DNA from: Candidatus Yanofskybacteria bacterium
Lineage (GTDB): Bacteria; Patescibacteriota; Minisyncoccia; 2-02-FULL-40-12; GWA2-44-9
Reading direction: 5' to 3'
Assembly: GCA_003151795.1 (NCBI GenBank)
Contig: PLYL01000024.1
Coordinates: 4,953 to 68,952 of the forward strand
DNA length: 64,000 bases
Within the stretch, counting starts at the first letter, position 1. Each line of letters starts with the position of its first letter. This document shows, piece after piece, positions 1-64,000 of this stretch. The translations under genes and the position numbers were made by a program. Below the pieces are notes generated by a model. The model did no database searches. It saw only the letters and a list, made by a program, of their open reading frames with translations, and was not told the origin of the DNA.

Positions 1-39
1 TCGTAGAGTTTTACAATTGATTGTTCGTCCATTTATTTA

Positions 40-1026
40 TTATATCCTTATTTCTACGACATCGCCTTCCTGAATTATGTAGTCACGGCCAACCAACTTT
101 ATCAGGCCATGGGTGCGGGCGTTGGCGTAGGAGCCGGCATCCAAAAGGGTTTTCCAATTGATAGCGTCTGCTTTGATAAAGAGTTTTTCAAAATCGGTAT
201 GGATGGCGCGAGAGGCTTTCGGAATTAAATCACCTTGGTGGGCGGTCCAGGCCCGACTCTCGTCTTCGCCGGTGGTCAGAAAGGTCAACAGTCCAAGCGT
301 GTGATAACCTTTTTTAATTAAAGCATCAAGCCCGCTTTCCTTGATATTAAATTCTTTTAAATACTCTTGCTTTTCTTCTTCGCCAGCTTCAGACAGCAAT
401 AATTCCAGTGGCGACGAGAGAACGACATAATCACTGCCTTTGATGGCATCCAATAATTTTGCATCTGGTTGCCAATTTTGGGCTAGTTGGGCTTCCGAAG
501 CATTGAAAACATAAATCACCTTTTTGTCAGCCAGTAAATCAAGAGCTGGTAAGCCTGCCCCGCGATCGCCTTTAGGCGATTTTGCGGGGTCTTTCTTTTC
601 TCTTTTTTCTTTGGTTTCCAAATCAGCCAATTCCAGTTCGGTTTTGATGACCTCGATATCATTGATGGGATCAATGCTGCTGTGGACGTGAGTGATATTT
701 TTGTCGTCAAAAACTCTGACCACGTGGGCGATAGCATCCACCTCGCGGATGTTGGCTAAGAATTTATTGCCCAGCCCTTCACCCTGTGACGCACCTTTAA
801 TCAAACCGGCGATATCAATAAATTCAATCGTTGTATAAATTTTCTTTTTCGAATGCGAAAATTCCGCGAGCTGGTCCACGCGTTCATCGGGCACGGCCAC
901 CGCGCCCACATTCGGGTCAATGGTCGTAAACGGATAATTCTGAATATCCACCTGTTTGTTCGTCAGTGCCTTAAACAGGGTACTCTTTCCCACATTCGGC
1001 AAACCCACGATTCCAATTGATAACAT
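40..1026 (-). CDS. ychF: Ribosome-binding ATPase YchF/Ola1-type GTPase
   Basis: N-terminal G1 P-loop [12 protein letters not shown], a YchF-like NxxD G4 motif, and the overall Obg/YchF N-terminal arrangement; 328 aa. Confidence 0.8.
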
Positions 1027-1068
1027 AGATGTATATGGTACGATAAAAGCACTGTTTTATCAATTTGC

Positions 1069-1842
1069 ATGGAGAATTTAATACACAATATCGAAGAAGT
1101 TCCGAAGGATAAAAAATTGATTGTGTTTGATTTGGATGGGACGTTAACGGAGAGCAAGGTAAATATCGATTCAGAGATGGCAGGACTTCTGGAAAATTTA
1201 TTAAAAACAAAGAAGGTGGCGATAATTGGCGGCGCGAGCCTTAAGCAGATGGCGTTGCAATTACCTACCGGCATCTCCAAGAATGAGAATTTGTTGTTAC
1301 TTCCTTTAGATGGCGGATCTTTTTATAGGTATAAAGATAATGCGTGGCAGGAAGTCTACAAACATAACCTTTCTTTATTCCAAAGAAAAACAATAGAAGA
1401 AACTTTCACGCAGGTGCTTGCTGAAATAGGTTATGTCCAGCCCAAAAAAATATACGGGGATATTATTGATGACCGTGGTAGTCAGATGACGTGGTCAGCA
1501 TTAGGCCAAAAAGCCCCCTTAGAAGAAAAAGAAAAATGGAACAAAGAAAATAATAAGATTCGTTTTAAAATTGTTGCGAAACTTAAAGAATATTTACCAG
1601 ACATGGAAGCCAGAGTTGCGGGACTGACTTCGGTTGACGTAACACTCAAGGGAATCGATAAAAAGTTTGGCATTGAACAGGTAATAAAATATCTTAACCT
1701 CTCAAAAACAGACGCTTTATTTTTCGGTGACGCTTTAGAAGCAGATGGAAACGACGCTCCCGCCTTGGAGGCGGGAGTCATGTGCTATCAAGTGAGTTCA
1801 ATTCAGAATACAAAAGAGGCGATACAGTATCTCTTAAGCTAG
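1069..1842 (+). CDS. HAD-superfamily hydrolase (IIB / phosphomannomutase-like)
   Basis: HAD motif I FDLDGTLT near the N-terminus and a C-terminal GD motif (FFGDALEADGND). Confidence 0.55.
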   Translation: MENLIHNIEEVPKDKKLIVFDLDGTLTESKVNIDSEMAGLLENLLKTKKVAIIGGASLKQMALQLPTGISKNENLLLLPLDGGSFYRYKDNAWQEVYKHNLSLFQRKTIEETFTQVLAEIGYVQPKKIYGDIIDDRGSQMTWSALGQKAPLEEKEKWNKENNKIRFKIVAKLKEYLPDMEARVAGLTSVDVTLKGIDKKFGIEQVIKYLNLSKTDALFFGDALEADGNDAPALEAGVMCYQVSSIQNTKEAIQYLLS

Positions 1843-2843
1843 TAATTAATCTTCATCGCTTCACGGACGAGTTTCATGGTCTCTTCGGCTTTTTCGATAA
1901 CGCGCTGGCGGCCCATCTCAAGGATTTCTTTGACATAGTGGGGTTTGGCTTCAAGTTCTAAACGCTTGGCGCGGAAGGGCGCGAGATGGCGGTTTAAATC
2001 GCCTGCCAATTTTAATTTAAATTCGCTGTAGGTGTTGTGCTTCAATTCGGAAGCGGCGTCTTTCGGGTTTTGGTTATGGATTAAGGCGTAAATAAGCACG
2101 AGGTTTGAAATCTCGGGGCGTTCTTTGGGATTGAATTCAATCGTCGTGCCCGAATCGGTCTTGGCCGATTTTATTTTTTCAAGAGTGGTTTCGGGGTTGT
2201 CTTTGAGATAGACGGCGTTGTTTAAACTCTTGGACATCTTGCCGGAACCATCGAGGCCGATGATGCGGGGGCTGTTGGAAAGTTTGGCTTGGGGAAGCGG
2301 GAAAATATCGCACTGATACATCCGGTGGAAGCGCTCGACGATTTCGCGGGTGGTTTCAATCATCGGCAACTGGTCTTCGCCCACGGGCACGATATGGGCC
2401 CGGACGATGGTGATGTCGGCGGCCTGGCTGACGGGATAGCCCAAGAAGCCGTAGGTGACGCTTTCACCGTCCTGGCCGAAGAGTTCTTTCTTCTCGGCAA
2501 TCTCGGCTTTGACGGTCGGATTGCGCTTGAGAGTATTTATCGTAATGAGATTAGAATAAAAAACCGTCAGCTCGGCGATTTGAGGGATTTGGCTTTGGAT
2601 AAAGAGAGTGGACTTTTTCGGGTCGACGCCGGCGGCAATATTGTCCATCGCCACTTCAAGGACATTCTCGCGCACTCGCTCCGGTTGATTAAAATTGTCG
2701 GTCAGGGCCTGCACGTCGGCGACCATGATATACGAATCAAAATCATTCTGCATCGCCACGCGATTCTGCAGAGAACCGAAATAGTGCCCGATATGTAGTG
2801 GTCCCGTCGGCCGGTCTCCCGTCAAAAGAGTCTTCTTTTCCAT
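1839..2843 (-). CDS. trpS: Tryptophanyl-tRNA synthetase
   Basis: Class I HIGH motif (PTGPLHIGHY) and KMSKS motif (GSGKMSKS); 334 aa, the usual TrpRS size. Confidence 0.9.
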   Translation of the reverse strand: MEKKTLLTGDRPTGPLHIGHYFGSLQNRVAMQNDFDSYIMVADVQALTDNFNQPERVRENVLEVAMDNIAAGVDPKKSTLFIQSQIPQIAELTVFYSNLITINTLKRNPTVKAEIAEKKELFGQDGESVTYGFLGYPVSQAADITIVRAHIVPVGEDQLPMIETTREIVERFHRMYQCDIFPLPQAKLSNSPRIIGLDGSGKMSKSLNNAVYLKDNPETTLEKIKSAKTDSGTTIEFNPKERPEISNLVLIYALIHNQNPKDAASELKHNTYSEFKLKLAGDLNRHLAPFRAKRLELEAKPHYVKEILEMGRQRVIEKAEETMKLVREAMKINY

Positions 2844-3156
2844 TGCAGTATCTTATCTTTTTATTTGGTAAGTATCAAGCTTCGCTCGTTTCAGTTGAAA
2901 CCCACGACTCGACCGATAATCGATTGGCTCCTGCGGCCAATCGTTATCTAGATGCTCGCTCCCTCACCAAGCTCCAAGCTGAGGGAGTAAAGCCGGCCAC
3001 AATCTGGGCAGGCCGGCCTGCGCAACTTCTCGCTGTGGGCTTCAGCTTTCACTCGCTATTTTTTAATCCGATTGTACAGATTGCGAGAAAACCCAAAGCC
3101 TTCGCTTGATTTTATAGGAGCTTTGAATTATAACTATTGCCAGGAGGAAGTTCATT

Positions 3157-3525
3157 ATGGCACATCGTTTTTTTGTCGTTAATCCGAAAGAACCCGACGG
3201 AAGACAGGAGGTTTACTACGTCACGGACGAGAGTCGGCCGGGTGTGGAGAACCTTGACCCCCGCTTACTGAATCGTGCAAAAGACCGCATCGTTCACGAA
3301 GACGTGATTGAAGTCGGTGGGGATGCGGAAGGCCATGTCTCATGCGAGGAATGGCCTGCGATTCAAGCGATTGCCAATCTTGACGAGGCGTGGCTTAACC
3401 ATCGCCCTCGTTTCCGAATGGCTCTCATGAAGGTATATGAGATGGGCATGCGGGCTCAGCGCGAGCTGGATCGGAAGGCAGAAGAAGAACAACACCAGTT
3501 CTTGAGAGAAACTGGCGAAGACTAG
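3157..3525 (+). CDS. Hypothetical protein
   Basis: A 122-aa ORF in an intergenic slot with coding-like composition; no motif recognised. Confidence 0.3.
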   Translation: MAHRFFVVNPKEPDGRQEVYYVTDESRPGVENLDPRLLNRAKDRIVHEDVIEVGGDAEGHVSCEEWPAIQAIANLDEAWLNHRPRFRMALMKVYEMGMRAQRELDRKAEEEQHQFLRETGED

Positions 3526-3768
3526 GGCTCGTCGCAGAGAGGTTCGCCTCTCGTGGCGGGCCTTTCTTTTTTTAATAATCATAATCAAGCGAAGCCAATT
3601 AGACTTTGACTAACTTGCGAATCCGGATGCATGGTTTTGTCAACGACCGAAAGCCCCGCCGATAGGCGGGGCTTGAGTGTCTTTACAAAATCCGGACAGA
3701 GCACCGTAGGGAGGACTTCTCGCAGGGAAGTCCGACTGGTAGTCAAAGCCTGATTGGCGGAGCGACCT

Positions 3769-5706
3769 TTAAACTTCTATCAAAACCGGCAACACCATCG
3801 GCCGGCGTTCTGTTTTTTGGAAGAGGAAGAGACCGATTTGGTTTCTTAACTCGTCTTTCAAATAGGTGCCGTTGATGTCTTTGCCGTGGGCGGTGTTGTT
3901 GTCGACGATAAAGCGGACCTTCTTGCGCATTTGCATGAGGAGGTCTTTGTTATCCTTCAGGTAAATGAAACCGCGCGAGATGATGTCGGGACTGCCGTTG
4001 ACTTTGCCGGTTGAGCGTTCGACTTTCACGACCACGACCAAGAAGCCGTCTTCGGAAAGCATCTGGCGGTCGCGGAGGACCACGTTGCCGATATCGCCGA
4101 TGCCCAAGCCGTCGACGTAGACGGGATCGGACGGGGCCTTTTCTTTGTCGACCCACCAGCGGTCGGCTTCGATATGGGTGACATTGCCGTTGTCCGCAAT
4201 AATGATGTTCTCTTTGGGCAGGCCTTCTTCTTGGGCGATGTAGCCGTGGTTAATCATCATCGAGTACTGGCCATGGACGGGCATCAGGAATTTCGGCCGG
4301 ATAATTTTCAATAATTCGCGGATGTCTTCTTTATCGCCGTGACCCGAGGCGTGAACGTCGAGCATTTGGTAATTGAAGACTTTGGCGCCATTGCGGTAGA
4401 GCTGGTCTTTCACGAATTGAATCTCGGATTCATTGCCCGGGATGATAGACGAGGAAAAGATATAACTATCGCCGGCGATGGGATGGATGAAGCGGTGCTC
4501 GCCATTGGCGATGCGCATGAGCGCGGCGTTGCTTTCGCCTTGGGCGCCCGTTACGATAGCCACGAGCTTTTCTCGCGGACAGCTCGCCACTTCTTCCAGC
4601 GAGATTTGGGTGCCGCGCTGGATTTTGATGTAGCCGAGGCGCTTGGCAATCTCGACATTGTTTTTCATCGAGTAGCCGTCGAAGACGACTTTTTTGCCTA
4701 ATTTTTCGGCGAGAGTGATGACCTGCTGGACGCGGTTCAAAGACGAGGCGAAACAGCCAACGATGGTTAGGCCGGTCGCCTCCCGCATTAATTTTTCCAG
4801 GTCATGAGTGACGGCGCTTTCCGAAAGCGAATGGCCTTCCATTTCGGCGCCGGTCGAATCGCCCATGAATAATAGAACGCCCCGGTCGCCGATAGCTTTT
4901 AATTCTTCAAGATTAGCCGGCTGATCGTTGACCGGGTCTCGGTCCATCTTGTAGTCATAGGTGTGAACAATGGTTCCGACCGGCGTCTTAATTTCAAACA
5001 GCAAATCATCCGGAATGGAATGGCTGATGCGATGGGCTTTGACTTTAAAGTATTGGCCGACGCTGACTTCGTCCCCGGCTTTGAATTCTTCGATGTCGAG
5101 CGGCTTGCGGTCTTTGAACTCTTCCATCCGCCTCATGATGAGAGCTTTGGTGAGAGGCGCGGCGTAGACGTCGGGGTCGCCGACCTTATGCATGATAAAC
5201 GGCACGGCGCCGATGTGGTCTAAATGGCCGTGCGAAAAGAACCAGGCCAGAACCATGTTTTCTTTGCCGGCCAGATAGCCGACGTTAGGAATCGAGAAAT
5301 CGATGCCCGGCATATTCTGACGCGGGAATCCCAACCCGCCATCGATGAGGATAATTTCGTCGTTATACTGAATGGCGACCATGTTGTTCTTGCCGATTTC
5401 GCCCAGTCCGCCGAAGTGGATAATCTTAAGGCCTGTCGTCGCGCCGGCGCGGGCGTGGTCTTCGGCACTGCCTTCGTTGTCGCGCCGGAGCACTTTAATC
5501 TGGCGGACGACCGGCTTGGGCCGACGCCGGTCGCCAAAACGCGGACGCCGAGGCGCGCGGGTGGCATACTTGCGTTCATCCGGCTCGCCTCGCGTCGAAG
5601 CGGGCGAGGCTGAATTTTGCGGGGCCGAGGCCAATGTGGCTTCGGGCTTTTTTATTTCTTCTTCTGACATGCGATAATTGTCCGCGAACGCAGTGAGTGG
5701 TAACAA
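3769..5706 (-). CDS. rnj: Ribonuclease J (metallo-beta-lactamase / beta-CASP)
   Basis: HGHLDH metallo-beta-lactamase motif and RNase J-like domain order; the N-terminus carries an Arg/Pro-rich extension. Confidence 0.85.
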   Translation of the reverse strand: MLPLTAFADNYRMSEEEIKKPEATLASAPQNSASPASTRGEPDERKYATRAPRRPRFGDRRRPKPVVRQIKVLRRDNEGSAEDHARAGATTGLKIIHFGGLGEIGKNNMVAIQYNDEIILIDGGLGFPRQNMPGIDFSIPNVGYLAGKENMVLAWFFSHGHLDHIGAVPFIMHKVGDPDVYAAPLTKALIMRRMEEFKDRKPLDIEEFKAGDEVSVGQYFKVKAHRISHSIPDDLLFEIKTPVGTIVHTYDYKMDRDPVNDQPANLEELKAIGDRGVLLFMGDSTGAEMEGHSLSESAVTHDLEKLMREATGLTIVGCFASSLNRVQQVITLAEKLGKKVVFDGYSMKNNVEIAKRLGYIKIQRGTQISLEEVASCPREKLVAIVTGAQGESNAALMRIANGEHRFIHPIAGDSYIFSSSIIPGNESEIQFVKDQLYRNGAKVFNYQMLDVHASGHGDKEDIRELLKIIRPKFLMPVHGQYSMMINHGYIAQEEGLPKENIIIADNGNVTHIEADRWWVDKEKAPSDPVYVDGLGIGDIGNVVLRDRQMLSEDGFLVVVVKVERSTGKVNGSPDIISRGFIYLKDNKDLLMQMRKKVRFIVDNNTAHGKDINGTYLKDELRNQIGLFLFQKTERRPMVLPVLIEV

Positions 5707-5824
5707 TTATCAGCATCCGCCTTTGGCGGATTACTATATCGTTGACCCGCCGGAGGCGGGTAACTTTTTGTTCCCAATCGCTTTACTCTTGGACAAAAAC
5801 TTAGAGTTTGTTTAACTATCTTTG

Positions 5825-5842
5825 TGCCCAGGGAGGGACTTG
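5825..5842 (-). repeat. 18-nt duplicate of the tRNA-Leu 3' end (partial T-arm plus acceptor); tRNA fragment
   Basis: tgcccagggagggacttg is identical at 5825-5842 and 5991-6008. No matching 5' half exists, so this is not a complete tRNA. Confidence 0.5.
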
Positions 5843-5990
5843 GTCACAACTCATGCTCGCTTCCGCTCGCATGGTCGCGACCCCGGCTCACGGTAATTTT
5901 TGCCCTTTGCAAAAATTCCATCGTTCCGCCTTTCAAGTCCCTCTCGCAAGACAATAAATTGCCTTGCTCTTAATTCTAAATAATTAATTG

Positions 5991-6074
5991 TGCCCAGGGA
6001 GGGACTTGAACCCTCAAAGCCTTGCGGCCGTACGCACCTGAAGCGTATGCGGTTGCCAATTTCGCCACCTGGGC
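5991..6074 (-). tRNA. tRNA-Leu(CAG), type II, no encoded CCA
   Basis: Manual fold of the reverse complement gives acceptor GCCCAGG/CCTGGGC, anticodon loop TTCAGGT (CAG), a long variable arm, T-arm GAGGG-TTCAAGT-CCCTC, and A73. Confidence 0.8.
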
Positions 6075-6354
6075 AGTTACGATATGAATTTTTATTTTTT
6101 AGATAAAGCGACAAAAAGCACTTCGGTCATTACCTGTATTTAGAAAGTTCTAAAGAGGAAGTGTTTTATGTCAATGCGTGAGATAAAACATCAATACGGC
6201 CATTGTACTCCTCATCTGCAATAAAGTCAATCCCGCACATAACAAGCATCAGTTTTTCACTATTGCGGCCCAGGTAATTCTAGAAAGAATAAGCTTGTAT
6301 CTTTGCTTACTTTTCAAACACTTAATCACTCAAAACAACAGCAATAAATGCTTG

Positions 6355-8193
6355 TTATGTGCGGGACCAAACCCGTTTGGTGTCGATATACCACTTTTCA
6401 ATATTGGCGAATCGGTCGGCGGGCGTGGCGATGATGGTCGTATTTACGCCTTTAATGTCAGTGGTCTGGGGATAAAGATATAACGGGTTATACAGAAATA
6501 CCGCCGGCGCGTCGCTTATAACTATCTTTTGAAAGTCGTCATATTTCTGGGCCCGGTCAATGGGGTTGAGCGATTGGCGAGCGTCTTCCAGAAGGCCATC
6601 GGCGGTTTTATTGCTATACAGGGCTAAATTCAAACCAAGTTTCTGGGTTTGAGAGGAATCCCAAAAACTGAACGGATCGGGATCAAGGTCTAAAATCTCA
6701 CCGAACAAAAGCGACTGATAGCTTCGGTCTTTGATGACTTGCTGGAGTTGGGGCGTGTCCAGGGCATCGACAATAACCTCAACGCCCGCCTTGCTCCACT
6801 GGTCCTTGATAATATTAGCGATTTGAACCAATTCGGGCAAGGTTGAAGTAGTAATGTGCATGGTCAGACGGGCCTGATTTTTGCCGCTGCCTTTTTGTAA
6901 TATTCCCTTGCTGTCGGCACTGGTCCAGCCGTCCGCCGCCAGAATGGTTTTGGCCTGGTTTAGGTCGTAGGTATATTTAGTGATATCTTGTCCGACATCT
7001 AGGACAGTCTCGATGAGCGGCGAATAAATAGCCGAGCCCTTGCCATCGGCGACGGTATTGATGATGGCTTGCTTGTCGGTGGCGTAATTGAGGGCGAGAC
7101 GGACGTTCTTGTCGGCGAGGACCGGGTTTTGGGTTTGATTAAAGAAAACGCCGAAGTAGCGCGGTATTTTTAATTCAGTGATATTGACGCGCTGTTTGAA
7201 CTTTAATTTATTAAGATTTTGCGGAGAAATCAAGGAAAGATTCTGAACCTCGTTGCTATTGTAGGCGGTAATCATGCTGTCTTCCGAGTCGTAGAATTTA
7301 ATAATGACCGTGTCGATATACGGCCGGCCGTCATAAAAGTTTTTGTTGGCCGTAAGTTGGTAGGATTGGATTTGGCCGAGGTCGTCTTTCTGGAGCTTTT
7401 CAAACATATAAGGGCCGGAGCCGATGGGTTTTAAATTGTAGTCCGCCGAAGCAAAGTTAATCGGCTGAACGGTGCCCCAGATATGTTGCGGCAAAATGCC
7501 GAGGGTAAGATTATTTAAAAACTGGGCGTACTTGTTATTGAGTTTAAACATGACCATCAGATCGTTGATTTTGGTGATGGTCACGCCCTGCCAGTTCACG
7601 CGCTGGGGACTGCCATAATCGGCGTTCTGGGCGGTTTGAATAGTATAGACGACGTCATCGGCCGTCAGTCTCTCGCCGTCTTGCCACAGAATGTTGTCTT
7701 TGAGGTAAACCGTGTAATTCAAACCGTCGCTGGAAATTTCATATGACTTGGCGAGGTCGGGGACGAGCTGGCCGGCTTCGTTGTGCTTGAGCAGGCCCGA
7801 ATAAATCAGACTCGCCAGGTCGCGGTCGGGGTCATTGGTTTGGGCCAAGAGCGGATTGATGTGCCTCGGCTGGCCGACAATACCCTCGCTGAATGAACCG
7901 CCGTAACTCGCGATGGGCTTAGTAAAGTGATTATAGGCTGTGAACGGAATCGCGATGACGCTACCGGCGATAATTAAAAGAAAAGTTAAAATCCAATAGC
8001 GCTCGCGCTTGGAAAGCACCTTTGGCAGAAGGCGCAATTGGTCCAGCCAGCCGTAGTGCCGACGTAAAATGTTTTTGTTGTGTTCTTTAGGCTGGTCGGG
8101 TTTTGGTTCGGTGGGAGAATCCTGTTTCAGGCCAAAAAAATCTTCTAAAGGATGTCGGTCGTTTTGCATGAATAAAGAAGACCAGTCGCACAA
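6355..8193 (-). CDS. ABC transporter substrate-binding protein, family 5 (oligopeptide/nickel type)
   Basis: About 600 aa with an N-terminal transmembrane anchor; size and sequence style fit SBP_bac_5 proteins. Confidence 0.7.
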   Translation of the reverse strand: MCDWSSLFMQNDRHPLEDFFGLKQDSPTEPKPDQPKEHNKNILRRHYGWLDQLRLLPKVLSKRERYWILTFLLIIAGSVIAIPFTAYNHFTKPIASYGGSFSEGIVGQPRHINPLLAQTNDPDRDLASLIYSGLLKHNEAGQLVPDLAKSYEISSDGLNYTVYLKDNILWQDGERLTADDVVYTIQTAQNADYGSPQRVNWQGVTITKINDLMVMFKLNNKYAQFLNNLTLGILPQHIWGTVQPINFASADYNLKPIGSGPYMFEKLQKDDLGQIQSYQLTANKNFYDGRPYIDTVIIKFYDSEDSMITAYNSNEVQNLSLISPQNLNKLKFKQRVNITELKIPRYFGVFFNQTQNPVLADKNVRLALNYATDKQAIINTVADGKGSAIYSPLIETVLDVGQDITKYTYDLNQAKTILAADGWTSADSKGILQKGSGKNQARLTMHITTSTLPELVQIANIIKDQWSKAGVEVIVDALDTPQLQQVIKDRSYQSLLFGEILDLDPDPFSFWDSSQTQKLGLNLALYSNKTADGLLEDARQSLNPIDRAQKYDDFQKIVISDAPAVFLYNPLYLYPQTTDIKGVNTTIIATPADRFANIEKWYIDTKRVWSRT

Positions 8194-8207
8194 GGCGACT
8201 GGAATTA

Positions 8208-8435
8208 TTAGCCGAGCCGGACGGCGAGGACGCAGGCGATGATGAATAGCACGGCGATGACGATGGTGAACTGGAAAATGACTTTTTCCGCCCCGCGCTT
8301 GGTGCTGTAGCCGACACCCGAACCGCCGAACGTAGACGATAAACCGGCGCCGCGCTGTTGGAGCAAAATACCGATGACCAATAACAGGGCGAGACCCATC
8401 TGCGCATACGGCAAGAATTTTATCAATGTATTCAT
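8208..8435 (-). CDS. secG: Preprotein translocase subunit SecG
   Basis: 75 aa, two transmembrane segments, and the conserved LLQQ..G.GLS..FGG core. Confidence 0.8.
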   Translation of the reverse strand: MNTLIKFLPYAQMGLALLLVIGILLQQRGAGLSSTFGGSGVGYSTKRGAEKVIFQFTIVIAVLFIIACVLAVRLG

Positions 8436-8480
8436 TTTGGTTTTTATTTTTCTAAGTTCTAAATTCTAAGTCCTATTTCT

Positions 8481-8828
8481 CTAGGCCACTTCCGCGATGC
8501 CTGAAAATATTAAATTTACGATACTGACAATGATCGTACCCCAGAACAATGCCACGAAACTCTCAATCGTGACGAACGTCACGAGATAATCCAGTAACCA
8601 GAGGATGAGCATGTTGATAACGAACGTGAACAGGCCGAGGGTCAGCAGAATAAGCGGGAAGGAGATGAGTTTCAGGATTGGCCGGACAATCATGTTCAGG
8701 AGCGCGAGGACCAATCCCGCGATCAAATACTGCTCCCATGAACCCGACACCACAAACCCCGTGACTAGATAAAAAGCCACATACAACGCCACCGCATTCC
8801 CCAAAATTCTGATGATAAACCTTAACAT
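8481..8828 (-). CDS. Small four-helix membrane protein (phage-holin-4-like / DUF360-type)
   Basis: 115 aa with four predicted transmembrane helices and a YvlD-like pattern. Confidence 0.45.
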   Translation of the reverse strand: MLRFIIRILGNAVALYVAFYLVTGFVVSGSWEQYLIAGLVLALLNMIVRPILKLISFPLILLTLGLFTFVINMLILWLLDYLVTFVTIESFVALFWGTIIVSIVNLIFSGIAEVA

Positions 8829-8867
8829 ATTCAGCAGTATCTACTTTAGCATTTTAGGGCAGAATAT

Positions 8868-10262
8868 TCAACCGCTTACTGATTGATTGTGAAGCTTACG
8901 ATAGTAAGAAATGGCAAAGCGGTGAGCTTCGGAGTCGATGGTCAACAGAAGATTTTTATCGGTGAGGCCAAGTTTGGTTAGTGGGACAGGTTGTTTACGA
9001 TTCGGAATCACAAGAAGATGACCCATGTGTTTGTCATTCTTAGAAATACCGATGACGGGAATTTTTATGTTCATTTCTTTGAGCGTGGTGAGGGCTGAAC
9101 TGACTTGGCCTTTGCCGCCATCAATCAAAATCAAATCAGGGAATGGCCATTCGGGGTGGTTGAGGCGGCGCTCGAGGATTTCGCGGAGCATGGCGGTGTC
9201 ATTGGCGCCCCGGACTGTTTTGATATTGAACTTCCTATAGAAATTTTTATCGGGCAGGCCGTTGACGAATGTGACCATCGCACCGGTGGCATGGGCGCCC
9301 TGAATGTTGGATACGTCGTAGCCTTCGATTCTAATAATCGGTTTATTTATTTTCAATAATTTCGGCAATCCCGAATTATACTCTTTCAATATTTCCGAAT
9401 TCTTAATGACTTGGGCGTTGTAGAAAACTCTCTCGAGCCGATTGAGTTTATTCCGTAATTCAATCGCATTATCAAAATCATGTTTCTTGCCCGCCGTTTC
9501 CATTTCTTTTTTCAATTCTTTGACCAGTGATGACTTACGGCCACTCAAAATATCTCGGAGAGCTTTAATATTCTGTTTGTATTGATTTTTAAATATCCTT
9601 AATTCTTGATTCGTGCTTCTTGCTTCTGGATTTTGCAGGCAGCAAAATCCAAGGCATTTATTGATGTGATAGTTCAAACAAAAATTGTGATGCTTCTGGG
9701 TGCAGGTGCAGTAGGGGAAAATATTGCGGAGATATTTGAGCGTCGCTTTCAACGCCGCACCATCGGTAAAAGGACCGATGTAGGTGGCTGAGACCTTGGC
9801 GTTTGAACCCAGACCCTTGAAACCAGTCCCGTCGGTTTCCTCACGTCGGCCCAAGCGCCGCCGTGAGCCTCCTTCCGCTACTGGGTTCAAAACCAAAGTC
9901 TCAACCACCTTGGGTTGATGGGTGAGAAATATTCTCGGGAATTCATCGTTCGTAATCGCGACGAAAAAATACTGCTTATCGTCGCGAAGCATTATGTTGA
10001 ATTGCGGCCGCAGTTGCTTGATGAGCTGGGATTCGAGGATGAGGGCTTCGATGTCCGAGTGAGTTTCGATATGGGTCAAATGGTCAGCCGTGGCAATCAT
10101 TTTTTGGATTCGCGAATCGGTTGTTTTGGTATACGAAGCCAAACGTCGTTTGATTGATGATGCCTTTCCTATATAAATATCATTTTTTGTGTTTTGAAAA
10201 CGATAAATCCCCGGACTATCGGGCATTTTGGCAACAAGTTCTTTGAGCTTTGCGATGTGCAT
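8868..10262 (-). CDS. uvrC: UvrC-like excinuclease subunit (GIY-YIG)
   Basis: N-terminal GIY-YIG (GIYRF...YIGKA), a UvrBC-interaction-like segment, and a C-terminal endonuclease region; 464 aa, shorter than typical UvrC. Confidence 0.75.
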   Translation of the reverse strand: MHIAKLKELVAKMPDSPGIYRFQNTKNDIYIGKASSIKRRLASYTKTTDSRIQKMIATADHLTHIETHSDIEALILESQLIKQLRPQFNIMLRDDKQYFFVAITNDEFPRIFLTHQPKVVETLVLNPVAEGGSRRRLGRREETDGTGFKGLGSNAKVSATYIGPFTDGAALKATLKYLRNIFPYCTCTQKHHNFCLNYHINKCLGFCCLQNPEARSTNQELRIFKNQYKQNIKALRDILSGRKSSLVKELKKEMETAGKKHDFDNAIELRNKLNRLERVFYNAQVIKNSEILKEYNSGLPKLLKINKPIIRIEGYDVSNIQGAHATGAMVTFVNGLPDKNFYRKFNIKTVRGANDTAMLREILERRLNHPEWPFPDLILIDGGKGQVSSALTTLKEMNIKIPVIGISKNDKHMGHLLVIPNRKQPVPLTKLGLTDKNLLLTIDSEAHRFAISYYRKLHNQSVSG

Positions 10263-10374
10263 TTGAAGTACCCGCCAGAGGCGGGTCAGCCGTTATTCAT
10301 TCGGCTGATATTATACAATATTTCGCCGTAAATGAACAGTAGTGATTTCGGTGGTTTTTCCTTAGGATAGGAAG

Positions 10375-11361
10375 ATGCAAATCGAAGACGCAATCTTGGC
10401 GACATTGGCCTATTACGATGGCCTCGATTATCCGTTGAGCGCGTTTGAGTTGTATCGGTATATTATAAATCCTAAACGATTGAAGCCACACGTTGAAAGT
10501 CTGGAAGCAATTGCGCTTACTGATATATATGAAGCGGTCGAAGAATTGCTTGGCCGAGGCGCAATAGAAGAAGAGCATGGTTTTTATTTTCTTAAAGGCC
10601 GAATGGGTCTCTCGGGGTTGCGTCTGGAGCGGGAAAAAATATCGGCCCAGAAATGGCGGCGATGTCTGCATAGAGCCTACTGGCTCCAGTTGGCGCCGTG
10701 GATTCGGGGAATGTTTGTGTCAGGCTCGCTCGCGCTGGGGACGGTGAGTACAGAAAGTGATTTCGATATTTTAGTTTTGGTTGAACCGGGCCGGCTTTAT
10801 CTCGCGCGGTTATTGTTGTCTGGTGTAGCATCTTTGATTGCCGCTCGGCGGACGCGTTATGAAACTACTGCGCCGGATAAGTTTTGTTTCAATCATTATT
10901 TGACGACCGATGCTTTAAACATCAAACACGAAAGCCTCTACAATGCTCAAACCTATGCTCATCTGGTACCGCTGGCGGTTAGTCCGGCTCTGGCGGGTAA
11001 ATTCTTTGCCGAAAATTTATGGATTAATAAATATGTGTATAATTTCACGCCTCATCAGCAGACTATTCGCCGAACGGTTCGGCCGAGCGGATTTTTAAAA
11101 GGTATCGCCAAGCTGATTGAATTTGTTGGCCAAGGAAGTATCGGTGATATGTTTGAGAAATTAGCTCGTCAGTATCAGCAGAAACGCATTGGCTCAAATC
11201 CCGCCACCCATGCCACCGGCGGCCGAGTCATATATACCAGCACCGAGCTTGAATTCCATCCGCATTCATTCGAACGAATCATCCTTGACTATTACAATGA
11301 AACCACTCATAGGCTAGGCGTTTCGATGAGCCCCGAACCTGATTCAGGGCTTCGCGAGTAA
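10375..11361 (+). CDS. Nucleotidyltransferase-domain protein
   Basis: GS-X9-13-DxD nucleotidyltransferase signature (GSLALGTVSTESDFDILV). Confidence 0.45.
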   Translation: MQIEDAILATLAYYDGLDYPLSAFELYRYIINPKRLKPHVESLEAIALTDIYEAVEELLGRGAIEEEHGFYFLKGRMGLSGLRLEREKISAQKWRRCLHRAYWLQLAPWIRGMFVSGSLALGTVSTESDFDILVLVEPGRLYLARLLLSGVASLIAARRTRYETTAPDKFCFNHYLTTDALNIKHESLYNAQTYAHLVPLAVSPALAGKFFAENLWINKYVYNFTPHQQTIRRTVRPSGFLKGIAKLIEFVGQGSIGDMFEKLARQYQQKRIGSNPATHATGGRVIYTSTELEFHPHSFERIILDYYNETTHRLGVSMSPEPDSGLRE

Positions 11362-11424
11362 GGTTGACTTTTTACTTTTCTTGTACTAAAATTAGCAATC
11401 ATTAAAGTCAACCTCAAAAATCAT

Positions 11425-11730
11425 ATGATTAAACCAACTTCAGACCACGTCGTCATCGAACCTGTCCGAGAAGAAAGGAAAAAAGGCGGGATTCTTTTGC
11501 CGGATACGGTGGAAAAAGAGAAATCCGAAAAAGGGGAAATCGTCGCCGTCGGACCCGGCAAAATGAACGCGGAAGGCCGGCGCGTGCCGATGGAAGTTAA
11601 AAAGGGCGATGTAGTGATTTTCACGAAGTACGGTCCGCGGACAATGAAGATTCCTGCCGGCCGGCCAGGCGGGGACGACCGAGAATACTTAATCGCTCGC
11701 GAAGAAGACATACTGGCAATTATCAAGTAA
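11425..11730 (+). CDS. groES: Co-chaperonin GroES
   Basis: 101 aa, the IKP..D.VVI start and mobile-loop region, immediately upstream of groEL. Confidence 0.9.
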   Translation: MIKPTSDHVVIEPVREERKKGGILLPDTVEKEKSEKGEIVAVGPGKMNAEGRRVPMEVKKGDVVIFTKYGPRTMKIPAGRPGGDDREYLIAREEDILAIIK

Positions 11731-11766
11731 TCGCGTAATTTCTAAGTACTAATTTCTAATTCCTAA

Positions 11767-13392
<1,626 letters not shown>

Positions 13393-13529
13393 CTACTCTC
13401 GATAATACATTCTCATAGGCAGTGTTTAGGCTGGCTTTCCTTTTTGCGTGCTTAAGGTAATCAGTTTTAGTATTGAAACTCGTACTCTATTGTTGTAGTA
13501 TCTAGATATCTCGTTTAACTTTTAAATAT

Positions 13530-14081
13530 ATGGTTATATATATCATTTGGGCGGTCGTCATCATCTTGGTTCTCTGGTTGGTTGGTGCGTTTAACGGATT
13601 GGTTCGGGCTCGCAATCGGGTCAAAGAAGCTTGGTCGGATATTAATGTCCAGCTTCGCCGCCGGCATGATTTGATTCCGAATCTTGTCGAAACGGTCAAG
13701 GGTTATGTCGCTCACGAAGCCGGCGTGCTGGAAGCCGTTACGAAAGCTCGGACCGAAGCGGTCTCGGCGGGTAGCATGGCCCAGAAAGGCCAAGCCGAAA
13801 ATATGCTCTCGGGCGCGCTGGGTAAGCTTTTCGCTTTAGCCGAAGCCTATCCGACTCTCAAAGCTAACGAAAACTTCGCTAAGCTTCAGGATGAATTGAC
13901 CGACACCGAAGACAAGATTCAGGCGGCCCGCCGGTTCTACAACACCAATGTCATGGACTTCAACACTAAGCTCGAAGTCTTCCCGACCAATATGATCGCC
14001 TCTTCTCTTGGTTTCACCCGCGAAGAATTGTTCCAGCTCGGTTCCGCCGACGAAGCCGTGTTACCGAAGGTTAGCTTCTAG
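13530..14081 (+). CDS. lemA: LemA family protein
   Basis: N-terminal transmembrane segment plus the conserved LemA core (QLRRRHDLIPNLVETVKGY). Confidence 0.85.
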   Translation: MVIYIIWAVVIILVLWLVGAFNGLVRARNRVKEAWSDINVQLRRRHDLIPNLVETVKGYVAHEAGVLEAVTKARTEAVSAGSMAQKGQAENMLSGALGKLFALAEAYPTLKANENFAKLQDELTDTEDKIQAARRFYNTNVMDFNTKLEVFPTNMIASSLGFTREELFQLGSADEAVLPKVSF

Positions 14082-14102
14082 TTAAAATATTGCTAAAAAC
14101 TA

Positions 14103-15080
14103 ATGGCCACGCTGTACACCCAGCACGATGTAAATATTCGGAAGACGTGGTTATTGATGACCGCGTTCTTCGTGCTGATTATCGGACTGGGATTTTTGTT
14201 CAGCTACGCGTACGGCTCGCTGGATATTTTGTATATTGCGGTGGCGTTGTCGGTGGGCATGAATTTTATGGCCTATTGGAAGTCGGATTCGATTGCGCTG
14301 GCGATGGCTCATGCCCAGCCGACCACTCGCGCGGGCCATGAGGAGCTGTATCGCATTATCGAAAATCTCTCCATCACCGCTGGCCTGCCAACGCCGAGAA
14401 TATATATTCTGCCCGACCAGCAAATCAACGCTTTCGCGACGGGACGGAATAAAGACCACGCGGCCATTGCCGTGACCCAAGGCGCGCTGACCCGCTTGAA
14501 TAAAACCGAACTGGAAGGCGTGCTGGCGCACGAGCTGTCCCACGTCGGCAACAATGACATTCTGGTCTCGTCGGTGACGGTTGTCTTGGCGGGATTGATT
14601 TCCATCCTGGCGAATTTCTTTATCCGCATCAGTTTCTTCAGCGGCCGGGGGAACAATCGCGACAGCGAGGGCGGGGCCTTAGTCATGGCCGTGGCTCTGG
14701 TCGCGGCCATCCTGGCGCCCATCGCGGCCACCATGATTCAGCTCGCCGTCTCCCGCAAGCGCGAGTTCCTGGCCGATGCTTCGGGTGCATTGCTCACGCG
14801 TTATCCCGAAGGCTTGGCCAACGCCTTGGAGCGTATCGCCGAAGACCAACAGCCCATGCGCGAAGCTTCCCACGCCACCGCGCATTTGTATATTTCTAAT
14901 CCTTTCAAGGGCAAGCAAAAAGATTCTTGGTTCACAAAACTCTTCATGACCCACCCGCCCCTTGAAGAACGAATCCGGATTCTGCGGGGAATGGACCCCG
15001 TTCGAAGTCTCGCTCGCGCCAAAGGCGCGAGTCCTACGGACCTCGGCGGGGCTACTTCGAACGGGGTGGATATAAAATAG
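14103..15080 (+). CDS. htpX: HtpX-type M48 zinc metalloprotease
   Basis: HELSH zinc-binding motif between transmembrane segments; membrane topology typical of M48. Confidence 0.85.
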   Translation: MATLYTQHDVNIRKTWLLMTAFFVLIIGLGFLFSYAYGSLDILYIAVALSVGMNFMAYWKSDSIALAMAHAQPTTRAGHEELYRIIENLSITAGLPTPRIYILPDQQINAFATGRNKDHAAIAVTQGALTRLNKTELEGVLAHELSHVGNNDILVSSVTVVLAGLISILANFFIRISFFSGRGNNRDSEGGALVMAVALVAAILAPIAATMIQLAVSRKREFLADASGALLTRYPEGLANALERIAEDQQPMREASHATAHLYISNPFKGKQKDSWFTKLFMTHPPLEERIRILRGMDPVRSLARAKGASPTDLGGATSNGVDIK

Positions 15081-16490
15081 ATGGATTTTAAAAACAAAAA
15101 AGTGCTCATCTTCGGTTTTGGCGTTCTCGGCGGCGGTTTAGCGACGACGAATTGGCTTTTGGAGCAAGGGGCCCAGGTAACGGCGACCGATTTAAAAACT
15201 CAAGAACAGCTCGCCGATTCGTTATCAAAAATTGAGGGCCAAGTTGAATTGCGTCTTGGAGGCCATTCTAAAAAAGATATTGAAGGCAATGATATAATCG
15301 TCGTGAATCCCGATGTCTCGATTCGGAATGAATTTATTCAATATGCCCTAGAGCTCGGCAAAGATGTCGTAAACGAAGCGATTATATTTTTTAAAAATTT
15401 TGGAAGACCGATTATTGCAGTGACGGGGACACGAGGCAAGACCACCACCGCGGCGTGGACGGAATATTTTCTTAAATCAAAATTCAAATCATCGATTGCC
15501 GGAAACTCAACGACCCATCCATTTTTAAAAGTCCTCGGACAAGCGGCCGAGTTCGATATGGCCGTGGCCGAAATTTCATCATTTCATTTGGAATTATTTG
15601 ACCAGGCGAAGATAATCGGCCCGTCGATAGCCGTCATTACTAATATTTTCCAAGACCATCTTAATCGCCACCAAACACTAGAGGAATATGTTCGAGTAAA
15701 AGCGAACATTTTTAAATATCAAACGTCGAATGATAATCTCGTCCTGAATTATGATAATAAATGGACTCAATTTTTTCTAACTCAAAAACCGCAGGCCAAG
15801 CTTTGGTATTTCTCCGGCCAAGCTTTACCCGCAGGCCATAATGGAGTTTGGTCAGACGCCGAGGCCATATATTTTCGCACTGCGGACAAAGAAGCAAAAG
15901 TTCTCGCCTTGAGCGATTCAGTCCTGATGCGAGGCGAGCATAATATTTATAATCTTTTAGTATCAGCTCTTTCGGCTCATCTGGCCGGTTGTTCATGGAA
16001 GGATATTCAATCTCGGATTGATAGTCTCCCTGAAATTCCTTTTCGTCAGGAAATGATTATAAAAACCGACATTCTCACGGTCGTGAATGACACAACTGCC
16101 ACGTCGCCGGAGGGTACTATTCAAGCCCTCAAACGATTTGGCAGTCTGGAGACCATTTTGATTATCGGCGGGACGGATAAGGCTTTGGATTTTACAGAAT
16201 TAGGAGAAATAATACCCAAGTTTATTCAGCCTAGCAATATTGTGCTTCTGGCTGGTAGCGCCACCGAAAAAATACGATTGGCTCTGGGCGAGTTTGCCGC
16301 GAATTGTCCCGTCTATGATTCACTTCAAGAATGCGTTGAGATTGCCTTTAAAAAATCTGGCCAATACCCTCAATCCGTAGTACTATTTTCCCCAGCTTCT
16401 AAGAGTTTCGATAAATTCAAAAACGAGTATGACCGTGGCGAACAGTTTAATAAATTAGTTAAGAGATATCATGGACAAAACACTGCTTGA
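15081..16490 (+). CDS. murD: UDP-N-acetylmuramoylalanine--D-glutamate ligase
   Basis: Mur ligase P-loop GTRGKTTT and the MurD-style N-terminal Rossmann motif (VLIFGFGVLGGG). Confidence 0.8.
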   Translation: MDFKNKKVLIFGFGVLGGGLATTNWLLEQGAQVTATDLKTQEQLADSLSKIEGQVELRLGGHSKKDIEGNDIIVVNPDVSIRNEFIQYALELGKDVVNEAIIFFKNFGRPIIAVTGTRGKTTTAAWTEYFLKSKFKSSIAGNSTTHPFLKVLGQAAEFDMAVAEISSFHLELFDQAKIIGPSIAVITNIFQDHLNRHQTLEEYVRVKANIFKYQTSNDNLVLNYDNKWTQFFLTQKPQAKLWYFSGQALPAGHNGVWSDAEAIYFRTADKEAKVLALSDSVLMRGEHNIYNLLVSALSAHLAGCSWKDIQSRIDSLPEIPFRQEMIIKTDILTVVNDTTATSPEGTIQALKRFGSLETILIIGGTDKALDFTELGEIIPKFIQPSNIVLLAGSATEKIRLALGEFAANCPVYDSLQECVEIAFKKSGQYPQSVVLFSPASKSFDKFKNEYDRGEQFNKLVKRYHGQNTA

Positions 16491-16824
16491 GGCATATACA
16501 ATAATTCATGGTTCCGAACCCGCTCCGGGGATGGAAGAATGGCAAGCGGCAAAATATGTACTAGAAAACATGGATGTGCCTAAGCTCGGTGAAGATTTAG
16601 CAAAGCGGACGTTATTTAGTTTGATAAATAGGATTCGGTATCCAAATAAAGAGCTGACTACTGAAATTGTTGGTGGTGCCGAAGATGAGCTCACTGAATT
16701 CTATCCCGAGCGGGGAGATAAGGACATGGACATGCATGTGGCTGAATGGCTCGAAGCTGAATATTGGACAGAAAAAGAAAAAGGGCTAAAAGTAGACCGG
16801 TCTAGCGAAGTTAAGATTAAATAA
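16471..16824 (+). CDS. Hypothetical protein
   Basis: 117-aa ORF packed between murD and murA with stop/start overlap; no motif recognised. Confidence 0.3.
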   Translation: MDKTLLEAYTIIHGSEPAPGMEEWQAAKYVLENMDVPKLGEDLAKRTLFSLINRIRYPNKELTTEIVGGAEDELTEFYPERGDKDMDMHVAEWLEAEYWTEKEKGLKVDRSSEVKIK

Positions 16825-16825
16825 T

Positions 16826-18154
16826 ATGCCTAAAAAAATCACAAAATTGGAGTCGATTGATTTTGAGGTTCGAGGCGGGAAGAAACTGTCCGGGAGCATC
16901 GAAACCAAATTTTCCAAGAACGGTTCGGTGGTTCTTTTGTGCGCTTCGCTGTTGAATCGGGGCAAAACCACTCTGCACGGCATCGCTCGGATTGAAGAAG
17001 TTAATCGGTTGATTGAGGTCATGGAAAGTATTGGTGTTTCAATAAAATGGACGGGCCATAACAGCCTCGAAATCCAACCGCCGCCAAAACTGTCCATCGG
17101 CAAGTTGAATCGCGAAACGGCGGCCATAATCCGTTCCAGTCTGATGCTGATTGGCTCGCTTGTTCACCGAGAGAAACATTTTAAACTACCTCACGCCGGC
17201 GGATGCAAGATGGGCGAGCGAACCATCGCGGCTCATCGCTACGGTCTGGAAAAACTAGGCGTCCACATTGAAACCGACCATAAATATTATCAAGTCCGAG
17301 TCGGCCGGCTCCATCCCGCCGAAATTATCATGTACGAAGCGGGCGATACGGCCGCGAATAACATCCTCATGGCGGCGGCGCTGATTCCTGGCACGACGAC
17401 GATTCGCTTCGCCCCGCCGAACTATCAAGTCCAAGAACTCTGTTTCTTTCTGGAAAAAATGGGCGTCAAAATTGAAGGCGTCGGCACGACCAATTTAGTC
17501 GTCCAGGGCATCAAGGGATTTAATGAGCCTTTGGAATATCACAACAGCGAAGATCCGATTGAATCGATGATGTTTATCTCGGCGGCTGTTACGACTAATT
17601 CAAAATTAACTATCACTCGCGCGCCCATTGATTTCTTGCTGGTGGAACTGCTTAAACTCGAAAAGATGGGCTTGAAGTTTTCTCTGTCGGCCAAGTATAA
17701 ATCCGAGAATGGCCGGACCGATTTGGTCGATATCGCCGTCTTGCCTTCTAGGCTCAAGGCATTGACCGATAAAATTCACTCTTTGCCGTATCCGGGCATC
17801 AATTCAGACAATCTGCCCTTTTTTGTGCCCATCGCGACCCAAGCTCAAGGCGTAACGCTTATCCACGATTGGATGTGGGAGAATCGGGCGATTTATTTTA
17901 CCGAGCTTAATCGGCTGGGCGGCCAAGTGGCGCTGGCCGATCCGCACCGAGTCTTTGTCACCGGCAAGACGAAATTAAAAGCGGGCCAAGTGGTCTGTCC
18001 GCCGGCGCTCCGGCCGGCCATGATTGTTCTCATCGCCATGCTCGCCGCCGAAGGCACCTCGATTCTCCGCAATATCTACTCCATCAGCCGAGGCTACGAA
18101 GAAATCGCCCAGCGCCTCAACTCCATCGGCGCCGATATCCGCGTGATAAAGTAG
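16826..18154 (+). CDS. murA: UDP-N-acetylglucosamine 1-carboxyvinyltransferase
   Basis: 442 aa with an EPSP-synthase-fold sequence; the catalytic-loop Cys region (KLPHAGGCKMGERT) matches MurA. Confidence 0.85.
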   Translation: MPKKITKLESIDFEVRGGKKLSGSIETKFSKNGSVVLLCASLLNRGKTTLHGIARIEEVNRLIEVMESIGVSIKWTGHNSLEIQPPPKLSIGKLNRETAAIIRSSLMLIGSLVHREKHFKLPHAGGCKMGERTIAAHRYGLEKLGVHIETDHKYYQVRVGRLHPAEIIMYEAGDTAANNILMAAALIPGTTTIRFAPPNYQVQELCFFLEKMGVKIEGVGTTNLVVQGIKGFNEPLEYHNSEDPIESMMFISAAVTTNSKLTITRAPIDFLLVELLKLEKMGLKFSLSAKYKSENGRTDLVDIAVLPSRLKALTDKIHSLPYPGINSDNLPFFVPIATQAQGVTLIHDWMWENRAIYFTELNRLGGQVALADPHRVFVTGKTKLKAGQVVCPPALRPAMIVLIAMLAAEGTSILRNIYSISRGYEEIAQRLNSIGADIRVIK

Positions 18155-18195
18155 ATAGGTTTTCAAAAGGTATAAAGTGTATTAAGATAAGTCCC

Positions 18196-18525
18196 ATGAA
18201 CGACCAATCACGCCCAGAACAGCCAAAAACACCACTCGAACAATTTCGGAGAAAGATGGCGGGCCTAAAAGAGGAAGGAAAAATTCTTGGCAAACAAGCA
18301 CATTTTGAATCTGTTAATCCTGAAAAGTTGGATGAACGAGACATGCAGATTTATGAAACTATTTTAAATTTTGACCTTAAGACTGGTGACGTTGATGAAT
18401 TATTCAAAATAATTCATCAACACAAGGAAGAGTTAGAGGTAACAGGCAATGAGACTCAAAAAGTTTTTTTGGCGTATCTAGCCAATCTTGTTCAAGGAAA
18501 AGTAGAAAAGGATCTTATTCGGTAA
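18196..18525 (+). CDS. Hypothetical protein
   Basis: 109-aa ORF; lower GC than the upstream housekeeping genes. Confidence 0.35.
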   Translation: MNDQSRPEQPKTPLEQFRRKMAGLKEEGKILGKQAHFESVNPEKLDERDMQIYETILNFDLKTGDVDELFKIIHQHKEELEVTGNETQKVFLAYLANLVQGKVEKDLIR

Positions 18526-18537
18526 ATTTATAATCAC

Positions 18538-18623
18538 GGAGGAGTCGGATAGTGGTTTATTCCACCGCCTTGGAAAGGCGGCATCCCGCAAGGGATACGT
18601 GAGTTCGAATCTCACCTCCTCCG
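18538..18623 (+). tRNA. tRNA-Ser(GGA), type II, no encoded CCA
   Basis: Manual fold gives acceptor GGAGGAG/CTCCTCC, a 3-bp D stem, anticodon loop TTGGAAA, a long variable arm (ATCCC..GGGAT), T-arm GTGAG-TTCGAAT-CTCAC, and G73. Confidence 0.8.
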
Positions 18624-18629
18624 CAGTCA

Positions 18630-18706
18630 GTACTTTTTATCGGAAGACCCGAGTGCCTCCGATAAAAAGTACATCAAAAACAGCACTGTATCAGGTGCTG
18701 TTTTTG
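18630..18706. terminator. Two tandem hairpins between tRNA-Ser and the convergent recombinase gene (bidirectional terminator-like)
   Basis: A 15-bp near-perfect stem (agtactttttatcgga / tccgataaaaagtac) with a 13-nt loop, then an 11-bp stem (aaaaacagcac / gtgctgttttt) flanked by A and T runs. Confidence 0.5.
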
Positions 18707-18725
18707 ATGCTCAACAAGTATTTAA

Positions 18726-20051
18726 TTACTGCTCAATGGTGACGATGCCTTTGGTAATCTTGATCTTTGATTTGAGGAATCCCATCAGTTCACGCCTCTC
18801 TTGGTTCGTACCCTCTTTGAGAACGTATCTAGCGTAGGTCTTTGAATCAATATTGTCATGCTTGGCTTTTGGATCAGAGAATCCGAGAACGCCCCGCTGG
18901 AATTTATTGAACCGTTTTAATTCCTCTTCAAATTTATGTTGTACACCCAACATATTGAAATCAATCTGATCAAGAACTTTTATTAATTGATCAATGAGTG
19001 CCTCCTCGCGGATGTATCCGCCTTTGCAATGCCGGTCTTTTGCCCGGCCACAACCGTAGTAGATGTACTTGGCGGTGGTGCCGTCTTTCAGTTGCTTATA
19101 TTTCTCCTCGGCGCTAACCATTGATTCACATAATCCGCAAACCATTAACTTGGTAAAGGCGAACTCATGACTCGTCCGGACAATGTTGTCACGTTTGAGT
19201 TGTTGCTGAACGAGATCGAACAGTTCTTTGGTCACAATCGGCTCGTGCTTACCCTGATACCAATTACCGCTCTTTTTGGGATACTCAAAGATACCATAGT
19301 AGAACGGGCTTTGGAGAAGCCGGAATATATTTCCTAGTGCCAAATTATGATTGCCGACCGTCTTGAAGTTCAGTTCAAATCTTAACCAGTGATATATCTT
19401 CCGGCCCGACCATTTCTCATGGGCCATTTTCTCGTATATCTTTTTAATAATGGGCGCTCTATCAGGATCAAGGATGACTTGGCACTTCTTATCCATCAAT
19501 CCTTGATTAAGATAGCCACATGGGGCCATGCCCGGCCAAAGGCCCATCTCTACTCTAGTGCGTAGCCCTCGCTTTACATTGATGCCCCTATTGTCATTCT
19601 CTAACTTTGCTTGGCTACCCAATATCATGAGCAGGAATTTTTCATTTGGGTTATTTGAAAATCGTTGGCCGTAGGTTCTGATTTCTTTGAGGATACCGGC
19701 ATCCATTAAATCCACGACTCGGCCGAGGTCACCGGCATTTCTACTGATACGATCCGGTGCCCAGGTCAAAATGCCATTATATTTGCCTTGGCGTATCTCT
19801 TCTATGATTTCATTGAAGACCGGTCGTTGGCCGGTTTCTTTGGCAGAGTGGCTTTCTCGTTTCATGGTCACGATTTCTAGCCCCTCCTTATCTGCTAAAA
19901 GGAGCATCTCTTTGATTTGGCTATCAATAGAGAGGACCTGACGTTCCTCTGATTCGCTCGATTTCCTTGCATACAGGCAATACTTCACTCCAATAGGGAT
20001 CACGGCCGGCTTGGGGATCCCTGGAACCCCTTGAATTGGTATGTTGTTCAT
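18726..20051 (-). CDS. Large serine recombinase (resolvase catalytic domain, recombinase domain, Zn ribbon)
   Basis: N-terminal resolvase motif with the catalytic Ser (YARKSSESEERQVLSIDSQ), a central recombinase domain, and a C-terminal Cys cluster (CGLC...CGRAKDRHC); 441 aa. Confidence 0.85.
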   Translation of the reverse strand: MNNIPIQGVPGIPKPAVIPIGVKYCLYARKSSESEERQVLSIDSQIKEMLLLADKEGLEIVTMKRESHSAKETGQRPVFNEIIEEIRQGKYNGILTWAPDRISRNAGDLGRVVDLMDAGILKEIRTYGQRFSNNPNEKFLLMILGSQAKLENDNRGINVKRGLRTRVEMGLWPGMAPCGYLNQGLMDKKCQVILDPDRAPIIKKIYEKMAHEKWSGRKIYHWLRFELNFKTVGNHNLALGNIFRLLQSPFYYGIFEYPKKSGNWYQGKHEPIVTKELFDLVQQQLKRDNIVRTSHEFAFTKLMVCGLCESMVSAEEKYKQLKDGTTAKYIYYGCGRAKDRHCKGGYIREEALIDQLIKVLDQIDFNMLGVQHKFEEELKRFNKFQRGVLGFSDPKAKHDNIDSKTYARYVLKEGTNQERRELMGFLKSKIKITKGIVTIEQ

Positions 20052-20167
20052 ACACCAATGAATGACGCGTACCCCCGAAGGAGTCCAGAGCGTCCCAAGA
20101 GCCTAGAGTTGGTAAGTTGACATATGTATACTTGCTTTATTTCCTTATTCGTGTATAATGGCTATAT

Positions 20168-21949
20168 ATGTCAATTAATAAGTCTCAATTCATTACAGTA
20201 GCGGAGATGGCCAAAATGCTTGGTCTCACTCGGGCGGCTATAAATAAGCAAATTTCAGAGGGTAAAATACCTGCAGAGAAGGTTGGGCGTAACTACCTTA
20301 TTCCCAAATCAGCCCTTCCGGCTAATCTCCAAGAGCGTATCCGAAAGGGTCAGAAGGAAGCCACAAAAAACGTGATAGAAAAAAGCCACCACCATGATCT
20401 TGATTTTGAGAAAGAGCTTTGGGCGGCGGCTGATAAACTCCGAGGCAACATCGATGTTTCCGAATACAAGAACATCGTTCTTGGTCTTCTATTTTTAAAA
20501 TACATTTCAGACTCTTTCTATAAACGCCGCGAGGAACTCAAAACCCTCACGCTTGATCCAAAGAACGAAGATTTTTATGTAAAAGACGATAAAGCTAGGG
20601 CACACATCCTTGAAACCAAAGATTTTTACAAGAGTGCCGGCGTGTTCTACGTGCCTGAAAAGTCGCGCTGGGAGTATCTACAGACCAAAACGATGCATCC
20701 AGATATTGGACAGGTACTCGACAAAGCCATGGATCTCATTGAAGAAGATAATCGAGCTGAGCTTGAAGGTGTTCTTCCTAAAATTTATACCCGTACAACT
20801 CTCGACCATGCCGTCATTGGTGAACTCGTAAATATATTCTCGCGGATTTCGTTTGACCACGATTTTGATCGAGAGAAAGATATCCTTGGTCGTATTTATG
20901 AATACTTCCTTGGTCAATTTGCATCTTCCGAAGGTAAACGTGGTGGAGAATTTTTTACACCAAGATCAATTGTTAAACTTCTTGTCGAGATACTCGAGCC
21001 ATATGAAAACGCACGAGTGTTAGATCCTGCGTGTGGTAGCGGTGGAATGTTTGTATCTATAGGTGAATATCTTTTAAATCATGGACAAGACCCATCGAAA
21101 CTTGCCATCAATGGTCAGGAAAGTAATCAGACCACACTTCGTCTTGCGAAGATGAATCTTGCTATCCGTGGTCTCTCTGGAAAAATTGAGTTGGGTAATA
21201 CCTATTATCAAGATAAGTTTCCTAATCTTCAGGCAGATTTTGTAATCGCCAACCCTCCTTTCAACGCTGAGTGGGAACCATCAAAACTTGCTGATAATGA
21301 TCCCCGCATAACTCTCGGTACACCGCCAAGCGGTAGCGCGAATTTTATGTGGGTACAACACTTCGCCCACCACCTCGCCCCCACTGGCTATGCGGGATTT
21401 GTGATGCCAAATGGGGCCCTGGCCGTATCAGGGAAAGAAGGAGATATGCGCCAAAAGTTGATTGAGCAAGATCTGGTCGAGGTAATTATTTCCTGCCCCG
21501 GAAAGCTTTTCTATAACGTCTCACTCCCAGTATCTCTGTGGTTCTTAGCCAAAAATAAATCCGGCGACCGCTTCCGCAAACGCTCTGGCGAAACTCTTTT
21601 TATTGATGCTCGTGAAACGTTTGAACAGATTTCTCGTAAACAAGTTGTTTTTAACCCAAAACATATTGAAAAGATTGCGGGTACTGTTCGCGCATGGCGA
21701 GGAGAGTTAGGGGCTGATAAATACAAAGACATCTCCGGCTTCTGCAAATCAGCAACGTTGAAAGAAATACAGAAAAACAGTTACGTGCTTACGCCTGGTC
21801 GCTATGTTGGTTTGGCCGACATCGAGTACGATGGAATTTCATTTGAAGATAAGATGAAGAAACTATCTGGTGAACTTCGGGCTACATTTGTTAAGGGTCG
21901 GGAGTTGGAGAAAGAAATCGAGAAAAATCTTAAAGAATTAGGGTTCTAA
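20168..21949 (+). CDS. hsdM: Type I restriction-modification methyltransferase subunit HsdM with an N-terminal excisionase-like HTH extension
   Basis: HsdM_N-like segment (ELWAAADKLRGNIDVSEYKNIVLGLLFLKYISD), an AdoMet pocket, and the N6-adenine catalytic motif NPPF (VIANPPFNAEW). The first roughly 60 aa form an HTH_17/excisionase-like helix-turn-helix. Confidence 0.9.
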   Translation: MSINKSQFITVAEMAKMLGLTRAAINKQISEGKIPAEKVGRNYLIPKSALPANLQERIRKGQKEATKNVIEKSHHHDLDFEKELWAAADKLRGNIDVSEYKNIVLGLLFLKYISDSFYKRREELKTLTLDPKNEDFYVKDDKARAHILETKDFYKSAGVFYVPEKSRWEYLQTKTMHPDIGQVLDKAMDLIEEDNRAELEGVLPKIYTRTTLDHAVIGELVNIFSRISFDHDFDREKDILGRIYEYFLGQFASSEGKRGGEFFTPRSIVKLLVEILEPYENARVLDPACGSGGMFVSIGEYLLNHGQDPSKLAINGQESNQTTLRLAKMNLAIRGLSGKIELGNTYYQDKFPNLQADFVIANPPFNAEWEPSKLADNDPRITLGTPPSGSANFMWVQHFAHHLAPTGYAGFVMPNGALAVSGKEGDMRQKLIEQDLVEVIISCPGKLFYNVSLPVSLWFLAKNKSGDRFRKRSGETLFIDARETFEQISRKQVVFNPKHIEKIAGTVRAWRGELGADKYKDISGFCKSATLKEIQKNSYVLTPGRYVGLADIEYDGISFEDKMKKLSGELRATFVKGRELEKEIEKNLKELGF

Positions 21950-21951
21950 AT

Positions 21952-22800
21952 ATGAAAAAGAAGATAATAAAAAAACCTGTAGCTAAAAAAGTGGTATCCG
22001 CATCATCTTTGCAGAGCATACGTTTTTTGGCAGAGCAACTGGGTGAAATTATTCCGGCTACTTCAATGAATAAAACCGGTTTTTGTTTCACCACTCTCGC
22101 GAAAGAATACAAACTTAAAAAATACTGGGAGAATAAAGGTCAAAAGAAAGAATCAATTGCCAGTTTTCTTAAGCTGGTCTACAAAAAACATCCGAGGGTA
22201 TTAAAGAAACTCATCAGGGAAAACCTGTCACGAGCTATTGAGCGAAGACATAAAAACGGAAACCCGATTTTAAGACAAGAGGCGGATAATCTAAGCACAA
22301 CCTTATTTAAACTAAATATTGATTTAAAAAAGGAAATTGGAGAATTGGATTTACCGACTACCAGACCGAGCATAGTCCCTCCTAGAATCGAGATGCAAAA
22401 AGCACTTGGCGTGCTAAGTCTTCATCCTATGTTATTGCCAGACTGTAAGAAACTTTTTGACGACGGACACCTTAATGAATCGGTGAGAAAAGCTCTAGAA
22501 AAATATGAGGTCTATGTCAGAGATAGCTCGGGTTTAAGTCTTATGGGAACCAACCTTATGGAACAAGCTTTTAGTGAAAAGGGTTCTAAGATTTCAATAA
22601 GCAACGATCCTGATGTTAGGAGGAAGGAAGGTCTACAAACAGGATTCAAAGATATATCCCGCGGTGCAATGGAATATTGGAAGAACTATGCTTCTCATGG
22701 CGATGAAGAGCAAATGCCGGCACAGGATGCTATCGCGATACTCGGTGTCGTCAGTCATCTTTTGTATGTAGTGCAAAAAAGTAAAGAAACAACTATATGA
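21952..22800 (+). CDS. Hypothetical protein between hsdM and hsdS (TIGR02391-like; possible HEPN-type RNxxxH motif KNYASH)
   Basis: Lies between hsdM and hsdS: it starts 2 bp after the hsdM stop and overlaps hsdS by 4 bp. The C-terminal region resembles proteins found embedded in type I R-M loci. Confidence 0.4.
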   Translation: MKKKIIKKPVAKKVVSASSLQSIRFLAEQLGEIIPATSMNKTGFCFTTLAKEYKLKKYWENKGQKKESIASFLKLVYKKHPRVLKKLIRENLSRAIERRHKNGNPILRQEADNLSTTLFKLNIDLKKEIGELDLPTTRPSIVPPRIEMQKALGVLSLHPMLLPDCKKLFDDGHLNESVRKALEKYEVYVRDSSGLSLMGTNLMEQAFSEKGSKISISNDPDVRRKEGLQTGFKDISRGAMEYWKNYASHGDEEQMPAQDAIAILGVVSHLLYVVQKSKETTI

Positions 22801-24032
22801 GTAAATTATTAGAACAAATAAATATATCTGACAAAAAACTTTTTCAACTAAAAGATCTGTTTGATATTGGCCCACAGTATGGATATACAGAAAGTGCTAG
22901 TAAAGATAAGATTGGTCCTAGATTTTTAAGAATCACGGATATTCAAGGGAATATTGTTGATTGGGAAACAGTACCATATTGTAAAATACCCGAAAAAGAT
23001 AAAAGTAAATATCTTTTAAAAAAAGATGATCTTGTCTTCGCTCGTACTGGGGCGACGACAGGAATGAGTTACTTCATTGATTCAGATTTGAGTGAAGATG
23101 CTGTTTTTGCTTCTTATCTCATTCGTCTTCGTTTTAATAAAAAAATGTGTTCTCCCGAGTTGCTTAAATACTTTTTTCAGTCAAGAAATTATTGGGGCCA
23201 AGTCAATGGATCGCTATCAGGTAGCGCACAGCCTGGTATAAATGCAGTCACGCTTTCAGAAATGTATGTAAAGCTTCCTGTAGATCTACCAACCCAAAAG
23301 AAAATCGCGGAAATACTATCTGCCTATGATGCAAAAATTGAGAACAACAACAAAGAAATTAAATGGCTCGAGGAATTAGCTCAAATCACTTTCAATGAAT
23401 GGTTTGTAGCCTTTCGTTTTCCGGGTTGGGAGAAATTAAAAATGATTGATAGTGAGGTGGGGAAAATTCCGGAAGGGTGGAGCATGCAAATAGTATCAGG
23501 TGTTGCCAAAGTAATACTCGGGGGTACACCATCTCGAGAAAGGCCTGAATACTGGAGTGGTAACATCCCATGGATTAATTCTGGTGAAGTAAATAAACTT
23601 CGTGTTATCGATGCAACCGAATATATAACCGAGACTGGTTTAAAGAATTCTAATGCTCAGTTAATGAAGGCCGGGACTGTCTTAATAGCCATAACCGGAG
23701 CCACTCTTGGCCAAGTTAGCAGGCTGGAAATTGACTCAGCTGCCAATCAATCAGTTGTTGGAATATTTGATAAATCAGAAAAAATTAATGAGTTTCTATA
23801 TTTATTTATAAAGAAAAATATCCCCGACTTAATATTGGGTGCATCTGGTGGTGCACAGCAACACATAAACAAGCAGATGGTGAGTGAATACGGAATCCTT
23901 ATCCCCAATGAAAAGGTTCTTTCCGATTTTAGATCAAAGATATCTCCAATTTTCTTTCAAATTAGAAACTTAATTTTTGAGAACATGTCACTTCAAAAAT
24001 CAAGAGACCGCCTTCTTGAAAAACTCATATGA
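22797..24032 (+). CDS. hsdS: Type I R-M specificity subunit HsdS (two target-recognition domains)
   Basis: 411 aa at the hsdS position, with a duplicated target-recognition-domain structure and conserved central and C-terminal coiled-coil repeats. Confidence 0.85.
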   Translation: MSKLLEQINISDKKLFQLKDLFDIGPQYGYTESASKDKIGPRFLRITDIQGNIVDWETVPYCKIPEKDKSKYLLKKDDLVFARTGATTGMSYFIDSDLSEDAVFASYLIRLRFNKKMCSPELLKYFFQSRNYWGQVNGSLSGSAQPGINAVTLSEMYVKLPVDLPTQKKIAEILSAYDAKIENNNKEIKWLEELAQITFNEWFVAFRFPGWEKLKMIDSEVGKIPEGWSMQIVSGVAKVILGGTPSRERPEYWSGNIPWINSGEVNKLRVIDATEYITETGLKNSNAQLMKAGTVLIAITGATLGQVSRLEIDSAANQSVVGIFDKSEKINEFLYLFIKKNIPDLILGASGGAQQHINKQMVSEYGILIPNEKVLSDFRSKISPIFFQIRNLIFENMSLQKSRDRLLEKLI

Positions 24033-27000
24033 ATCCTCTAAACGAAAACAACCTTACCGAGCAATCTCTCATCGAATGGCTGAAAAGTCAGGGCTATGAG
24101 CATGCCAGGGGTCCGGAGATAAATCCTGGTCAACCAAACGCTGAGCGGGAGGATTTTCGTGGCGTTGTATTGAAAAATCGTCTTCTTGGGGCAGTCCGTC
24201 GATTAAACCCACAACTTCCGGCCCAACAAGCAGAACAGGTCGTCGATGATATCGCCGGCTATCACAATGCGGATCTCGTTCTTGGTAACAAGGAAATGTT
24301 TACTCTTATCACTGAAGGGGTTAAAAAAACTTGGCGTGAGCAAGGTGAAGAGAAAACAGAAGTCGTGAAACTGATTGATTTTACAAATACAGATGCGGAT
24401 GAATTTTTAATTGTGAACCAATTCACGGTTCAAGGCATAGACGATGTATGCCGTCTCGATGGTGTCTTATTTGTGAATGGTCTTCCGTTGATAGTTCTTG
24501 AACTAAAGAGTCCTGTTCATGGGCAAGCGACTATCGGTCAGGCATATCGGGATATAGAATATTATAAAAAAGAGATTCCAAAAATTTTCTTATACAATCA
24601 AATCGTGTGTTCAAGTGATCTTACTGAGGCTAGACATGGAACGATATCTTCTTCATGGGAACGATATGGCACATGGAAAGGTATTGAATCAGAAAACGAC
24701 ACACCTAAAGATACGGCGGAGCTTGAAGTACTCGTTAAAGGTCTTTTTAATAAAGCCCGACTACTTGATGTCATGCAGAATTTCACAATATTTGAGGCTG
24801 ATGGCGATGGTGATGCAGTGACATACACAAAAAAGATGGCTATGTACCACCAGTACTATGGAGTGAATAAAACAATTCAGAGTACTATCCGGGCAGTATC
24901 AGGAGTTCAAGATCGAAAGATTGGTGTTTTTTGGCACACACAGGGTTCTGGAAAGTCGCTCTCAATGGTTTTTTATGTGAACAAAACAAAAAGAATTCCC
25001 GAACTTAAAAGCCCTGCTTACGTATTTCTAACTGATCGAGAAGATCTAGATGATCAATTGTTTAAGACCTTCAGTCGAACTGGATATGGCACACTCGCTA
25101 AAAAGGCTTCAAGTATAAGAGATTTACGTACAAGATTGTCACATCTTGGTGGTGAGCTTATCTTCACAACCATCCAAAAATTTCAGGAAGATCCCGATGC
25201 CCACGAAGCATTAACAACTCGTGATAATATTATCGTTCTTTCTGATGAAGCTCATCGTACTCAATACAGCAATTTGGCAGGAAATGTTCGCCTGGCATTA
25301 CCAAACGCAAGTTTCTTGGGAGTAACCGGAACTCCTATAGCCCTCAACAACAAGGATACTGTTCGGGTTTTTGGTGAGGTCGTGAGTTCGTACAAAATCA
25401 GCCAATCGGTCAAAGACAAATCAACGGTACCCATTTATTATGAAGGACGACTTGTACCACTCCATCTTGCTGATAAGTTTATCGATAGTAAATTCGATGC
25501 AGTTTTGGGTGAGGTTGTTCCTGATGACTACTCACGGATGCGTAAAGAATGGGCAGTTCTCGAAGAAGTTATTGGGGCACCAAGCCGTGTCGAAAAAATC
25601 GCTGAGGATATTGTGAACCATTTTAATAATAGGCCGATTGAGGGCAAGGCTTTGATTGTGACCATGAGTCGCCGGATTGCGGTTGCGATGTATGAAGCAA
25701 TACAAAAAATACCAGGAGCGCCAGAGTGCGCGGTAGTGATTTCAAATAGTGATGAATATGCATCGTTAATTCAAAAAGAAACAGATGTTAAAAAACTTGA
25801 GAAACGATTTAAAAAAGTAAACGATCCGCTTAAAATTGCCATCGTCTGCGACATGTGGCTAACCGGTTTTGATGTGCCGTGTTTGCATACACTATATCTT
25901 GATAAGCCACTTAAAAATCATGGGCTCATGCAAGCCATTGCTCGGGTAAATCGAGTGTATAAAGATAAGCCGGGTGGTTTAGTCGTCGATTATATTGGTG
26001 TCGCCGAGAATCTTAAAAAAGCCCTGGCCTGGTATGATTCTGATATCCAACATGATGCACTTGTCCCCATCGATGAAGTTGTTGAACAGATGCACACTAT
26101 ACATTCAGAAGTAACCAAATTTTTTGGCGAGGTTAAATTTTCAGCATGGAAACAAAAAAGAGGAGTTGAATTGGCAAATCTCATGCGAGCTGGAGTGAAT
26201 GCCGTTATTACCCAAAATGGCTTTTTATCAGACGAGAAAAAGATGAAGTATATAGGGATGGTTTCTAAACTTTCAAAATTACATGCCCTGGTCATGCCTG
26301 GAGAACAAGCAATGAACTTATTGTCTAATGTTCAGTTTTTCCAAGCTGTACGTGAGTTCATAAGAAAACAAACAGTGATACCTCATGCGATATTTCCAGA
26401 GGAAACAGAGAGTGCTATTCGTAGCTTAATGCACGATTCAATTCAAGCTGAAGAAATCGTCGATCTATTTAATGTTGAAGGTGAAGAAAGAAAAAGCATT
26501 TCTATTTTCGACGAAAAATTTGTTGCTGAAATTAAGAAATCACATTATCAAAATTTTGCGATTGATTCGATTCGCAAACTTCTTGATCGAGAGATACATG
26601 CTCGCATGCGCATTAATACAGCTCGTTATGAAACCATGCTCAATCTTTTAGAAGGACTTATTGAAAAATACGAAAACAATGTTATTAGTTCTGCTGAAAT
26701 CATAAAGCAGTTACTTGAAATTGCTGATGAAATTAAGAAACTAGATCAAGGAAGTAAAGATACGGGTCTTTCTTATGATGAGCTAGTTTTTTACGATACT
26801 TTGGCGAGTGATCCAGAACTCAAGAAAGCTGGCATTGATATTAAAAAGTTTGTAAAAGATCTCACGAAACGTATTCGTCGAGATCTTGCCATAGACTGGA
26901 CAAACAACGAAACTATAAAAGCCCGTATTCGTCAAAATGTACGGTTACTCTTGCTTCAAAAAGGATTTGTGGAACAAATTCAAACAGAGCGGCTGATAGA

Positions 27001-27052
27001 ATCTATATATCTGGAGACCGTGAGAGTGTACCGTGAGTATTTACCTGCATAA
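24029..27052 (+). CDS. hsdR: Type I restriction enzyme R subunit HsdR (SF2 helicase plus N-terminal nuclease)
   Basis: 1007 aa with a Walker A (TQGSGKS), a DEAH box (VLSDEAHRTQ), an N-terminal PD-(D/E)xK region, and 4-bp overlap with hsdS. Confidence 0.9.
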   Translation: MNPLNENNLTEQSLIEWLKSQGYEHARGPEINPGQPNAEREDFRGVVLKNRLLGAVRRLNPQLPAQQAEQVVDDIAGYHNADLVLGNKEMFTLITEGVKKTWREQGEEKTEVVKLIDFTNTDADEFLIVNQFTVQGIDDVCRLDGVLFVNGLPLIVLELKSPVHGQATIGQAYRDIEYYKKEIPKIFLYNQIVCSSDLTEARHGTISSSWERYGTWKGIESENDTPKDTAELEVLVKGLFNKARLLDVMQNFTIFEADGDGDAVTYTKKMAMYHQYYGVNKTIQSTIRAVSGVQDRKIGVFWHTQGSGKSLSMVFYVNKTKRIPELKSPAYVFLTDREDLDDQLFKTFSRTGYGTLAKKASSIRDLRTRLSHLGGELIFTTIQKFQEDPDAHEALTTRDNIIVLSDEAHRTQYSNLAGNVRLALPNASFLGVTGTPIALNNKDTVRVFGEVVSSYKISQSVKDKSTVPIYYEGRLVPLHLADKFIDSKFDAVLGEVVPDDYSRMRKEWAVLEEVIGAPSRVEKIAEDIVNHFNNRPIEGKALIVTMSRRIAVAMYEAIQKIPGAPECAVVISNSDEYASLIQKETDVKKLEKRFKKVNDPLKIAIVCDMWLTGFDVPCLHTLYLDKPLKNHGLMQAIARVNRVYKDKPGGLVVDYIGVAENLKKALAWYDSDIQHDALVPIDEVVEQMHTIHSEVTKFFGEVKFSAWKQKRGVELANLMRAGVNAVITQNGFLSDEKKMKYIGMVSKLSKLHALVMPGEQAMNLLSNVQFFQAVREFIRKQTVIPHAIFPEETESAIRSLMHDSIQAEEIVDLFNVEGEERKSISIFDEKFVAEIKKSHYQNFAIDSIRKLLDREIHARMRINTARYETMLNLLEGLIEKYENNVISSAEIIKQLLEIADEIKKLDQGSKDTGLSYDELVFYDTLASDPELKKAGIDIKKFVKDLTKRIRRDLAIDWTNNETIKARIRQNVRLLLLQKGFVEQIQTERLIESIYLETVRVYREYLPA

Positions 27053-29000
27053 AATTATGACTACTGCACAACAACTAACAGCTATCAACTTAAGATATGG
27101 AACCGTAGCAAAGTCTTTGAAGACCCTTGCTTTTAGTGACCTTTCTGCAAAGGCATTATATTTACTAGGAAAGCCTGCCCGGTTAGATGAGGTAAGTAAG
27201 TCGGTCGCTCAAATAATTGGCGTACGCTCCTTATCAAATGATTTAGTACTTAAAGGACTTCAGGAATTAAAGAATGACCGAAAGGCAATGGTATCGAAAG
27301 ATCTTTGGGAGCTTCTTGAACAGACAAGTAAGGATATCAAAAAACAGATTGAATCTTTGGAGACGTCTCTCTTGTCTGTATTGAAGAGGAATTTTCCGGC
27401 GGATATTGAATTAAATCTTCTAACCAACTGGTTTATTGATGTCATATCCGATTTCTTCATCTATAACGGAGATGAATGGGTTCAGTCTATATGTAAAGGA
27501 TCAAGTAATTTTACAAAATTAAAAACTTTTGATGAGCTTCTGGAACCATCCATCAAAAAACATAAACTAACCCTACATATTAATGAACTAAAAAATTCTT
27601 TTAGTGGTTTCCTGAATAGCTCTAACAAAGACGATCAGTTTTATATTGTGAATATTGGCTATGCAATGTTTTCAGCTAGATTGGTTGCAGCCGATGTTGG
27701 AGCAGACCCTATTGCTTTGGAGGAGCTTCAAAATGCTAGTTTCTTTTTAGACACGAACTTTTTCTATGCTTTACAATTAGAAAAGAATCGGCTTGCCACA
27801 TCACTAGAAGCACTAGGCGAAGCTCTCAAAGAGATTGGTGCTAAATTATTTTTTATTCACGAAACCGAAGAAGAATATAAGCGTGTTTGGTCTGGAAGGA
27901 GATTAGAAGTACTGAGACTACTTGATATCTATCCCAACGATGTGGTTTCTGCCGCTGATGATAGTTTTGTTTCTACGGCTCTAGCTCGTGGTTGTTTAAA
28001 TAAATCTGATTTCGAAGTATTCTTTGATTCAGTACAGCAATTACCTCAAAAAATGGTTGAGGGACTCCCTATTACTAAAATTGATGACAAGGAGGTAAAT
28101 AAAATTGTCCTAAAAGCAAAACAAGACGGAGGATTAAAAGATTTCGTTCAGAGATGGTCTCTTAAAATGAGGCCACTTTGGAATAGACATCCAAAATCTA
28201 ACGCTGCTTTAGGGCACGATGCTTCTTTGATTATGGTCGTTGAGAGTGAAAGACAAATCGAAAAGAAGACTTTTATTCTCACACTAGATCGAAGCTTGCA
28301 AGCCTGTTGCGCAGAAAGAGCAGGTAATCATAATCTTCCAGTAGCTATTTATCTTGAAGGACTTATACAAATCCTTGCAGCAAATAACGCTGGCCCCGGT
28401 ATTGATGCTTCAAATTTCGCACCATTACTAACGAGCATAATCCTAAAGAGGTGTATCCCTCCAGAGCAAATGTATAGTCTTCAAGACTTACACTGGTTAT
28501 ATGGAATCCAGAAAAATGTTGCAAAGTTTAAGCCAAGTAAAATTAAACAAATTGCTCTTGAAGTAACAAGAGCGCGTCTTTCTGGTAAGACCGCCACCGA
28601 CGATGCCCTTCAAAGGATTGTGAATCGTTTGTATCAGGAAGAAATACAGTCTACCTCCAGAGAGGTATCTGAGGCCATGGCTAGAGCGCAATCGGCCGAA
28701 CAGGACGCTCTTAGGGAAAAGACTTTGCGTAAACAAGCAGACTCTAAATTACAAATGTATGAAAGAAAAAATAATTTACGGATTGCAAAATTTAAACTCA
28801 TTAAAACTTTGGCTTGGCGCACTCCGGTTAGCTTGGCTATAGGGTACCTTGGCTTTTATTTAGCGTCTATATCAGTTAACCAAAGTAGCCCGTTGGACAT
28901 AGTGTTGGGACTCGTAGCTTTTTTGGGGGCTTCGTATGCTATCCTGTCAAAACCAATAAAAGCGTACATGGTTGTTCGTGGAGAAAATCGGTCCTCCTAG
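27033..29000 (+). CDS. Large hypothetical protein translationally coupled to hsdR; PIN-like motif plus a C-terminal coiled coil and two transmembrane helices
   Basis: Overlaps the hsdR stop by 20 bp. A central FFLDTNFF segment resembles the PIN-domain first strand and is followed by acidic positions. A C-terminal hydrophobic pair (LAIGYLGFYLASI...LGLVAFLGASYAIL) is present. No confident family assignment. Confidence 0.35.
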   Translation: MSIYLHKIMTTAQQLTAINLRYGTVAKSLKTLAFSDLSAKALYLLGKPARLDEVSKSVAQIIGVRSLSNDLVLKGLQELKNDRKAMVSKDLWELLEQTSKDIKKQIESLETSLLSVLKRNFPADIELNLLTNWFIDVISDFFIYNGDEWVQSICKGSSNFTKLKTFDELLEPSIKKHKLTLHINELKNSFSGFLNSSNKDDQFYIVNIGYAMFSARLVAADVGADPIALEELQNASFFLDTNFFYALQLEKNRLATSLEALGEALKEIGAKLFFIHETEEEYKRVWSGRRLEVLRLLDIYPNDVVSAADDSFVSTALARGCLNKSDFEVFFDSVQQLPQKMVEGLPITKIDDKEVNKIVLKAKQDGGLKDFVQRWSLKMRPLWNRHPKSNAALGHDASLIMVVESERQIEKKTFILTLDRSLQACCAERAGNHNLPVAIYLEGLIQILAANNAGPGIDASNFAPLLTSIILKRCIPPEQMYSLQDLHWLYGIQKNVAKFKPSKIKQIALEVTRARLSGKTATDDALQRIVNRLYQEEIQSTSREVSEAMARAQSAEQDALREKTLRKQADSKLQMYERKNNLRIAKFKLIKTLAWRTPVSLAIGYLGFYLASISVNQSSPLDIVLGLVAFLGASYAILSKPIKAYMVVRGENRSS

Positions 29001-29054
29001 TGGGCATCTTGTCTTACATATTTCCAAACTCAATCTTAGGTAATAAAAAATTAA

Positions 29055-29807
29055 ATGTCTAAATACTACAATCCCAATCGTAAGAGAAATATGTACGAAC
29101 CGAGCTCGAAGGAGCCGTTTCGGCTTAGTCGCTCAAAGATAGATTTATTTTTGAATTGCCCGCGGTGTTTCTATATGGATAGACGACTTGGGGTCGGACA
29201 GCCACCAGGATATCCGTTCAGTCTCAATTCTGCGGTAGATAAGCTTTTAAAGAAGGAGTTTGATATGCACCGAGCCAAAGGGACAGCCCATCCTCTGATG
29301 AAGGCTTATGGCCTTGAGGCAGTGCCTTTTGCACATGATAAAATTGACGAATGGCGGGACTCTTTGCGACGTGGTATTACATATCATGATGTAGTCACTA
29401 ATCTACTCATCACTGGCGGTGTAGACGATGTCTGGGTTGATCTACAGGGCAAGCTGATGATTGTAGACTATAAGGCAACTTCAAAAGAAGCCGAGGTCAC
29501 CCTAGATGCCGACTGGCAGATTGGCTATAAGCGTCAGATGGAAGTATACCAATGGCTATTCAGAAAGAACGGCTTTAAAGTTTCCAGTACCGGCTACTTT
29601 GTATATTGTAATGGGATAACAGACAAAAAAGCTTTTGATGCCAAACTGGAATTTGATGTTAAGGTTATTCCTTATACTGGCGATGATTCATGGGTGGAAG
29701 GCACTATTCTTGGAATTAAAAAATGCCTTGATGGTGCAATGCCAGACTCAAATCCAGAGTGTGATTTTTGCAGTTATCGAAAAGCGGTAAGCGAGGTAGA
29801 TAAATAA
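29055..29807 (+). CDS. Cas4-like PD-(D/E)xK nuclease with four-Cys cluster (no CRISPR context)
   Basis: N-terminal CPRC plus C-terminal CDFC (the Cas4/AddB-type 4-Cys arrangement) and a PD-(D/E)xK core (VDDVWVDL...IVDYK). Confidence 0.55.
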   Translation: MSKYYNPNRKRNMYEPSSKEPFRLSRSKIDLFLNCPRCFYMDRRLGVGQPPGYPFSLNSAVDKLLKKEFDMHRAKGTAHPLMKAYGLEAVPFAHDKIDEWRDSLRRGITYHDVVTNLLITGGVDDVWVDLQGKLMIVDYKATSKEAEVTLDADWQIGYKRQMEVYQWLFRKNGFKVSSTGYFVYCNGITDKKAFDAKLEFDVKVIPYTGDDSWVEGTILGIKKCLDGAMPDSNPECDFCSYRKAVSEVDK

Positions 29808-29814
29808 TAAATTT

Positions 29815-30186
29815 ATGGCAAACAAATATGGCATACCAAATAAGGTGGAAAAAAAGATACGCAAAAGAGACATGCCGTATTGTGTTTATTGTCATAAGAG
29901 AATGACTATCCCTAAAAGAGGTGGCTCAAGGAGGAACTGGGCAACAATAGAACATCTTAATGAAAGAGGTCCAGATTTTTGGGATGAAAAGTGGAATGGA
30001 ATAAGACTGAACGAAAACAATTTGGCAATTTGTTGTTTTAGCTGTAATGCTAGCAGAGGTCAGCTAAACTTGTATAAATGGTTCACATCTTCTTATTGCA
30101 TGGATAGAAAGGTAAAGATAGGTAAAAATACCGTCGCATCTCCAGTAAAAAAGTTTCTTCGAAAATATATTTATAGTAAGCAATGA
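29815..30186 (+). CDS. HNH endonuclease
   Basis: CxxC...H...N...CxxC arrangement (CVYCHK ... IEHLNERG ... CCFSCNASRG); 123 aa. Confidence 0.6.
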   Translation: MANKYGIPNKVEKKIRKRDMPYCVYCHKRMTIPKRGGSRRNWATIEHLNERGPDFWDEKWNGIRLNENNLAICCFSCNASRGQLNLYKWFTSSYCMDRKVKIGKNTVASPVKKFLRKYIYSKQ

Positions 30187-31400
30187 TTTATAAACATCAA
30201 TATTTCAAGCTAGATACGGAGAAGAAAAAGCTCTTTGACCACCACGGAGAAGAGACATTTATTTCCGGCACCTCTAAGGTTTTTAAGTTACTGGAATATT
30301 TATGCGAAAGTTATCCTGCTAGCGTTACCATAACCAACATAAACGATCATGTCGATCCATTACAAAGCGATGTAGAGATCAGAGAGGATAATGTTCGTAA
30401 TATGCGTAATGAGATAAGAAAAGCACTCCGCCAAGATTTAATTAAATATGAAAATCACGTCTATTCTATAATCGGTCGGGTAGAGAAATTTGAAAAAGAG
30501 CCAGAGAATAAAGACCTCCCAGTTCAGGGGAAAACAGAAATTATTTCTAGACGAATCAACAAGCGCGTATTATTAGTAACCGTTGCCATCGTCTTACTAG
30601 TTATTGGTGTATTAATTTTTATTCAATATAAAAAGGGGGCTTTTTCTCTGAAGCCAGTGAATGACATGGTTTTAATTCCGGCTGGCAAGTTTCTAATGGG
30701 AAGCACCGATGCGCAGATAACTCAAGGATACAATTTATGCCAAGAACAAAACCAGTGTTCCCTGCAAGACTACCAATCAGAATATCCTCAACATGAAGTA
30801 TCGTTACCTAATTTTTATATTGATCGGAAGGAAGTATCAAATGCTGACTATGCTCTTTTTATGAAAGCGAAAAAAGTAGCCGCGCCTCAATATTGGAATG
30901 ATTCAGACCTTAATAGTGCCAATCAACCAGTAGTTGGAGTTAATTGGAATGATGCTACAAATTATTGTCAGTGGCTCAGTGAACGATTACCGACTGAAGC
31001 CGAATGGGAGAAAACGGCCAGAGGAACTGATGGCAGGATATGGCCATGGGGAAACACTTGGGATGGCTCAAAACTTAATCATGGTAAGGGTGGAATGCCT
31101 GGATTGGATGCTAGTGATGGCTATTTATATACCGCTCCTGTGGGGGCTGATTTGGGCGTAAGCCCCTACGGAGTCCTAGATATGGCCGGCAATGTTGATG
31201 AATGGGTTTTTGATACTTTTAATCCATATCCGGGTAACGACAAATATGCCAACTCTCAGTATAATAAAGGTCTTAAGATTGTCCGAGGTGGGTCATATGA
31301 GGAAGATTCAAGTATCCAAAGAAGTGCCAGTAGAACAGTATGGCAACCTAGTAATAATGACGAAGCCACTGGTTTTCGTTGTGCGAAAGACGCGAAGTAA
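30183..31400 (+). CDS. Membrane-anchored CadC/OmpR-type winged-helix regulator fused to an FGE-sulfatase (SUMF1/EgtB-like) domain
   Basis: N-terminal trans_reg_C-like wHTH pattern, one transmembrane helix (LLVTVAIVLLVIGVLIFI), and a C-terminal FGE-sulfatase domain (NVDEWVFD, RGGSYEED, GFRCAKD). Confidence 0.6.
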   Translation: MIYKHQYFKLDTEKKKLFDHHGEETFISGTSKVFKLLEYLCESYPASVTITNINDHVDPLQSDVEIREDNVRNMRNEIRKALRQDLIKYENHVYSIIGRVEKFEKEPENKDLPVQGKTEIISRRINKRVLLVTVAIVLLVIGVLIFIQYKKGAFSLKPVNDMVLIPAGKFLMGSTDAQITQGYNLCQEQNQCSLQDYQSEYPQHEVSLPNFYIDRKEVSNADYALFMKAKKVAAPQYWNDSDLNSANQPVVGVNWNDATNYCQWLSERLPTEAEWEKTARGTDGRIWPWGNTWDGSKLNHGKGGMPGLDASDGYLYTAPVGADLGVSPYGVLDMAGNVDEWVFDTFNPYPGNDKYANSQYNKGLKIVRGGSYEEDSSIQRSASRTVWQPSNNDEATGFRCAKDAK

Positions 31401-31421
31401 TTATATATAAATCAGTTATTT

Positions 31422-31456
31422 CCGCCGAACTTCGGGTGAAGTTCGGCGGTTTTGTT
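31422..31456 (+). terminator. Intrinsic terminator
   Basis: 12-bp perfect stem (ccgccgaacttc / gaagttcggcgg) with a 4-nt loop, followed by ttttgtt. Confidence 0.65.
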
Positions 31457-31533
31457 ATTTTGTGACCGATGATCATAAGTTCAGGTTCTCGCGGACCGGT
31501 CGATTGCTCTAAATCATCGAAAAACAAATAAAA

Positions 31534-31797
31534 ATGATAATAATCATAGCTTACAAATTAAATAACCCCAGCAAAGACTATATGCCCCTTTATACCTCAA
31601 TTAAGTCGCTTGCTTCTAACTGGTGGCGCTCATTCGACTCGCTTTGGTTAATTCATACCAATCTTAGCCCGATCGAAATAAAGGAATCGCTAGTATCTAA
31701 CCTAGATTCAAAAGACGAGATTATAGTGGCGCGAGTGGATGGAGAAATCACCGGCTACATATCTGCTGAATTACATGATTGGCTTAAAAATAATTAA
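31534..31797 (+). CDS. Hypothetical small protein
   Basis: 87-aa ORF; weak support. Confidence 0.25.
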   Translation: MIIIIAYKLNNPSKDYMPLYTSIKSLASNWWRSFDSLWLIHTNLSPIEIKESLVSNLDSKDEIIVARVDGEITGYISAELHDWLKNN

Positions 31798-32056
31798 TTT
31801 AAATCAAATGCCAGCCAGAATAATAAAATCGTTGCCAATGCCGGAAAGAGGATATCATCACAGAGAACATAGGTCTCGGAAAAGTAAAAAAGGACAGAAT
31901 ACTAAGCGTAAAAGAGAGGACCGACTTAAAAAGCTTATGGCTAAAGAACTACGGGATAAGGAATTTCTAAAAAGATTTCGACGGAAAAGGGCAATGTTAG
32001 TAAATAACTATACCAACAGCGAGATTCTTACAACAAATATAAATCAACTAATATGA
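31739..32056 (+). CDS. Small highly basic (Lys/Arg-rich) protein; start uncertain
   Basis: The frame overlaps the GHKL gene start by 4 bp. The sequence HHREHRSRKSKKGQNTKRKREDRLKK suggests nucleic-acid binding. Confidence 0.3.
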   Translation: MEKSPATYLLNYMIGLKIINLNQMPARIIKSLPMPERGYHHREHRSRKSKKGQNTKRKREDRLKKLMAKELRDKEFLKRFRRKRAMLVNNYTNSEILTTNINQLI

Positions 32057-33555
32057 CAAAAATAAAAGAACAATTTCATCCTGGTATAAAATATGCGCTA
32101 TCTTCTAATTTTAGAAATTGGAAAGAAGCAATACTCGAACTTCTTGATAACGCTGTCTCCGATCGTATTATGGGAGTCCCTCTTCAAGTTTCAGTTCTTA
32201 TTGGTCCCGAATTAATTGAAATTGAGAATTTAGGAGGAGTAGCGATGAATCCGGAGAAGATGGGCCAAATGTTTTCATGGGGCGAGCAGAAGGATCGACA
32301 GGCATGGGATATCGGTGCCTATGGGCAAGGGGGTAAGGCAGCCATGACTTACCTAGGAAATGAGATGGAAATCATTTCTTCTCCTCGGTTGGATGACGTT
32401 GAGTATTCTATCAAGGACGCCAACTTGCATGATATCTCCCAACTTAAGGAATATGACGTCCAAGAACGTAATGCTAAAAATTACGACCAAGGCTATGTCA
32501 GAATTTCATTACGTCAATTACGTCGTAGGGTTAAGGGAGAAGAAGTTGAAGATATTGTCTGTGAGTATTATAGACCACTTATAGAGAGAAAAGAAATCCA
32601 AGTTACAGTCAATGGAAAAGATATTAAGCTTAAGAATTTTCCGTTAGACCCGGAATTTAATCCTCAGTCATTTGAAATCAAAACCGTGCGTGATGATGGG
32701 AGAAAGATAGAAGTTAGGGGCTGGATCGGTCGATTGCAATCACGAAGCGGATTACGTGGTGGTTTTAGGGTATATAAACTTGGTCGGTTAATTACATCAC
32801 AGGAATACTTTGGCAAACCAGATGCTAACTACAAACAGTCGTTGAATCTTCTTTTTGGTGAAGTCCATCTTGATTATGTAACCGTAACAACAAATAAAAC
32901 CAGCTTTGATCAGGGTTCGATAGGATGGCAGTCGGCACTTACTGCTATTAGTCCTATTCTTGATCCTTATATCAACGATCTCCTTGGCCGTGATATCAAA
33001 GAACCTACAGACGAAGAAAAAGATAAGGTCGAACAAACACGTCAGATATTAGCTGAGATTATGAAACAACGCGACATGCAATTAAAGGGTATAAGCGGGG
33101 CTCCAGATTCAACTGGTCAGAAACCACCAGTACGCAATGAGGATCCTACTCCTCGGGTCCATAATAATCATACGGACCGTAAGAATGAACCACGAACACC
33201 GCCCCCGGCTGGTGCGATTGGAAAACGTCGCCGTCTTAATGAATTTATTGACATGGAACCACGAGCAATTGATGAGAATGTTCGAAGCGTCGTAGAAGTA
33301 ATCAATGATGGTAAGAAAAAGTTAGTCATCAATAATCAATTTCCTGGATATAAAGCTAATAAGGATAACGATAAGGCCAACGGTTTCTATTTACTCGAGA
33401 CTGCCGCATTGCAGCTCTGTAAAATTGATGGCGATAATAAATTAACTGCCAGTGAATTTATTATTCAGTTCGATGAATTGTTAGCATATTGTTGTGAAAA
33501 CTTTGAATTAGCAAAGGATGCTATTAAAAAGAGAAATGCCACTAGAAAGAAGTAA
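32053..33555 (+). CDS. GHKL-superfamily ATPase (HATPase_c_3 / MORC-Hsp90-like Bergerat fold) protein
   Basis: N-box ELLDNAVSD, G1-like ENLGGVAMNPEKM, and G2 box IGAYGQGGKAAMTYLG. 500 aa with a low-complexity basic linker and a C-terminal domain of unknown function. Confidence 0.55.
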   Translation: MTKIKEQFHPGIKYALSSNFRNWKEAILELLDNAVSDRIMGVPLQVSVLIGPELIEIENLGGVAMNPEKMGQMFSWGEQKDRQAWDIGAYGQGGKAAMTYLGNEMEIISSPRLDDVEYSIKDANLHDISQLKEYDVQERNAKNYDQGYVRISLRQLRRRVKGEEVEDIVCEYYRPLIERKEIQVTVNGKDIKLKNFPLDPEFNPQSFEIKTVRDDGRKIEVRGWIGRLQSRSGLRGGFRVYKLGRLITSQEYFGKPDANYKQSLNLLFGEVHLDYVTVTTNKTSFDQGSIGWQSALTAISPILDPYINDLLGRDIKEPTDEEKDKVEQTRQILAEIMKQRDMQLKGISGAPDSTGQKPPVRNEDPTPRVHNNHTDRKNEPRTPPPAGAIGKRRRLNEFIDMEPRAIDENVRSVVEVINDGKKKLVINNQFPGYKANKDNDKANGFYLLETAALQLCKIDGDNKLTASEFIIQFDELLAYCCENFELAKDAIKKRNATRKK

Positions 33556-34723
33556 ATTTATTGACCAATATTATATCAGTAATAAAAACATGAAAATAAC
33601 CTCAGACGATATTAAAAATCCAATGGACTTCACAAAGATTAAGAAGTTCAAAAAACCATTAAAGATTTTGGCCATAATAGCCGGCGTGCTTGTTGGCTTT
33701 TATATATCCTTGATAATTATCGGCCTTACCGCCTCCGGCGTCAGCGATTTTTGGAGTAGCATCTATTGGTCGTCATATTTCTGCGGACCGAAGAATATCT
33801 CCGATGCCGCAAACGGTGTTGTGAAAATAACCATGAGTGATGGTAGTAGCGGAAGCGGTTTCTGGATAGCTCAAGATCTAGTTCTTACTAATAACCATGT
33901 CATAAGTTTTGAGAATGGTATTCAGGTTATTGATGATGAAGGTACTACGTATGATGCAGTAGCGGTTCAGACAGACACAATAAAGGACTTGGCTATTTTA
34001 AAGATATCCGCGCTCGATGTGCCCGATCATGAACATTACATTATCCCAATGCGCTCTCGTTGGCCGGTTCTTGCTGAAAACGTCTATACGCTCGGTTTTC
34101 CCGGAGATAGCAAAACCATAGTCACAACAAAAGGTATTGTATCTGCTCTGACCCACACTCCCATTGAAGATACAAAAATAATTCAAACCGACGCCGCTAT
34201 AAATCCCGGTAATTCAGGTGGGCCGTTGGTTGATGTATGCGGTCGAATGGTTGGTATTAATTCTTCAACTGCCACGGGTTCTGAAAATGTCGGATATTCA
34301 ATTGAGACGGTCCGTATCAGTGATACGATCGGTAATATGATTTCTCTAGGCGAGAATATCACCAGTGCCCGGTTGGCTAGCGGTCAGACTGGCGATACAG
34401 CTGAAATCGTCGCGAAATACTACGACGCTTTAAACCAAGGAAATTTTGAAACCGCCTATGATTTCTATTCCCCAACCCTTAAATCTAGAACTCCCTTTAA
34501 TGGTTGGAAGAAAAATTACGACAACAGTTCTATTATTAAAGTTAAGTCTGCCGTGGAAACATCACCAACTCAGGTCGAAGTGGTTGTTGTGACTATTGAT
34601 AACCCGGACGGAGATTCTACCACGAAAGAGTTTAAGGGTACCTGGTCGTTGGTTAATGAAAATGGGGTCTTAAAATTGAACCAATCAAATATCAGCGAAA
34701 TCCCGGTTGAGAATTTTAATTAA
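33518..34723 (+). CDS. Membrane-anchored trypsin-like (S1, HtrA/DegP-type without PDZ) serine protease with an NTF2-like C-terminal domain
   Basis: N-terminal transmembrane anchor, catalytic Ser motif GNSGGPLVD, a His region LTNNHVI, and an Asp near DLAILK. Overlaps the GHKL gene by 38 bp. Confidence 0.7.
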   Translation: MLLKREMPLERSKFIDQYYISNKNMKITSDDIKNPMDFTKIKKFKKPLKILAIIAGVLVGFYISLIIIGLTASGVSDFWSSIYWSSYFCGPKNISDAANGVVKITMSDGSSGSGFWIAQDLVLTNNHVISFENGIQVIDDEGTTYDAVAVQTDTIKDLAILKISALDVPDHEHYIIPMRSRWPVLAENVYTLGFPGDSKTIVTTKGIVSALTHTPIEDTKIIQTDAAINPGNSGGPLVDVCGRMVGINSSTATGSENVGYSIETVRISDTIGNMISLGENITSARLASGQTGDTAEIVAKYYDALNQGNFETAYDFYSPTLKSRTPFNGWKKNYDNSSIIKVKSAVETSPTQVEVVVVTIDNPDGDSTTKEFKGTWSLVNENGVLKLNQSNISEIPVENFN

Positions 34724-34919
34724 TCTGGACCCGGGGTATAATAGTATAATGTTTATTTTTCTTATCGGTTTATTCTGCTTCCTGCTGGTTATAGGATTTT
34801 TTGCCACGAAAGGTCGGTCTCCTTTGTCTTTTGCTGTTATGGGCATGGTCGCCCTGGCGGCTTTGGCTTTCGTAGTATTTATTGGAATGATAATTTATGT
34901 CCTCCTCTCTGCTCATTAA
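34707..34919 (+). CDS. Small two-transmembrane membrane protein
   Basis: 70 aa and almost entirely hydrophobic; overlaps the protease stop. Confidence 0.35.
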   Translation: MRILINLDPGYNSIMFIFLIGLFCFLLVIGFFATKGRSPLSFAVMGMVALAALAFVVFIGMIIYVLLSAH

Positions 34920-35068
34920 ATAGTGCGTGGCAGTGTAGGATAAGTTGAGCACTTAAGGCATCTGTGCTACTATGGCCGTAACAATGCAATCCCAATCGTT
35001 TAGACAATAATCCGCCTCAAGAAGAACCATATATTATTTATGGGGCTTCTGGACGGATTTTTGTTTTT

Positions 35069-35139
35069 GCCTTTGTAGCTCATCGATAGAGCACTCCTCT
35101 GAAAAGGGAGAGAAGAAGGTTCAACTCCTTCCAAAGGCA
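35069..35139 (+). tRNA. tRNA-Phe(GAA), no encoded CCA
   Basis: Acceptor GCCTTTG/CAAAGGC, D-arm GCTC..GAGC, anticodon loop CTGAAAA, T-arm GAAGG-TTCAACT-CCTTC, and A73. Confidence 0.75.
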
Positions 35140-35142
35140 CAC

Positions 35143-35215
35143 GCCCTCGTAGCTTAATGGATAAAGTACCTCTGTTCTAATGAGGAAGATGTGGGTTCAA
35201 GTCCTGCCGAGGGCA
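35143..35215 (+). tRNA. tRNA-Arg(TCT) (slightly irregular; possibly degenerate)
   Basis: Acceptor GCCCTCG/CGAGGGC, anticodon loop GTTCTAA, and a T-loop TTCAAGT. It has a U-U at the 31-39 pair and two wobbles in the T stem. Confidence 0.55.
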
Positions 35216-35225
35216 CAAAAAGATT

Positions 35226-35663
35226 TCAAATCTCCAAGATCGAAGACTCATCCTGTTTCTGCCATTTATCAAAAGGCGGCGCTACCTTGCAACTAAGTTT
35301 TCTATCTTTCAGTGTCATATCCATCAGCATAGCTGTAACCAGTCCTCGTTTCTCCTCTGTATTAGCCAGACGGAGCGCTACTGCGGGCATGCCCATTAAA
35401 TCTACAATATGTTCTTCTCTGCTTTTCTCTGGTTGCGGCGGCTTTGTAATGTCATAGCCGAGGGCTATGAGGACTTCAAATTTCTTTACTAATAGTTCAG
35501 GGTTTCCTTCTGCAAGACTGCGAGTTTCCTTATACACCCGATCGTATATATGAGATACCGTGGTCATATAGTTCTTGAGCCTCAATTCTGCCTCAAAGAA
35601 CTCCCGATCGGACATATCGGGCATAAGCTCTCGCAACGACTTTTGTGGAGGTTGGTCTTTCAT
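35226..35663 (-). CDS. Hypothetical protein
   Basis: 145-aa ORF at the start of the phage-like block. Confidence 0.35.
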   Translation of the reverse strand: MKDQPPQKSLRELMPDMSDREFFEAELRLKNYMTTVSHIYDRVYKETRSLAEGNPELLVKKFEVLIALGYDITKPPQPEKSREEHIVDLMGMPAVALRLANTEEKRGLVTAMLMDMTLKDRKLSCKVAPPFDKWQKQDESSILEI

Positions 35664-35991
35664 GCCCCTGTTTTAGCAAATTGGATATTTTTGTCCATAG
35701 TATCCATTTCTAGAACTCTCAGAATGTCGCTGTCGGTAACTCAGACTTCGCAAGGCCTTCAACTTAAGTTAGAGTGGACGCCAAGGTCGATAAATGGTAC
35801 AGTTTCCTTACAATTAACCGTTACCTAACCCCATCAATATCCTTGCTGGGCATGGTACAAAAACCCCGATGAAGACACTGAACCCCGCGTTCAGCAACTC
35901 TTCATCGGGTCATACCGGGAAACTGGTATGGGGCCGCAAGGCCTAGCTAATGCGGGGTTTTGTGTTTTCGCAAATCCTCGCTATATGAAAA

Positions 35992-36900
35992 ATGGAACAA
36001 GCAAAAAATTGGTGGAGTCGTTATTGGGTACCGGTGGTATTTTTTGGCACAATCATATTATTTATCATCGGTATTGCTGAAAATTCGGGGAACTCATCCA
36101 GTAGTAATATACCCGTTGCCGTCACCCCGCCGTCAGTATGTTCAGAATCTGAATCCAACGTTTTACAGCAAGCCAAGGCAATAGATTTCAAACAGCTTAA
36201 TAAAGACCCAGGTAGTTTTAGTGGACAAGTTACAAAATTTACTGGTCAAGTGGTACAGGTTCAAGAAAATGGTCAGATAGGTGTCATGCGGTTGGCCGTT
36301 ACCAAAGAATCATATGGTTGGAGCCCGAGCGATATTATTTGGGTTGATTATTCTGGTCACAGTGATGCAGTACAAGACGATGTTGTTACGGTAATTGGTC
36401 CTATGACCGGGTCAAAGACTTATACTTCGCAAGCTAATTATCAGATCACCATTCCCAGCATGACCGGTTGCTATATTGACACCCAGAATGGTAAGGCAAC
36501 CACTACTCCAGTAGTAACTCAAAAAAGCAGTTCAAAAAACCAATCTGTTCCAGCTCCGGTATCAGCCTCAGTTCCGACTCCAACTCCAGTACCCGCACCT
36601 CCGGCGACATGGCACACGGTAACGAGTTTTGTAACAGATGTTCAAACTAAGACACCGCCATTCACTATGAGAGGTCAAGAATGGAGAATTACCTATAGTT
36701 GTACATCAACCCAAAGCGTTAATGGATTTTATGGATATGTCGATTCAGTCGCTACTGGATATGGAGATTCTTTTGCAACAGATGTCACCTGTCCGGCTAG
36801 TAATACTTCCTATTCATATGCCCAAACTCCGGGTCAATACTATTTTGACCTTGAACCAGTAGCCGCCTCGGTTACGGTAACTATTGAAGATCTATATTAA
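35992..36900 (+). CDS. Secreted or membrane-anchored protein with Thr/Pro/Ser-rich linker
   Basis: N-terminal transmembrane or signal anchor and a TTTPVVTQKSSSKNQSVPAPVSASVPTPTPVPAPP linker. Confidence 0.45.
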   Translation: MEQAKNWWSRYWVPVVFFGTIILFIIGIAENSGNSSSSNIPVAVTPPSVCSESESNVLQQAKAIDFKQLNKDPGSFSGQVTKFTGQVVQVQENGQIGVMRLAVTKESYGWSPSDIIWVDYSGHSDAVQDDVVTVIGPMTGSKTYTSQANYQITIPSMTGCYIDTQNGKATTTPVVTQKSSSKNQSVPAPVSASVPTPTPVPAPPATWHTVTSFVTDVQTKTPPFTMRGQEWRITYSCTSTQSVNGFYGYVDSVATGYGDSFATDVTCPASNTSYSYAQTPGQYYFDLEPVAASVTVTIEDLY

Positions 36901-36950
36901 AAAAATAAGATTCGAGATGAAATCTATTTTCTAAGTCAATTCTGAATCTT

Positions 36951-38717
36951 TCACCATCTGCCGCCACTCCCACCGCCTCGCTTATATGGCGCCATCATTT
37001 GACTGAAGTTAGACCGCTCGTATTCACTTTCCAACTGCTGGCCCAAATCGGCTTCTTTCTCGTTTTTTGGTCCCGAGGCCAAAGGGGTATATGTCTTGGA
37101 TGGCACGATTATACGGTTAGCTACATTGTCCCGCCCTTCAGAGAAGGCAAACCAGAGGGCCATAAGACTGTCACCGGTATGCCCATCCGGATATGCCCTC
37201 ATCTCATTCACTAGCTTAGTGATTAATTGTCTCGTTCTCATATCATTGCTATTCGGTAAAACAAGCTTGCCTTGGGAGAGCAAGACGGCCAAGCTATTCA
37301 CTCCGATGTCAGGGTCGTTCTTCTCACCGCCGGTCGTATAGCTGGTAACCGAAATACCCATATCGTCCAGGTCACGGCACATCATTTCCTGGTAACCGAC
37401 AGACTCCACACGGATGCCAATCGGTTTGACGGTCTCATCGTGTTTCAGGACGCGTTCTCGTACCTCATTGGGTAGAAACTTACCGCGCTCGATATTACGG
37501 ATGACATAATCTCCAGGGTTGATCTCACCATTACCAGTCCGTACTCGATCGAGACTGAGAATAACGGTGTCATCGGCCCAGGCCTTTTGAGAGATGGCTA
37601 AGTCTATGCCAGTAACGGTGTATTCACATTCATACTCTTTGCGTGGTTCATCTTGCAACATCAGATCCTTGCCTTTTTGAAGCGCCTTTTCGATTTCACT
37701 TTCCAAAAATTTCTGATTCGGCCGGATTGAGGGGTCGCATTGATACATACGAGCGAATGAGTACGGATTGCCGACTCGCTTCAAATATAAGTCTTGATAC
37801 GAGAACATTTCCGGCCACAAAACTTCGACGCCTTCATCCATTTCCTTCTTGTGTCCCGTATAAAACGCCATCGCTTGTACACTTTTTTCCTCTGGTGTCA
37901 GTGTCTCGTCAAGATGGATGCCGGCCCATTGTTCCCAAAGATCCTGCCGACTGGCTTCACGCGTAATCGCCGATAGGCGCTTGCGAACGTCAAACTGGGG
38001 ATCTTTAAGCAGATTACTGATCAAATCATCCATGTGCCACGTGTTACCGAGGTATATCAACTTGCCACCGGGTACGAGTACCGGCATCAGGGTCGTATAT
38101 ACCCAATCCTTGATTTTTTGCCGCTGTTCCTCGGTGGTCGAGTTTTCCTGATTCACTAAATCGTCCATGACGATGATGTCAGCCCGGCGTGATAAGATGG
38201 AGCCGAACAGCCCGACGGCATTAATGGTCGGGTCTTTGAGGGCAAAGTTATCACGCTCAATGACGATTGAATCTCGAGCCCAATTCTCTTCGCGTCGCTG
38301 ATACCGGCGAAGTCTGGGCATCACGCCTTTACCGGTTGGATCAATAGCCTTGGCCCAGACTTGGTATTTTTTATTGCGCTCGATGTGGCTGATCGTTTCC
38401 GACAAAAATCTTTGGGCCATCTCGGCAGTGCCGGAGACCAAGAGGATGCGGACATTATGGTTTTTGGCAATCTCCCATAATGGATAGGCCACAGAGAGAT
38501 GGGTAGACTTGCCATGGCCGCGCGGCATGGCGATGCAGAGCTTTTTATTAATCTTGTTTGATAAATAATCGTCCAGCTCGTTGTGAAACGGAGCGTTTTC
38601 TAGCCCGATAACTTCCGAAGTAAAAATTCGGAAGTTATCGGCTACGAGTTGCAAAAACTCGGCTAACTTTTTGATGTCTTTAGGGTTGCTCATGTTCGTT
38701 TGACGTGTCCGGTTCAA
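36951..38717 (-). CDS. terL: Phage terminase large subunit (ATPase plus nuclease)
   Basis: Walker A (MPRGHGKST), Walker B (DIIVMDD), and a C-terminal RNaseH-like nuclease region; 588 aa. Confidence 0.8.
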   Translation of the reverse strand: MNRTRQTNMSNPKDIKKLAEFLQLVADNFRIFTSEVIGLENAPFHNELDDYLSNKINKKLCIAMPRGHGKSTHLSVAYPLWEIAKNHNVRILLVSGTAEMAQRFLSETISHIERNKKYQVWAKAIDPTGKGVMPRLRRYQRREENWARDSIVIERDNFALKDPTINAVGLFGSILSRRADIIVMDDLVNQENSTTEEQRQKIKDWVYTTLMPVLVPGGKLIYLGNTWHMDDLISNLLKDPQFDVRKRLSAITREASRQDLWEQWAGIHLDETLTPEEKSVQAMAFYTGHKKEMDEGVEVLWPEMFSYQDLYLKRVGNPYSFARMYQCDPSIRPNQKFLESEIEKALQKGKDLMLQDEPRKEYECEYTVTGIDLAISQKAWADDTVILSLDRVRTGNGEINPGDYVIRNIERGKFLPNEVRERVLKHDETVKPIGIRVESVGYQEMMCRDLDDMGISVTSYTTGGEKNDPDIGVNSLAVLLSQGKLVLPNSNDMRTRQLITKLVNEMRAYPDGHTGDSLMALWFAFSEGRDNVANRIIVPSKTYTPLASGPKNEKEADLGQQLESEYERSNFSQMMAPYKRGGGSGGRW

Positions 38718-39093
38718 GCAGTTTTTCCGTGTCTGGCTTCAATTTCCCAAAGAGTTCAACATAAAGGTTATTGTCCTCATCTTGAGCAATGGTCAGCGCG
38801 GACTGGAAAACCTTTTGCTTGTAATCCGAATGTTTATTTTTCAGCCAAAAAATTATGGCCGTGAGGTTGCCGTTTTTGATTGCGGTCAACAACTGCGATT
38901 CCGAGATGTCATTTACTAGTGCCTCTCCTTCAGTCAATGCTTGGTCGGCCGCTTTTCGGAATTCGACATCCTCTGACTTCCATCGGTAAAAGGTCATGCG
39001 GGATATCTCGGCCTTCTGACACGCCGCTTCAATAATCGGCGATTTTCGTAGCTGGTCTAAAATAATCTGCTTGATTCGGTCTACTTTTTTCAT
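38680..39093 (-). CDS. HTH protein, likely terminase small subunit
   Basis: 137 aa directly upstream of and overlapping terL, with an N-terminal HTH (EAACQKAEISRMTFYRWK). Confidence 0.5.
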   Translation of the reverse strand: MKKVDRIKQIILDQLRKSPIIEAACQKAEISRMTFYRWKSEDVEFRKAADQALTEGEALVNDISESQLLTAIKNGNLTAIIFWLKNKHSDYKQKVFQSALTIAQDEDNNLYVELFGKLKPDTEKLLEPDTSNEHEQP

Positions 39094-39872
39094 AGTTGTT
39101 TGGCCTTAAGGCCGGTTAGCTCTTCCCAGCGGCGAATCGCGGTCAGGCAATATTCCAAATCAAGTTCAACCGCACAACAGCGGCGTTTCGTTTGCTCACA
39201 AGCCAAGAGGGCGGTGCCGCTACCAAGGAAGCCGTCAAATACGACCTCGCTGATGTTCGTACTATTAAGTATGAGTCGCCGAATCAGTCCGATCGGTTTA
39301 GTGGTTGGGTGGAGCTTGCTTTTGGCGGGTTTGGGATAGAACAAAACCGACTTGTCTTTTGACCGTCGGAATTGATGGACGCCGAACCAGCCGTAGAGAA
39401 TCAGCTCGTGCATCGGTGCGTAATCGAGACGACCGATGACGGCTTGGGACTTCACCCACACGATTAGTTGAGCAACCTTGAATCCGGCGTCAATCATGCC
39501 GTCCCGCAACGACCAAATCATTTTGTCAGCGTTGAACACGTAGGTGGCGTTGTGACGGGAAAGATGAGGTGCAATCGCTTCAAGCCATTGGCGATTGAAT
39601 GTCCGATATTCATCATCAGATTGAATCTGGTCGTTAGCGATGATTTTGTCTTTCACCAACGGTTGGAACCCGCGCTTACTTTCCACGACACCGATGCCGT
39701 AGGGAATGTCGCAACAAATAAGATTTATTTTCTCCTGACCGATCAATCGTGACAGCAGTTCTTTGTCTCTCGCATCGCCATACGCCAGGCGATGTTCCCC
39801 AAGTTGCCAGATGGTGCCAAGATTAATTGATTTTTCGGGCTTTGATGCCGGTGGCTTTTTCATATCTCGCAA
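39090..39872 (-). CDS. DNA methyltransferase (N6-adenine/N4-cytosine, PF01555-type)
   Basis: DPPY-type catalytic motif (DIPYG) and an AdoMet-binding segment (FDGFLGSGT). Confidence 0.8.
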   Translation of the reverse strand: MRDMKKPPASKPEKSINLGTIWQLGEHRLAYGDARDKELLSRLIGQEKINLICCDIPYGIGVVESKRGFQPLVKDKIIANDQIQSDDEYRTFNRQWLEAIAPHLSRHNATYVFNADKMIWSLRDGMIDAGFKVAQLIVWVKSQAVIGRLDYAPMHELILYGWFGVHQFRRSKDKSVLFYPKPAKSKLHPTTKPIGLIRRLILNSTNISEVVFDGFLGSGTALLACEQTKRRCCAVELDLEYCLTAIRRWEELTGLKAKQL

Positions 39873-41103
39873 TTATTAGGTCTATAAATATTGGTTCAAT
39901 CTCAGCCATGAAACAGACTCGTTTCATGGCATCGGCGGCCAGAAGCGTCGACCCGCTCCCGCCGAACAAATCCAAAATGGTGCCTCCCGGTCTGGTGCAT
40001 CGTTTAATCGGTCGCTCATGCAAATTCAAGGGCTTCTGCGTCGGGTGCTCGTACTCTTGTCCTGGCACTCTTTTCGCAAGCCACACGTCGATTAAATCCA
40101 TTACATCATCGAGGAGTTTGTTGCCCGATGGCCCCAGCTCTTTATTGAGCACTTCGCCGAAATTAAGCGACACCGGCGACAGATACGGCTTGCCACGAGT
40201 GGCGTAAACAACCGGCTCGTAACACTTCCCAAAAGCGACGGTCGGCACGGGATTGGCGGGGCCCTTAATCCAAAGACAGACGCGTCGATTATCCAAGCCA
40301 AGTTCTGAAAATAAACTTTGAATCAAGCCGATATATTTTTGGTCAGACCAATAAAATATGTGAGCGTCCGGCTTCGTCACCGAGAGAGCGTTTTCCATGG
40401 AACGTTTCAGAAATGTCCGATATTCGTCATCCGGTTTCAAATCTTGCACCGTGCCACCATATGATGCCTTGCCTCCAACCCCGGCGTTGTAGTCCAAAGA
40501 AATATTGTAGATCGGGTCGCAGTAGACCATATCAATCTTGGCATCGCCGACGAGTTTTTTAACGGTTGCCAGGTCGAGTGAGTCCGAGCAAATTAATCGG
40601 TGTGGCCCAAGCGCATAGAGATCCCCGAGCTTAGCTTTTGGTTTCTTAATCTTTTTCAGCTCGGCTTCTTCGTCCCACCCATCATTGGAAACTTCAAGCG
40701 AATCAGCAAAGATGACTGATAAGTCATTATCGTCGAACCCCGATACGAGCATGGTTTCAATATCAAAGTATTCCGAAAGCATGTCGTAGTTCCAATCCGC
40801 ATGTATACGATTCGAGGCCAGCAAATAGCTTTTATATTCCTCCTCCGTTAACGGCCGATTCGGGACGCGACAGTCGATCAGGTCGTTGCCGTTGCCCAAC
40901 AATTGAAGGGCGGCCACTCTTTGGTGACCGGCCAATATTTTCCCGTCCTGGGTCACCGCAGGTATTTCCACGAGGCCGTAACGTTTGAGCGACTGGAGGA
41001 GGTCGTTGCGTTGTTTCTCGGATAATGTTCTGGGATTTTGTTTGAACGGGAGCAGATCTTTGACCCTGCGCTGTTCCGTGTGCCATTGAAGCTGTTTTGC
41101 CAT
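39823..41103 (-). CDS. ParB-like nuclease domain fused to a DNA methyltransferase
   Basis: N-terminal ParB/Srx-like domain (LLPFKQNPR...GHQRVAA), then a DPPY-type motif (CDPIYN) and an AdoMet motif (DLFGGSGST). Confidence 0.8.
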   Translation of the reverse strand: MAKQLQWHTEQRRVKDLLPFKQNPRTLSEKQRNDLLQSLKRYGLVEIPAVTQDGKILAGHQRVAALQLLGNGNDLIDCRVPNRPLTEEEYKSYLLASNRIHADWNYDMLSEYFDIETMLVSGFDDNDLSVIFADSLEVSNDGWDEEAELKKIKKPKAKLGDLYALGPHRLICSDSLDLATVKKLVGDAKIDMVYCDPIYNISLDYNAGVGGKASYGGTVQDLKPDDEYRTFLKRSMENALSVTKPDAHIFYWSDQKYIGLIQSLFSELGLDNRRVCLWIKGPANPVPTVAFGKCYEPVVYATRGKPYLSPVSLNFGEVLNKELGPSGNKLLDDVMDLIDVWLAKRVPGQEYEHPTQKPLNLHERPIKRCTRPGGTILDLFGGSGSTLLAADAMKRVCFMAEIEPIFIDLIIARYEKATGIKARKIN

Positions 41104-41219
41104 ATGTTTTTATTAATGAGGGCCGTGTTTTAACCCTTCCCTCACTCTTTAGGGTTCGAGAATGGCAAAACGGGACATCAAAAAGCCCCGAGCGGGGCTT
41201 TAAACTTTGAGTCTAAAGT

Positions 41220-50364: not shown

Positions 50365-51090
50365 ATGCTCCAGGATTTAAAGAAGAAAAAGTCATTGCTC
50401 GTGATTCGCAATCTGGTTATAGCCGAAGTCTTGGCCTACGGCGTGTTTATGATCGTGGCGCTTTCGGCCTATTGGGCCCAGATTTATCGGGGATTTGCCA
50501 TCTCTCGCTATCTCTCATTTACGGTGCTGGAATTTACGGGTCTGGGGATTATCCAGATTGCCATCATTGTGGCGGTAGTTACAAAATCAGTCCGCGAAGA
50601 ATCGGACATTAAAGACATCATTCGGACGGGTGAACACGAACGGCTTGAATTTAAGACGTCCCTACGCTGGGACGTGAAGCGCGACCAAGTGAATAAAGAT
50701 CTCGAACGTGGTGTAATGAAAACCATTACCGCGTTTTTGAATTCAAAGGGCGGGAACTTAGTCATTGGCGTCGACGACCACAGCCAAATCTACGGTCTTG
50801 AGTCGGACATGGCCTCGCTCGCCAAACAAAATCACGACGGGTTTGAAAACCATTTTAATAATCTTTTTGTCTCAATGATTGGCCCCGAGTTTCGCCAGTA
50901 CGTGAAACTTTCATTTCACTATATTGGCAATCAAAGCGTGAGTTTGGTGGAAGTGAAACAAGCGCATCAGCCCGCGTATTTAAAGACCGAGAAAGGAGAG
51001 GACTTCTTTATCCGCACTGGCAACGCCACGACGTCGCTCAAAGTCAGCCAAGTCGCGCCCTATATTTCTTCGCAGTGGCGCAATAACTAA
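50365..51090 (+). CDS. Membrane-anchored AlbA_2/Schlafen-type putative DNA-binding domain protein
   Basis: Two N-terminal transmembrane helices, then ERLEFKTSL...FLNSKGGNLVIGVDD, which matches the AlbA_2 (divergent AAA_4) core. Confidence 0.45.
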   Translation: MLQDLKKKKSLLVIRNLVIAEVLAYGVFMIVALSAYWAQIYRGFAISRYLSFTVLEFTGLGIIQIAIIVAVVTKSVREESDIKDIIRTGEHERLEFKTSLRWDVKRDQVNKDLERGVMKTITAFLNSKGGNLVIGVDDHSQIYGLESDMASLAKQNHDGFENHFNNLFVSMIGPEFRQYVKLSFHYIGNQSVSLVEVKQAHQPAYLKTEKGEDFFIRTGNATTSLKVSQVAPYISSQWRNN

Positions 51091-51404
51091 TAGGAGAGGA
51101 GAATACTAATTTCTGTGAGGTTCTGGCAATCAAGCTGGACCAGGCCGTCTTGATTTTCGCCGATGATAAAGCAGGAATTATCGCTTCCCGTCACTTTCAT
51201 GAGATGATTGGCAATCCACTGGCCGTGCCAAGTGATTTGGGCGGCGGAATCCGTGAGCTCCCAGTTCCCGCCGTCTTGAACGGTGGCCTGAACTTGGCCG
51301 GTATTTACTGATTCGCTGGCATGGATAAAAAAGGGCATTAAAAGGCCGATAAATAAGACCGCCAACCGGAGGTTGTGCCCAAAGAAGCACTTTCTGAACA
51401 TGTT
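51087..51404 (-). CDS. Small secreted hypothetical protein (start trimmed to the internal Met to avoid overlapping the tRNA)
   Basis: Signal-peptide-like MFRKCFFGHNLRLAVLFIGLLMPFFIHASE; the longer ORF as called would run into the tRNA at 51516. Confidence 0.3.
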   Translation of the reverse strand, partial: NMFRKCFFGHNLRLAVLFIGLLMPFFIHASESVNTGQVQATVQDGGNWELTDSAAQITWHGQWIANHLMKVTGSDNSCFIIGENQDGLVQLDCQNLTEISILLSY

Positions 51405-51515
51405 GCATATTATACACGAGTACCAATTAAAAGTCAAGTCAAGACTTGGGAGGAGTTTTTGACGGTTGAGTTTGTTGGTATATTTTGTTACTATACATAA
51501 ACAATTGAATATTAT

Positions 51516-51790
51516 TCCGCGGTAGCTCAATGGTAGAGCGGCGCCCTGTAGACAAAACTTGCAGCTCTTTGAGGAAACTCAAGGATGAACTTTTCGGGAT
51601 AACGGTGAAAGCTACGTCGAAAGATATGCTAATACCGTGGGAACTTCAGCCAGTGCTGGAGAGCGCCGTAGAGACTAGATACCGAAGATCCGTAATGAGA
51701 AATCAACGGATAAGATATAGTCCACCCCATATCGAAAGCTATGGATTATGTGTAAGGCGATGGTTCCAGGTTCGAGTCCTGGCCGCGGAG
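51516..51790 (+). tRNA. tRNA-Asn(GUU) interrupted by a roughly 203-nt group I intron (intron about 51550-51752), copy 1
   Basis: Exons: TCCGCGGTAGCTCAATGGTAGAGCGGCGCCCTGT plus TAAGGCGATGGTTCCAGGTTCGAGTCCTGGCCGCGGAG, giving anticodon loop CUGUUAA and G73. The intron carries the group I P7 S-element AAGATATAGTCC and the R-like GAGACTAGATA. A P1 pairing of exon CUGU with intron GCAG is possible, with U-G at the splice site. Confidence 0.6.
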
Positions 51791-51796
51791 CAAACG

Positions 51797-51830
51797 AAAA
51801 AATCCTGATTTTATCAGGATTTTTTCTTGG
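51797..51830 (+). terminator. Intrinsic terminator after the tRNA
   Basis: aaaaaatcctgat / atcaggatttttt perfect hairpin followed by a T-run. Confidence 0.6.
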
Positions 51831-51878
51831 ACGGCAAATGGACTTTAGAACCAGAAACGAGTAAAATGAGGTAAAATC

Positions 51879-52748
51879 ATGAAAACAAAATTCATAAGAC
51901 TTACAACTAAAGATGACCTGATTTTACAAGGATTTATATATTCTCCAGAACAGGAAACTAAAAAGGCATACCTCCACATCCATGGAATGGGTGGTAATTT
52001 CTATGAGAACCGGTTCTTAGATTTCATGGCCGAAGGCATCACAAATGCAGGCTATACATTCATGGCTATTAATACCCGTGGTCACGATATGATTGCGGAT
52101 TTTCCTCTAGCCGGATCCGAGGAAAAATATAAGCGAATTGGAGTTGCCTATGAGAAGTTCGAAGAATGCGTACTCGATATTAAATCAGCCATCGATTATT
52201 TGGAGAAAGAAAGATATTCAGAAATTGTTCTCTGTGGTCACAGTCTCGGAACATCTAAGGTTGGATACTATGTTGCAACTACACAAGATAAGAGGGTGCA
52301 AAAACTAGTCCTTATGTCTCCATCAGACATGGTGGGTCTCGCTGAAGCCGAAAAGTATCATGCAGGATTATTAGCCGAAGCGAAACAAATGGTGGCCGAA
52401 GGTAAAGGTAGTGACTTACTCTCAACAAAAATCTGGGACTGGTATTTCTTGTCTGCCGAGACATATGTTGATTTAAGTTCTCGTGATTATCCAGTCGACG
52501 TGTTTAATACCTACGACAAGGCAAAGCCGTCAGCTTTAGAAAAAATCACAATTCCAACCCTCGCCTTTTTTGGAGAGAACGATGACTCGGCGATACTTGG
52601 GAGCAAAGAAGAGTCGTTAGAAGTAATAAAATCAAAAGCTCCTAATGCTCCACGTTTTGATCTCGATGTTATTCCAGGCGCATCGCATGGTTATTTTGGT
52701 AAAGAAAAAGAAATGACGGCAGTAATTGTTAACTGGCTTAATAAGTAA
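51879..52748 (+). CDS. Alpha/beta-fold hydrolase
   Basis: Nucleophile elbow GHSLG, an HGMGGN oxyanion region, and a C-terminal His (ASHGYF). Confidence 0.6.
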   Translation: MKTKFIRLTTKDDLILQGFIYSPEQETKKAYLHIHGMGGNFYENRFLDFMAEGITNAGYTFMAINTRGHDMIADFPLAGSEEKYKRIGVAYEKFEECVLDIKSAIDYLEKERYSEIVLCGHSLGTSKVGYYVATTQDKRVQKLVLMSPSDMVGLAEAEKYHAGLLAEAKQMVAEGKGSDLLSTKIWDWYFLSAETYVDLSSRDYPVDVFNTYDKAKPSALEKITIPTLAFFGENDDSAILGSKEESLEVIKSKAPNAPRFDLDVIPGASHGYFGKEKEMTAVIVNWLNK

Positions 52749-53071
52749 TGAATACTGAAACGGTAAAAATTGTGGTCTTTGTTCCAGAGAGTCATGCTGA
52801 TGCCGTAAGAAAGGCTGTCGGCGATGCTGGAGCTGGTAAAATTGGAAACTATAGCCATTGTTCATTCTCATCGAAAGGGCAAGGTCGTTTCCTGCCATTG
52901 CCAGGAACGAATCCAACTATCGGACAAGTTGGGAAACCAGAAACTGTTGAAGAAGAAAGGATTGAGTTTGTCTGTGAAAGATCCTTGTTAAAGAAAGTAA
53001 TCGAGGCAATGAAGAAAACACATCCGTACGAAGAGGTGGCTTTTGATGTTTATCCATTAGAAAATTTATGA
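52748..53071 (+). CDS. Small conserved hypothetical protein
   Basis: 107 aa; the start codon overlaps the upstream stop. Confidence 0.3.
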   Translation: MNTETVKIVVFVPESHADAVRKAVGDAGAGKIGNYSHCSFSSKGQGRFLPLPGTNPTIGQVGKPETVEEERIEFVCERSLLKKVIEAMKKTHPYEEVAFDVYPLENL

Positions 53072-54363
53072 CCGAATCTATGCCCACAAGTGATGATCTA
53101 ATGCTCCAAATGTCTCCTTGGGATTTTGACCAAACATTAAACGGCGGCTGGAGAATATATGAGGATAGCGACCCTCTTCGGGCCGCTCAACTTATTCAAA
53201 AATACATTGTTCAGAATCGGGAACGTATTTTAAATCCAAAAGAAGGAGAGAGGGAGATAGAACTTAGAGTGATGTATTTTCATATTGGTCAGAATCTACT
53301 CTTTGCAGGACAAGAACATTATCTCGAAGCAATAGGTGCACTCAAGCAATCCTTTGAGGAAGGACATGAGTGTTGGAATGCCTACGTCTCTGCCACTATA
53401 GGGTTTTTAGAAAATGACATTCAAAGAATTGATGGTGCTATTAATACTATTGAACAGTCTCAAGAGTATAAAGAAGATTCACGAAGTGGGAATCTTCACA
53501 TCGTTAAAAACTTTAAGAAAGCTTTAAAATCAGGCGAGTATGATTACAAAGAGGTGTATCTAAAGAAAGAGATTAAACAAGTCGGTGATTACGTTTCCGT
53601 AAACGAGCAGGGTTATTTAGTTAACAATCTAAAGCTCGAGAGTATTCAAGAAAAATGGAAGCCAGTAGTTGAAGACGTTATTAATGAATTTAAAAAACAT
53701 TTTGGCGATAAGTTAATCGCGGTATATGTTCGGGGATCTGTGGCGGCTGGCCGGGCGGTAGATGGGATTTCTGATGTAGATGATACCGCAATAGTAGATC
53801 TACCTGAGGATCAAATTGATGTGAGCTGGAGACAGGATTTTCATAAAGCCATGAAAGAAAAGTACCCGTTCGTTTATGCCCTTGAAGGTAATGTTGATTC
53901 GTTCGATTCAATTAAAAAAAGTGCTAACCACGGATTATTTTTAAAAACTCAATCATTACGAGTATACGGACAAGATCTTGCGAGCGAGCTTCCTGAGTTT
54001 GAATTGGGCAGAAATACGGTAGCTCATGCTTTCTCAATCAAAAAGAACATTGACGCTGCTCAACAATTTATTCTAGAACAGAAAGACAATCCTGAACGAA
54101 TCAAAAGACGGTGCACGGTTATAATGAAAAGAATTGTCCGATCGGGGTTTGAGCTAGTGATGGAGCGATCTCATAAATACACGAGAGACTTATATTTGTG
54201 CTGGCAAGAGTTTTCCAAATATTATCCTGAAAAATCAGATATCATGAAAAAGGTGATGGAACTGGGTATTTACCCAACATCTGATGTGAGCGAGATTCAG
54301 GAAGTTTTAGGTGACTTAGGTCCTTGGCTAGACGAAGAAGTTAAAAAAGTTTTTCCCAAATAA
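53068..54363 (+). CDS. Nucleotidyltransferase-domain protein (ANT/Pol-beta-like core with an extra N-terminal domain)
   Basis: VYVRGSVAAGRAVDGISDVDDTAIVD carries the GS..x..DxD nucleotidyltransferase signature. Confidence 0.45.
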   Translation: MTESMPTSDDLMLQMSPWDFDQTLNGGWRIYEDSDPLRAAQLIQKYIVQNRERILNPKEGEREIELRVMYFHIGQNLLFAGQEHYLEAIGALKQSFEEGHECWNAYVSATIGFLENDIQRIDGAINTIEQSQEYKEDSRSGNLHIVKNFKKALKSGEYDYKEVYLKKEIKQVGDYVSVNEQGYLVNNLKLESIQEKWKPVVEDVINEFKKHFGDKLIAVYVRGSVAAGRAVDGISDVDDTAIVDLPEDQIDVSWRQDFHKAMKEKYPFVYALEGNVDSFDSIKKSANHGLFLKTQSLRVYGQDLASELPEFELGRNTVAHAFSIKKNIDAAQQFILEQKDNPERIKRRCTVIMKRIVRSGFELVMERSHKYTRDLYLCWQEFSKYYPEKSDIMKKVMELGIYPTSDVSEIQEVLGDLGPWLDEEVKKVFPK

Positions 54364-54684
54364 ATGAAGCCTCTTAAATTCAAACATGAATTCGTAAAGG
54401 AAATTCTCAAGAGTAAAAAGACTACCATATGGCGTTTGTTTGATGACAAGAATCTTCGCAAAGGAGACGAGCTAGATCTCATTGATCGAGATTCAGAAGA
54501 GAGTTTCGGGAAAGCAAAGATTTTAGATGTCGAGAAAAAGAAAATCAAAGAGCTAACCGACTTTGAACTCAAGAACCACGACTATACGAGCTTGGGCGAT
54601 ATGATCGACAGCCACCGAGTATATTATGGCAGTAAAGTAAATCTTCAAACCGAAGTTAAGATAATTAAATTTAAACTCCTGTGA
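54364..54684 (+). CDS. ASCH/PUA-like domain protein
   Basis: 106 aa; N-terminal KFKHEFVKEILKSKKTTIWR is typical of ASCH. Confidence 0.4.
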   Translation: MKPLKFKHEFVKEILKSKKTTIWRLFDDKNLRKGDELDLIDRDSEESFGKAKILDVEKKKIKELTDFELKNHDYTSLGDMIDSHRVYYGSKVNLQTEVKIIKFKLL

Positions 54685-55088
54685 AGCAACGAGTATCTGC
54701 AGTAATCATAAGTGATAACAAGATTCTTCTCATTAAACGGGTGAAGCCCGACCAGGAATATTACACGCTTCCAGGCGGCACTGTTGAGGAGGGCGAAACT
54801 ATAGAGAGAGCGATGTACCGAGAATTTAAAGAAGAATTAAGCGCTACTCCTAAGATCGGGAAGCTCCTCTTTGAGACTAGTAGTGAAGGTAGAAAAGATT
54901 ATTATTTTGAGATAGACGAAACCTTAGGTGTTCCTAAAATAGGTGGTCCAGAACTCCAGAGGATGAATGCCGACAATCAATATATTCTGACTTGGGTTGA
55001 ATTTGAGGACTTTAAAAATCTTGCTGGCTTCTATCCTAATCCGCCAGGGACAAAAGAGAAACTCATTGCTATATGGCCGCACCCATAA
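54681..55088 (+). CDS. NUDIX hydrolase
   Basis: Nudix box GGTVEEGETIERAMYREFKEELS. Confidence 0.75.
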   Translation: MKQRVSAVIISDNKILLIKRVKPDQEYYTLPGGTVEEGETIERAMYREFKEELSATPKIGKLLFETSSEGRKDYYFEIDETLGVPKIGGPELQRMNADNQYILTWVEFEDFKNLAGFYPNPPGTKEKLIAIWPHP

Positions 55089-55675
55089 CTCACATCGTAT
55101 TGGCCAATAAAATATTTAAAGATTTACCGAATATTTCTCGGAAAGAATTTTTTGTTGGGACTAGCTTCCCCGACATTAGATACATAAGAGTTATTGACCG
55201 AGACAAAACTCATGTGAAAGATGTTTCTCTAGAGAATATCAAAAACGAGTCTAGTTTTAAGGCGGGGTTTCTTCTACACTCTCTGGTAGACAAATTGCGG
55301 GAAGATTATCTCGATAAAAACGGCTTGTATAATCTAATCCCTAAATCTGGACTTGCCATGCAAGCCGTAAAGTTATTTGAGGATAAAATACTGTATGATA
55401 AATTGTCTGACTGGAGTTTTGTCGCCGATTATTTTAAAGACATTCTACCAGAAGAGAGTGAGTTTCCAATCCAAAAACAAGATATTTCTAAATGGCACAA
55501 AATATTGAGTGATTACCTTGCACAAAAACCTAGCCCGGAAAGTAGAGCACCGTTTTTTAAGGAACTCTACTTTACTGATGAGCAGACAAAACAAATCGAA
55601 CTGCTTATAAAAGAAATGGAGAGTAAACCGGAACTTATTGATCTGATCCAAAGCTTTTACCAAAATATACTATGA
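55073..55675 (+). CDS. Hypothetical protein
   Basis: 200-aa ORF overlapping neighbours at both ends. Confidence 0.3.
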   Translation: MAAPITHIVLANKIFKDLPNISRKEFFVGTSFPDIRYIRVIDRDKTHVKDVSLENIKNESSFKAGFLLHSLVDKLREDYLDKNGLYNLIPKSGLAMQAVKLFEDKILYDKLSDWSFVADYFKDILPEESEFPIQKQDISKWHKILSDYLAQKPSPESRAPFFKELYFTDEQTKQIELLIKEMESKPELIDLIQSFYQNIL

Positions 55676-56055
55676 AAACAATACTAGTTGATGCCGTATA
55701 TACCTTTGTATCTGACCAAGGAGTAATTTTCCAAGAGATGTTTGATTTGCTTGAGAAGTATCCAAACAAGAAAATTATCCTCACCAACGCCGGTGATGAT
55801 AAGTGGCAACAATACGGCTTAGATAAAATGCCCTACGAAGTATTCACACTGAAGCATAATCCGGATAAGCCAGATCCAACATATTTTCAAAAACTTCTTA
55901 AGCACTTCAGCCTTACGGATAATGACGTCGTCTATTTTGAGCACAGCCCAGAAGCAGTCAAGAGTGCTGAATCGGTAGGCATAAAGTCTTATCATTACGA
56001 CGAGAATAAGAAAGACCTAGCGGCTTTAAAAAACTTCTTAGATCAAAACTTATGA
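55672..56055 (+). CDS. Hypothetical protein (possible HAD-like)
   Basis: 127 aa; the N-terminal KTILVDAVYTF resembles HAD motif I only weakly. Confidence 0.25.
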   Translation: MKTILVDAVYTFVSDQGVIFQEMFDLLEKYPNKKIILTNAGDDKWQQYGLDKMPYEVFTLKHNPDKPDPTYFQKLLKHFSLTDNDVVYFEHSPEAVKSAESVGIKSYHYDENKKDLAALKNFLDQNL

Positions 56056-56444
56056 TCGAAATTAAACCTGACCACCAATGCGTGATGAGAGTAGTCGAAG
56101 GATCACTGACTGATAAGTCTTGCATTGCAGGCTTTCCACAAAAAGTTCTACAAATATTTGCTGACGATGCCAACTGGAATCAGTTACTTGAAATAAGTGT
56201 GCCATTTAGTCAGATTAAAGAGATTCAAAAAGCTATGATTAAGCATTATGACACCTCAGCTCCGTGGTACACTGACGGTTGGCTCGCAAACGACAAGAAT
56301 ACAATCATTTGTGCTTTCGGAGCGGACGATGGCGAGAATGGTAAAATATTTGTTTTCAAGCGAGATGATAAGCAGACTTACCAAGAAATAACTGATTACG
56401 CTGTTTCAAAAGGTATCCCTAAAGAACAAGTAGATTTTCTATAA
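56052..56444 (+). CDS. Hypothetical protein
   Basis: 130-aa ORF in the overlapping gene chain. Confidence 0.3.
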   Translation: MIEIKPDHQCVMRVVEGSLTDKSCIAGFPQKVLQIFADDANWNQLLEISVPFSQIKEIQKAMIKHYDTSAPWYTDGWLANDKNTIICAFGADDGENGKIFVFKRDDKQTYQEITDYAVSKGIPKEQVDFL

Positions 56445-56448
56445 ATCA

Positions 56449-56895
56449 ATGGAAATTACTTTCCAAAAAGCAACTCTCGACGATGTAGACAAGTTTGTTG
56501 AAATTGAGAAAACCTCGGCCGGATTGAACCTGTATTCTTCAATGACTGACCCTGCAGAAGCTAAAGAAGAAATAGAAAATAACGAAGTTTATTTTATCAA
56601 AAAGGACAATGATATTGTCGGAACTACCGAGTATCAGATAAAAAGTCCCGACGAAGCCTATTTAGGTGGCTTGCTTATCAAGCCAGAGTTTCGAGGCCAA
56701 GGTATTGCCCGTAGGGCCATAGAATTTCGGCTCGATAAACTGAAAGGGATTAAACGACTTTGGCTAGTCACACATCCGCACAACAGCAAGATGATTCGTA
56801 TGTATCTTTCCTACGGGTTTATTATTGAGGCCTGGAAGGATAATTATTATGGAGATGATCAACCGAGGCTTGTTTTAAGTCGAGAGACAAAATAG
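56449..56895 (+). CDS. GNAT family N-acetyltransferase
   Basis: Acetyl-CoA-binding motif RGQGIARRAIEF. Confidence 0.65.
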   Translation: MEITFQKATLDDVDKFVEIEKTSAGLNLYSSMTDPAEAKEEIENNEVYFIKKDNDIVGTTEYQIKSPDEAYLGGLLIKPEFRGQGIARRAIEFRLDKLKGIKRLWLVTHPHNSKMIRMYLSYGFIIEAWKDNYYGDDQPRLVLSRETK

Positions 56896-56897
56896 CG

Positions 56898-57110
56898 ATG
56901 CTCCCACCCGAAGCCATCAAAGAATTCAAAGGATTGTATAAGAAACGCTTCGACAAAAAGCTTTCAAATGAGAATGCTTCAAGACGAACCAACAACCTCG
57001 TTAATCTATACAAGATTGTTTACACTCCCTTACCAGAAACTGAAGAATCAAAAGCGAGAGTAGATAGGGCTTACGACATATTATTTGAAGAAGTAGCTAA
57101 GAAAATATAA
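56898..57110 (+). CDS. Hypothetical small protein
   Basis: 70-aa ORF. Confidence 0.25.
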   Translation: MLPPEAIKEFKGLYKKRFDKKLSNENASRRTNNLVNLYKIVYTPLPETEESKARVDRAYDILFEEVAKKI

Positions 57111-57117
57111 CACGCAT

Positions 57118-57903
57118 ATGGACACCTCACTTTTATTACCCCGCGAACAATACGAAGAAGCTAAAAAGAAATGGGGCACTGCGCCGTTCACACTTGAAAT
57201 TAGGAATGACCATCAATGCCTATTTTATTTCGGTGCTAATCATTCTCACGATCCTGCCAACCATCAATATCCTATTTTACGAGAATACTGGAAAAAATTT
57301 TTGAATGAAACGGAAGGTAAAGAAAGGATTGTAATGGTGGAAGGTGGTATACGGCAAGTTACTAAAAGAGAAGAAAGTGCTATTAAGCACGGTTCGGAAG
57401 GTTCGCTTATAACATTTTGGGCGCATCCGCTCGGTCTTCAAATTGTTTCTCCGGATATTAAAGACAGCGAACTTTTAAAACTGCTTCCAAATAATTCCAA
57501 AGAAGAAACGCTACTCTATTGGTTTTTAAGTTATGTCGATCATTGGAAACATCATGCCGAGCCAATACCTGATTTTGAAAGCTATATTGCTAAATGGTCA
57601 GAATGGCAGACGCATAATGTCATGTGGGCAGGCATAGATGTTTCTTTGGGTAATTTAAAACGGTTGTACAAAGAAATCATCGGAAAAGAGTTTGATAAGG
57701 ACGATAATTTCAATAACATGGTCAATCCCAACCGAGACGACACTAAGATAAATAAAATTGCGCGTTCACAAAGCGATCTCCGAGATGCCAATGTCGCCTC
57801 CGAGATTGTCCGCTATTGGCAAGAAGGTAAGAGTATTTTTGTCGCCTTTGGTAACGGTCATCTCATCATAGAAGAGCCAGCTCTTCGGAAATTACTCAAA
57901 TAA
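57118..57903 (+). CDS. Hypothetical protein
   Basis: 261-aa ORF; no motif recognised. Confidence 0.3.
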   Translation: MDTSLLLPREQYEEAKKKWGTAPFTLEIRNDHQCLFYFGANHSHDPANHQYPILREYWKKFLNETEGKERIVMVEGGIRQVTKREESAIKHGSEGSLITFWAHPLGLQIVSPDIKDSELLKLLPNNSKEETLLYWFLSYVDHWKHHAEPIPDFESYIAKWSEWQTHNVMWAGIDVSLGNLKRLYKEIIGKEFDKDDNFNNMVNPNRDDTKINKIARSQSDLRDANVASEIVRYWQEGKSIFVAFGNGHLIIEEPALRKLLK

Positions 57904-57946
57904 AAACGATGAAGCCCGCGGAGGACCGTGGGTCCATCGCGGGCTG

Positions 57947-58243
57947 TTATCCCTTGGATAGTTCTTCGAATTCACCGAGCGGACGAATCTCGTCGGGAAC
58001 GGTGAATGTGCTTCCCTCGTGCCGCACGCCGTTGATGACCTTGCGGATGTAGCCACCGCTGATGTCCCAACCGTGCTTCTTAAAGTAGCGATACGGGTTC
58101 TCAGTGGCTTCTTCGTCGAGAGGGCCGTAAAATTGCGGGGGCGGATTGGGATCCTCGGTTCTTGGTTTCTCGCCTTCGAGAACTTCTTCTCGACTTCCGG
58201 TCCCGATCTGCGTGATCGGTTCAATCGTCAAATACATAGGCAC
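57947..58243 (-). CDS. Hypothetical protein
   Basis: 98-aa ORF on the opposite strand. Confidence 0.3.
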   Translation of the reverse strand: MPMYLTIEPITQIGTGSREEVLEGEKPRTEDPNPPPQFYGPLDEEATENPYRYFKKHGWDISGGYIRKVINGVRHEGSTFTVPDEIRPLGEFEELSKG

Positions 58244-58420
58244 TTCATACCTCCAGTACCCTTATAATATCATGGATTTCGATGGTTGACAAGACCATCA
58301 AAAAGGAGTATAATTGAGAGGTAAGCTAATTCCTACCTGTATGGGTAGGTGGCTCCCAAGAGCAACGAGGCTTTGTTTCCTACCTCGCCCAAAGGAAATG
58401 TTCATTCACAGGAGAGTCGT

Positions 58421-58855
58421 ATGACTCAAGACAAGCTGTCGTTCAACGTCACCGGTGGCCCCAGCAAGTTCGACCTGATGCTCTCGCTCTTCGATGGGAA
58501 CAAAGACCCCCGTCGGACAGTCGAGTTCCAGCTCGAAGGAGCGCGTGGCCCCGTCACCGTTGGTATCACGGCGGTCCAGCAGGAAGACGGTTCTGGCGAA
58601 AGCTGGAACGTCGAAGGTTGGATCACCAACTACCGCCGCAACTTCAACATCAAGGCGTACTACTCGAGCAACAGCCGCAAGGGCTACCTCACGTTCATCG
58701 TCCCGTTCCACTACGAGATGAGGGGCAACGAGCGTCACAAGATCGAGACGCCCGCCAATCAGCTCGAGATGGCCGACTACATCGACTGGTTGCGAGGCAA
58801 GGGCACCGGCTGGCCGATCCCGAGCGCGCACGTCTATACGACGCATCGCGGATAG
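58421..58855 (+). CDS. Hypothetical protein encoded by a strongly high-GC gene (foreign composition)
   Basis: A good RBS (caggagagtcgtATG) makes this the preferred start inside ORF 58349-58855. GC is visibly about 60% against about 40% in the flanks, with GC3-rich codons throughout. Confidence 0.45.
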   Translation: MTQDKLSFNVTGGPSKFDLMLSLFDGNKDPRRTVEFQLEGARGPVTVGITAVQQEDGSGESWNVEGWITNYRRNFNIKAYYSSNSRKGYLTFIVPFHYEMRGNERHKIETPANQLEMADYIDWLRGKGTGWPIPSAHVYTTHRG

Positions 58856-59150
58856 GCTGACAACAGCCCCGACAGAGAGTCCCGTGCAGAAATGCACGAT
58901 CCTCTGTACGGGGCTCTTTAATTACAAAAAATATCATTGCGTCGCAAAATACTAAGGACAGAAACAGGAATCATTTGGAACTGAACTAATACTCAAGCAA
59001 AATTCGGTTCAAGACCTGTTGCGGGTAGGGCTAAATTGGACAAAAAGTAGGATTCGACACAGAACCGCAGAAATCAAAATCCCAGAGGTTATCTAGGATT
59101 TTGATTCGAGAGAGGGACGGAGGCAGGTCTGAACACACCAGAATGGCCGC

Positions 59151-59430
59151 CTCCGCGGCCAGGACTCGAACCTGGAACCATCGCCTTACACTTAATCCAT
59201 AGCTTTCGTTACGGCGTGGACTATATCTTTCCCGAGACTTTCGTCTGGCGGGATTTCGGTATCTAGTCTCTACGGTGCCCCCGCCAAGGCGGGGTTCCCT
59301 CGGTATTACCCGTTCGCTTTACGCGAGTGTGGGCTTCACCGATATCCCGAAAAGTTCATCCCTAGCTTTCACTAGAGAGCTGCAAGTTTGTCGTTTACAG
59401 GGCGCCGCTCTACCATTGAGCTACCGCGGA
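59151..59430 (-). tRNA. tRNA-Asn(GUU) with a roughly 208-nt group I intron, copy 2 (inverted relative to copy 1)
   Basis: Exons identical to copy 1. The intron has diverged but keeps GATGAACTTTTCGGGATA, CCGTAGAGACTAGATACCGAA and the S-element GATATAGTCCAC. Confidence 0.6.
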
Positions 59431-59583
59431 ACGCATTAATGGAACCTGAAACTACAGACCTATATTATCAGAGAAAACCAAGGACTTCAAATCATCATAT
59501 TCTAATCCCGAAGCGAGCTTTATTAAGGGCAACGGGAAACGCTTTTGAATTATAATTAAATATAAGATGTCCACTATAAATAC

Positions 59584-59619
59584 TTGACATATTTATAAGG
59601 GCGTAATACCCTTATAAAT
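59584..59619 (+). promoter_or_regulatory. Putative promoter with a palindromic operator-like element upstream of the 77-aa gene
   Basis: TTGACA at 59584-59589. A 9-bp perfect inverted repeat (atttataag ... cttataaat) is centred about 15 bp before the ATG at 59620. Confidence 0.3.
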
Positions 59620-59853
59620 ATGGATAAGATAATTCCAACAAACGAACATCCGCGAAATCGTTTCAAACGACTCGCTACTGCTCGGACAAATATAGTTCTA
59701 AAACGTCTTAAAGTTTTAGGGAATTGTTCTAACCGTAATATATACGAATACGAGGAACAGGACATTGATAAGATTTTCTCCGAGATAGAACGCAAGGTTA
59801 AGGAAACCAAGGCAAAATTCCACTTCCCCAAAAAGCGTGAGTTTAAACTATGA
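59620..59853 (+). CDS. Small basic hypothetical protein (possible regulator)
   Basis: 77 aa; overlaps the start of the downstream GHKL gene by 4 bp. Confidence 0.35.
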   Translation: MDKIIPTNEHPRNRFKRLATARTNIVLKRLKVLGNCSNRNIYEYEEQDIDKIFSEIERKVKETKAKFHFPKKREFKL

Positions 59854-62207
59854 AAGACGACGACATAATAAAATTAACACTCGCTCTTGTTAAATCGGAA
59901 ACCGAAAAAGAGGTCGTTCAAGTTTTGAGTAGCTTTAATCTTTGGGAAAACAAAAATGTATGGAAAGAATTTGATGAGAGTTCCGGGAATTGGTCAACTA
60001 TTGGTAATCAGCAGAGTGCGCCTGATACAGCCCTTGTTGAAAAAATAATCAATTCTGTTGATGCGGTACTTATGAAAGAATGTTTGAAAGATGGTATACA
60101 ACCAGAAAGCGAGAATGCTCCCCAAAGTATTGCAGAAGCTCAAAAGAAATACTTCGGAATTTATAATGGTAAACTTTCGAGTATTGATGCGAATAACAGA
60201 ACAAAAATTGCCGAAAATATTTTTCTTGTTGCAACTGGTAGTAAAAACAACCCGTCCTATTCAATAATTGATTTTGGGGAAGGTCAATCACCCGAATCTT
60301 TTCCTACTACATTTTTATCACTTAATAAGGGTAATAAAAATAAGGTCCAATTTGTTCAAGGTAAATTCGGAATGGGCGGGACAGGGGTCTTTAGGTTCGG
60401 AAGCCCGGAGCACAATCTTCAGTTGATAATTTCTAAAAGAAATAAAGAAATTAAATCAGAAACAAAAAATGATCAATGGGGCATGACCGTCATAAGACGT
60501 GTCCCACCCACCGGCCAAATGAAGAGTTCAATTTTTACCTATCTTGCTCCAGAGGGTAAAATTCTTTCTTTTGTTTCTCCGTCCCTACGTCTTTTACCAG
60601 GTAAACACCCTAAAGCATATTCCGAACCATTAGAATGCGGTTCATTTATAAAAATTTATGAATACAATCTCGCCGGCTTAAAAAGTAACGTACGATTTGA
60701 TTTGTTTTATCGCTTATCGTTATTACTACCAAACATAGCGTTGCCGATTACTCTTTGTGAGCGACGGGATTATAGCGATAAAGAAGGTAAAACAAGGGAT
60801 ATGAAAATTGTTATGTCGGGACTTAGTGTGCGTCTCGACGAGGACAAAAGAGATAATCTTGAAGATGATTTTCCAAGCACAGGAGAATTAAATGTAAAAA
60901 ATCAAAAAATGGATTATTCAATTTACGCTTTTCGGAAAGATAAACGAAGAACATATTCCGGAAATGAGGGAATTGTATTTACGGTAAATGGCCAAGCTCA
61001 TGGGTTTTTGCCGAAATCTTTCTTTGAGCGTAAGTCAGTCGGCATGTCCTATCTCGCGGATAGCATTCTCATACTCATTGACTGTTCAAAAATTGAAAAA
61101 AGAAAACAAGAGGATTTATTTATGAATAGTCGCGATCGTCTTAGCGGTGGACCACTTCAAGATGAAATAGAGCAACAATTAGAAGATATAATCAAAAACC
61201 ATCAAGGCCTTCGGGCGTTAAGAGAAAAGAGGAGGAGAGAAGATATTGAAAATAAATTACAAGATTCAAGGCCTTTGGCAGATGTTCTGGAAAATATTAT
61301 TAAAAAATCTCCCTCCCTCTCGAGTCTTTTTGCACAAGGAGTAAGAATCAAAAATCCTTTTAACTTTGCTGGTGTTACTGAAAAAGGAAAATTTGAAGGG
61401 AAAGAATTTCCTACATATTTTGATTTGGTTAAAAAATATACTAGAGAAAAACCAAAACTTTGTCCTATCAACAATAGAAGGTTTAGGATTCAATACGAGA
61501 CTGATGCTGAAAATGATTATTTTAACCGTGATAAAGAACCAGGCGGATTAACTTTAAAGATAAATGAAAATTCTATTGAAGATTATTCGCTTAATTTATG
61601 GAACGGGCTAGCTACATTGAATATTGACCTCCCGGATAGCGTAAAAATTGGGGAAGTACTGTGCCTTAAAACAGAGGTCGTAGATATTTCAAGAATAGAG
61701 CCTTTTTTAAATGAATTTTATATAAAAATTGAAGAACAACAGGAAAAGAGTGGGGGTAAGAATGGTGAAAGAAAAAAACCGTCTGGTAAGGAAAGAGGAG
61801 AGGACCGACAAAAGCCAACCTATCTTGATATTCCTAACGCATGGGAGATAAGAAGAAATGAATGGGGGAAACATAATTTTGATGAAAAGAGTGCCCTAAA
61901 AGTGGTAGATGCAGGAGAAGAAACTGGGTATGATTTCTATATCAATATGGACAATGTTTATCTTCAGATGGAAATCAAGGAAAATATTAAAATTGACCCA
62001 AAACTTTTGGAAGCAAGATTTAAATATGGGATGGTTTTACTAGGTATATCATTACTTGATTTTGAAGAAAAAAGGAAAAAGGGAGGAAAAGAGACTCCAC
62101 AGGACAATAATGACGCATCTATTTTTGAACAAATTTCTCAATTTTCAAAAGCAATTTCTCCAACCTTACTTCCAATGATTTCTTCTCTTGGAGATTTGGA
62201 GATTTAA
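59850..62207 (+). CDS. Large GHKL-superfamily ATPase protein (MORC/MutL/Hsp90-like Bergerat fold), 785 aa
   Basis: N-box LVEKIINSVDAV, G1 box IIDFGEGQSP, G2 box GKFGMGGTGVFRFGS, and a long C-terminal extension with a Lys/Glu-rich tract. Confidence 0.55.
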   Translation: MKDDDIIKLTLALVKSETEKEVVQVLSSFNLWENKNVWKEFDESSGNWSTIGNQQSAPDTALVEKIINSVDAVLMKECLKDGIQPESENAPQSIAEAQKKYFGIYNGKLSSIDANNRTKIAENIFLVATGSKNNPSYSIIDFGEGQSPESFPTTFLSLNKGNKNKVQFVQGKFGMGGTGVFRFGSPEHNLQLIISKRNKEIKSETKNDQWGMTVIRRVPPTGQMKSSIFTYLAPEGKILSFVSPSLRLLPGKHPKAYSEPLECGSFIKIYEYNLAGLKSNVRFDLFYRLSLLLPNIALPITLCERRDYSDKEGKTRDMKIVMSGLSVRLDEDKRDNLEDDFPSTGELNVKNQKMDYSIYAFRKDKRRTYSGNEGIVFTVNGQAHGFLPKSFFERKSVGMSYLADSILILIDCSKIEKRKQEDLFMNSRDRLSGGPLQDEIEQQLEDIIKNHQGLRALREKRRREDIENKLQDSRPLADVLENIIKKSPSLSSLFAQGVRIKNPFNFAGVTEKGKFEGKEFPTYFDLVKKYTREKPKLCPINNRRFRIQYETDAENDYFNRDKEPGGLTLKINENSIEDYSLNLWNGLATLNIDLPDSVKIGEVLCLKTEVVDISRIEPFLNEFYIKIEEQQEKSGGKNGERKKPSGKERGEDRQKPTYLDIPNAWEIRRNEWGKHNFDEKSALKVVDAGEETGYDFYINMDNVYLQMEIKENIKIDPKLLEARFKYGMVLLGISLLDFEEKRKKGGKETPQDNNDASIFEQISQFSKAISPTLLPMISSLGDLEI

Positions 62208-62363
62208 TCATAATCATGTTGATTTTCTTCCAGTGGCCGGATAAAATGAAGAAAGGTAAGAGGTCAGACCCCTTTTTATGGCGTCTCATTTTGCCGAGTA
62301 TCACCGACCTGTAGGTATCCAAATCTGGAGATGAGGCAAAATTATTGAAGCCGTCTTAAAATT

Positions 62364-62963
62364 ATGACTAAAAAATTCACCTTGTTTTTAACTGCTCAGG
62401 ACACAGAATTTCTCCATGATGTTGCGATAGTTATTAATACAAAGGATAAAAGTTATGAAATAAATATGGATCCTCAAAAAAAGAAATCGGAAGACCCTGG
62501 GTGGTGGTACTTGCAGGCATATGGATTCTATTCAACTTTTAAAATTCTTCTTGATTTATTTAAATCAAGTCCTTCAAAAAGTTTTATTGGTACATCAGCC
62601 GTATATACCTTAGGAATTGCTACAGAGCTTTATCTAAAAACATTTTTACTAATTAGTGGGTATCCATATCAAGATGTGATTAATTTCAAACATGATTTAA
62701 AAAATTTAAGATTAGAATGTCATAAAATTGATACAAACTTTGATAATTCTGACCTAATTTTTATTACTGATAACCTTGGCTCAGTTATTATGGATAACGG
62801 AGGGATAAGATATCCAGTCAATTCTAAAAGTGCAGCTGTAGCTGACCCCATAATGATAGATGCAATATCATGGCTAGATTCTTACGTAAGACTATTAATT
62901 TCTATTGAAACAAAAAATACTGGTGGGCTAGAATATATTAGTATGAAGCCTGTTTTAAAATAG
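62364..62963 (+). CDS. Hypothetical protein (gene bracketed by a 28-bp direct repeat)
   Basis: 199-aa ORF with no confident motif. A HEPN-type call was considered but not supported. Confidence 0.3.
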   Translation: MTKKFTLFLTAQDTEFLHDVAIVINTKDKSYEINMDPQKKKSEDPGWWYLQAYGFYSTFKILLDLFKSSPSKSFIGTSAVYTLGIATELYLKTFLLISGYPYQDVINFKHDLKNLRLECHKIDTNFDNSDLIFITDNLGSVIMDNGGIRYPVNSKSAAVADPIMIDAISWLDSYVRLLISIETKNTGGLEYISMKPVLK

Positions 62964-63044
62964 AGTATCACCGATTTATAGGCATCCGAACTACGATCGC
63001 TGGAAAGCCCTTGAAATTGGCTAGTTTTTTGCTAGGATGAAAAT

Positions 63045-63767
63045 ATGATTGACGAGCAAATAAAAGAACAGGCCATAGAATTTGCTAAGAAAAACAAACT
63101 TAAGATTGCTAAAGAAATAGCCAGTTTCGATGTTTATAAACCTGAGGTCACTCCAATTTCTGTGTTTATGGCAGGTTCGCCGGGTGCTGGTAAAACGGAG
63201 TTTTCTAAAGAACTTATTCGTATTTTGGAATCGGACGGTACTGAACGGAGAGTAATTAGAATTGATGCCGATGAAATCAGACCAATATTGCCAGGGTATA
63301 CAGGAAATAATTCTTATTTATTTCAATACCCGGTTTCTTTAGTCGTAGAGAAGGTTCATGACTTAGCGTTGCACAATAAACAGAGCTTTATTTTAGATAC
63401 AACTTTTGCCAATCCAGAGAAAGCAAGATATAATGTTGGCAGGTCTCTTGATAAAGAACGTCCTGTTTATATCTTCTATCTTTATCAAAAACCGGAAGTT
63501 GCGTGGAAATTTACAAAAGCTCGCGAAGAAATAGAGGGTCGTCAAATACCGCGGCAGGCCTTTATAGAGGAATTTGTCGGGGCAAGAGAAGCGATAAATG
63601 CTATGTTAGAAAAATATAATGACAATATTACCGTCTTTCTGGTTGTAAAAGATTTTGAAAAAAATACTGTTAATGATATTATTCCCATACTTGGAGGAGG
63701 AGTGAATGTTGACGAATATTTGCCGAAAGTGTATAGTAGAGATGAATTAGATAAAATAATATTATGA
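63045..63767 (+). CDS. Zeta-toxin-family P-loop kinase
   Basis: Walker A FMAGSPGAGKTEFSKEL and the size and layout of zeta/PezT-type toxins (RIDADEIR downstream). Confidence 0.55.
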   Translation: MIDEQIKEQAIEFAKKNKLKIAKEIASFDVYKPEVTPISVFMAGSPGAGKTEFSKELIRILESDGTERRVIRIDADEIRPILPGYTGNNSYLFQYPVSLVVEKVHDLALHNKQSFILDTTFANPEKARYNVGRSLDKERPVYIFYLYQKPEVAWKFTKAREEIEGRQIPRQAFIEEFVGAREAINAMLEKYNDNITVFLVVKDFEKNTVNDIIPILGGGVNVDEYLPKVYSRDELDKIIL

Positions 63768-63943
63768 AATTAAATATTTTAAAAACAAAAAAAGATCTTA
63801 AAAAACCAGGGAAGTTTGCCGATTTCTTTTTAAACGCTTCTGAAAATAAAAAGAAACAAATAATCAGACAAGCTGCCGAACGGGCCAACAAAGACCAGTA
63901 CGAGGTATTTATAAAGTCTCGGGTTGGCACAAAAACTCCCTAA
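63764..63943 (+). CDS. Small Lys-rich hypothetical protein overlapping the kinase stop (ATGA)
   Basis: 59-aa ORF translationally coupled to the zeta-like gene; read directly from the sequence, not in the ORF track. Confidence 0.2.
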   Translation: MKLNILKTKKDLKKPGKFADFFLNASENKKKQIIRQAAERANKDQYEVFIKSRVGTKTP

Positions 63944-64000
63944 GTTCAATAACTATAAAAGCCCCATGGTGGGGCTTTTATAGTTATTGAAAACCCTTGA

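Follow-up and report, generated by a model that had tools for sequence, protein, structure and literature searches.

A predicted membrane-anchored PIN-like protein encoded within a type I restriction-modification gene cluster of a Candidatus Yanofskybacteria bacterium

The window, the whole 64,000-nucleotide stretch of DNA analysed here, contains a cluster of eight co-directional genes on the + strand, which is closed by a strong terminator-like hairpin at 31422-31449. Upstream of the target gene lie hsdM (20168-21949), a Ymh/TIGR02391 gene (21952-22800), hsdS (22797-24032) and, directly adjoining it, hsdR (24029-27052); all three subunits of a type I restriction-modification (R-M) system are complete. 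Downstream of the target are genes for a Cas4-like PD-(D/E)XK protein (29055-29807), an HNH-like protein (29815-30186) and an FGE-sulfatase-domain protein (30183-31400). A reading made earlier from the sequence only had named the upstream neighbour as the hsdR of a type I system, and this identity is borne out by the Pfam domains HSDR_N, SWI2_SNF2, T1R_D3-like and T1RH-like_C and by a PADLOC match to REase_I (E 4e-246). The target protein is not itself a subunit of the system, displaying no homology to HsdR, HsdM or HsdS and no match to any R-M family. The left edge of the surrounding island is marked by a tRNA-Ser gene (18538-18624, + strand) and a large serine recombinase gene (18726-20051, - strand), and the GC content over 20-34 kb is 0.37-0.43, compared with 0.47-0.51 in the adjoining upstream stretch of the window (10-18 kb) and 0.44-0.49 downstream.

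The reading frame of the target is uninterrupted from 27033 to 29000 on the + strand and encodes 655 residues when counted from the GTG at 27033, as previously proposed. The frame is real, but the true start is probably the in-frame ATG at 27057, giving a gene of 27057-29000 (stop included) and a product of 647 residues. This product is identical to the database protein P0001, and the N-termini of its homologues (MTTAQQL...) line up with this ATG, whereas the eight additional residues VSIYLHKI have a counterpart in no homologue. The context of the ATG is A/T-rich and has no Shine-Dalgarno sequence, as is the case for most genes in the window. The hsdR stop codon, TAA, occupies 27050-27052, leaving a gap of 4 nt. 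The 20-nt overlap with hsdR is thus a probable artefact of extending the frame to the first upstream GTG, and the argument for translational coupling that was built upon it falls. Co-expression with hsdR, which had been deduced from the same overlap, fares better on other grounds. The gap fits co-transcription and would allow termination-reinitiation, and it holds no terminator-like site, the only strong + strand terminator being that at 31422-31449. These observations support the placing of the target and the type I R-M genes in one operon-like cluster.

The target is a real gene belonging to a conserved family of proteins of some 650 residues. It has 46 close homologues (37-78% identity) and matches 888 cluster representatives at E<=1e-3, 287 of them at E<=1e-30; conservation over hundreds of clusters goes far beyond chance. 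Among the matches listed, most are 640-690 residues long and align end to end, the shorter ones resembling fragments. The family is patchily spread through Patescibacteria, WWE3, Acidobacteriota, Planctomycetales and Aminicenantes, and a scan of 185,579 species genomes, sensitive to close relatives only, returned six loci in five unrelated phyla. No relatives were found on known phages or plasmids, and PHROG provided no match to the target.

No Pfam, NCBIfam, PADLOC or PHROG family is assigned to the protein, and a search of PADLOC-DB v2.0 (2023) yielded 0 families at E<=0.01. Its architecture comprises, from the N-terminus, a winged helix and a PIN-like core, each followed by a helical region, then a charged helix some 70 residues long and finally a two-helix membrane hairpin; this combination of winged helix, PIN, stalk and membrane hairpin is named by no curated library. 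The first 230 or so residues had been described as uncharacterised, but a winged-helix (wHTH) domain can be placed at approximately residues 20-87 (27114-27317, + strand, as are all features of the gene). The AF2 model, a check that the sequence-only reading had recommended, has helices at 19-37, 43-54 and 61-73 followed by a beta hairpin at 77-86, with pLDDT of about 90. Foldseek aligns this domain to wHTH regulators of the IclR, PcaR and MarR types with probabilities of 0.93-0.98 but E>0.1. Among 75 distant members of the family, 12 match Pfam MCM4_WHD (best E 3.8e-4), and the winged-helix families ANAPC2 (E 2.2e-6) and TBPIP are matched by one member each. The domain is probably a DNA- or RNA-binding module. 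Two helical regions flank the PIN-like core, and neither search nor comparison provided a family match for them. That between the wHTH and the core (residues 88-221, 27318-27719), delimited by AF2 secondary structure and by conservation in alignments A3 and A4, has no fold match either and carries the conserved, family-specific residues F113, W125 and F134; that beyond the core (residues 449-515, 28401-28601), delimited by AF2 and alignments, conserves C466, P468, D477, L478 and R507.

The central domain (residues 222-448, 27720-28400) is probably a PIN-like nuclease core with additional helices, as judged from its model, its conservation and searches with profiles and folds, which converge although each line remains below its formal threshold. 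A resemblance to PIN nucleases had been noted earlier from the motif ASFFLDTNFFYAL, present at residues 226-238 in the 647-residue numbering, and the acidic positions that come after it, and the evidence gathered here agrees. Five parallel strands are predicted (228-231, 263-267, 338-342, 405-409 and 430-432). The first acidic motif, D232-T233-N234 (27750-27758), lies at the end of strand 1; the putative second catalytic residue is E273 in ETEEEY (27873-27875), the putative third is D388 in the pair H387-D388 (28215-28220), at a helix N-terminus before strand 4, and the putative fourth is D411 in LTLDRS (28287-28289), following strand 4. The order of these residues and their placement relative to the predicted strands are canonical for the PIN domain-like superfamily. 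Among 136 sequences extending down to about 20% identity, D232, T233, H387 and D388 never vary, and conservation of at least 90% is seen at N234, E273, Y274 and D411. H387 and D388 are invariant in both alignments A3 and A4; D411 is invariant in alignment A1 and at least 90% conserved in A3, its position being taken by Glu in two sampled distant members (LSKEIS, LSQELS). That the acidic tetrad is so strictly kept speaks for catalysis at this putative site.

Profile comparisons point in the same direction. Compared by hhalign with a Shigella VapC alignment, the family attains a score of 24.8 (P 0.0014), with D7 placed opposite D232 and E42 opposite E273; the probability is just 12-17% and the match covers the N-terminal half of the core alone. 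The score is attained by 0 of 150 column-shuffled templates (mean 12.5, sd 2.6). D388 may be the counterpart of VapC D98, as its position and pattern suggest. In Pfam, where a search for PIN had likewise been advised, PIN_3 is the commonest match among the 75 distant members (24 at E<=1, best E 3.5e-5), with PIN matched by 6, PIN_8 by 4 and PIN_12 by 4. When the insert is deleted, a PIN family is the top match in seven of nine cores, and one of the remaining two also has a PIN match. These sub-threshold matches set the motifs in register over profile positions 2-64 and fall overwhelmingly to one clan among 24,736 Pfam families. None of the proteins scored reaches the gathering thresholds of PIN, PIN_3, PIN_4, PIN_8 or PIN_12: the window protein obtains 12.8 bits on PIN_12 at full length and 16.6 bits with the insert removed, for a cut-off of 32, whilst the top insert-deleted core among those scanned individually obtains 24.8 bits on PIN_3, for a cut-off of 27. 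The domain model has a five-stranded alpha/beta core (pLDDT 86). The best two matches in a search of viral-library folds are a 'PIN like domain' (prob 0.98, E 4.9e-3) and a 'PIN domain-containing protein' (prob 0.93), and the PIN proteins AF1683, PAE0151, HARP, Rrp44, Utp24 and XPG make up about one third of the top 42 PDB matches. The top PDB match in Foldseek is a cyclodipeptide synthase (E 0.012), TyrRS and transaldolase are also present, and the cyclodipeptide synthases and TyrRS are Rossmann-like proteins; no Foldseek match of the target models reaches E<=1e-3.

Beyond the second helical region, AF2 predicts one continuous helix from residue 516 to residue 607, of which residues 516-588 (28602-28820) form a long charged stalk that runs straight into the first transmembrane segment. 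This stalk had been termed a coiled coil. It is better described as a long charged helix with a weak heptad signal: 36% of its residues are charged, and the hydrophobic fraction at a/d positions is 0.38 versus 0.23 elsewhere. The two transmembrane helices recognised earlier are upheld by Kyte-Doolittle hydropathy, at residues 589-607 (28821-28877, value 1.43) and 613-631 (28893-28949, value 1.97). They are joined by a loop of five residues, with six K/R in the 19 residues before the first helix and three K/R after the second. At a hydropathy threshold of 1.4, two such segments occur in 107 of 133 full-length relatives and at least one in all 133; furthermore, Pfam DUF2207_C is matched by 16 of 75 relatives. 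The evidence supports a predicted membrane anchorage through a C-terminal two-helix hairpin, for which hydropathy and the flanking K/R residues suggest an N-in/C-in topology, with the nuclease part predicted to be cytoplasmic.

The surroundings of relatives were compared in a small sample of 22 distinct loci from MAGs and metagenomes, some of them on short contigs. Genes for R-M enzymes or DNA methylases lie within 3 kb at nine of the 22 (the window, L005, L007, L011, L017, L019, L025, L030 and L036), and Mrr is encoded near the homologue at a tenth, L006. R-M and recombinase genes are enriched near relatives, and the survey of neighbourhoods that the sequence-only reading had called for does link the family to defence loci. 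No specific link with hsdR or with type I systems is seen. The neighbours include type I systems of two families, type III systems, PLD-helicase/Eco57I-like (IIG-like) enzymes and orphan N6_N4 methylases, type I genes being present at four of the 22 loci (the window, L007, L011 and L025), and at about half of the loci the vicinity is free of R-M or defence genes. At L025 hsdM and hsdS enclose the homologue, at L007 it comes directly after hsdS, and at L011 a single gene separates it from an antitoxin-type gene of the SocA/Panacea kind, about 1.3 kb upstream. L001, L008, L009, L010 and L023 are ordinary metabolic or translation neighbourhoods. Large serine recombinases are encoded at seven loci (the window and six others, where homologues of its recombinase lie within 10 kb of the target's relatives) and tyrosine integrases at three. 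All-vs-all BLAST of the neighbours of these relatives revealed no conserved partner gene, the upstream genes differing at every locus, and no recurrent small partner or antitoxin gene upstream. The best reading is that the target is specific neither to hsdR nor to type I systems and hitchhikes in defence islands; since relatives often lie beside R-M genes on mobile islands, it is probably an extra immunity or addiction gene.

The explanation we favour, and to which we would give an even chance, is that the target acts on its own as a single-polypeptide nuclease of the PIN superfamily, tethered to the membrane and carried as accessory cargo of R-M-rich, recombinase-mobilised islands and here co-transcribed with a type I R-M system. 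The hairpin and the charged stalk would fix the protein to the cytoplasmic side of the membrane. The winged helix and the helical region following it may bind either nucleic acid or a triggering signal, infection or incoming DNA being the most plausible trigger. These two regions would also hold the enzyme latent in cis, with no antitoxin gene alongside. Once triggered, the Mg2+-dependent site of the VapC-like core (D232, E273, D388 and D411) would cleave RNA; nucleic acid arriving at the membrane is a less likely substrate. Growth would be arrested as a result, and a second line resembling abortive infection would stand behind restriction. A more far-reaching and doubtful reading sees here a single-gene immune system not recognised before, in bacteria that are for the most part uncultivated (CPR/Patescibacteria, Acidobacteriota, Planctomycetota and others), with its nuclease posted as a gatekeeper on the inner side of the membrane. 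The enzyme might then attack nucleic acid as it crosses the envelope, or phage injection might activate it by disturbing the membrane or envelope, the wHTH reading the invader and the stalk passing the signal on, so as to add a spatially organised layer complementing the cytosolic restriction enzymes.

It is unlikely that the target is instead an addiction module, a fused toxin-antitoxin-like protein in which the wHTH acts as antitoxin or autoregulator and the PIN domain as toxin, stabilising the serine-recombinase island rather than fighting phage. In favour of this, VapB antitoxins are DNA-binding proteins, the Pfam families closest to the target, PIN_3 and PIN, comprise VapC-type toxins, about ten loci encode large serine recombinases or integrases, and an antitoxin-type gene lies close by at L011. 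Clustering of TA-like PIN genes with R-M genes 'to stabilise' islands has also been noted (PMC5499597). A separate labile antitoxin gene is absent however, the fused protein has no obvious mechanism of differential stability, and the membrane tether is left unexplained; in practice the sequence does not distinguish this model from defence, and many TA systems also defend. Less probable again is a guard of the PrrC type, in which the type I R-M complex binds and silences the target until a phage anti-restriction factor frees it; this corresponds to the anti-anti-restriction role that the sequence-only reading had raised, beside abortive infection, as a hypothesis. The position of the target next to hsdR within one operon, and those of the homologues at L025 and L007, would suit such a scheme, as would the precedent itself: a latent nuclease that the linked type I enzyme keeps silent and a phage anti-restriction peptide switches on (PMC2610378, PMC3458546). 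PMC3458546 describes prrC as always R-M-linked however, whereas around half of the present loci have no R-M gene, and where such genes are near, at just nine of 22, they are of unrelated types, making a single shared protein-protein interface implausible. It would also be odd for a protein tethered to the membrane to pair with a cytosolic complex that translocates DNA.

The remaining alternatives question the nuclease or its role in immunity. That the central domain is some other three-layer alpha/beta fold with a chance DTN motif and an unrelated activity carries still less weight than a PrrC-like guard. Every PIN match is indeed below a curated or significance threshold, cyclodipeptide synthase heads the PDB search with TyrRS and transaldolase also present, and the hhalign alignment is limited to the N-terminal half; yet the sub-threshold matches concentrate on one clan with motifs in register, the four (near-)invariant acidic residues keep PIN-like order and secondary-structure positions, the shuffled controls never attain the observed score, and annotated PIN proteins provide the best two viral-library matches. 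Least probable of all is that the protein serves functions unrelated to immunity, whether as a housekeeping or regulatory membrane-associated RNase or as a membrane-tethered transcription factor with a non-catalytic PIN-like sensor. The metabolic and translation neighbourhoods of five relatives and the N-terminal wHTH would accord with this, and a TM-containing PIN class without assigned function, PIN.COG4956, exists (PMC5499597). The extremely patchy distribution, with its six loci in five phyla among species genomes where only close relatives are detectable, is unlike that of a housekeeping gene however, and the low-GC island with its recombinase, the R-M enrichment near relatives, the conserved tetrad, and TM helices that are C-terminal rather than N-terminal, in a protein without a TRAM domain, all speak against it.

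Bacterial immunity repeatedly features accessory nucleases that travel with restriction systems; PrrC, toxins of the PIN type and one-gene PIN defences like DS-3 are cases in point. The present family comprises at least several hundred sequence clusters, largely in lineages whose defence biology is unexplored. If active, the protein would offer a tractable one-gene model of a toxic nuclease kept latent without an antitoxin, would reveal what membrane tethering contributes to immunity and would serve as a new marker for defence islands in candidate-phyla genomes. Should it prove merely an addiction toxin or a housekeeping RNase, the gain would be a corrected annotation and a domain definition.

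A number of parallels can be drawn with known systems. VapC-type toxins (PIN_3 PF13470, PIN PF01850; Shigella VapC, PDB 3tnd) are the best Pfam and hhalign matches of the target, though sub-threshold, and share with it a DTN motif that closes strand 1, four conserved acidic residues whose order and placement in the secondary structure agree, and a predicted five-stranded alpha/beta core. VapC is, by contrast, a soluble protein of about 130 residues with an upstream VapB antitoxin gene, whereas the target has 647 residues and no conserved partner gene, and no VapBC-type conserved small antitoxin gene was found immediately upstream among the relatives' loci. Its PIN core is also larger, at about 225 residues, with extra helices between strands 2 and 3 and strands 3 and 4, and it adds the wHTH, the stalk, the membrane hairpin and an invariant His, peculiar to the family, ahead of the third Asp.

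DS-3 (WP_022645725.1), identified by DefensePredictor, is a validated one-gene PIN defence protein of E. coli with a split PIN domain and no antitoxin, whose catalytic D7 and E42 are needed for defence (PMC13092281). Like the target, it is a single gene without cognate antitoxin, has an inserted helical region interrupting the PIN core and bears similar motifs of the IIDTN...LTLDKGF type; unlike it, DS-3 has 340 residues, PIN halves at both ends and neither wHTH nor membrane helices. When hhalign was applied with the family profile, homology over both PIN halves and the insert was not detected, only 14 columns aligning at the DTN motif, so that no specific relationship beyond the superfamily is indicated. 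PIN.COG4956 resembles the target in the fusion of a PIN domain to transmembrane helices, but has four such helices at its N-terminus, then the PIN domain and a TRAM RNA-binding domain (PMC5499597); in the target, a two-helix hairpin lies C-terminal to the core, a wHTH replaces TRAM, and no sequence match to PIN.COG4956 was detected.

Transcriptional coupling of PIN-like toxin genes to type I R-M subunits, sometimes without an antitoxin, has been described (Matelska et al. 2017, PMC5499597). As with the target, these genes lie in HsdM/S/R operons in arrangements not kept between relatives; they encode short TA-type proteins of catalogued families, which the target does not. No PIN genes were seen in that study beside R-M systems lacking a specificity subunit, whereas the target family also occurs beside type III and Eco57I-like systems and orphan methylases. 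Finally, the anticodon nucleases PrrC and RloC have links with type I R-M loci. The target would resemble them as an accessory latent nuclease encoded in or beside a type I R-M operon, and the homologue between hsdM and hsdS at L025 recalls the position of prrC between prr genes (PMC2610378, PMC3458546). PrrC, a soluble protein described as always R-M-linked, combines an ABC-ATPase N-domain with an unrelated ACNase domain. No family match to that ATPase or ACNase domain was found for the target in Pfam, NCBIfam or PADLOC, and an obligate type I linkage is absent, type I genes lying near four of 22 loci and any R-M or methyltransferase gene near nine. The target family is instead one of membrane-tethered proteins with a PIN-like core, R-M-linked at fewer than half of its loci and with several R-M types, and in this facultative linkage it resembles RloC.

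An ORF of 655 aa, read from a GTG, occupies positions 27033–29000 (+ strand) as the sequence-only reading had listed it, and its translation contains the central motif ASFFLDTNFFYAL, with two hydrophobic stretches at the C-terminal end. The GTG was dropped however in favour of an in-frame ATG at 27057. The 647-aa product of this ATG is identical to the database entry for the protein, P0001, the N-termini of 41 homologues line up with it in the alignment, and the eight extra residues from GTG 27033 have a counterpart in no homologue. Genes in the window generally lack a Shine-Dalgarno motif and are preceded by A/T-rich stretches, and a similar stretch precedes ATG 27057. Most well-supported genes across the whole window lack the motif, which bears on start-codon choice throughout. 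The hsdR stop codon (TAA, 27050–27052) is followed by the ATG 4 nt later, so that the gene abuts hsdR without overlap; the 20-bp overlap proposed earlier arose from the assumed GTG start.

The hsdR assignment itself is secure (24029–27052, +; HSDR_N, SWI2_SNF2 and T1RH-like_C domains; PADLOC REase_I, E 4e-246), and the type I R-M system upstream is complete, with hsdM (20168–21949, +; N6_Mtase and HsdM_N) and hsdS (22797–24032, +). From hsdM to a gene with an FGE-sulfatase domain (20168–31400) all genes run in one direction, separated by -4 to +54 nt, and the only strong + strand terminator-like hairpin lies at 31422–31449. The gene is thus likely to be co-transcribed with the type I R-M cluster. 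The same operon holds a second accessory gene, of the Ymh/TIGR02391 family (PF09509; 21952–22800, +), which is inserted between hsdM and hsdS and encodes 282 aa with a weak PADLOC match to PD-Lambda-3_B (E 1.9e-4). Downstream lie genes for a Cas4-like PD-(D/E)XK nuclease (29055–29807, +), a small HNH-like protein that matches PtuB/Endonuclease VII below threshold (29815–30186, +), and a protein of 405 aa (30183–31400, +) in which an FGE-sulfatase domain is C-terminal and the first 158 residues are unassigned. These three genes may form another defence module. Near the homologue at L013 there is likewise a Cas4-like PD-(D/E)XK gene, L013 being one of the loci holding relatives of the protein (L numbers throughout).

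Full-length searches of the protein against Pfam, NCBIfam, PADLOC and PHROGs gave no significant match. It belongs to a real and sizeable family. A word-indexed search returned 46 homologues with 37–78% identity, mostly of 640–680 aa and, where named by a source, called 'hypothetical protein'. When 1.84 billion cluster representatives were searched exhaustively with a profile, 888 were recovered at E≤1e-3, of which 287 reach E≤1e-30; among the matches listed, most are of 640–690 aa and align end-to-end, whilst shorter ones resemble fragments. A scan sensitive to close relatives only found six loci in 185,579 species-representative genomes, all of them MAGs, from Patescibacteria (two), WWE3, Acidobacteriota, Planctomycetales and Aminicenantes. 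Viral contigs, GenBank phages and PLSDB plasmids yielded no relatives, which gives no support to an origin on phages or plasmids.

The N-terminal region, uncharacterised in the sequence-only reading, is predicted to begin with a winged helix in an AlphaFold2 model built from a 42-sequence alignment (mean pLDDT 83). This domain comprises helices 19–37, 43–54 and 61–73 and a beta hairpin, 77–86. Long helices follow up to about residue 215, then an alpha/beta core with strands at 228–231, 263–267, 338–342, 405–409 and 430–432, further helices to about residue 510, a single continuous helix (516–607) and a last helix (612–646). Foldseek matched the winged helix to IclR, PcaR and MarR regulators with probabilities of 0.93–0.98 but E>0.1; Pfam MCM4_WHD was matched by 12 among the 75 distant members scanned (best E 3.8e-4), and ANAPC2 and TBPIP winged-helix matches came from one member each. 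At the other end, hydropathy places the two predicted transmembrane segments at 589–607 and 613–631, separated by a five-residue loop and flanked on either side by K/R-rich sequence, an arrangement which implies an N-in/C-in hairpin with the remainder of the protein cytoplasmic. Two such hydrophobic segments occur in 107 of 133 full-length relatives. The hairpin sequence is poorly conserved across the family, as expected of an anchor. The helix preceding the hairpin is 36% charged with a weak heptad pattern; the coiled coil previously assigned to it was therefore set aside, and it is described here as a charged stalk helix.

The central question is whether the core is a PIN domain. In a 136-sequence alignment with identities down to about 20%, no residue anywhere in the protein is invariant except D232, T233, H387 and D388, with N234, E273, Y274 and D411 conserved in at least 90% of sequences; two sampled distant members carry E in place of D in the motif matching LTLD411RS. 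The conserved acidic residues fall in PIN order: at the end of strand 1, where the helix following strand 2 begins, where the helix leading into strand 4 begins, and just past strand 4. When 75 distant members were compared with 24,736 Pfam families, the family most often matched was PIN_3 (24 members, best E 3.5e-5), and PIN, PIN_8 and PIN_12 were matched by 6, 4 and 4 members respectively. The window protein itself scored only 12.8 bits where PIN_12 requires 32, and lies outside curated PIN family membership. Deletion of the extra helices (residues 293–377) from nine members before the Pfam scan left a PIN family as the top match in seven, with a PIN match present as well in one of the remaining two. 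These alignments mostly cover profile positions 2–64, one instead matching the C-terminal half of PIN_4, and every match for the nine cores was under the gathering score.

Profile and structure comparisons point the same way. Alignment of the family core by hhalign to a Shigella-type VapC alignment (template sequence identical to PDB 3tnd_A) gave a score of 24.8 (P 0.0014), pairing D7 with D232 and E42 with E273, and none of 150 column-shuffled templates attained this score (mean 12.5, sd 2.6); the hhalign probability is just 12–17%, and the C-terminal half was left unaligned. A domain-only model (residues 216–472; pLDDT 86, pTM 0.85) had no Foldseek match in the PDB at E≤1e-3. PIN proteins make up about one third of its best 42 PDB fold matches (AF1683/1w8i, PAE0151/2fe1, HARP, Rrp44 PIN, Utp24 and XPG), Rossmann-like folds such as cyclodipeptide synthase and TyrRS are also present, and the two best matches in a viral structure library are a 'PIN like domain' (probability 0.98, E 4.9e-3) and a 'PIN domain-containing protein' (probability 0.93). 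The whole chain gave only weak winged-helix and VapC/HARP hints in Foldseek against the PDB. Profiles of two family alignments, A1 and A3, retrieved no PIN structure from PDB sequences, their matches there being compositional and confined to the charged helix and transmembrane region (VAMP2, AopB, BRIL fusions). Thus the PIN-like core proposed earlier has five lines in agreement, from conservation, Pfam, insert removal, hhalign and fold, each formally non-significant alone, and the core very probably has a PIN-like fold. The nearly invariant acidic tetrad points to an active enzyme, and RNA is favoured as its putative substrate since the nearest families all belong to the VapC-like group.

The genomic surroundings were compared at 22 distinct loci, a small sample of metagenomic contigs covering the closer relatives only. 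Nine of the 22 have R-M or DNA methyltransferase genes no more than 3 kb away. R-M genes constitute about 1% of a genome, and judged against this general share, rather than a matched background, the enrichment is very strong. Type I genes lie upstream in the window and at L007 (=L035), where CBASS is downstream, and downstream at L011; at L025 the homologue sits between hsdM and hsdS, type III Mod/Res lies upstream at L005, PLD-helicase and Eco57I/TaqI_C methylase genes occur at L030 and L036, and N6_N4 methylases at L019 and L017. Defence-like genes are present at further loci, namely Mrr (L006), a 1507-aa SF1 helicase-REase with an AAA_13 ATPase (L012), a Cas4-like nuclease (L013) and CHAT proteases (L003). 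Seven loci carry large serine recombinases and three carry tyrosine integrases. R-M genes are lacking at about half of the loci, with plain housekeeping surroundings at L001, L008, L009 and L010. The earlier association with R-M genes is therefore upheld and its specific coupling to hsdR is not: the R-M systems near which the gene is found belong to several unrelated types, with no particular tie to HsdR. A two-gene system was also considered and rejected. Immediate neighbours are unrelated across seven loci, and an all-versus-all BLAST of 21 loci found only R-M subunits, recombinases and integrases to recur; with no neighbour conserved across loci, the gene is a stand-alone module.

Three of these loci have details of their own. 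At L030 (470–7610) and L036 (151–6608), which are independent, the same two genes stand upstream of the homologue. One encodes a PLD-nuclease/SNF2-type helicase (about 1060 aa) and the other an Eco57I/TaqI_C methyltransferase (about 1078 aa), and the pair looks like a helicase-dependent R-M variant; a GIY-YIG/RAMA protein follows at L030. At L025 (72–4542) the 3' end of hsdM stops 9 nt before the homologue, which is followed by a 373-aa protein without a Pfam match and then hsdS.

In the window the locus has a GC content of 0.37–0.43, against 0.47–0.51 upstream (adjacent 10–18 kb) and 0.44–0.49 downstream. This low-GC segment of about 16.5 kb is bordered by tRNA-Ser followed by a large serine recombinase (18538–20051) on one side and by tRNA-Phe and tRNA-Arg (35069–35216) on the other. 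No convincing direct repeats (att sites) flank the island at tRNA-Ser, which is compatible with a serine recombinase because such an enzyme leaves no long repeats. Just past the terminator and still within the island, the gene of a 500-aa protein that weakly matches GHKL ATPase (HATPase_c_3) shares 38 nt with that of a 401-aa trypsin-like protease (32053–34723, +), the pair being closely preceded by an 87-aa phrog_1090 gene (31534–31797) and a 105-aa ORF (31739–32056). A second island-like stretch (36951–43927, -) carries an N6_N4 DNA methylase (39823–41103), a second large serine recombinase (42395–43927) and several ORFs without a Pfam match (36951–38717, 41220–42074). The region past dnaG and rpoD (46609–49759) may be another variable or defence region; it includes a Schlafen AlbA_2-domain protein (50365–51090, +), a zeta-toxin family kinase (63045–63767, +), many small unannotated ORFs at 52–58 kb and a 785-aa unannotated ORF (59850–62207).

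The best-supported picture is of a putative latent, membrane-tethered VapC-like nuclease which would serve as an accessory immunity, or immunity-and-addiction, gene of mobile R-M islands. As no antitoxin gene is present, latency would have to be built into the protein itself. The N-terminal winged-helix and helical module, with conserved K32, F113, W125 and F134, is a candidate sensor and cis-inhibitor, whilst the stalk and hairpin would fix the enzyme at the membrane. The main rival follows the paradigm of PrrC, a nuclease that its linked type I enzyme keeps silent, as described in PMC2610378 and PMC3458546; the protein would then be held inactive by the adjacent type I system. This reading is weakened because the R-M linkage of the family is facultative and the linked systems differ in type.

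Parallels to a latent tethered nuclease can be drawn with known systems. Matelska et al. (PMC5499597) report PIN-like toxins whose transcription is coupled to type I R-M systems, some of them without an antitoxin. DS-3 (PMC13092281), a one-gene PIN defence protein validated by experiment, lacks an antitoxin and has its PIN domain interrupted by a large insert. A specific kinship of the family to DS-3 or DS-5 was rejected, since the DTN motif alone aligns, and the relationship to DS-3 stops at this superfamily motif. A search of papers about PIN classification and defence systems turned up no description of the present architecture. The architecture is new and unannotated, whilst its putative kind, that of accessory PIN nucleases found in defence islands, is familiar.

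Follow-up and report, generated by a model that had tools for sequence, protein, structure and literature searches.

Prokaryotic MORC proteins are thought to be ancestral to the eukaryotic MORC chromatin silencers. No experimental study of them was found in the literature searched, where they figure almost solely in one comparative-genomics paper (Iyer, Abhiman & Aravind 2008, PMC2292703). There, prokaryotic MORCs are placed in R-M contexts, about 70% of their operons containing genes for a superfamily II helicase and/or an R-M nuclease or methylase, and a MORC-specific S5 motif, GhXhhpXXRhl, is defined. Two other described groups bear on the present locus, which also encodes a trypsin-like serine protease: the S1C proteases HtrA, DegP and DegS, and the nuclease-protease pairs of Hachiman, AVAST, Lamassu and DRT (Tuck et al. 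2025, PMC12799240), in which a cytosolic protease fused to a sensor enzyme is accompanied by an upstream MBL-fold pro-nuclease.

The window, i.e., the whole stretch of 64,000 nucleotides analysed here, had been read from its sequence alone as carrying a four-gene operon (basic small protein, GHKL ATPase, trypsin-like protease, tiny membrane protein) in a defence island. The setting was confirmed: type I R-M genes (hsdM, Ymh, hsdS and hsdR, at 20168-27052) are followed by PD-(D/E)XK and HNH nuclease genes, directly upstream of the unit described below, and the island also carries two serine recombinases and terminase genes. The island that holds the four genes is poor in GC (35–43%, against 51–53% for dnaG, rpoD and a murA-like gene) and was acquired horizontally. 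The features of the region are the following:

29055..29807, + strand: Cas4-like PD-(D/E)XK nuclease gene, 250 aa (PDDEXK_1 4e-13; PADLOC Cas4 models 1.6e-8)
29815..30186, + strand: HNH nuclease gene, 123 aa (PADLOC HNH/PtuB-like models, 7e-5 to 2e-3)
30183..31400, + strand: wHTH-TM-FGE gene, 405 aa (FGE-sulfatase 1.9e-55)
31422..31449, + strand: intrinsic-terminator-like hairpin (12 bp stem with 8 GC pairs, T tract after)
31534..31797, + strand: orf87, 87 aa, probable first gene of the operon
31808..32056, + strand: basic small protein, 82 aa from its likely start (longer ORF 31739-32056, 105 aa)
32053..33555, + strand: MORC-family GHKL + S5 ATPase, 500 aa
33518..34723, + strand: membrane-anchored S1C serine protease, 401 aa (other starts 33536 and 33591)
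34707..34919, + strand: ORF for a small hydrophobic protein, 70 aa if begun at TTG (56 aa with ATG 34750)

All four ORFs of the sequence-only reading were recovered where it had placed them, together with the motifs that it quoted (N-box ELLDNAVSD and G2 box IGAYGQGGKAAMTYLG in the ATPase, GNSGGP in the protease). By homology, the ATPase and the protease are real genes and not chance ORFs, since the former has 133 homologues (E as low as 1e-143) and the latter matches Trypsin_2. The four had been described as chained by overlapping stops and starts, which is firm at the basic/ATPase junction (ATGA overlap), the sole firm translational coupling among them, while the other two overlaps hinge on start choice: the first depends on whether the protease begins at ATG 33518, ATG 33536 or ATG 33591, the last of which lies 35 nt past the ATPase stop and agrees with the N-termini of the orthologues; the second requires the TTG start of the hydrophobic ORF, for which ATG 34750 is more plausible. 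The interval between ATPase and protease is devoid of a terminator, the two ORFs may overlap, and both genes are probably co-transcribed in the window. Upstream, the HNH stop overlaps the start of the FGE gene (ATGA), and the hairpin at 31422..31449 resembles an intrinsic terminator closing an operon upstream of orf87, a gene absent from the earlier four-ORF description.

By sequence and model, the 500-aa protein truly belongs to the MORC family of GHKL + S5 ATPases, profile, fold and S5 motif all agreeing with the class first proposed for it. A PDB profile search matches it to MORC4/MORC3 at 1.3e-10, and its AF2 model (pLDDT 82.6) retrieves MORC3 with Foldseek at 8e-16, over an alignment of about 390 columns that spans the GHKL and S5 domains. 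Its HATPase_c_3 (PF13589) score is under the GA of 25 bits (22.2 bits, E 1.6e-4), which reflects divergence and not a missing fold, since many of the homologues have a precomputed PF13589 match. The GHKL motif positions (E29, D32, N33, G61, G62, M65, G93-G94-K95) show no substitution across 29 family members. Also invariant in the family are the S5 lysine motif N281-K282 (NKT), which aligns with the MORC NKQDF motif, and positions G237, R245, L246 and I247 of the MORC-specific S5 motif (G237-F-R-V-Y-K-L-G-R245-L-I), where GFRVYKLGRLI aligns with GIMMYH(K/N)NRLI of MORC3/4. A disordered Pro/basic linker (about residues 347–396) and a family-specific C-terminal alpha/beta domain complete the protein. 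At E<=1e-30 the family comprises about 263 representatives, each about 460–565 aa long, mainly in Patescibacteria, Chloroflexota and Dormibacterota; no fusion occurs among the best 150 listed, and the family has no nuclease or helicase domain of its own. In PADLOC v2, which includes GHKL systems such as Mza, no family matches the ATPase at E<=0.01.

Compared with the prokaryotic MORCs of R-M islands (PMC2292703), the ATPase shares the GHKL ATP-binding motifs, the S5 lysine, the GhXhhpXXRhl motif and a sporadic, horizontally transferred distribution; type I R-M, HNH and RE-fold genes are present in the window island, and Dcm/Vsr genes lie by some relatives. It differs from them by its family-specific C-terminal domain and by its operon, in which neither a superfamily II helicase nor a nuclease is found and the gene coupled to it on the upstream side encodes a small basic protein. 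Eukaryotic MORC2/3/4 (PDB 5ix2, 7k7t, 9cdj) provide the best profile and fold matches, and their GHKL and S5 halves both align, the NK(T/Q)DF lysine motif included, but the window protein is bacterial, 500 aa long, only about 15% identical to them, without CW zinc finger or coiled coil, and different at its C-terminus.

The genomic neighbourhoods of the relatives were surveyed with Pfam on 256 neighbours (positions +/-1 and +/-2 of MORC homologues, 80 loci), and no conserved enzymatic neighbour emerged over these loci. Dcm/Vsr/REase genes flank the MORC gene in L001 and L015, and a methyltransferase gene does so in L011; PIN, Fic/Doc and AbiEii toxin genes often adjoin it. Since housekeeping or toxin-antitoxin genes, and not R-M genes, surround most of the relatives, a role of the MORC protein in defence may be proposed by analogy only.

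One neighbourhood does match that of the window. The block [wHTH-TM-FGE] | terminator | [orf87, 82-aa basic protein, MORC], hereafter unit A, recurs as a whole in one Saccharibacteria population (locus L011), with identities of 49% (FGE), 43% (orf87), 45% (basic protein) and 41% (MORC); even the hairpin recurs, at 1564-1590 after the L011 FGE gene (301-1548), in the position equivalent to that of the window. Judging from synteny in these two lineages, unit A is co-inherited. Its FGE protein has at its N-terminus a sub-threshold winged helix of OmpR/ToxR type (Trans_reg_C 1.2e-3, 19.3 bits), crosses the membrane once (about residues 124–155) and ends in an FGE-sulfatase domain with a predicted outward orientation. 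The small protein next to the MORC gene is, as first described, rich in Lys and Arg (30% K+R, pI 11.4), but it probably starts at 31808 and not at 31739, since its only homologue (L011:2030-2266), once aligned with it, starts at the corresponding Met; the longer 105-aa ORF shares its 5' part with the end of orf87.

The acidic orf87 product (pI 5.2) has a single further family member among 5.8 billion proteins. The one confident AF2 model of five (pLDDT 90) has a beta-alpha-beta-beta-alpha-beta topology, i.e., a predicted Cas2/VapD-like ferredoxin fold, for which Cas2 proteins are the top Foldseek matches (E 1.6e-3 to 1e-2, TM 0.57–0.68) and which also resembles VapD and GhoS. The likeness to Cas2 and VapD extends to the small size, but these fold E-values are marginal and there is no match at the sequence level. 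We rejected orf87 as a true Cas2: strand 1 ends in AYKL (window) or TYNL (L011), devoid of the catalytic Asp; no cas genes (cas1) or CRISPR array were seen among the annotated neighbouring genes.

The third gene of the earlier description encodes, as claimed, a membrane-anchored S1 protease (Trypsin_2 at 2.4e-28, one predicted TM helix). A basic cytoplasmic tail is followed by the TM helix (about residues 46–76), the trypsin-like domain and, at the C-terminus, an NTF2-like domain (DUF4829/NTF2-like at 1e-3, sub-threshold), and the modelled topology is N-in, with a catalytic domain predicted to be extracytoplasmic; the triad H127/D157/S233 and two Cys are invariant among the orthologues. With HtrA/DegP/DegS it has in common the trypsin-like domain, the His-Asp-Ser triad, GNSGGP and a location outside the cytoplasm, but it differs by its N-terminal TM anchor, its NTF2-like C-terminus and the lack of any Pfam match to a PDZ domain, and it falls short of all NCBIfam HtrA/DegP/DegS cut-offs (at best 112.6 bits against 416.2). 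Moreover, it is island-borne, with an island-like GC content, and has few orthologues (about 8 clusters), so that we do not regard it as a housekeeping HtrA paralogue. The nuclease-protease pairs of Tuck et al. 2025 resemble it in setting, a defence island, and in the PADLOC models that the trypsin-like domain matches (RT-Protease_XI at 1e-17, also Avs1b and HamA); yet the window protease is stand-alone, membrane-anchored and outward-facing, and no metallo-beta-lactamase family match exists in the region. As for the tiny membrane protein placed last in the operon, the ORF is present and has two predicted TM helices, but it has no family match (Pfam, PADLOC, NCBIfam), no homologue, and no counterpart 3' of the protease orthologues; it is a putative gene, possibly belonging with the protease.

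The protease, here called unit B, has a synteny of its own. It recurs with a serine recombinase and with homologues of two nuclease genes of the window, the HNH and the Cas4-like one: in L097, an HNH gene 52.5% identical to that of the window (E 1e-37) is found two genes ahead of an orthologue 49% identical to the window protease; in L088, a PDDEXK_1 homologue (29% identity, E 3e-25) holds the same position; L099 associates the orthologue with a serine recombinase remnant, and L085 and L091 with helicases. Conversely, no trypsin/HtrA-like ORF was detected within up to 8 kb of MORC homologues in any of 84 loci (blastp, HMM and the Pfam neighbour census), and none of seven protease-orthologue contexts, mostly short contigs, contains a MORC homologue. 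The ATPase and the protease thus do not co-occur in the other loci surveyed, and their reading as parts of one four-gene system fails the co-occurrence test that the sequence-only reading had set for itself.

We therefore favour, as the probable though far from certain explanation, a mosaic island in which a module made of a small partner and a solo MORC stands beside a protease that is separate cargo, instead of one four-gene system. The conserved, functional core of unit A would be the small basic protein translationally coupled to the stand-alone GHKL + S5 ATPase. By analogy with characterised MORC, MutL and Hsp90-type GHKL enzymes, the latter may form dimers when it binds ATP and serve as a clamp on DNA or as a loop-former, with its basic partner supplying or modulating nucleic-acid binding, possibly in defence or in mobile-element conflict. 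As the family lacks a nuclease or helicase of its own, a restriction-like outcome would need unlinked or neighbouring nucleases, or else would come about by compacting or silencing the DNA that enters. Unit B would consist of the extracytoplasmic, membrane-anchored S1C protease and perhaps the small TM ORF, belonging to another Patescibacteria mobile-element backbone (Cas4-like PD-(D/E)XK, HNH, serine recombinase, helicases), and would be co-transcribed with unit A only here, because unit A sits between the HNH and protease genes. The ATPase-protease pairing is thereby removed as a false lead, a likely product of island mosaicism. Against this weigh the probable co-transcription of the MORC and protease genes in the window and the presence, in the L011 copy of unit A, of another membrane-anchored serine protease (S49, frameshifted), which could mean that a protease is an exchangeable working part.

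Among the alternatives, the one that survives best, unlikely as it is, has the MORC module serving the mobile element itself, and not host defence, through chromatin-like silencing, compaction or segregation, or orf87 and the basic protein forming an addiction or toxin-antitoxin-like pair that carries MORC along as cargo. The module lies in an island, close to recombinase and terminase genes, DNA compaction and silencing are established for eukaryotic MORCs, and the relatives often lie beside toxin genes rather than R-M genes; the opposite charges of the orf87 and basic proteins and the VapD- and GhoS-like fold of the former also suit an addiction pair. However, many relatives stand singly amid housekeeping genes with no evident mobile element, the toxicity of the pair is putative, and orf87, with two members in its family, is no general component of the module.

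We hold it to be still less probable that unit A and a protease form an envelope-to-DNA cassette, in which the FGE domain of a ToxR-like regulator would sense an external cue, a membrane serine protease, swappable but necessary, would process the regulator or a partner as in regulated proteolysis, and orf87, the basic protein and MORC would act on DNA. In its two known copies, the FGE/orf87/basic/MORC block does come with an outward-facing, membrane-anchored serine protease, of unrelated folds, that of L011 being an S49 enzyme encoded between the basic and MORC genes, so that the protease could be a functional, interchangeable part; the TM helix and putative winged helix of the FGE protein would fit such signalling. 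If true, an envelope event (phage adsorption, contact with another cell) would be coupled to MORC-driven DNA action, and the block with its S1 or S49 protease would be an undescribed conflict system of Patescibacteria, which we consider doubtful. Indeed, only two lineages are concerned, a frameshift interrupts the S49 gene in all assemblies examined at the sequence level, the S1 and S49 genes hold different positions, the former has its own synteny elsewhere with HNH and PD-(D/E)XK genes, a terminator parts FGE from orf87/basic/MORC, and the winged-helix assignment is sub-threshold. Finally, a single anti-phage system made of all four genes, with the ATPase as sensor of infection and the protease as effector, is very improbable, for although the ORFs are chained on the same strand, terminator-free, in a defence-type island, and trypsin-like domains are effectors or activators in known systems (PMC12799240), ATPase and protease never co-occur in the loci surveyed, an extracytoplasmic protease fits poorly as effector of a cytosolic MORC, the sensor-fused protease and MBL nuclease of known pairs are both absent here, the TM ORF is not conserved and no PADLOC model matches the ATPase.

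Under the favoured mosaic reading, what the window defines is a compact MORC variant that has neither helicase nor nuclease, a solo 500-aa ATPase with a tiny basic partner, spread through Patescibacteria, Chloroflexota and Dormibacterota; such a two-gene module is small enough for ready biochemical and genetic testing, and could show the minimal action of a MORC on DNA.

The identity of the partner varies. The usual one, found directly upstream of MORC in 12 loci, is a basic 74-aa protein with which most of the close relatives pair, and which is unrelated to the 82-aa protein of the window (hhalign probability 0.7%); in the window and in L011, this different basic protein holds its slot, making cassettes with the 82-aa partner rare. 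A copy of the 74-aa protein is nevertheless present in the window, at 59.6 kb, where it precedes a second, divergent GHKL gene.

The four ORFs read from the sequence alone lie exactly at 31739-32056 (basic protein), 32053-33555 (500-aa ATPase), 33518-34723 (401-aa protease) and 34707-34919 (70-aa hydrophobic protein), the ATPase and protease motifs quoted for them are present in the sequences, and the neighbouring type I restriction-modification (R-M) and nuclease genes are confirmed upstream. The ATPase and protease ORFs are real genes, because homologues exist: the ATPase has 133 relatives (E-values down to 1e-143), and a Trypsin_2 domain is recognised in the 401-aa protein at 2.4e-28. The features discussed below are the following.

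18538-20051: tRNA-Ser and a large serine recombinase, on one side of the island
20168-29000: type I R-M operon (HTH_17 domain fused to the HsdM N-terminus; Hypoth_Ymh-family gene between hsdM and hsdS) and a 655-aa gene
29055-30186: Cas4-like PD-(D/E)XK and HNH nuclease genes
30183-31400: FGE protein, ToxR-like (sub-threshold OmpR-type winged helix, one TM helix, outward-facing FGE-sulfatase domain)
31422-31449: strong terminator-like hairpin 3' of the FGE-sulfatase gene, closing the upstream operon
31534-31797: orf87, 87 codons
35069-43927: tRNA-Phe/tRNA-Arg, terminase large and small subunits, two ParB/methyltransferase genes and a second large serine recombinase, on the other side of the island
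59620-62207: second small-partner/GHKL pair (downstream genes at 62364-63767)
2272-3193 of L011 (a Saccharibacteria locus with a MORC gene), also in L092-L096: S49 protease gene, with a frameshift near 2975-2990

Among these, orf87, absent from the sequence-only reading, probably opens the operon. The basic protein most probably starts at 31808, which yields 82 aa (pI 11.4, 30% K+R); its sole homologue starts at the equivalent Met. The stop of the basic-protein gene and the start of the ATPase gene overlap (ATGA). The overlap between ATPase and protease varies with the choice among three ATGs, of which the one at 33591, 35 nt past the ATPase stop, agrees with the N-termini of the protease orthologues. 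For the small hydrophobic ORF, ATG 34750 is the more plausible start; neither homologues of it nor a counterpart 3' of the protease orthologues were detected, and a census recovered no conserved small TM ORF after these orthologues.

The 500-aa ATPase scores 22.2 bits against Pfam HATPase_c_3, slightly below the threshold of 25. When compared to the PDB, a profile of 29 family members retrieves MORC4 and MORC3 at 1.3e-10, with the NKT motif of the second domain aligned to the MORC NKQDF, and the best structural matches of the AlphaFold model (pLDDT 82.6) are MORC3, MORC4 and MORC2 (8e-16), followed by TRAP1/Hsp90 and SMCHD1. The catalytic Glu and Mg-binding Asn of the N-box, the G1 and G2 glycines and the S5 lysine are invariant in the family, and so is G237...R245-L246-I247, which corresponds to the GhXhhpXXRhl motif used to divide MORCs from other GHKL proteins (Iyer, Abhiman & Aravind 2008, PMC2292703). 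All three structural criteria of MORC membership are thus found in this protein. For a further MORC trait, linkage in one operon to helicase or R-M genes, the picture is mixed: the operon contains no helicase gene, and R-M genes lie in the same island and at a few loci of relatives. Profile, fold, invariant residues and motif together establish it as a true prokaryotic MORC, so that the proposed GHKL ATPase of the MORC class is borne out by both profile search and structure prediction. Past residue 346, a disordered Pro/basic linker leads to an alpha/beta domain that is specific to the family and matches nothing in Pfam. The ATPase lacks a PADLOC model and does not belong to a PADLOC-listed system. 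The family is small, with 263 representatives among 1.84 billion at E<=1e-30; the best 150 of these 263 are about 460-565 aa long when complete and include no fusions. Its members come from Patescibacteria, Chloroflexota, Dormibacterota and some Actinomycetota. Viral contigs scanned with the MORC and FGE alignments returned no relatives.

The sequence-only reading had combined the four ORFs into a possible uncharacterised defence module, for which ATPase and protease homologues should co-occur in other genomes. We looked for this co-occurrence both ways. Around MORC-family relatives we examined 80 loci from genomes and several from metagenomes; neither blastp with the window protease against all their ORFs nor an HMM of 120 HtrA-type sequences gave any match there. 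In the high-GC Chloroflexota loci, where the greedy calling yielded antisense ORFs that were spurious (clusters 0 and 3), we relied on Pfam/HMM matches instead of ORF clusters. Among 256 neighbours of MORC at positions +/-1 and +/-2, a Pfam census revealed no conserved enzymatic partner, the commonest families being PIN (11), Fic/Doc (4) and AbiEii (2), while R-M genes were near MORC relatives at only a few loci. Conversely, none of seven protease-orthologue contexts contains a MORC gene (0/7). With no protease at MORC loci and no MORC at protease loci, the pairing is not conserved. Hence, the earlier interpretation is right as to domains and island setting, but the single four-gene system is not supported.

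The protease has a His-Asp-Ser triad and no PDZ domain, and it scores far under every NCBIfam HtrA/DegP/DegS cut-off; it falls outside HtrA/DegP sensu stricto. Its N-terminus consists of a Lys-rich tail followed by a single TM helix, which predicts an outward-facing catalytic domain, a location compatible with the two invariant Cys of the protease, and its last 110 residues are NTF2-like at a sub-threshold level. Nor does it fit the defence nuclease-protease pairs, in which a cytosolic protease is fused and associated with an MBL pro-nuclease (Tuck et al. 2025, PMC12799240). Only about eight orthologue clusters exist. In one orthologue context (L097, protease 49% identical to that of the window), a 112-aa HNH protein 52.5% identical to the window HNH is encoded two genes upstream; in another (L088), a homologue of the window Cas4-like nuclease lies two genes 5' of the protease; a third (L099) opens with a serine recombinase remnant upstream of it; and two more (L085 and L091) have helicases directly 5' of it. 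These nuclease, recombinase and protease genes, parts of which recur in L088, L097 and L099, make up a recurring mobile-element backbone. Separately, a 70-aa ORF of the window at 56898-57110, 22 kb from the protease, has homologues (31-41% identity) at L097 2453-2659 and L099 422-607, both of which are small ORFs adjoining protease orthologues.

The MORC gene belongs to a different assemblage. The window and a Hainich groundwater Saccharibacteria population (L011 = L092-L096) share the order wHTH-TM-FGE gene, terminator, orf87, basic protein and MORC, and the similar identities of the four proteins (FGE 49%, orf87 43%, basic 45%, MORC 41%) argue for their co-inheritance as a block. In the window, the FGE gene start overlaps the HNH gene stop (ATGA). 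In Saccharibacteria, the 49%-identical FGE copy follows rpoB-rpoC. The orf87 protein is acidic (pI 5.2), and its best AF2 model (pLDDT 90; 63-70 for the four others) has a predicted ferredoxin fold resembling Cas2, VapD and GhoS, but the catalytic Asp of Cas2 is absent; orf87 may act in regulation or pair with the basic protein in an antitoxin-like manner. Sequence searches of the PDB with orf87, the FGE N-terminus and the 785-aa protein of the second GHKL pair gave nothing significant. A profile search of 5.8 billion proteins found two orf87 members only, in the window and the Saccharibacteria population, and a metagenome scan with orf87 led only to the same Hainich groundwater population; the block could therefore not be extended past two lineages.

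In the Saccharibacteria block, a gene for a membrane-anchored S49 (SppA-like) serine protease stands between the basic gene and MORC. Its frameshift is seen in both assemblies inspected at the sequence level, with the remainder of the domain in another frame, and in three others the called gene is truncated to the same extent (223-239 aa); either this is a pseudogene or an assembly error has recurred. Since the only two known block copies each come with an outward-facing protease, a protease might work with the FGE protein, which itself faces outward and has a sub-threshold ToxR/OmpR-type winged helix at its N-terminus. However, these proteases are unrelated (S1 and S49), their presence in both copies could be due to chance, and we regard such a partnership as improbable.

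In the window, the FGE/orf87/basic/MORC block sits exactly between the HNH gene and the protease, an arrangement most simply read as a mosaic in which two units are independent of each other. The conserved core of the block is a small basic partner with a stand-alone MORC. Enzymes combining GHKL and S5 domains (MutL, topoisomerase, Hsp90, MORC) dimerise when they bind ATP, and they clamp or loop either DNA or client proteins. For R-M systems, Iyer et al. (PMC2292703) proposed that DNA is looped. As the catalytic motifs are intact, the MORC ATPase is expected to be active and, since the family includes no nuclease or helicase, its outcome would depend on partners encoded elsewhere, or on compaction or silencing. 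A solo MORC that lacks a helicase and has a small basic protein as partner is a variant of the known MORC kind, for which the island setting makes a role in defence or mobile-element conflict plausible.

This island is a mosaic insertion spanning about 18.5 to 45.7 kb of the window, with genes at 35-43% GC vs. 51-53% in the flanking core genes (murA-like gene, dnaG, rpoD). The tRNA/recombinase blocks at 18538-20051 and 35069-43927 bound or interrupt it, and between them lie the R-M genes, the nuclease genes and the four ORFs, preceded on their 5' side by a complete type I R-M set (hsdM, Ymh-family gene, hsdS, hsdR), the 655-aa gene and the Cas4-like PD-(D/E)XK and HNH genes. The 655-aa protein, whose gene overlaps the end of hsdR, has hydrophobic C-terminal segments and no family match. 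No capsid or tail genes are seen in the island, which therefore resembles either the remnant of a prophage or a composite element, and direct repeats searched as att sites over 18-46.5 kb were limited to short chance-level matches.

Finally, a basic 74-aa protein without Pfam family is encoded immediately 5' of MORC in 12 loci; nine belong to the closest MORC relatives (39-48% identical) and three to more distant ones (~33%). Homology of the window basic protein to this usual partner was rejected (hhalign probability 0.7%). The 77-aa protein encoded at 59620-59853 belongs to the 74-aa family (hmmsearch 3e-38), and the stop of its gene overlaps the start of a 785-aa gene, itself followed by genes for a 199-aa unknown protein and a Zeta toxin. 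The N-terminus of the 785-aa protein is a divergent GHKL domain (sub-threshold HATPase_c_3 match at 6e-4; motifs EKIINSVDA, DFGEGQS and GKFGMGG), of which the homology to the MORC family is not significant at the profile level. As the 74-aa family thus precedes both the 500-aa MORC and the 785-aa GHKL protein, one partner family serves two GHKL ATPases.

Follow-up and report, generated by a model that had tools for sequence, protein, structure and literature searches.

The classic group I introns of tRNA genes, in Azoarcus tRNA-Ile(CAU) and in cyanobacterial/plastid tRNA-Leu(UAA) and tRNA-fMet, belong to subgroup IC3. They are about 200-250 nt long, self-splice, and interrupt the anticodon loop at 33/34, 34/35, or 36/37, with GAAA loops on P2 and P9 and a tetraloop-receptor-like motif in P5. 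The two introns described here, A and B, are inserted at 35/36 and lie in other host tRNAs and other phyla, but they share with the classic introns their length, their place in the anticodon loop, the GAAA loops on P2 and P9, and the P7 core sequences, and they are predicted to self-splice as well. The likeness in P5 is with A.

Closer to A and B is a class first described in 2025-26, so the intron class itself is already known and published (Nakagawa et al., mSystems 2026; PMC13011429). In that work, the tRNA introns of Patescibacteria were placed in subgroup IA, and guanosine-dependent self-splicing was observed in vitro for the Asn intron of GCA_016700035.1 and the Asp intron of GCA_001029755.1, with ligated exons of published members sequenced at the 35/36 junction. 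Versions with an HNH endonuclease exist in the phylum, horizontal movement of the introns was inferred to be little, and in the majority of Patescibacteria genomes tRNA-Asn is present once (PMC13011429, Tables 1 and S2).

A and B have in common with these published introns the tRNA-Asn host, the 35/36 site, the CUGU/...G/ boundaries (slashes mark splice sites), apparently the phylum, the lack of an endonuclease gene seen in most members, and the fact of being overlooked by standard annotation. The published Table S3 sequences were aligned together with A and B; the introns of GCA_030583765.1 (Asn), GCA_023898525.1 (Asp), and GCA_016699995.1 (Tyr) share with both the core elements GGGAUAWCGGUGAA, CCGUAGAGACUAGAUACC, and AAGAUAUAGUCCAC. 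Whereas the published genomes have one intron-bearing tRNA-Asn each, there are two here, convergent and conserved in a relative. Whereas little horizontal movement was inferred, an intron body appears to have been swapped at one locus. And whereas the published introns were assigned to subgroup IA, A and B, at ~205 nt, have no space for P7.1/P7.2 between P7 and P3'.

Results

The window, by which we mean the whole 64,000-nt stretch of DNA analysed and within which tRNA-Asn genes were counted, contains two of them: copy A at 51516-51790 (+) and copy B at 59430-59151 (-), facing each other at the coordinates given in an earlier note on this DNA (Table 1). In both, an insert separates anticodon positions 35 and 36 of tRNA-Asn(GUU); at 203 and 208 nt, the inserts have the 200-210 nt claimed for them. 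The exons of the two copies are identical (34/34 and 38/38 positions, 72 nt when joined). ARAGORN reads the joined exons as tRNA-Asn(GTT), with a cloverleaf, anticodon GUU in the 7-nt loop CUGUUAA, and discriminator G73, so that alignment and ARAGORN together bear out the canonical tRNA-Asn with identical exons that had been proposed. In default mode ARAGORN called neither copy; in intron mode it recovers both. Pair 27-43 of the anticodon stem is a G.A mismatch in A and B alike. A chimeric assembly was ruled out: across both copies an ENA contig matches the window at 100% identity, with the same arrangement, and the pair occurs independently in a diverged relative (L125).

Table 1. Features of the tRNA-Asn locus and its surroundings in the window
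Feature	Position	Strand	Evidence or remark
Large serine recombinase gene (510 aa) within 85-nt inverted repeats (42460-42544 and 43949-44033)	42395-44033	-	
dnaG-rpoD, conserved neighbours upstream of copy A	46609-49759	+	Synteny in >20 loci
Promoter-like site upstream of copy A, TTGACG-16-TATTTT	51459-51486	+	Consensus match only
tRNA-Asn copy A 5' exon, positions 1-35, CUGU end	51516-51549	+	Matches copy B
Group I intron A, 203 nt	51550-51752	+	Rfam RF00028, 46.6 bits, E 8e-11, model 1-253 (501-nt search); helices
tRNA-Asn copy A 3' exon, positions 36-73, discriminator G, CCA not encoded	51753-51790	+	
Perfect A/T-flanked hairpin AAAAAATCCTGATTTTATCAGGATTTTTT past copy A, likely two-way terminator	51796-51826	.	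95% conserved in L125
Low-GC (0.39) co-directional gene block, no recombinase gene	51879-57903	+	
High-GC (0.55) divergent gene pair, 98 aa (-) and 144 aa (+)	57947-58855	.	
Hairpin and T-run past copy B, likely terminator	59071-59107	-	Kept in L120 and L125
tRNA-Asn copy B 3' exon	59151-59188	-	
Group I intron B, 208 nt	59189-59396	-	Rfam RF00028, 36.6 bits, E 8e-8, model 1-253 (501-nt search); helices
tRNA-Asn copy B 5' exon	59397-59430	-	
Promoter-like site upstream of copy B, TTAATA-16-TAGAAT	59499-59526	-	Consensus match only

The host appears to be a Patescibacteria/Paceibacteria-type organism, an assignment supported by an RpoD that shares 86% identity with its counterpart in Ca. Paceibacterota SMAG_U8203 and by closest tRNA exons in a Ca. 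Paceibacteria genome. With an intron family almost confined to Patescibacteria, this agrees with the CPR-like character attributed to the window.

Both introns match the Rfam group I model Intron_gpI (RF00028), the test proposed for them, over its full length, although below its gathering cut-off of 50 bits, and a whole-window Rfam scan at the gathering threshold gave no match at the tRNA-Asn locus. Because the scores fall under the cut-off, standard annotation overlooks both introns. Two introns at the same locus in relatives, L125 copy 1 and L126, pass it with 60 bits. The splice boundaries are the same in both copies, CUGU/A...UUGCAG on the 5' side and ...GUG/UAAGG on the 3' side. P1 forms between exon CUGU and the intron guide GCAG (51561-51564 in A, 59380-59383 in B), as the note had predicted, and its splice-site pair is U.G; both introns end in G (51752 in A). 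The alternative boundary of a Thr(UGU) tRNA split at 33/34 was rejected, as it gives U-A instead of U.G at the splice site and disagrees with the sequenced spliced homologues.

The catalytic core (P3-P8, with the P7 R and S elements) contains GUAGAGACUAGAUACC and AAGAUAUAGUCC in both introns. The strands of P7 are CCGTAGAGACTAGATACC (51666-51683 in A, 59258-59275 in B) and AAGATATAGTCC (51712-51723 in A, 59218-59229 in B), which confirms the S-element and R-like element claimed for both inserts. P3, P4, P6, and P7 pair in A and in B; intron A has P2 with a GAAA loop, the P3-P8 core, and P9 with a GAAA loop. The P5 types differ, A having a receptor-like GCUACG/UAUGC and B having GCCC/GGGU. Comparison of the helices of A and B shows eight double compensatory pairs (four in P2, one in P4, one in P5, and two in P8) and no broken core helix. 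Across 58 family members the fold is strongly supported by covariation: 92.9% of cells are paired compared with 34-43% when partners are slid, double-change cells number 445 compared with 58-100, and the covariation score is 0.402 compared with <=0.11. Double changes occur in 26-27 pairs (covariation, RNAalifold), and RNAalifold independently finds the anticodon stem across the intron together with P1-P6, P8, and P9. We conclude that both inserts are group I introns by their sequence anatomy, and probably self-splicing ones.

Members of the same compact family lie within tRNA-Asn, -Asp, and -Tyr at 119 genome loci or more, nearly all of them from Patescibacteria. Because our splice-site parser takes GCAG downstream of the 5' splice site as a requirement, finding this motif throughout the set is partly circular. 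A second tRNA copy or exon repeats were sought in one fixed 8-kb chunk for each of the 119 loci, and none was found.

Introns A and B are identical at 148 of 200 aligned positions (74%, with 11 gap columns) in the MAFFT pairwise alignment, the figure used here; identity is 71.5% in the multiple alignment and 0.80-0.86 in pairwise comparison. At the intron rate, the probability of no difference in 72 exon positions is ~0.74^72, or ~4e-10. Five metagenome relatives have exons identical at 72/72 positions. This identity persists where the rpoD DNA is no more than 73% identical, and the diverged L125 also has the pair, which supports strong selection on the exons and an old divergence of the introns. 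Both points had been claimed from the window alone and are upheld by the relatives. The contrast between exons that stay unchanged among such relatives and introns that diverge fast is new here. A and B both carry the P1/P10 segment CAAACUUGCAG and are sisters in a neighbour-joining tree, with a bootstrap of 27.5%. The intron of L125 copy 2 is B-like (79%), and that of L127 is A-like (89%). In L123-L126 the 5' exon and the P9/3' exon are both identical and enclose an unrelated intron body, which points to replacement of the body of intron A by another intron type in one lineage, an observation that is new here.

L125 has the same convergent pair, with intact exons and homologous 3' flanks, around unrelated cargo; the orthology of its copy 2 with copy B is based on ~430 nt at 84% identity. 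In the close strain L120 the corresponding DNA is bounded by both 3' exons and its cargo is partly different from that of the window. Because the L120 sequence ends inside the exons, its two tRNA copies are inferred and not seen whole, and this strain probably has the convergent pair too. The cargo breakpoints between the window and L120 lie inside the block and not at the tRNAs. The conservation of this pair in L125, and probably L120, with different genes in between is also new here. Both copies, along with the DNA just past their 3' ends, are conserved in L125/L120, whereas the genes between them differ. The bookends are therefore older than the present cargo, which speaks against the suggestion in the earlier note that the block was inserted together with a duplicated tRNA. 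That note had asked whether one copy and the block are absent from relatives: the block genes do differ, but neither copy is missing from L125 or, probably, from L120. Copy A is likely to be the ancestral tRNA-Asn gene, because the order dnaG-rpoD-tRNA-Asn is widespread (>20 loci), and this assignment is likewise new.

The genes of the block are alpha/beta hydrolase, 107 aa, 431 aa, ASCH, NUDIX, 200 aa, HAD-like, 130 aa, GNAT, 70 aa, and 261 aa. Its description as a low-GC set of small enzyme genes holds for most of the interval but not for the last ~1 kb, a separate divergent pair with near-perfect divergent sigma-70 promoters (58264-58314). No recombinase gene was found within 51.8-59.1 kb, and scanning the block together with its flanks against PADLOC and NCBIfam yielded nothing informative. 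The arrangement resembles tRNA-integrated genomic islands in having variable accessory genes straight after a tRNA 3' end, an att-like partial repeat of that end (in L120 only), and a recombinase family that recurs beside tRNA-Asn. It differs in its far boundary, which is a complete inverted tRNA gene and not a direct partial repeat, and in the absence from this interval of the integrase that islands carry; whereas island integrases are tyrosine enzymes, the enzymes associated here are large serine recombinases within their own inverted repeats.

Cassettes homologous to that of the 510-aa recombinase in the window adjoin tRNA-Asn in relatives, and large serine recombinase cassettes lie beside the tRNA at ~8 of 45 Asn loci compared with 0 of 49 Asp/Tyr loci (p = 0.002). 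Such cassettes thus often adjoin tRNA-Asn, which is new here, and we infer a tie between the cassette in the window and the locus of the tRNA-Asn pair. The far inverted repeat of the cassettes was also searched for remnants of tRNA genes, and none was found.

Discussion

We think it probable, judging from sequence and comparison, that A and B are two functional, separately transcribed tRNA-Asn(GUU) genes, each split at 35/36 by a compact, endonuclease-free group I ribozyme, with copy B derived from an old duplication. By its anatomy, and as seen in vitro for homologues, the precursor RNA would fold into P1-P9, and the guide 5'-GCAG would pair with exon CUGU to place a U.G pair at the 5' splice site, which guanosine would attack. 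The terminal G of ...GUG would then enter the P7 site for exon ligation, and CUU of the P1 loop may position AAG of the 3' exon (P10). The predicted product is a 72-nt tRNA to which CCA would be added after transcription. Copy B would have arisen by inverted duplication before the split from the L125 lineage. Purifying selection would have kept the tRNA exons constant since then, while compensatory changes rewrote the outer intron helices P2, P5, P6, and P8 and one related lineage exchanged the body of intron A for a different type of intron. The sequence lying between the 3' ends of the two copies would be a hotspot of gene turnover and not a unit brought with copy B.

The differences between A and B could instead reflect different sources. 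In a genome that already carried a pair of identical tRNA-Asn genes, or one copy with and one without an intron, homing or recombination with foreign DNA could have brought a second intron lineage into B or A. Intron replacement does occur at this locus (L123-L126), the P5 types of A and B differ, endonuclease-bearing versions exist in the phylum (PMC13011429), and in the multiple alignment A is 72-76% identical to tRNA-Tyr introns of other genomes and 71.5% identical to B. We nonetheless regard such independent acquisition as quite unlikely. A and B cluster in the tree, albeit weakly given the low bootstrap of their grouping; they are among the most similar pairs, at 0.80 of length compared with ~0.65-0.72 for most (pairwise); they share the lineage-specific segments ACAAACUUGCAGCUCU, GGAUGAACUUUUCGGGAUA, and GAAAGCUAUGGAUUA; and the B-like intron of L125 copy 2 and A-like intron of L127 are what two old orthologous loci predict. 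Decay of one copy, most likely B, into a pseudogene, or its origin as an assembly artefact, is highly improbable. The low Rfam score of B and the single tRNA-Asn usual in Patescibacteria genomes (PMC13011429) would fit it, but the exons of B are intact and identical to those of A, all of its core helices pair, with changes that are compensatory and not disruptive, it has its own promoter-like site and terminator, its locus is kept with intact exons in L125, and the ENA contig has the same arrangement.

It is also possible, although unlikely in our judgement, that the interval is an invertible or mobile cassette, either because the inverted tRNA copies recombine or because a recombinase loads and unloads cargo at the tRNA-Asn 3' ends. 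The inverted copies have perfect identities of 34 and 38 nt (283 nt at 83% overall), three cargo sets are found between the conserved bookends, and L120 has, after a 414-nt insert past copy A, a repeat that matches the 3' end of the tRNA at 13/17 positions, like an attachment-site scar. Serine recombinase cassettes favour Asn over Asp/Tyr loci, and the window has such a recombinase 7.6 kb away as well as an apparently invertible segment. However, the block and its adjoining DNA in the window lack a recombinase gene, the cargo breakpoints relative to L120 lie away from the tRNAs, and identities of 34-38 nt are close to the lower limit of RecA-type recombination. No flipped version turned up: exact-protein look-ups with block and flank proteins gave only the same arrangement, the gene order is the same in the L121/L122 contig, which has the same proteins, and two more were reported as similar. 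Such look-ups collapse places that resemble one another, and minor forms do not show in contigs built from short reads.

A more speculative proposal, which we hold as doubtful but worth stating, is that the convergent pair and its terminators form a conserved landing pad, in which a family of large serine recombinase cassettes targeting the 3' flank of tRNA-Asn across Patescibacteria would drive or seed the repeated exchange of cargo and the same traffic would move endonuclease-free introns between tRNA genes, the intron-body swap of L123-L126 being an example. If true, it would contradict the published view of these introns as essentially immobile.

Overall, what this locus adds to the published picture is a genome with two intron-bearing copies of one tRNA and a fast-turnover tRNA-Asn neighbourhood that often hosts serine recombinase cassettes. 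In L123-L126 there is direct evidence that, among relatives, a tRNA intron lacking an endonuclease gene can be exchanged for another without a change of locus. Because default tRNA and Rfam pipelines miss both genes, the organism would seem to have no tRNA-Asn, which may skew completeness estimates for small-genome bacteria. Without implying a new kind of system, these observations offer incremental leads on DNA exchange in reduced genomes.

Two facing tRNA-Asn genes carry group I introns of a known class

The two tRNA-Asn(GUU) genes lie on opposite strands (see table), copy A (+) and copy B (−), and their exons are identical at 34/34 and 38/38 positions. ARAGORN identifies the 72-nt sequence of joined exons as tRNA-Asn(GTT); its anticodon loop reads CUGUUAA, its discriminator base is G, and CCA is not encoded in either copy. 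The identity of the copies extends precisely from tRNA position 1 to position 73, and the flanking sequences are unrelated. Introns A and B agree at 148 of the 200 positions that align, and their alignment has 11 gap columns. The intron mode of ARAGORN detects both genes, and neither is detected by its default mode or by Rfam at the gathering threshold. The earlier note had thus described the inverted arrangement, the identical exons and the tRNA fold correctly.

The whole length of the Rfam group I model aligns with both inserts, with local E-values of 8e-11 (A) and 8e-8 (B), but the scores of 46.6 and 36.6 bits are both under the gathering cut-off of 50 bits. The match stops at GCUAUGG, 8 nt upstream of the 3' splice site (...AUUAUGUG/UAAGG), and splicing at no other 3' site would regenerate a tRNA; the short tail after P9 is common to all family members and to published spliced homologues. 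The insert boundary could be read as Thr(UGU) at 33/34 or Asn at 35/36, the same ambiguity found in the published class of Patescibacteria tRNA introns (Nakagawa et al., mSystems 2026, PMC13011429), whose genes ARAGORN and tFind either overlook or report as Thr(UGU) 33/34. We rejected the Thr boundary in favor of Asn because P1, formed as previously proposed by exon CUGU and intron GCAG, ends in a U.G wobble only with the 35/36 boundary, and because homologues have been shown to splice at 35/36. For two members of the class, self-splicing was shown in vitro and the ligated exons were sequenced (PMC13011429). The ~200-nt Paceibacteria and Doudnabacteria introns in Table S3 of that study share GGGAUAWCGGUGAA, CCGUAGAGACUAGAUACC and AAGAUAUAGUCCAC with introns A and B. 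Introns A and B belong to this already known class; the finding of the earlier note is real and its core was correctly read, and the locus adds modest new observations.

Coordinates of tRNA-Asn, recombinase and restriction-modification features (window positions unless a related contig is named)
Feature	Position	Strand	Remark
Copy A 5' exon	51516-51549	+	
Intron A	51550-51752	+	203 nt
Copy A 3' exon	51753-51790	+	
Copy B 5' exon	59430-59397	-	
Intron B	59396-59189	-	208 nt
Copy B 3' exon	59188-59151	-	
Large serine recombinase	42395-43927		510 aa; Resolvase + Recombinase + Zn_ribbon_recom
85-nt inverted repeats around recombinase	42460-42544 and 43949-44033		
201-nt inverted repeats bounding 1.7-kb segment	44065-44265 and 45970-46170		99.5% identical
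hsdM	20168-21949		
hsdR	24029-27052		
Chimeric intron, locus A	L125 541-795; L126 2156-2430; L123 1822-2076		

Fold, family, and body replacement

A scan with CCGTAGAGACTAGATACC, restricted to one genome per species, found at least 119 loci; the matches listed are almost all from metagenome-assembled Patescibacteria genomes. Among them, 38 were assigned to tRNA-Asn, 30 to tRNA-Asp, and 19 to tRNA-Tyr, all at 35/36 after CUGU, by a parser that demands GCAG, so the presence of GCAG in this set is partly circular. A fold drawn up for copy A, which comprises P1-P9 and treats P7 as a pseudoknot, was tested on 58 aligned members. In this alignment 92.9% of cells pair, compared with 34-43% when partners are slid; both-side changes number 445 cells against 58-100, and the covariation score is 0.402 against ≤0.11. 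An independent RNAalifold run recovers the tRNA anticodon stem across the intron as well as P1, P2, P3, P4, P5, P6, P8, and P9. Between A and B there are eight double compensatory pairs (four in P2, one each in P4 and P5, two in P8) and no broken core helix. P6a is rewritten (CUUCAGC/GCUGGAG in A, CCCCGC/GCGGGG in B), and P5 differs in type, being receptor-like in A (GCUACG/UAUGC) and GCCC/GGGU in B. Because GAAA loops cap P2 and P9 in both and the core helices are intact with compensatory changes, both introns have the appearance of functional ribozymes, and both are too short to hold an endonuclease gene.

At locus A, the 5' exon and the stretch from AUAGUCCACCCCAUAUCGAAAGCUAUGGAUUAUGUG through the tRNA end are identical in the window and in three related loci (L127, L126, and the diverged relative L125); the intron bodies that they enclose fall into two unrelated types. 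L125, L126, and a further related contig, L123, carry a chimera in which a body of another type (GGCUAAUUCGGGGAAACC...) is fused to a P9/3' end identical to that of intron A. The L125/L126 type exceeds the Rfam cut-off, and its body resembles the Microgenomatia tRNA-Asp intron for which in vitro splicing was shown. The intron body at locus A has been swapped, at a breakpoint close to the P7 3' strand and without any endonuclease gene.

[quoted passage not shown] An 18-nt family core also occurs in five IMG/VR contigs of 60-485 kb (L131, L132, L134, L135, L136), within ~210-nt introns in the tRNA arrays of these large viral contigs; ARAGORN calls the tRNAs Ile-UAU, Leu-UAA, Gln, and a suppressor-like tRNA. 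These viruses are possible carriers of the family.

The pair appears older than its cargo

The window was previously described as CPR-like in character, in agreement with its RpoD, which shares 86% identity with the protein of a Ca. Paceibacterota genome, and with its tRNA exons, whose nearest foreign counterparts belong to a Ca. Paceibacteria genome and differ by one compensated pair. In a metagenome scan, the exons of five loci are 72/72 identical to those of the window, while rpoD DNA is 73% and a Schlafen-like gene 76% identical. The exons are thus under selection, as had been claimed, and strong clade-wide purifying selection would by itself suffice for the A/B exon identity.

By tblastn, dnaG-rpoD lies directly upstream of an intron-bearing tRNA-Asn in >20 Patescibacteria loci spanning many lineages (e.g. 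L048, L082, L113, L066, L007, and L127), and for this reason copy A is probably ancestral and copy B extra. In the window, rpoD and the tRNA are separated by two additional genes (49803-51090), one for a 169-aa protein and one for a Schlafen AlbA_2 protein. We favor an old inverted duplication over independent acquisition of the two introns, as A and B are sisters in a neighbor-joining tree, with a bootstrap of only 27.5%. The intron of L127 resembles A (89%), and in L125 the intron of copy 2 resembles B (79%).

Window 45970-64000, with both copies, recurs at 100% identity in an ENA contig. The contig of a close strain, L120, has its two ends within the final 30 nt of the inverted 3' exons; its first four block genes are common with the window (96.7% identity), and a 1740-aa ORF substitutes for the remainder. 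At L120 1-460, the 3' end of copy A is followed by 414 inserted nt that contain a 73-aa ORF; the insert closes with a partial copy (13/17) of the tRNA 3' end (GCGTCCTGTAGGCGGAG), after which the post-tRNA sequence of the window resumes; this looks like an integration scar. At L125, a locus on a 79-kb contig, the convergent pair recurs with 4.7 kb between the copies, with introns of 182 and 238 nt, 3' flanks homologous to those of the window at both copies (95% and 84%), and unrelated cargo (a P-type ATPase, a glycosyltransferase, and one unknown). From the homologous flanks and differing cargo it follows that the pair predates its cargo, which argues against the suggestion that the block came in with a duplicated tRNA. 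In the synteny comparison proposed in the earlier note, the block genes differ between relatives, and the second tRNA copy is present in L125.

The block had been described as low-GC small-enzyme genes; it is composite: a small-enzyme operon with GC 0.39 fits this description, and a divergent pair of small genes of unknown function with GC 0.55 (57947-58855) does not. The pair is absent from L120 and has oppositely directed promoters at 58264-58314, one matching the consensus at 12/12 (TTGACA-17-TATAAT) and its partner at 10/12. No recombinase, phage, or defence genes were hit in the block. An inverted form of the block, as the flipping suggested in the earlier note would produce, did not turn up among the contigs compared, which are of a kind that would not reveal one. 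The right flank of copy B (59620-64000) is a GC 0.35 island encoding a zeta-toxin kinase and three unknown proteins of 77, 785, and 199 aa; an rve integrase and an IS1595 transposase follow just beyond the window end (L121 16647-19486). Elsewhere, 20168-29000 is an island-like stretch of GC 0.37-0.42 with type I restriction-modification genes, and a LOOT RNA (RF03000; 86.6 bits, well over cut-off) lies at 35822-35944, just downstream of a tRNA-Phe/tRNA-Arg pair.

Recombinase cassettes at tRNA-Asn

One of the 85-nt repeats around the serine recombinase falls inside its C-terminal coding region, and the other has a similar alternative tail downstream in frame (...ADPDLRSETLFEKLR...), so that inversion would yield a complete gene on the opposite strand. 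The adjacent 1.7-kb segment (44065-46170; ORFs of 57 aa, 72 aa (HTH_3), 210 aa, and 170/175 aa) is in the opposite orientation in ENA contig ERZ27254241:k141_2878319, which reflects a genuine DNA switch or, alternatively, an ambiguity in assembly at a repeat that exceeds k.

Repeat-flanked homologues of the recombinase adjoin the tRNA-Asn 3' end convergently in seven loci (L007, L012, L020, L049, L066, L113, and L127), whereas in L123-L125 the homologue is upstream of the tRNA instead. A recombinase is next to the tRNA in ~8/45 Asn loci versus 0/49 Asp/Tyr loci (p = 0.002), and four of the recombinase-adjacent Asn loci have a contig end just past the cassette. This distribution suggests recombinase-driven traffic at tRNA-Asn, which may account for the turnover of cargo, and perhaps also for how the inverted tRNA duplication arose.
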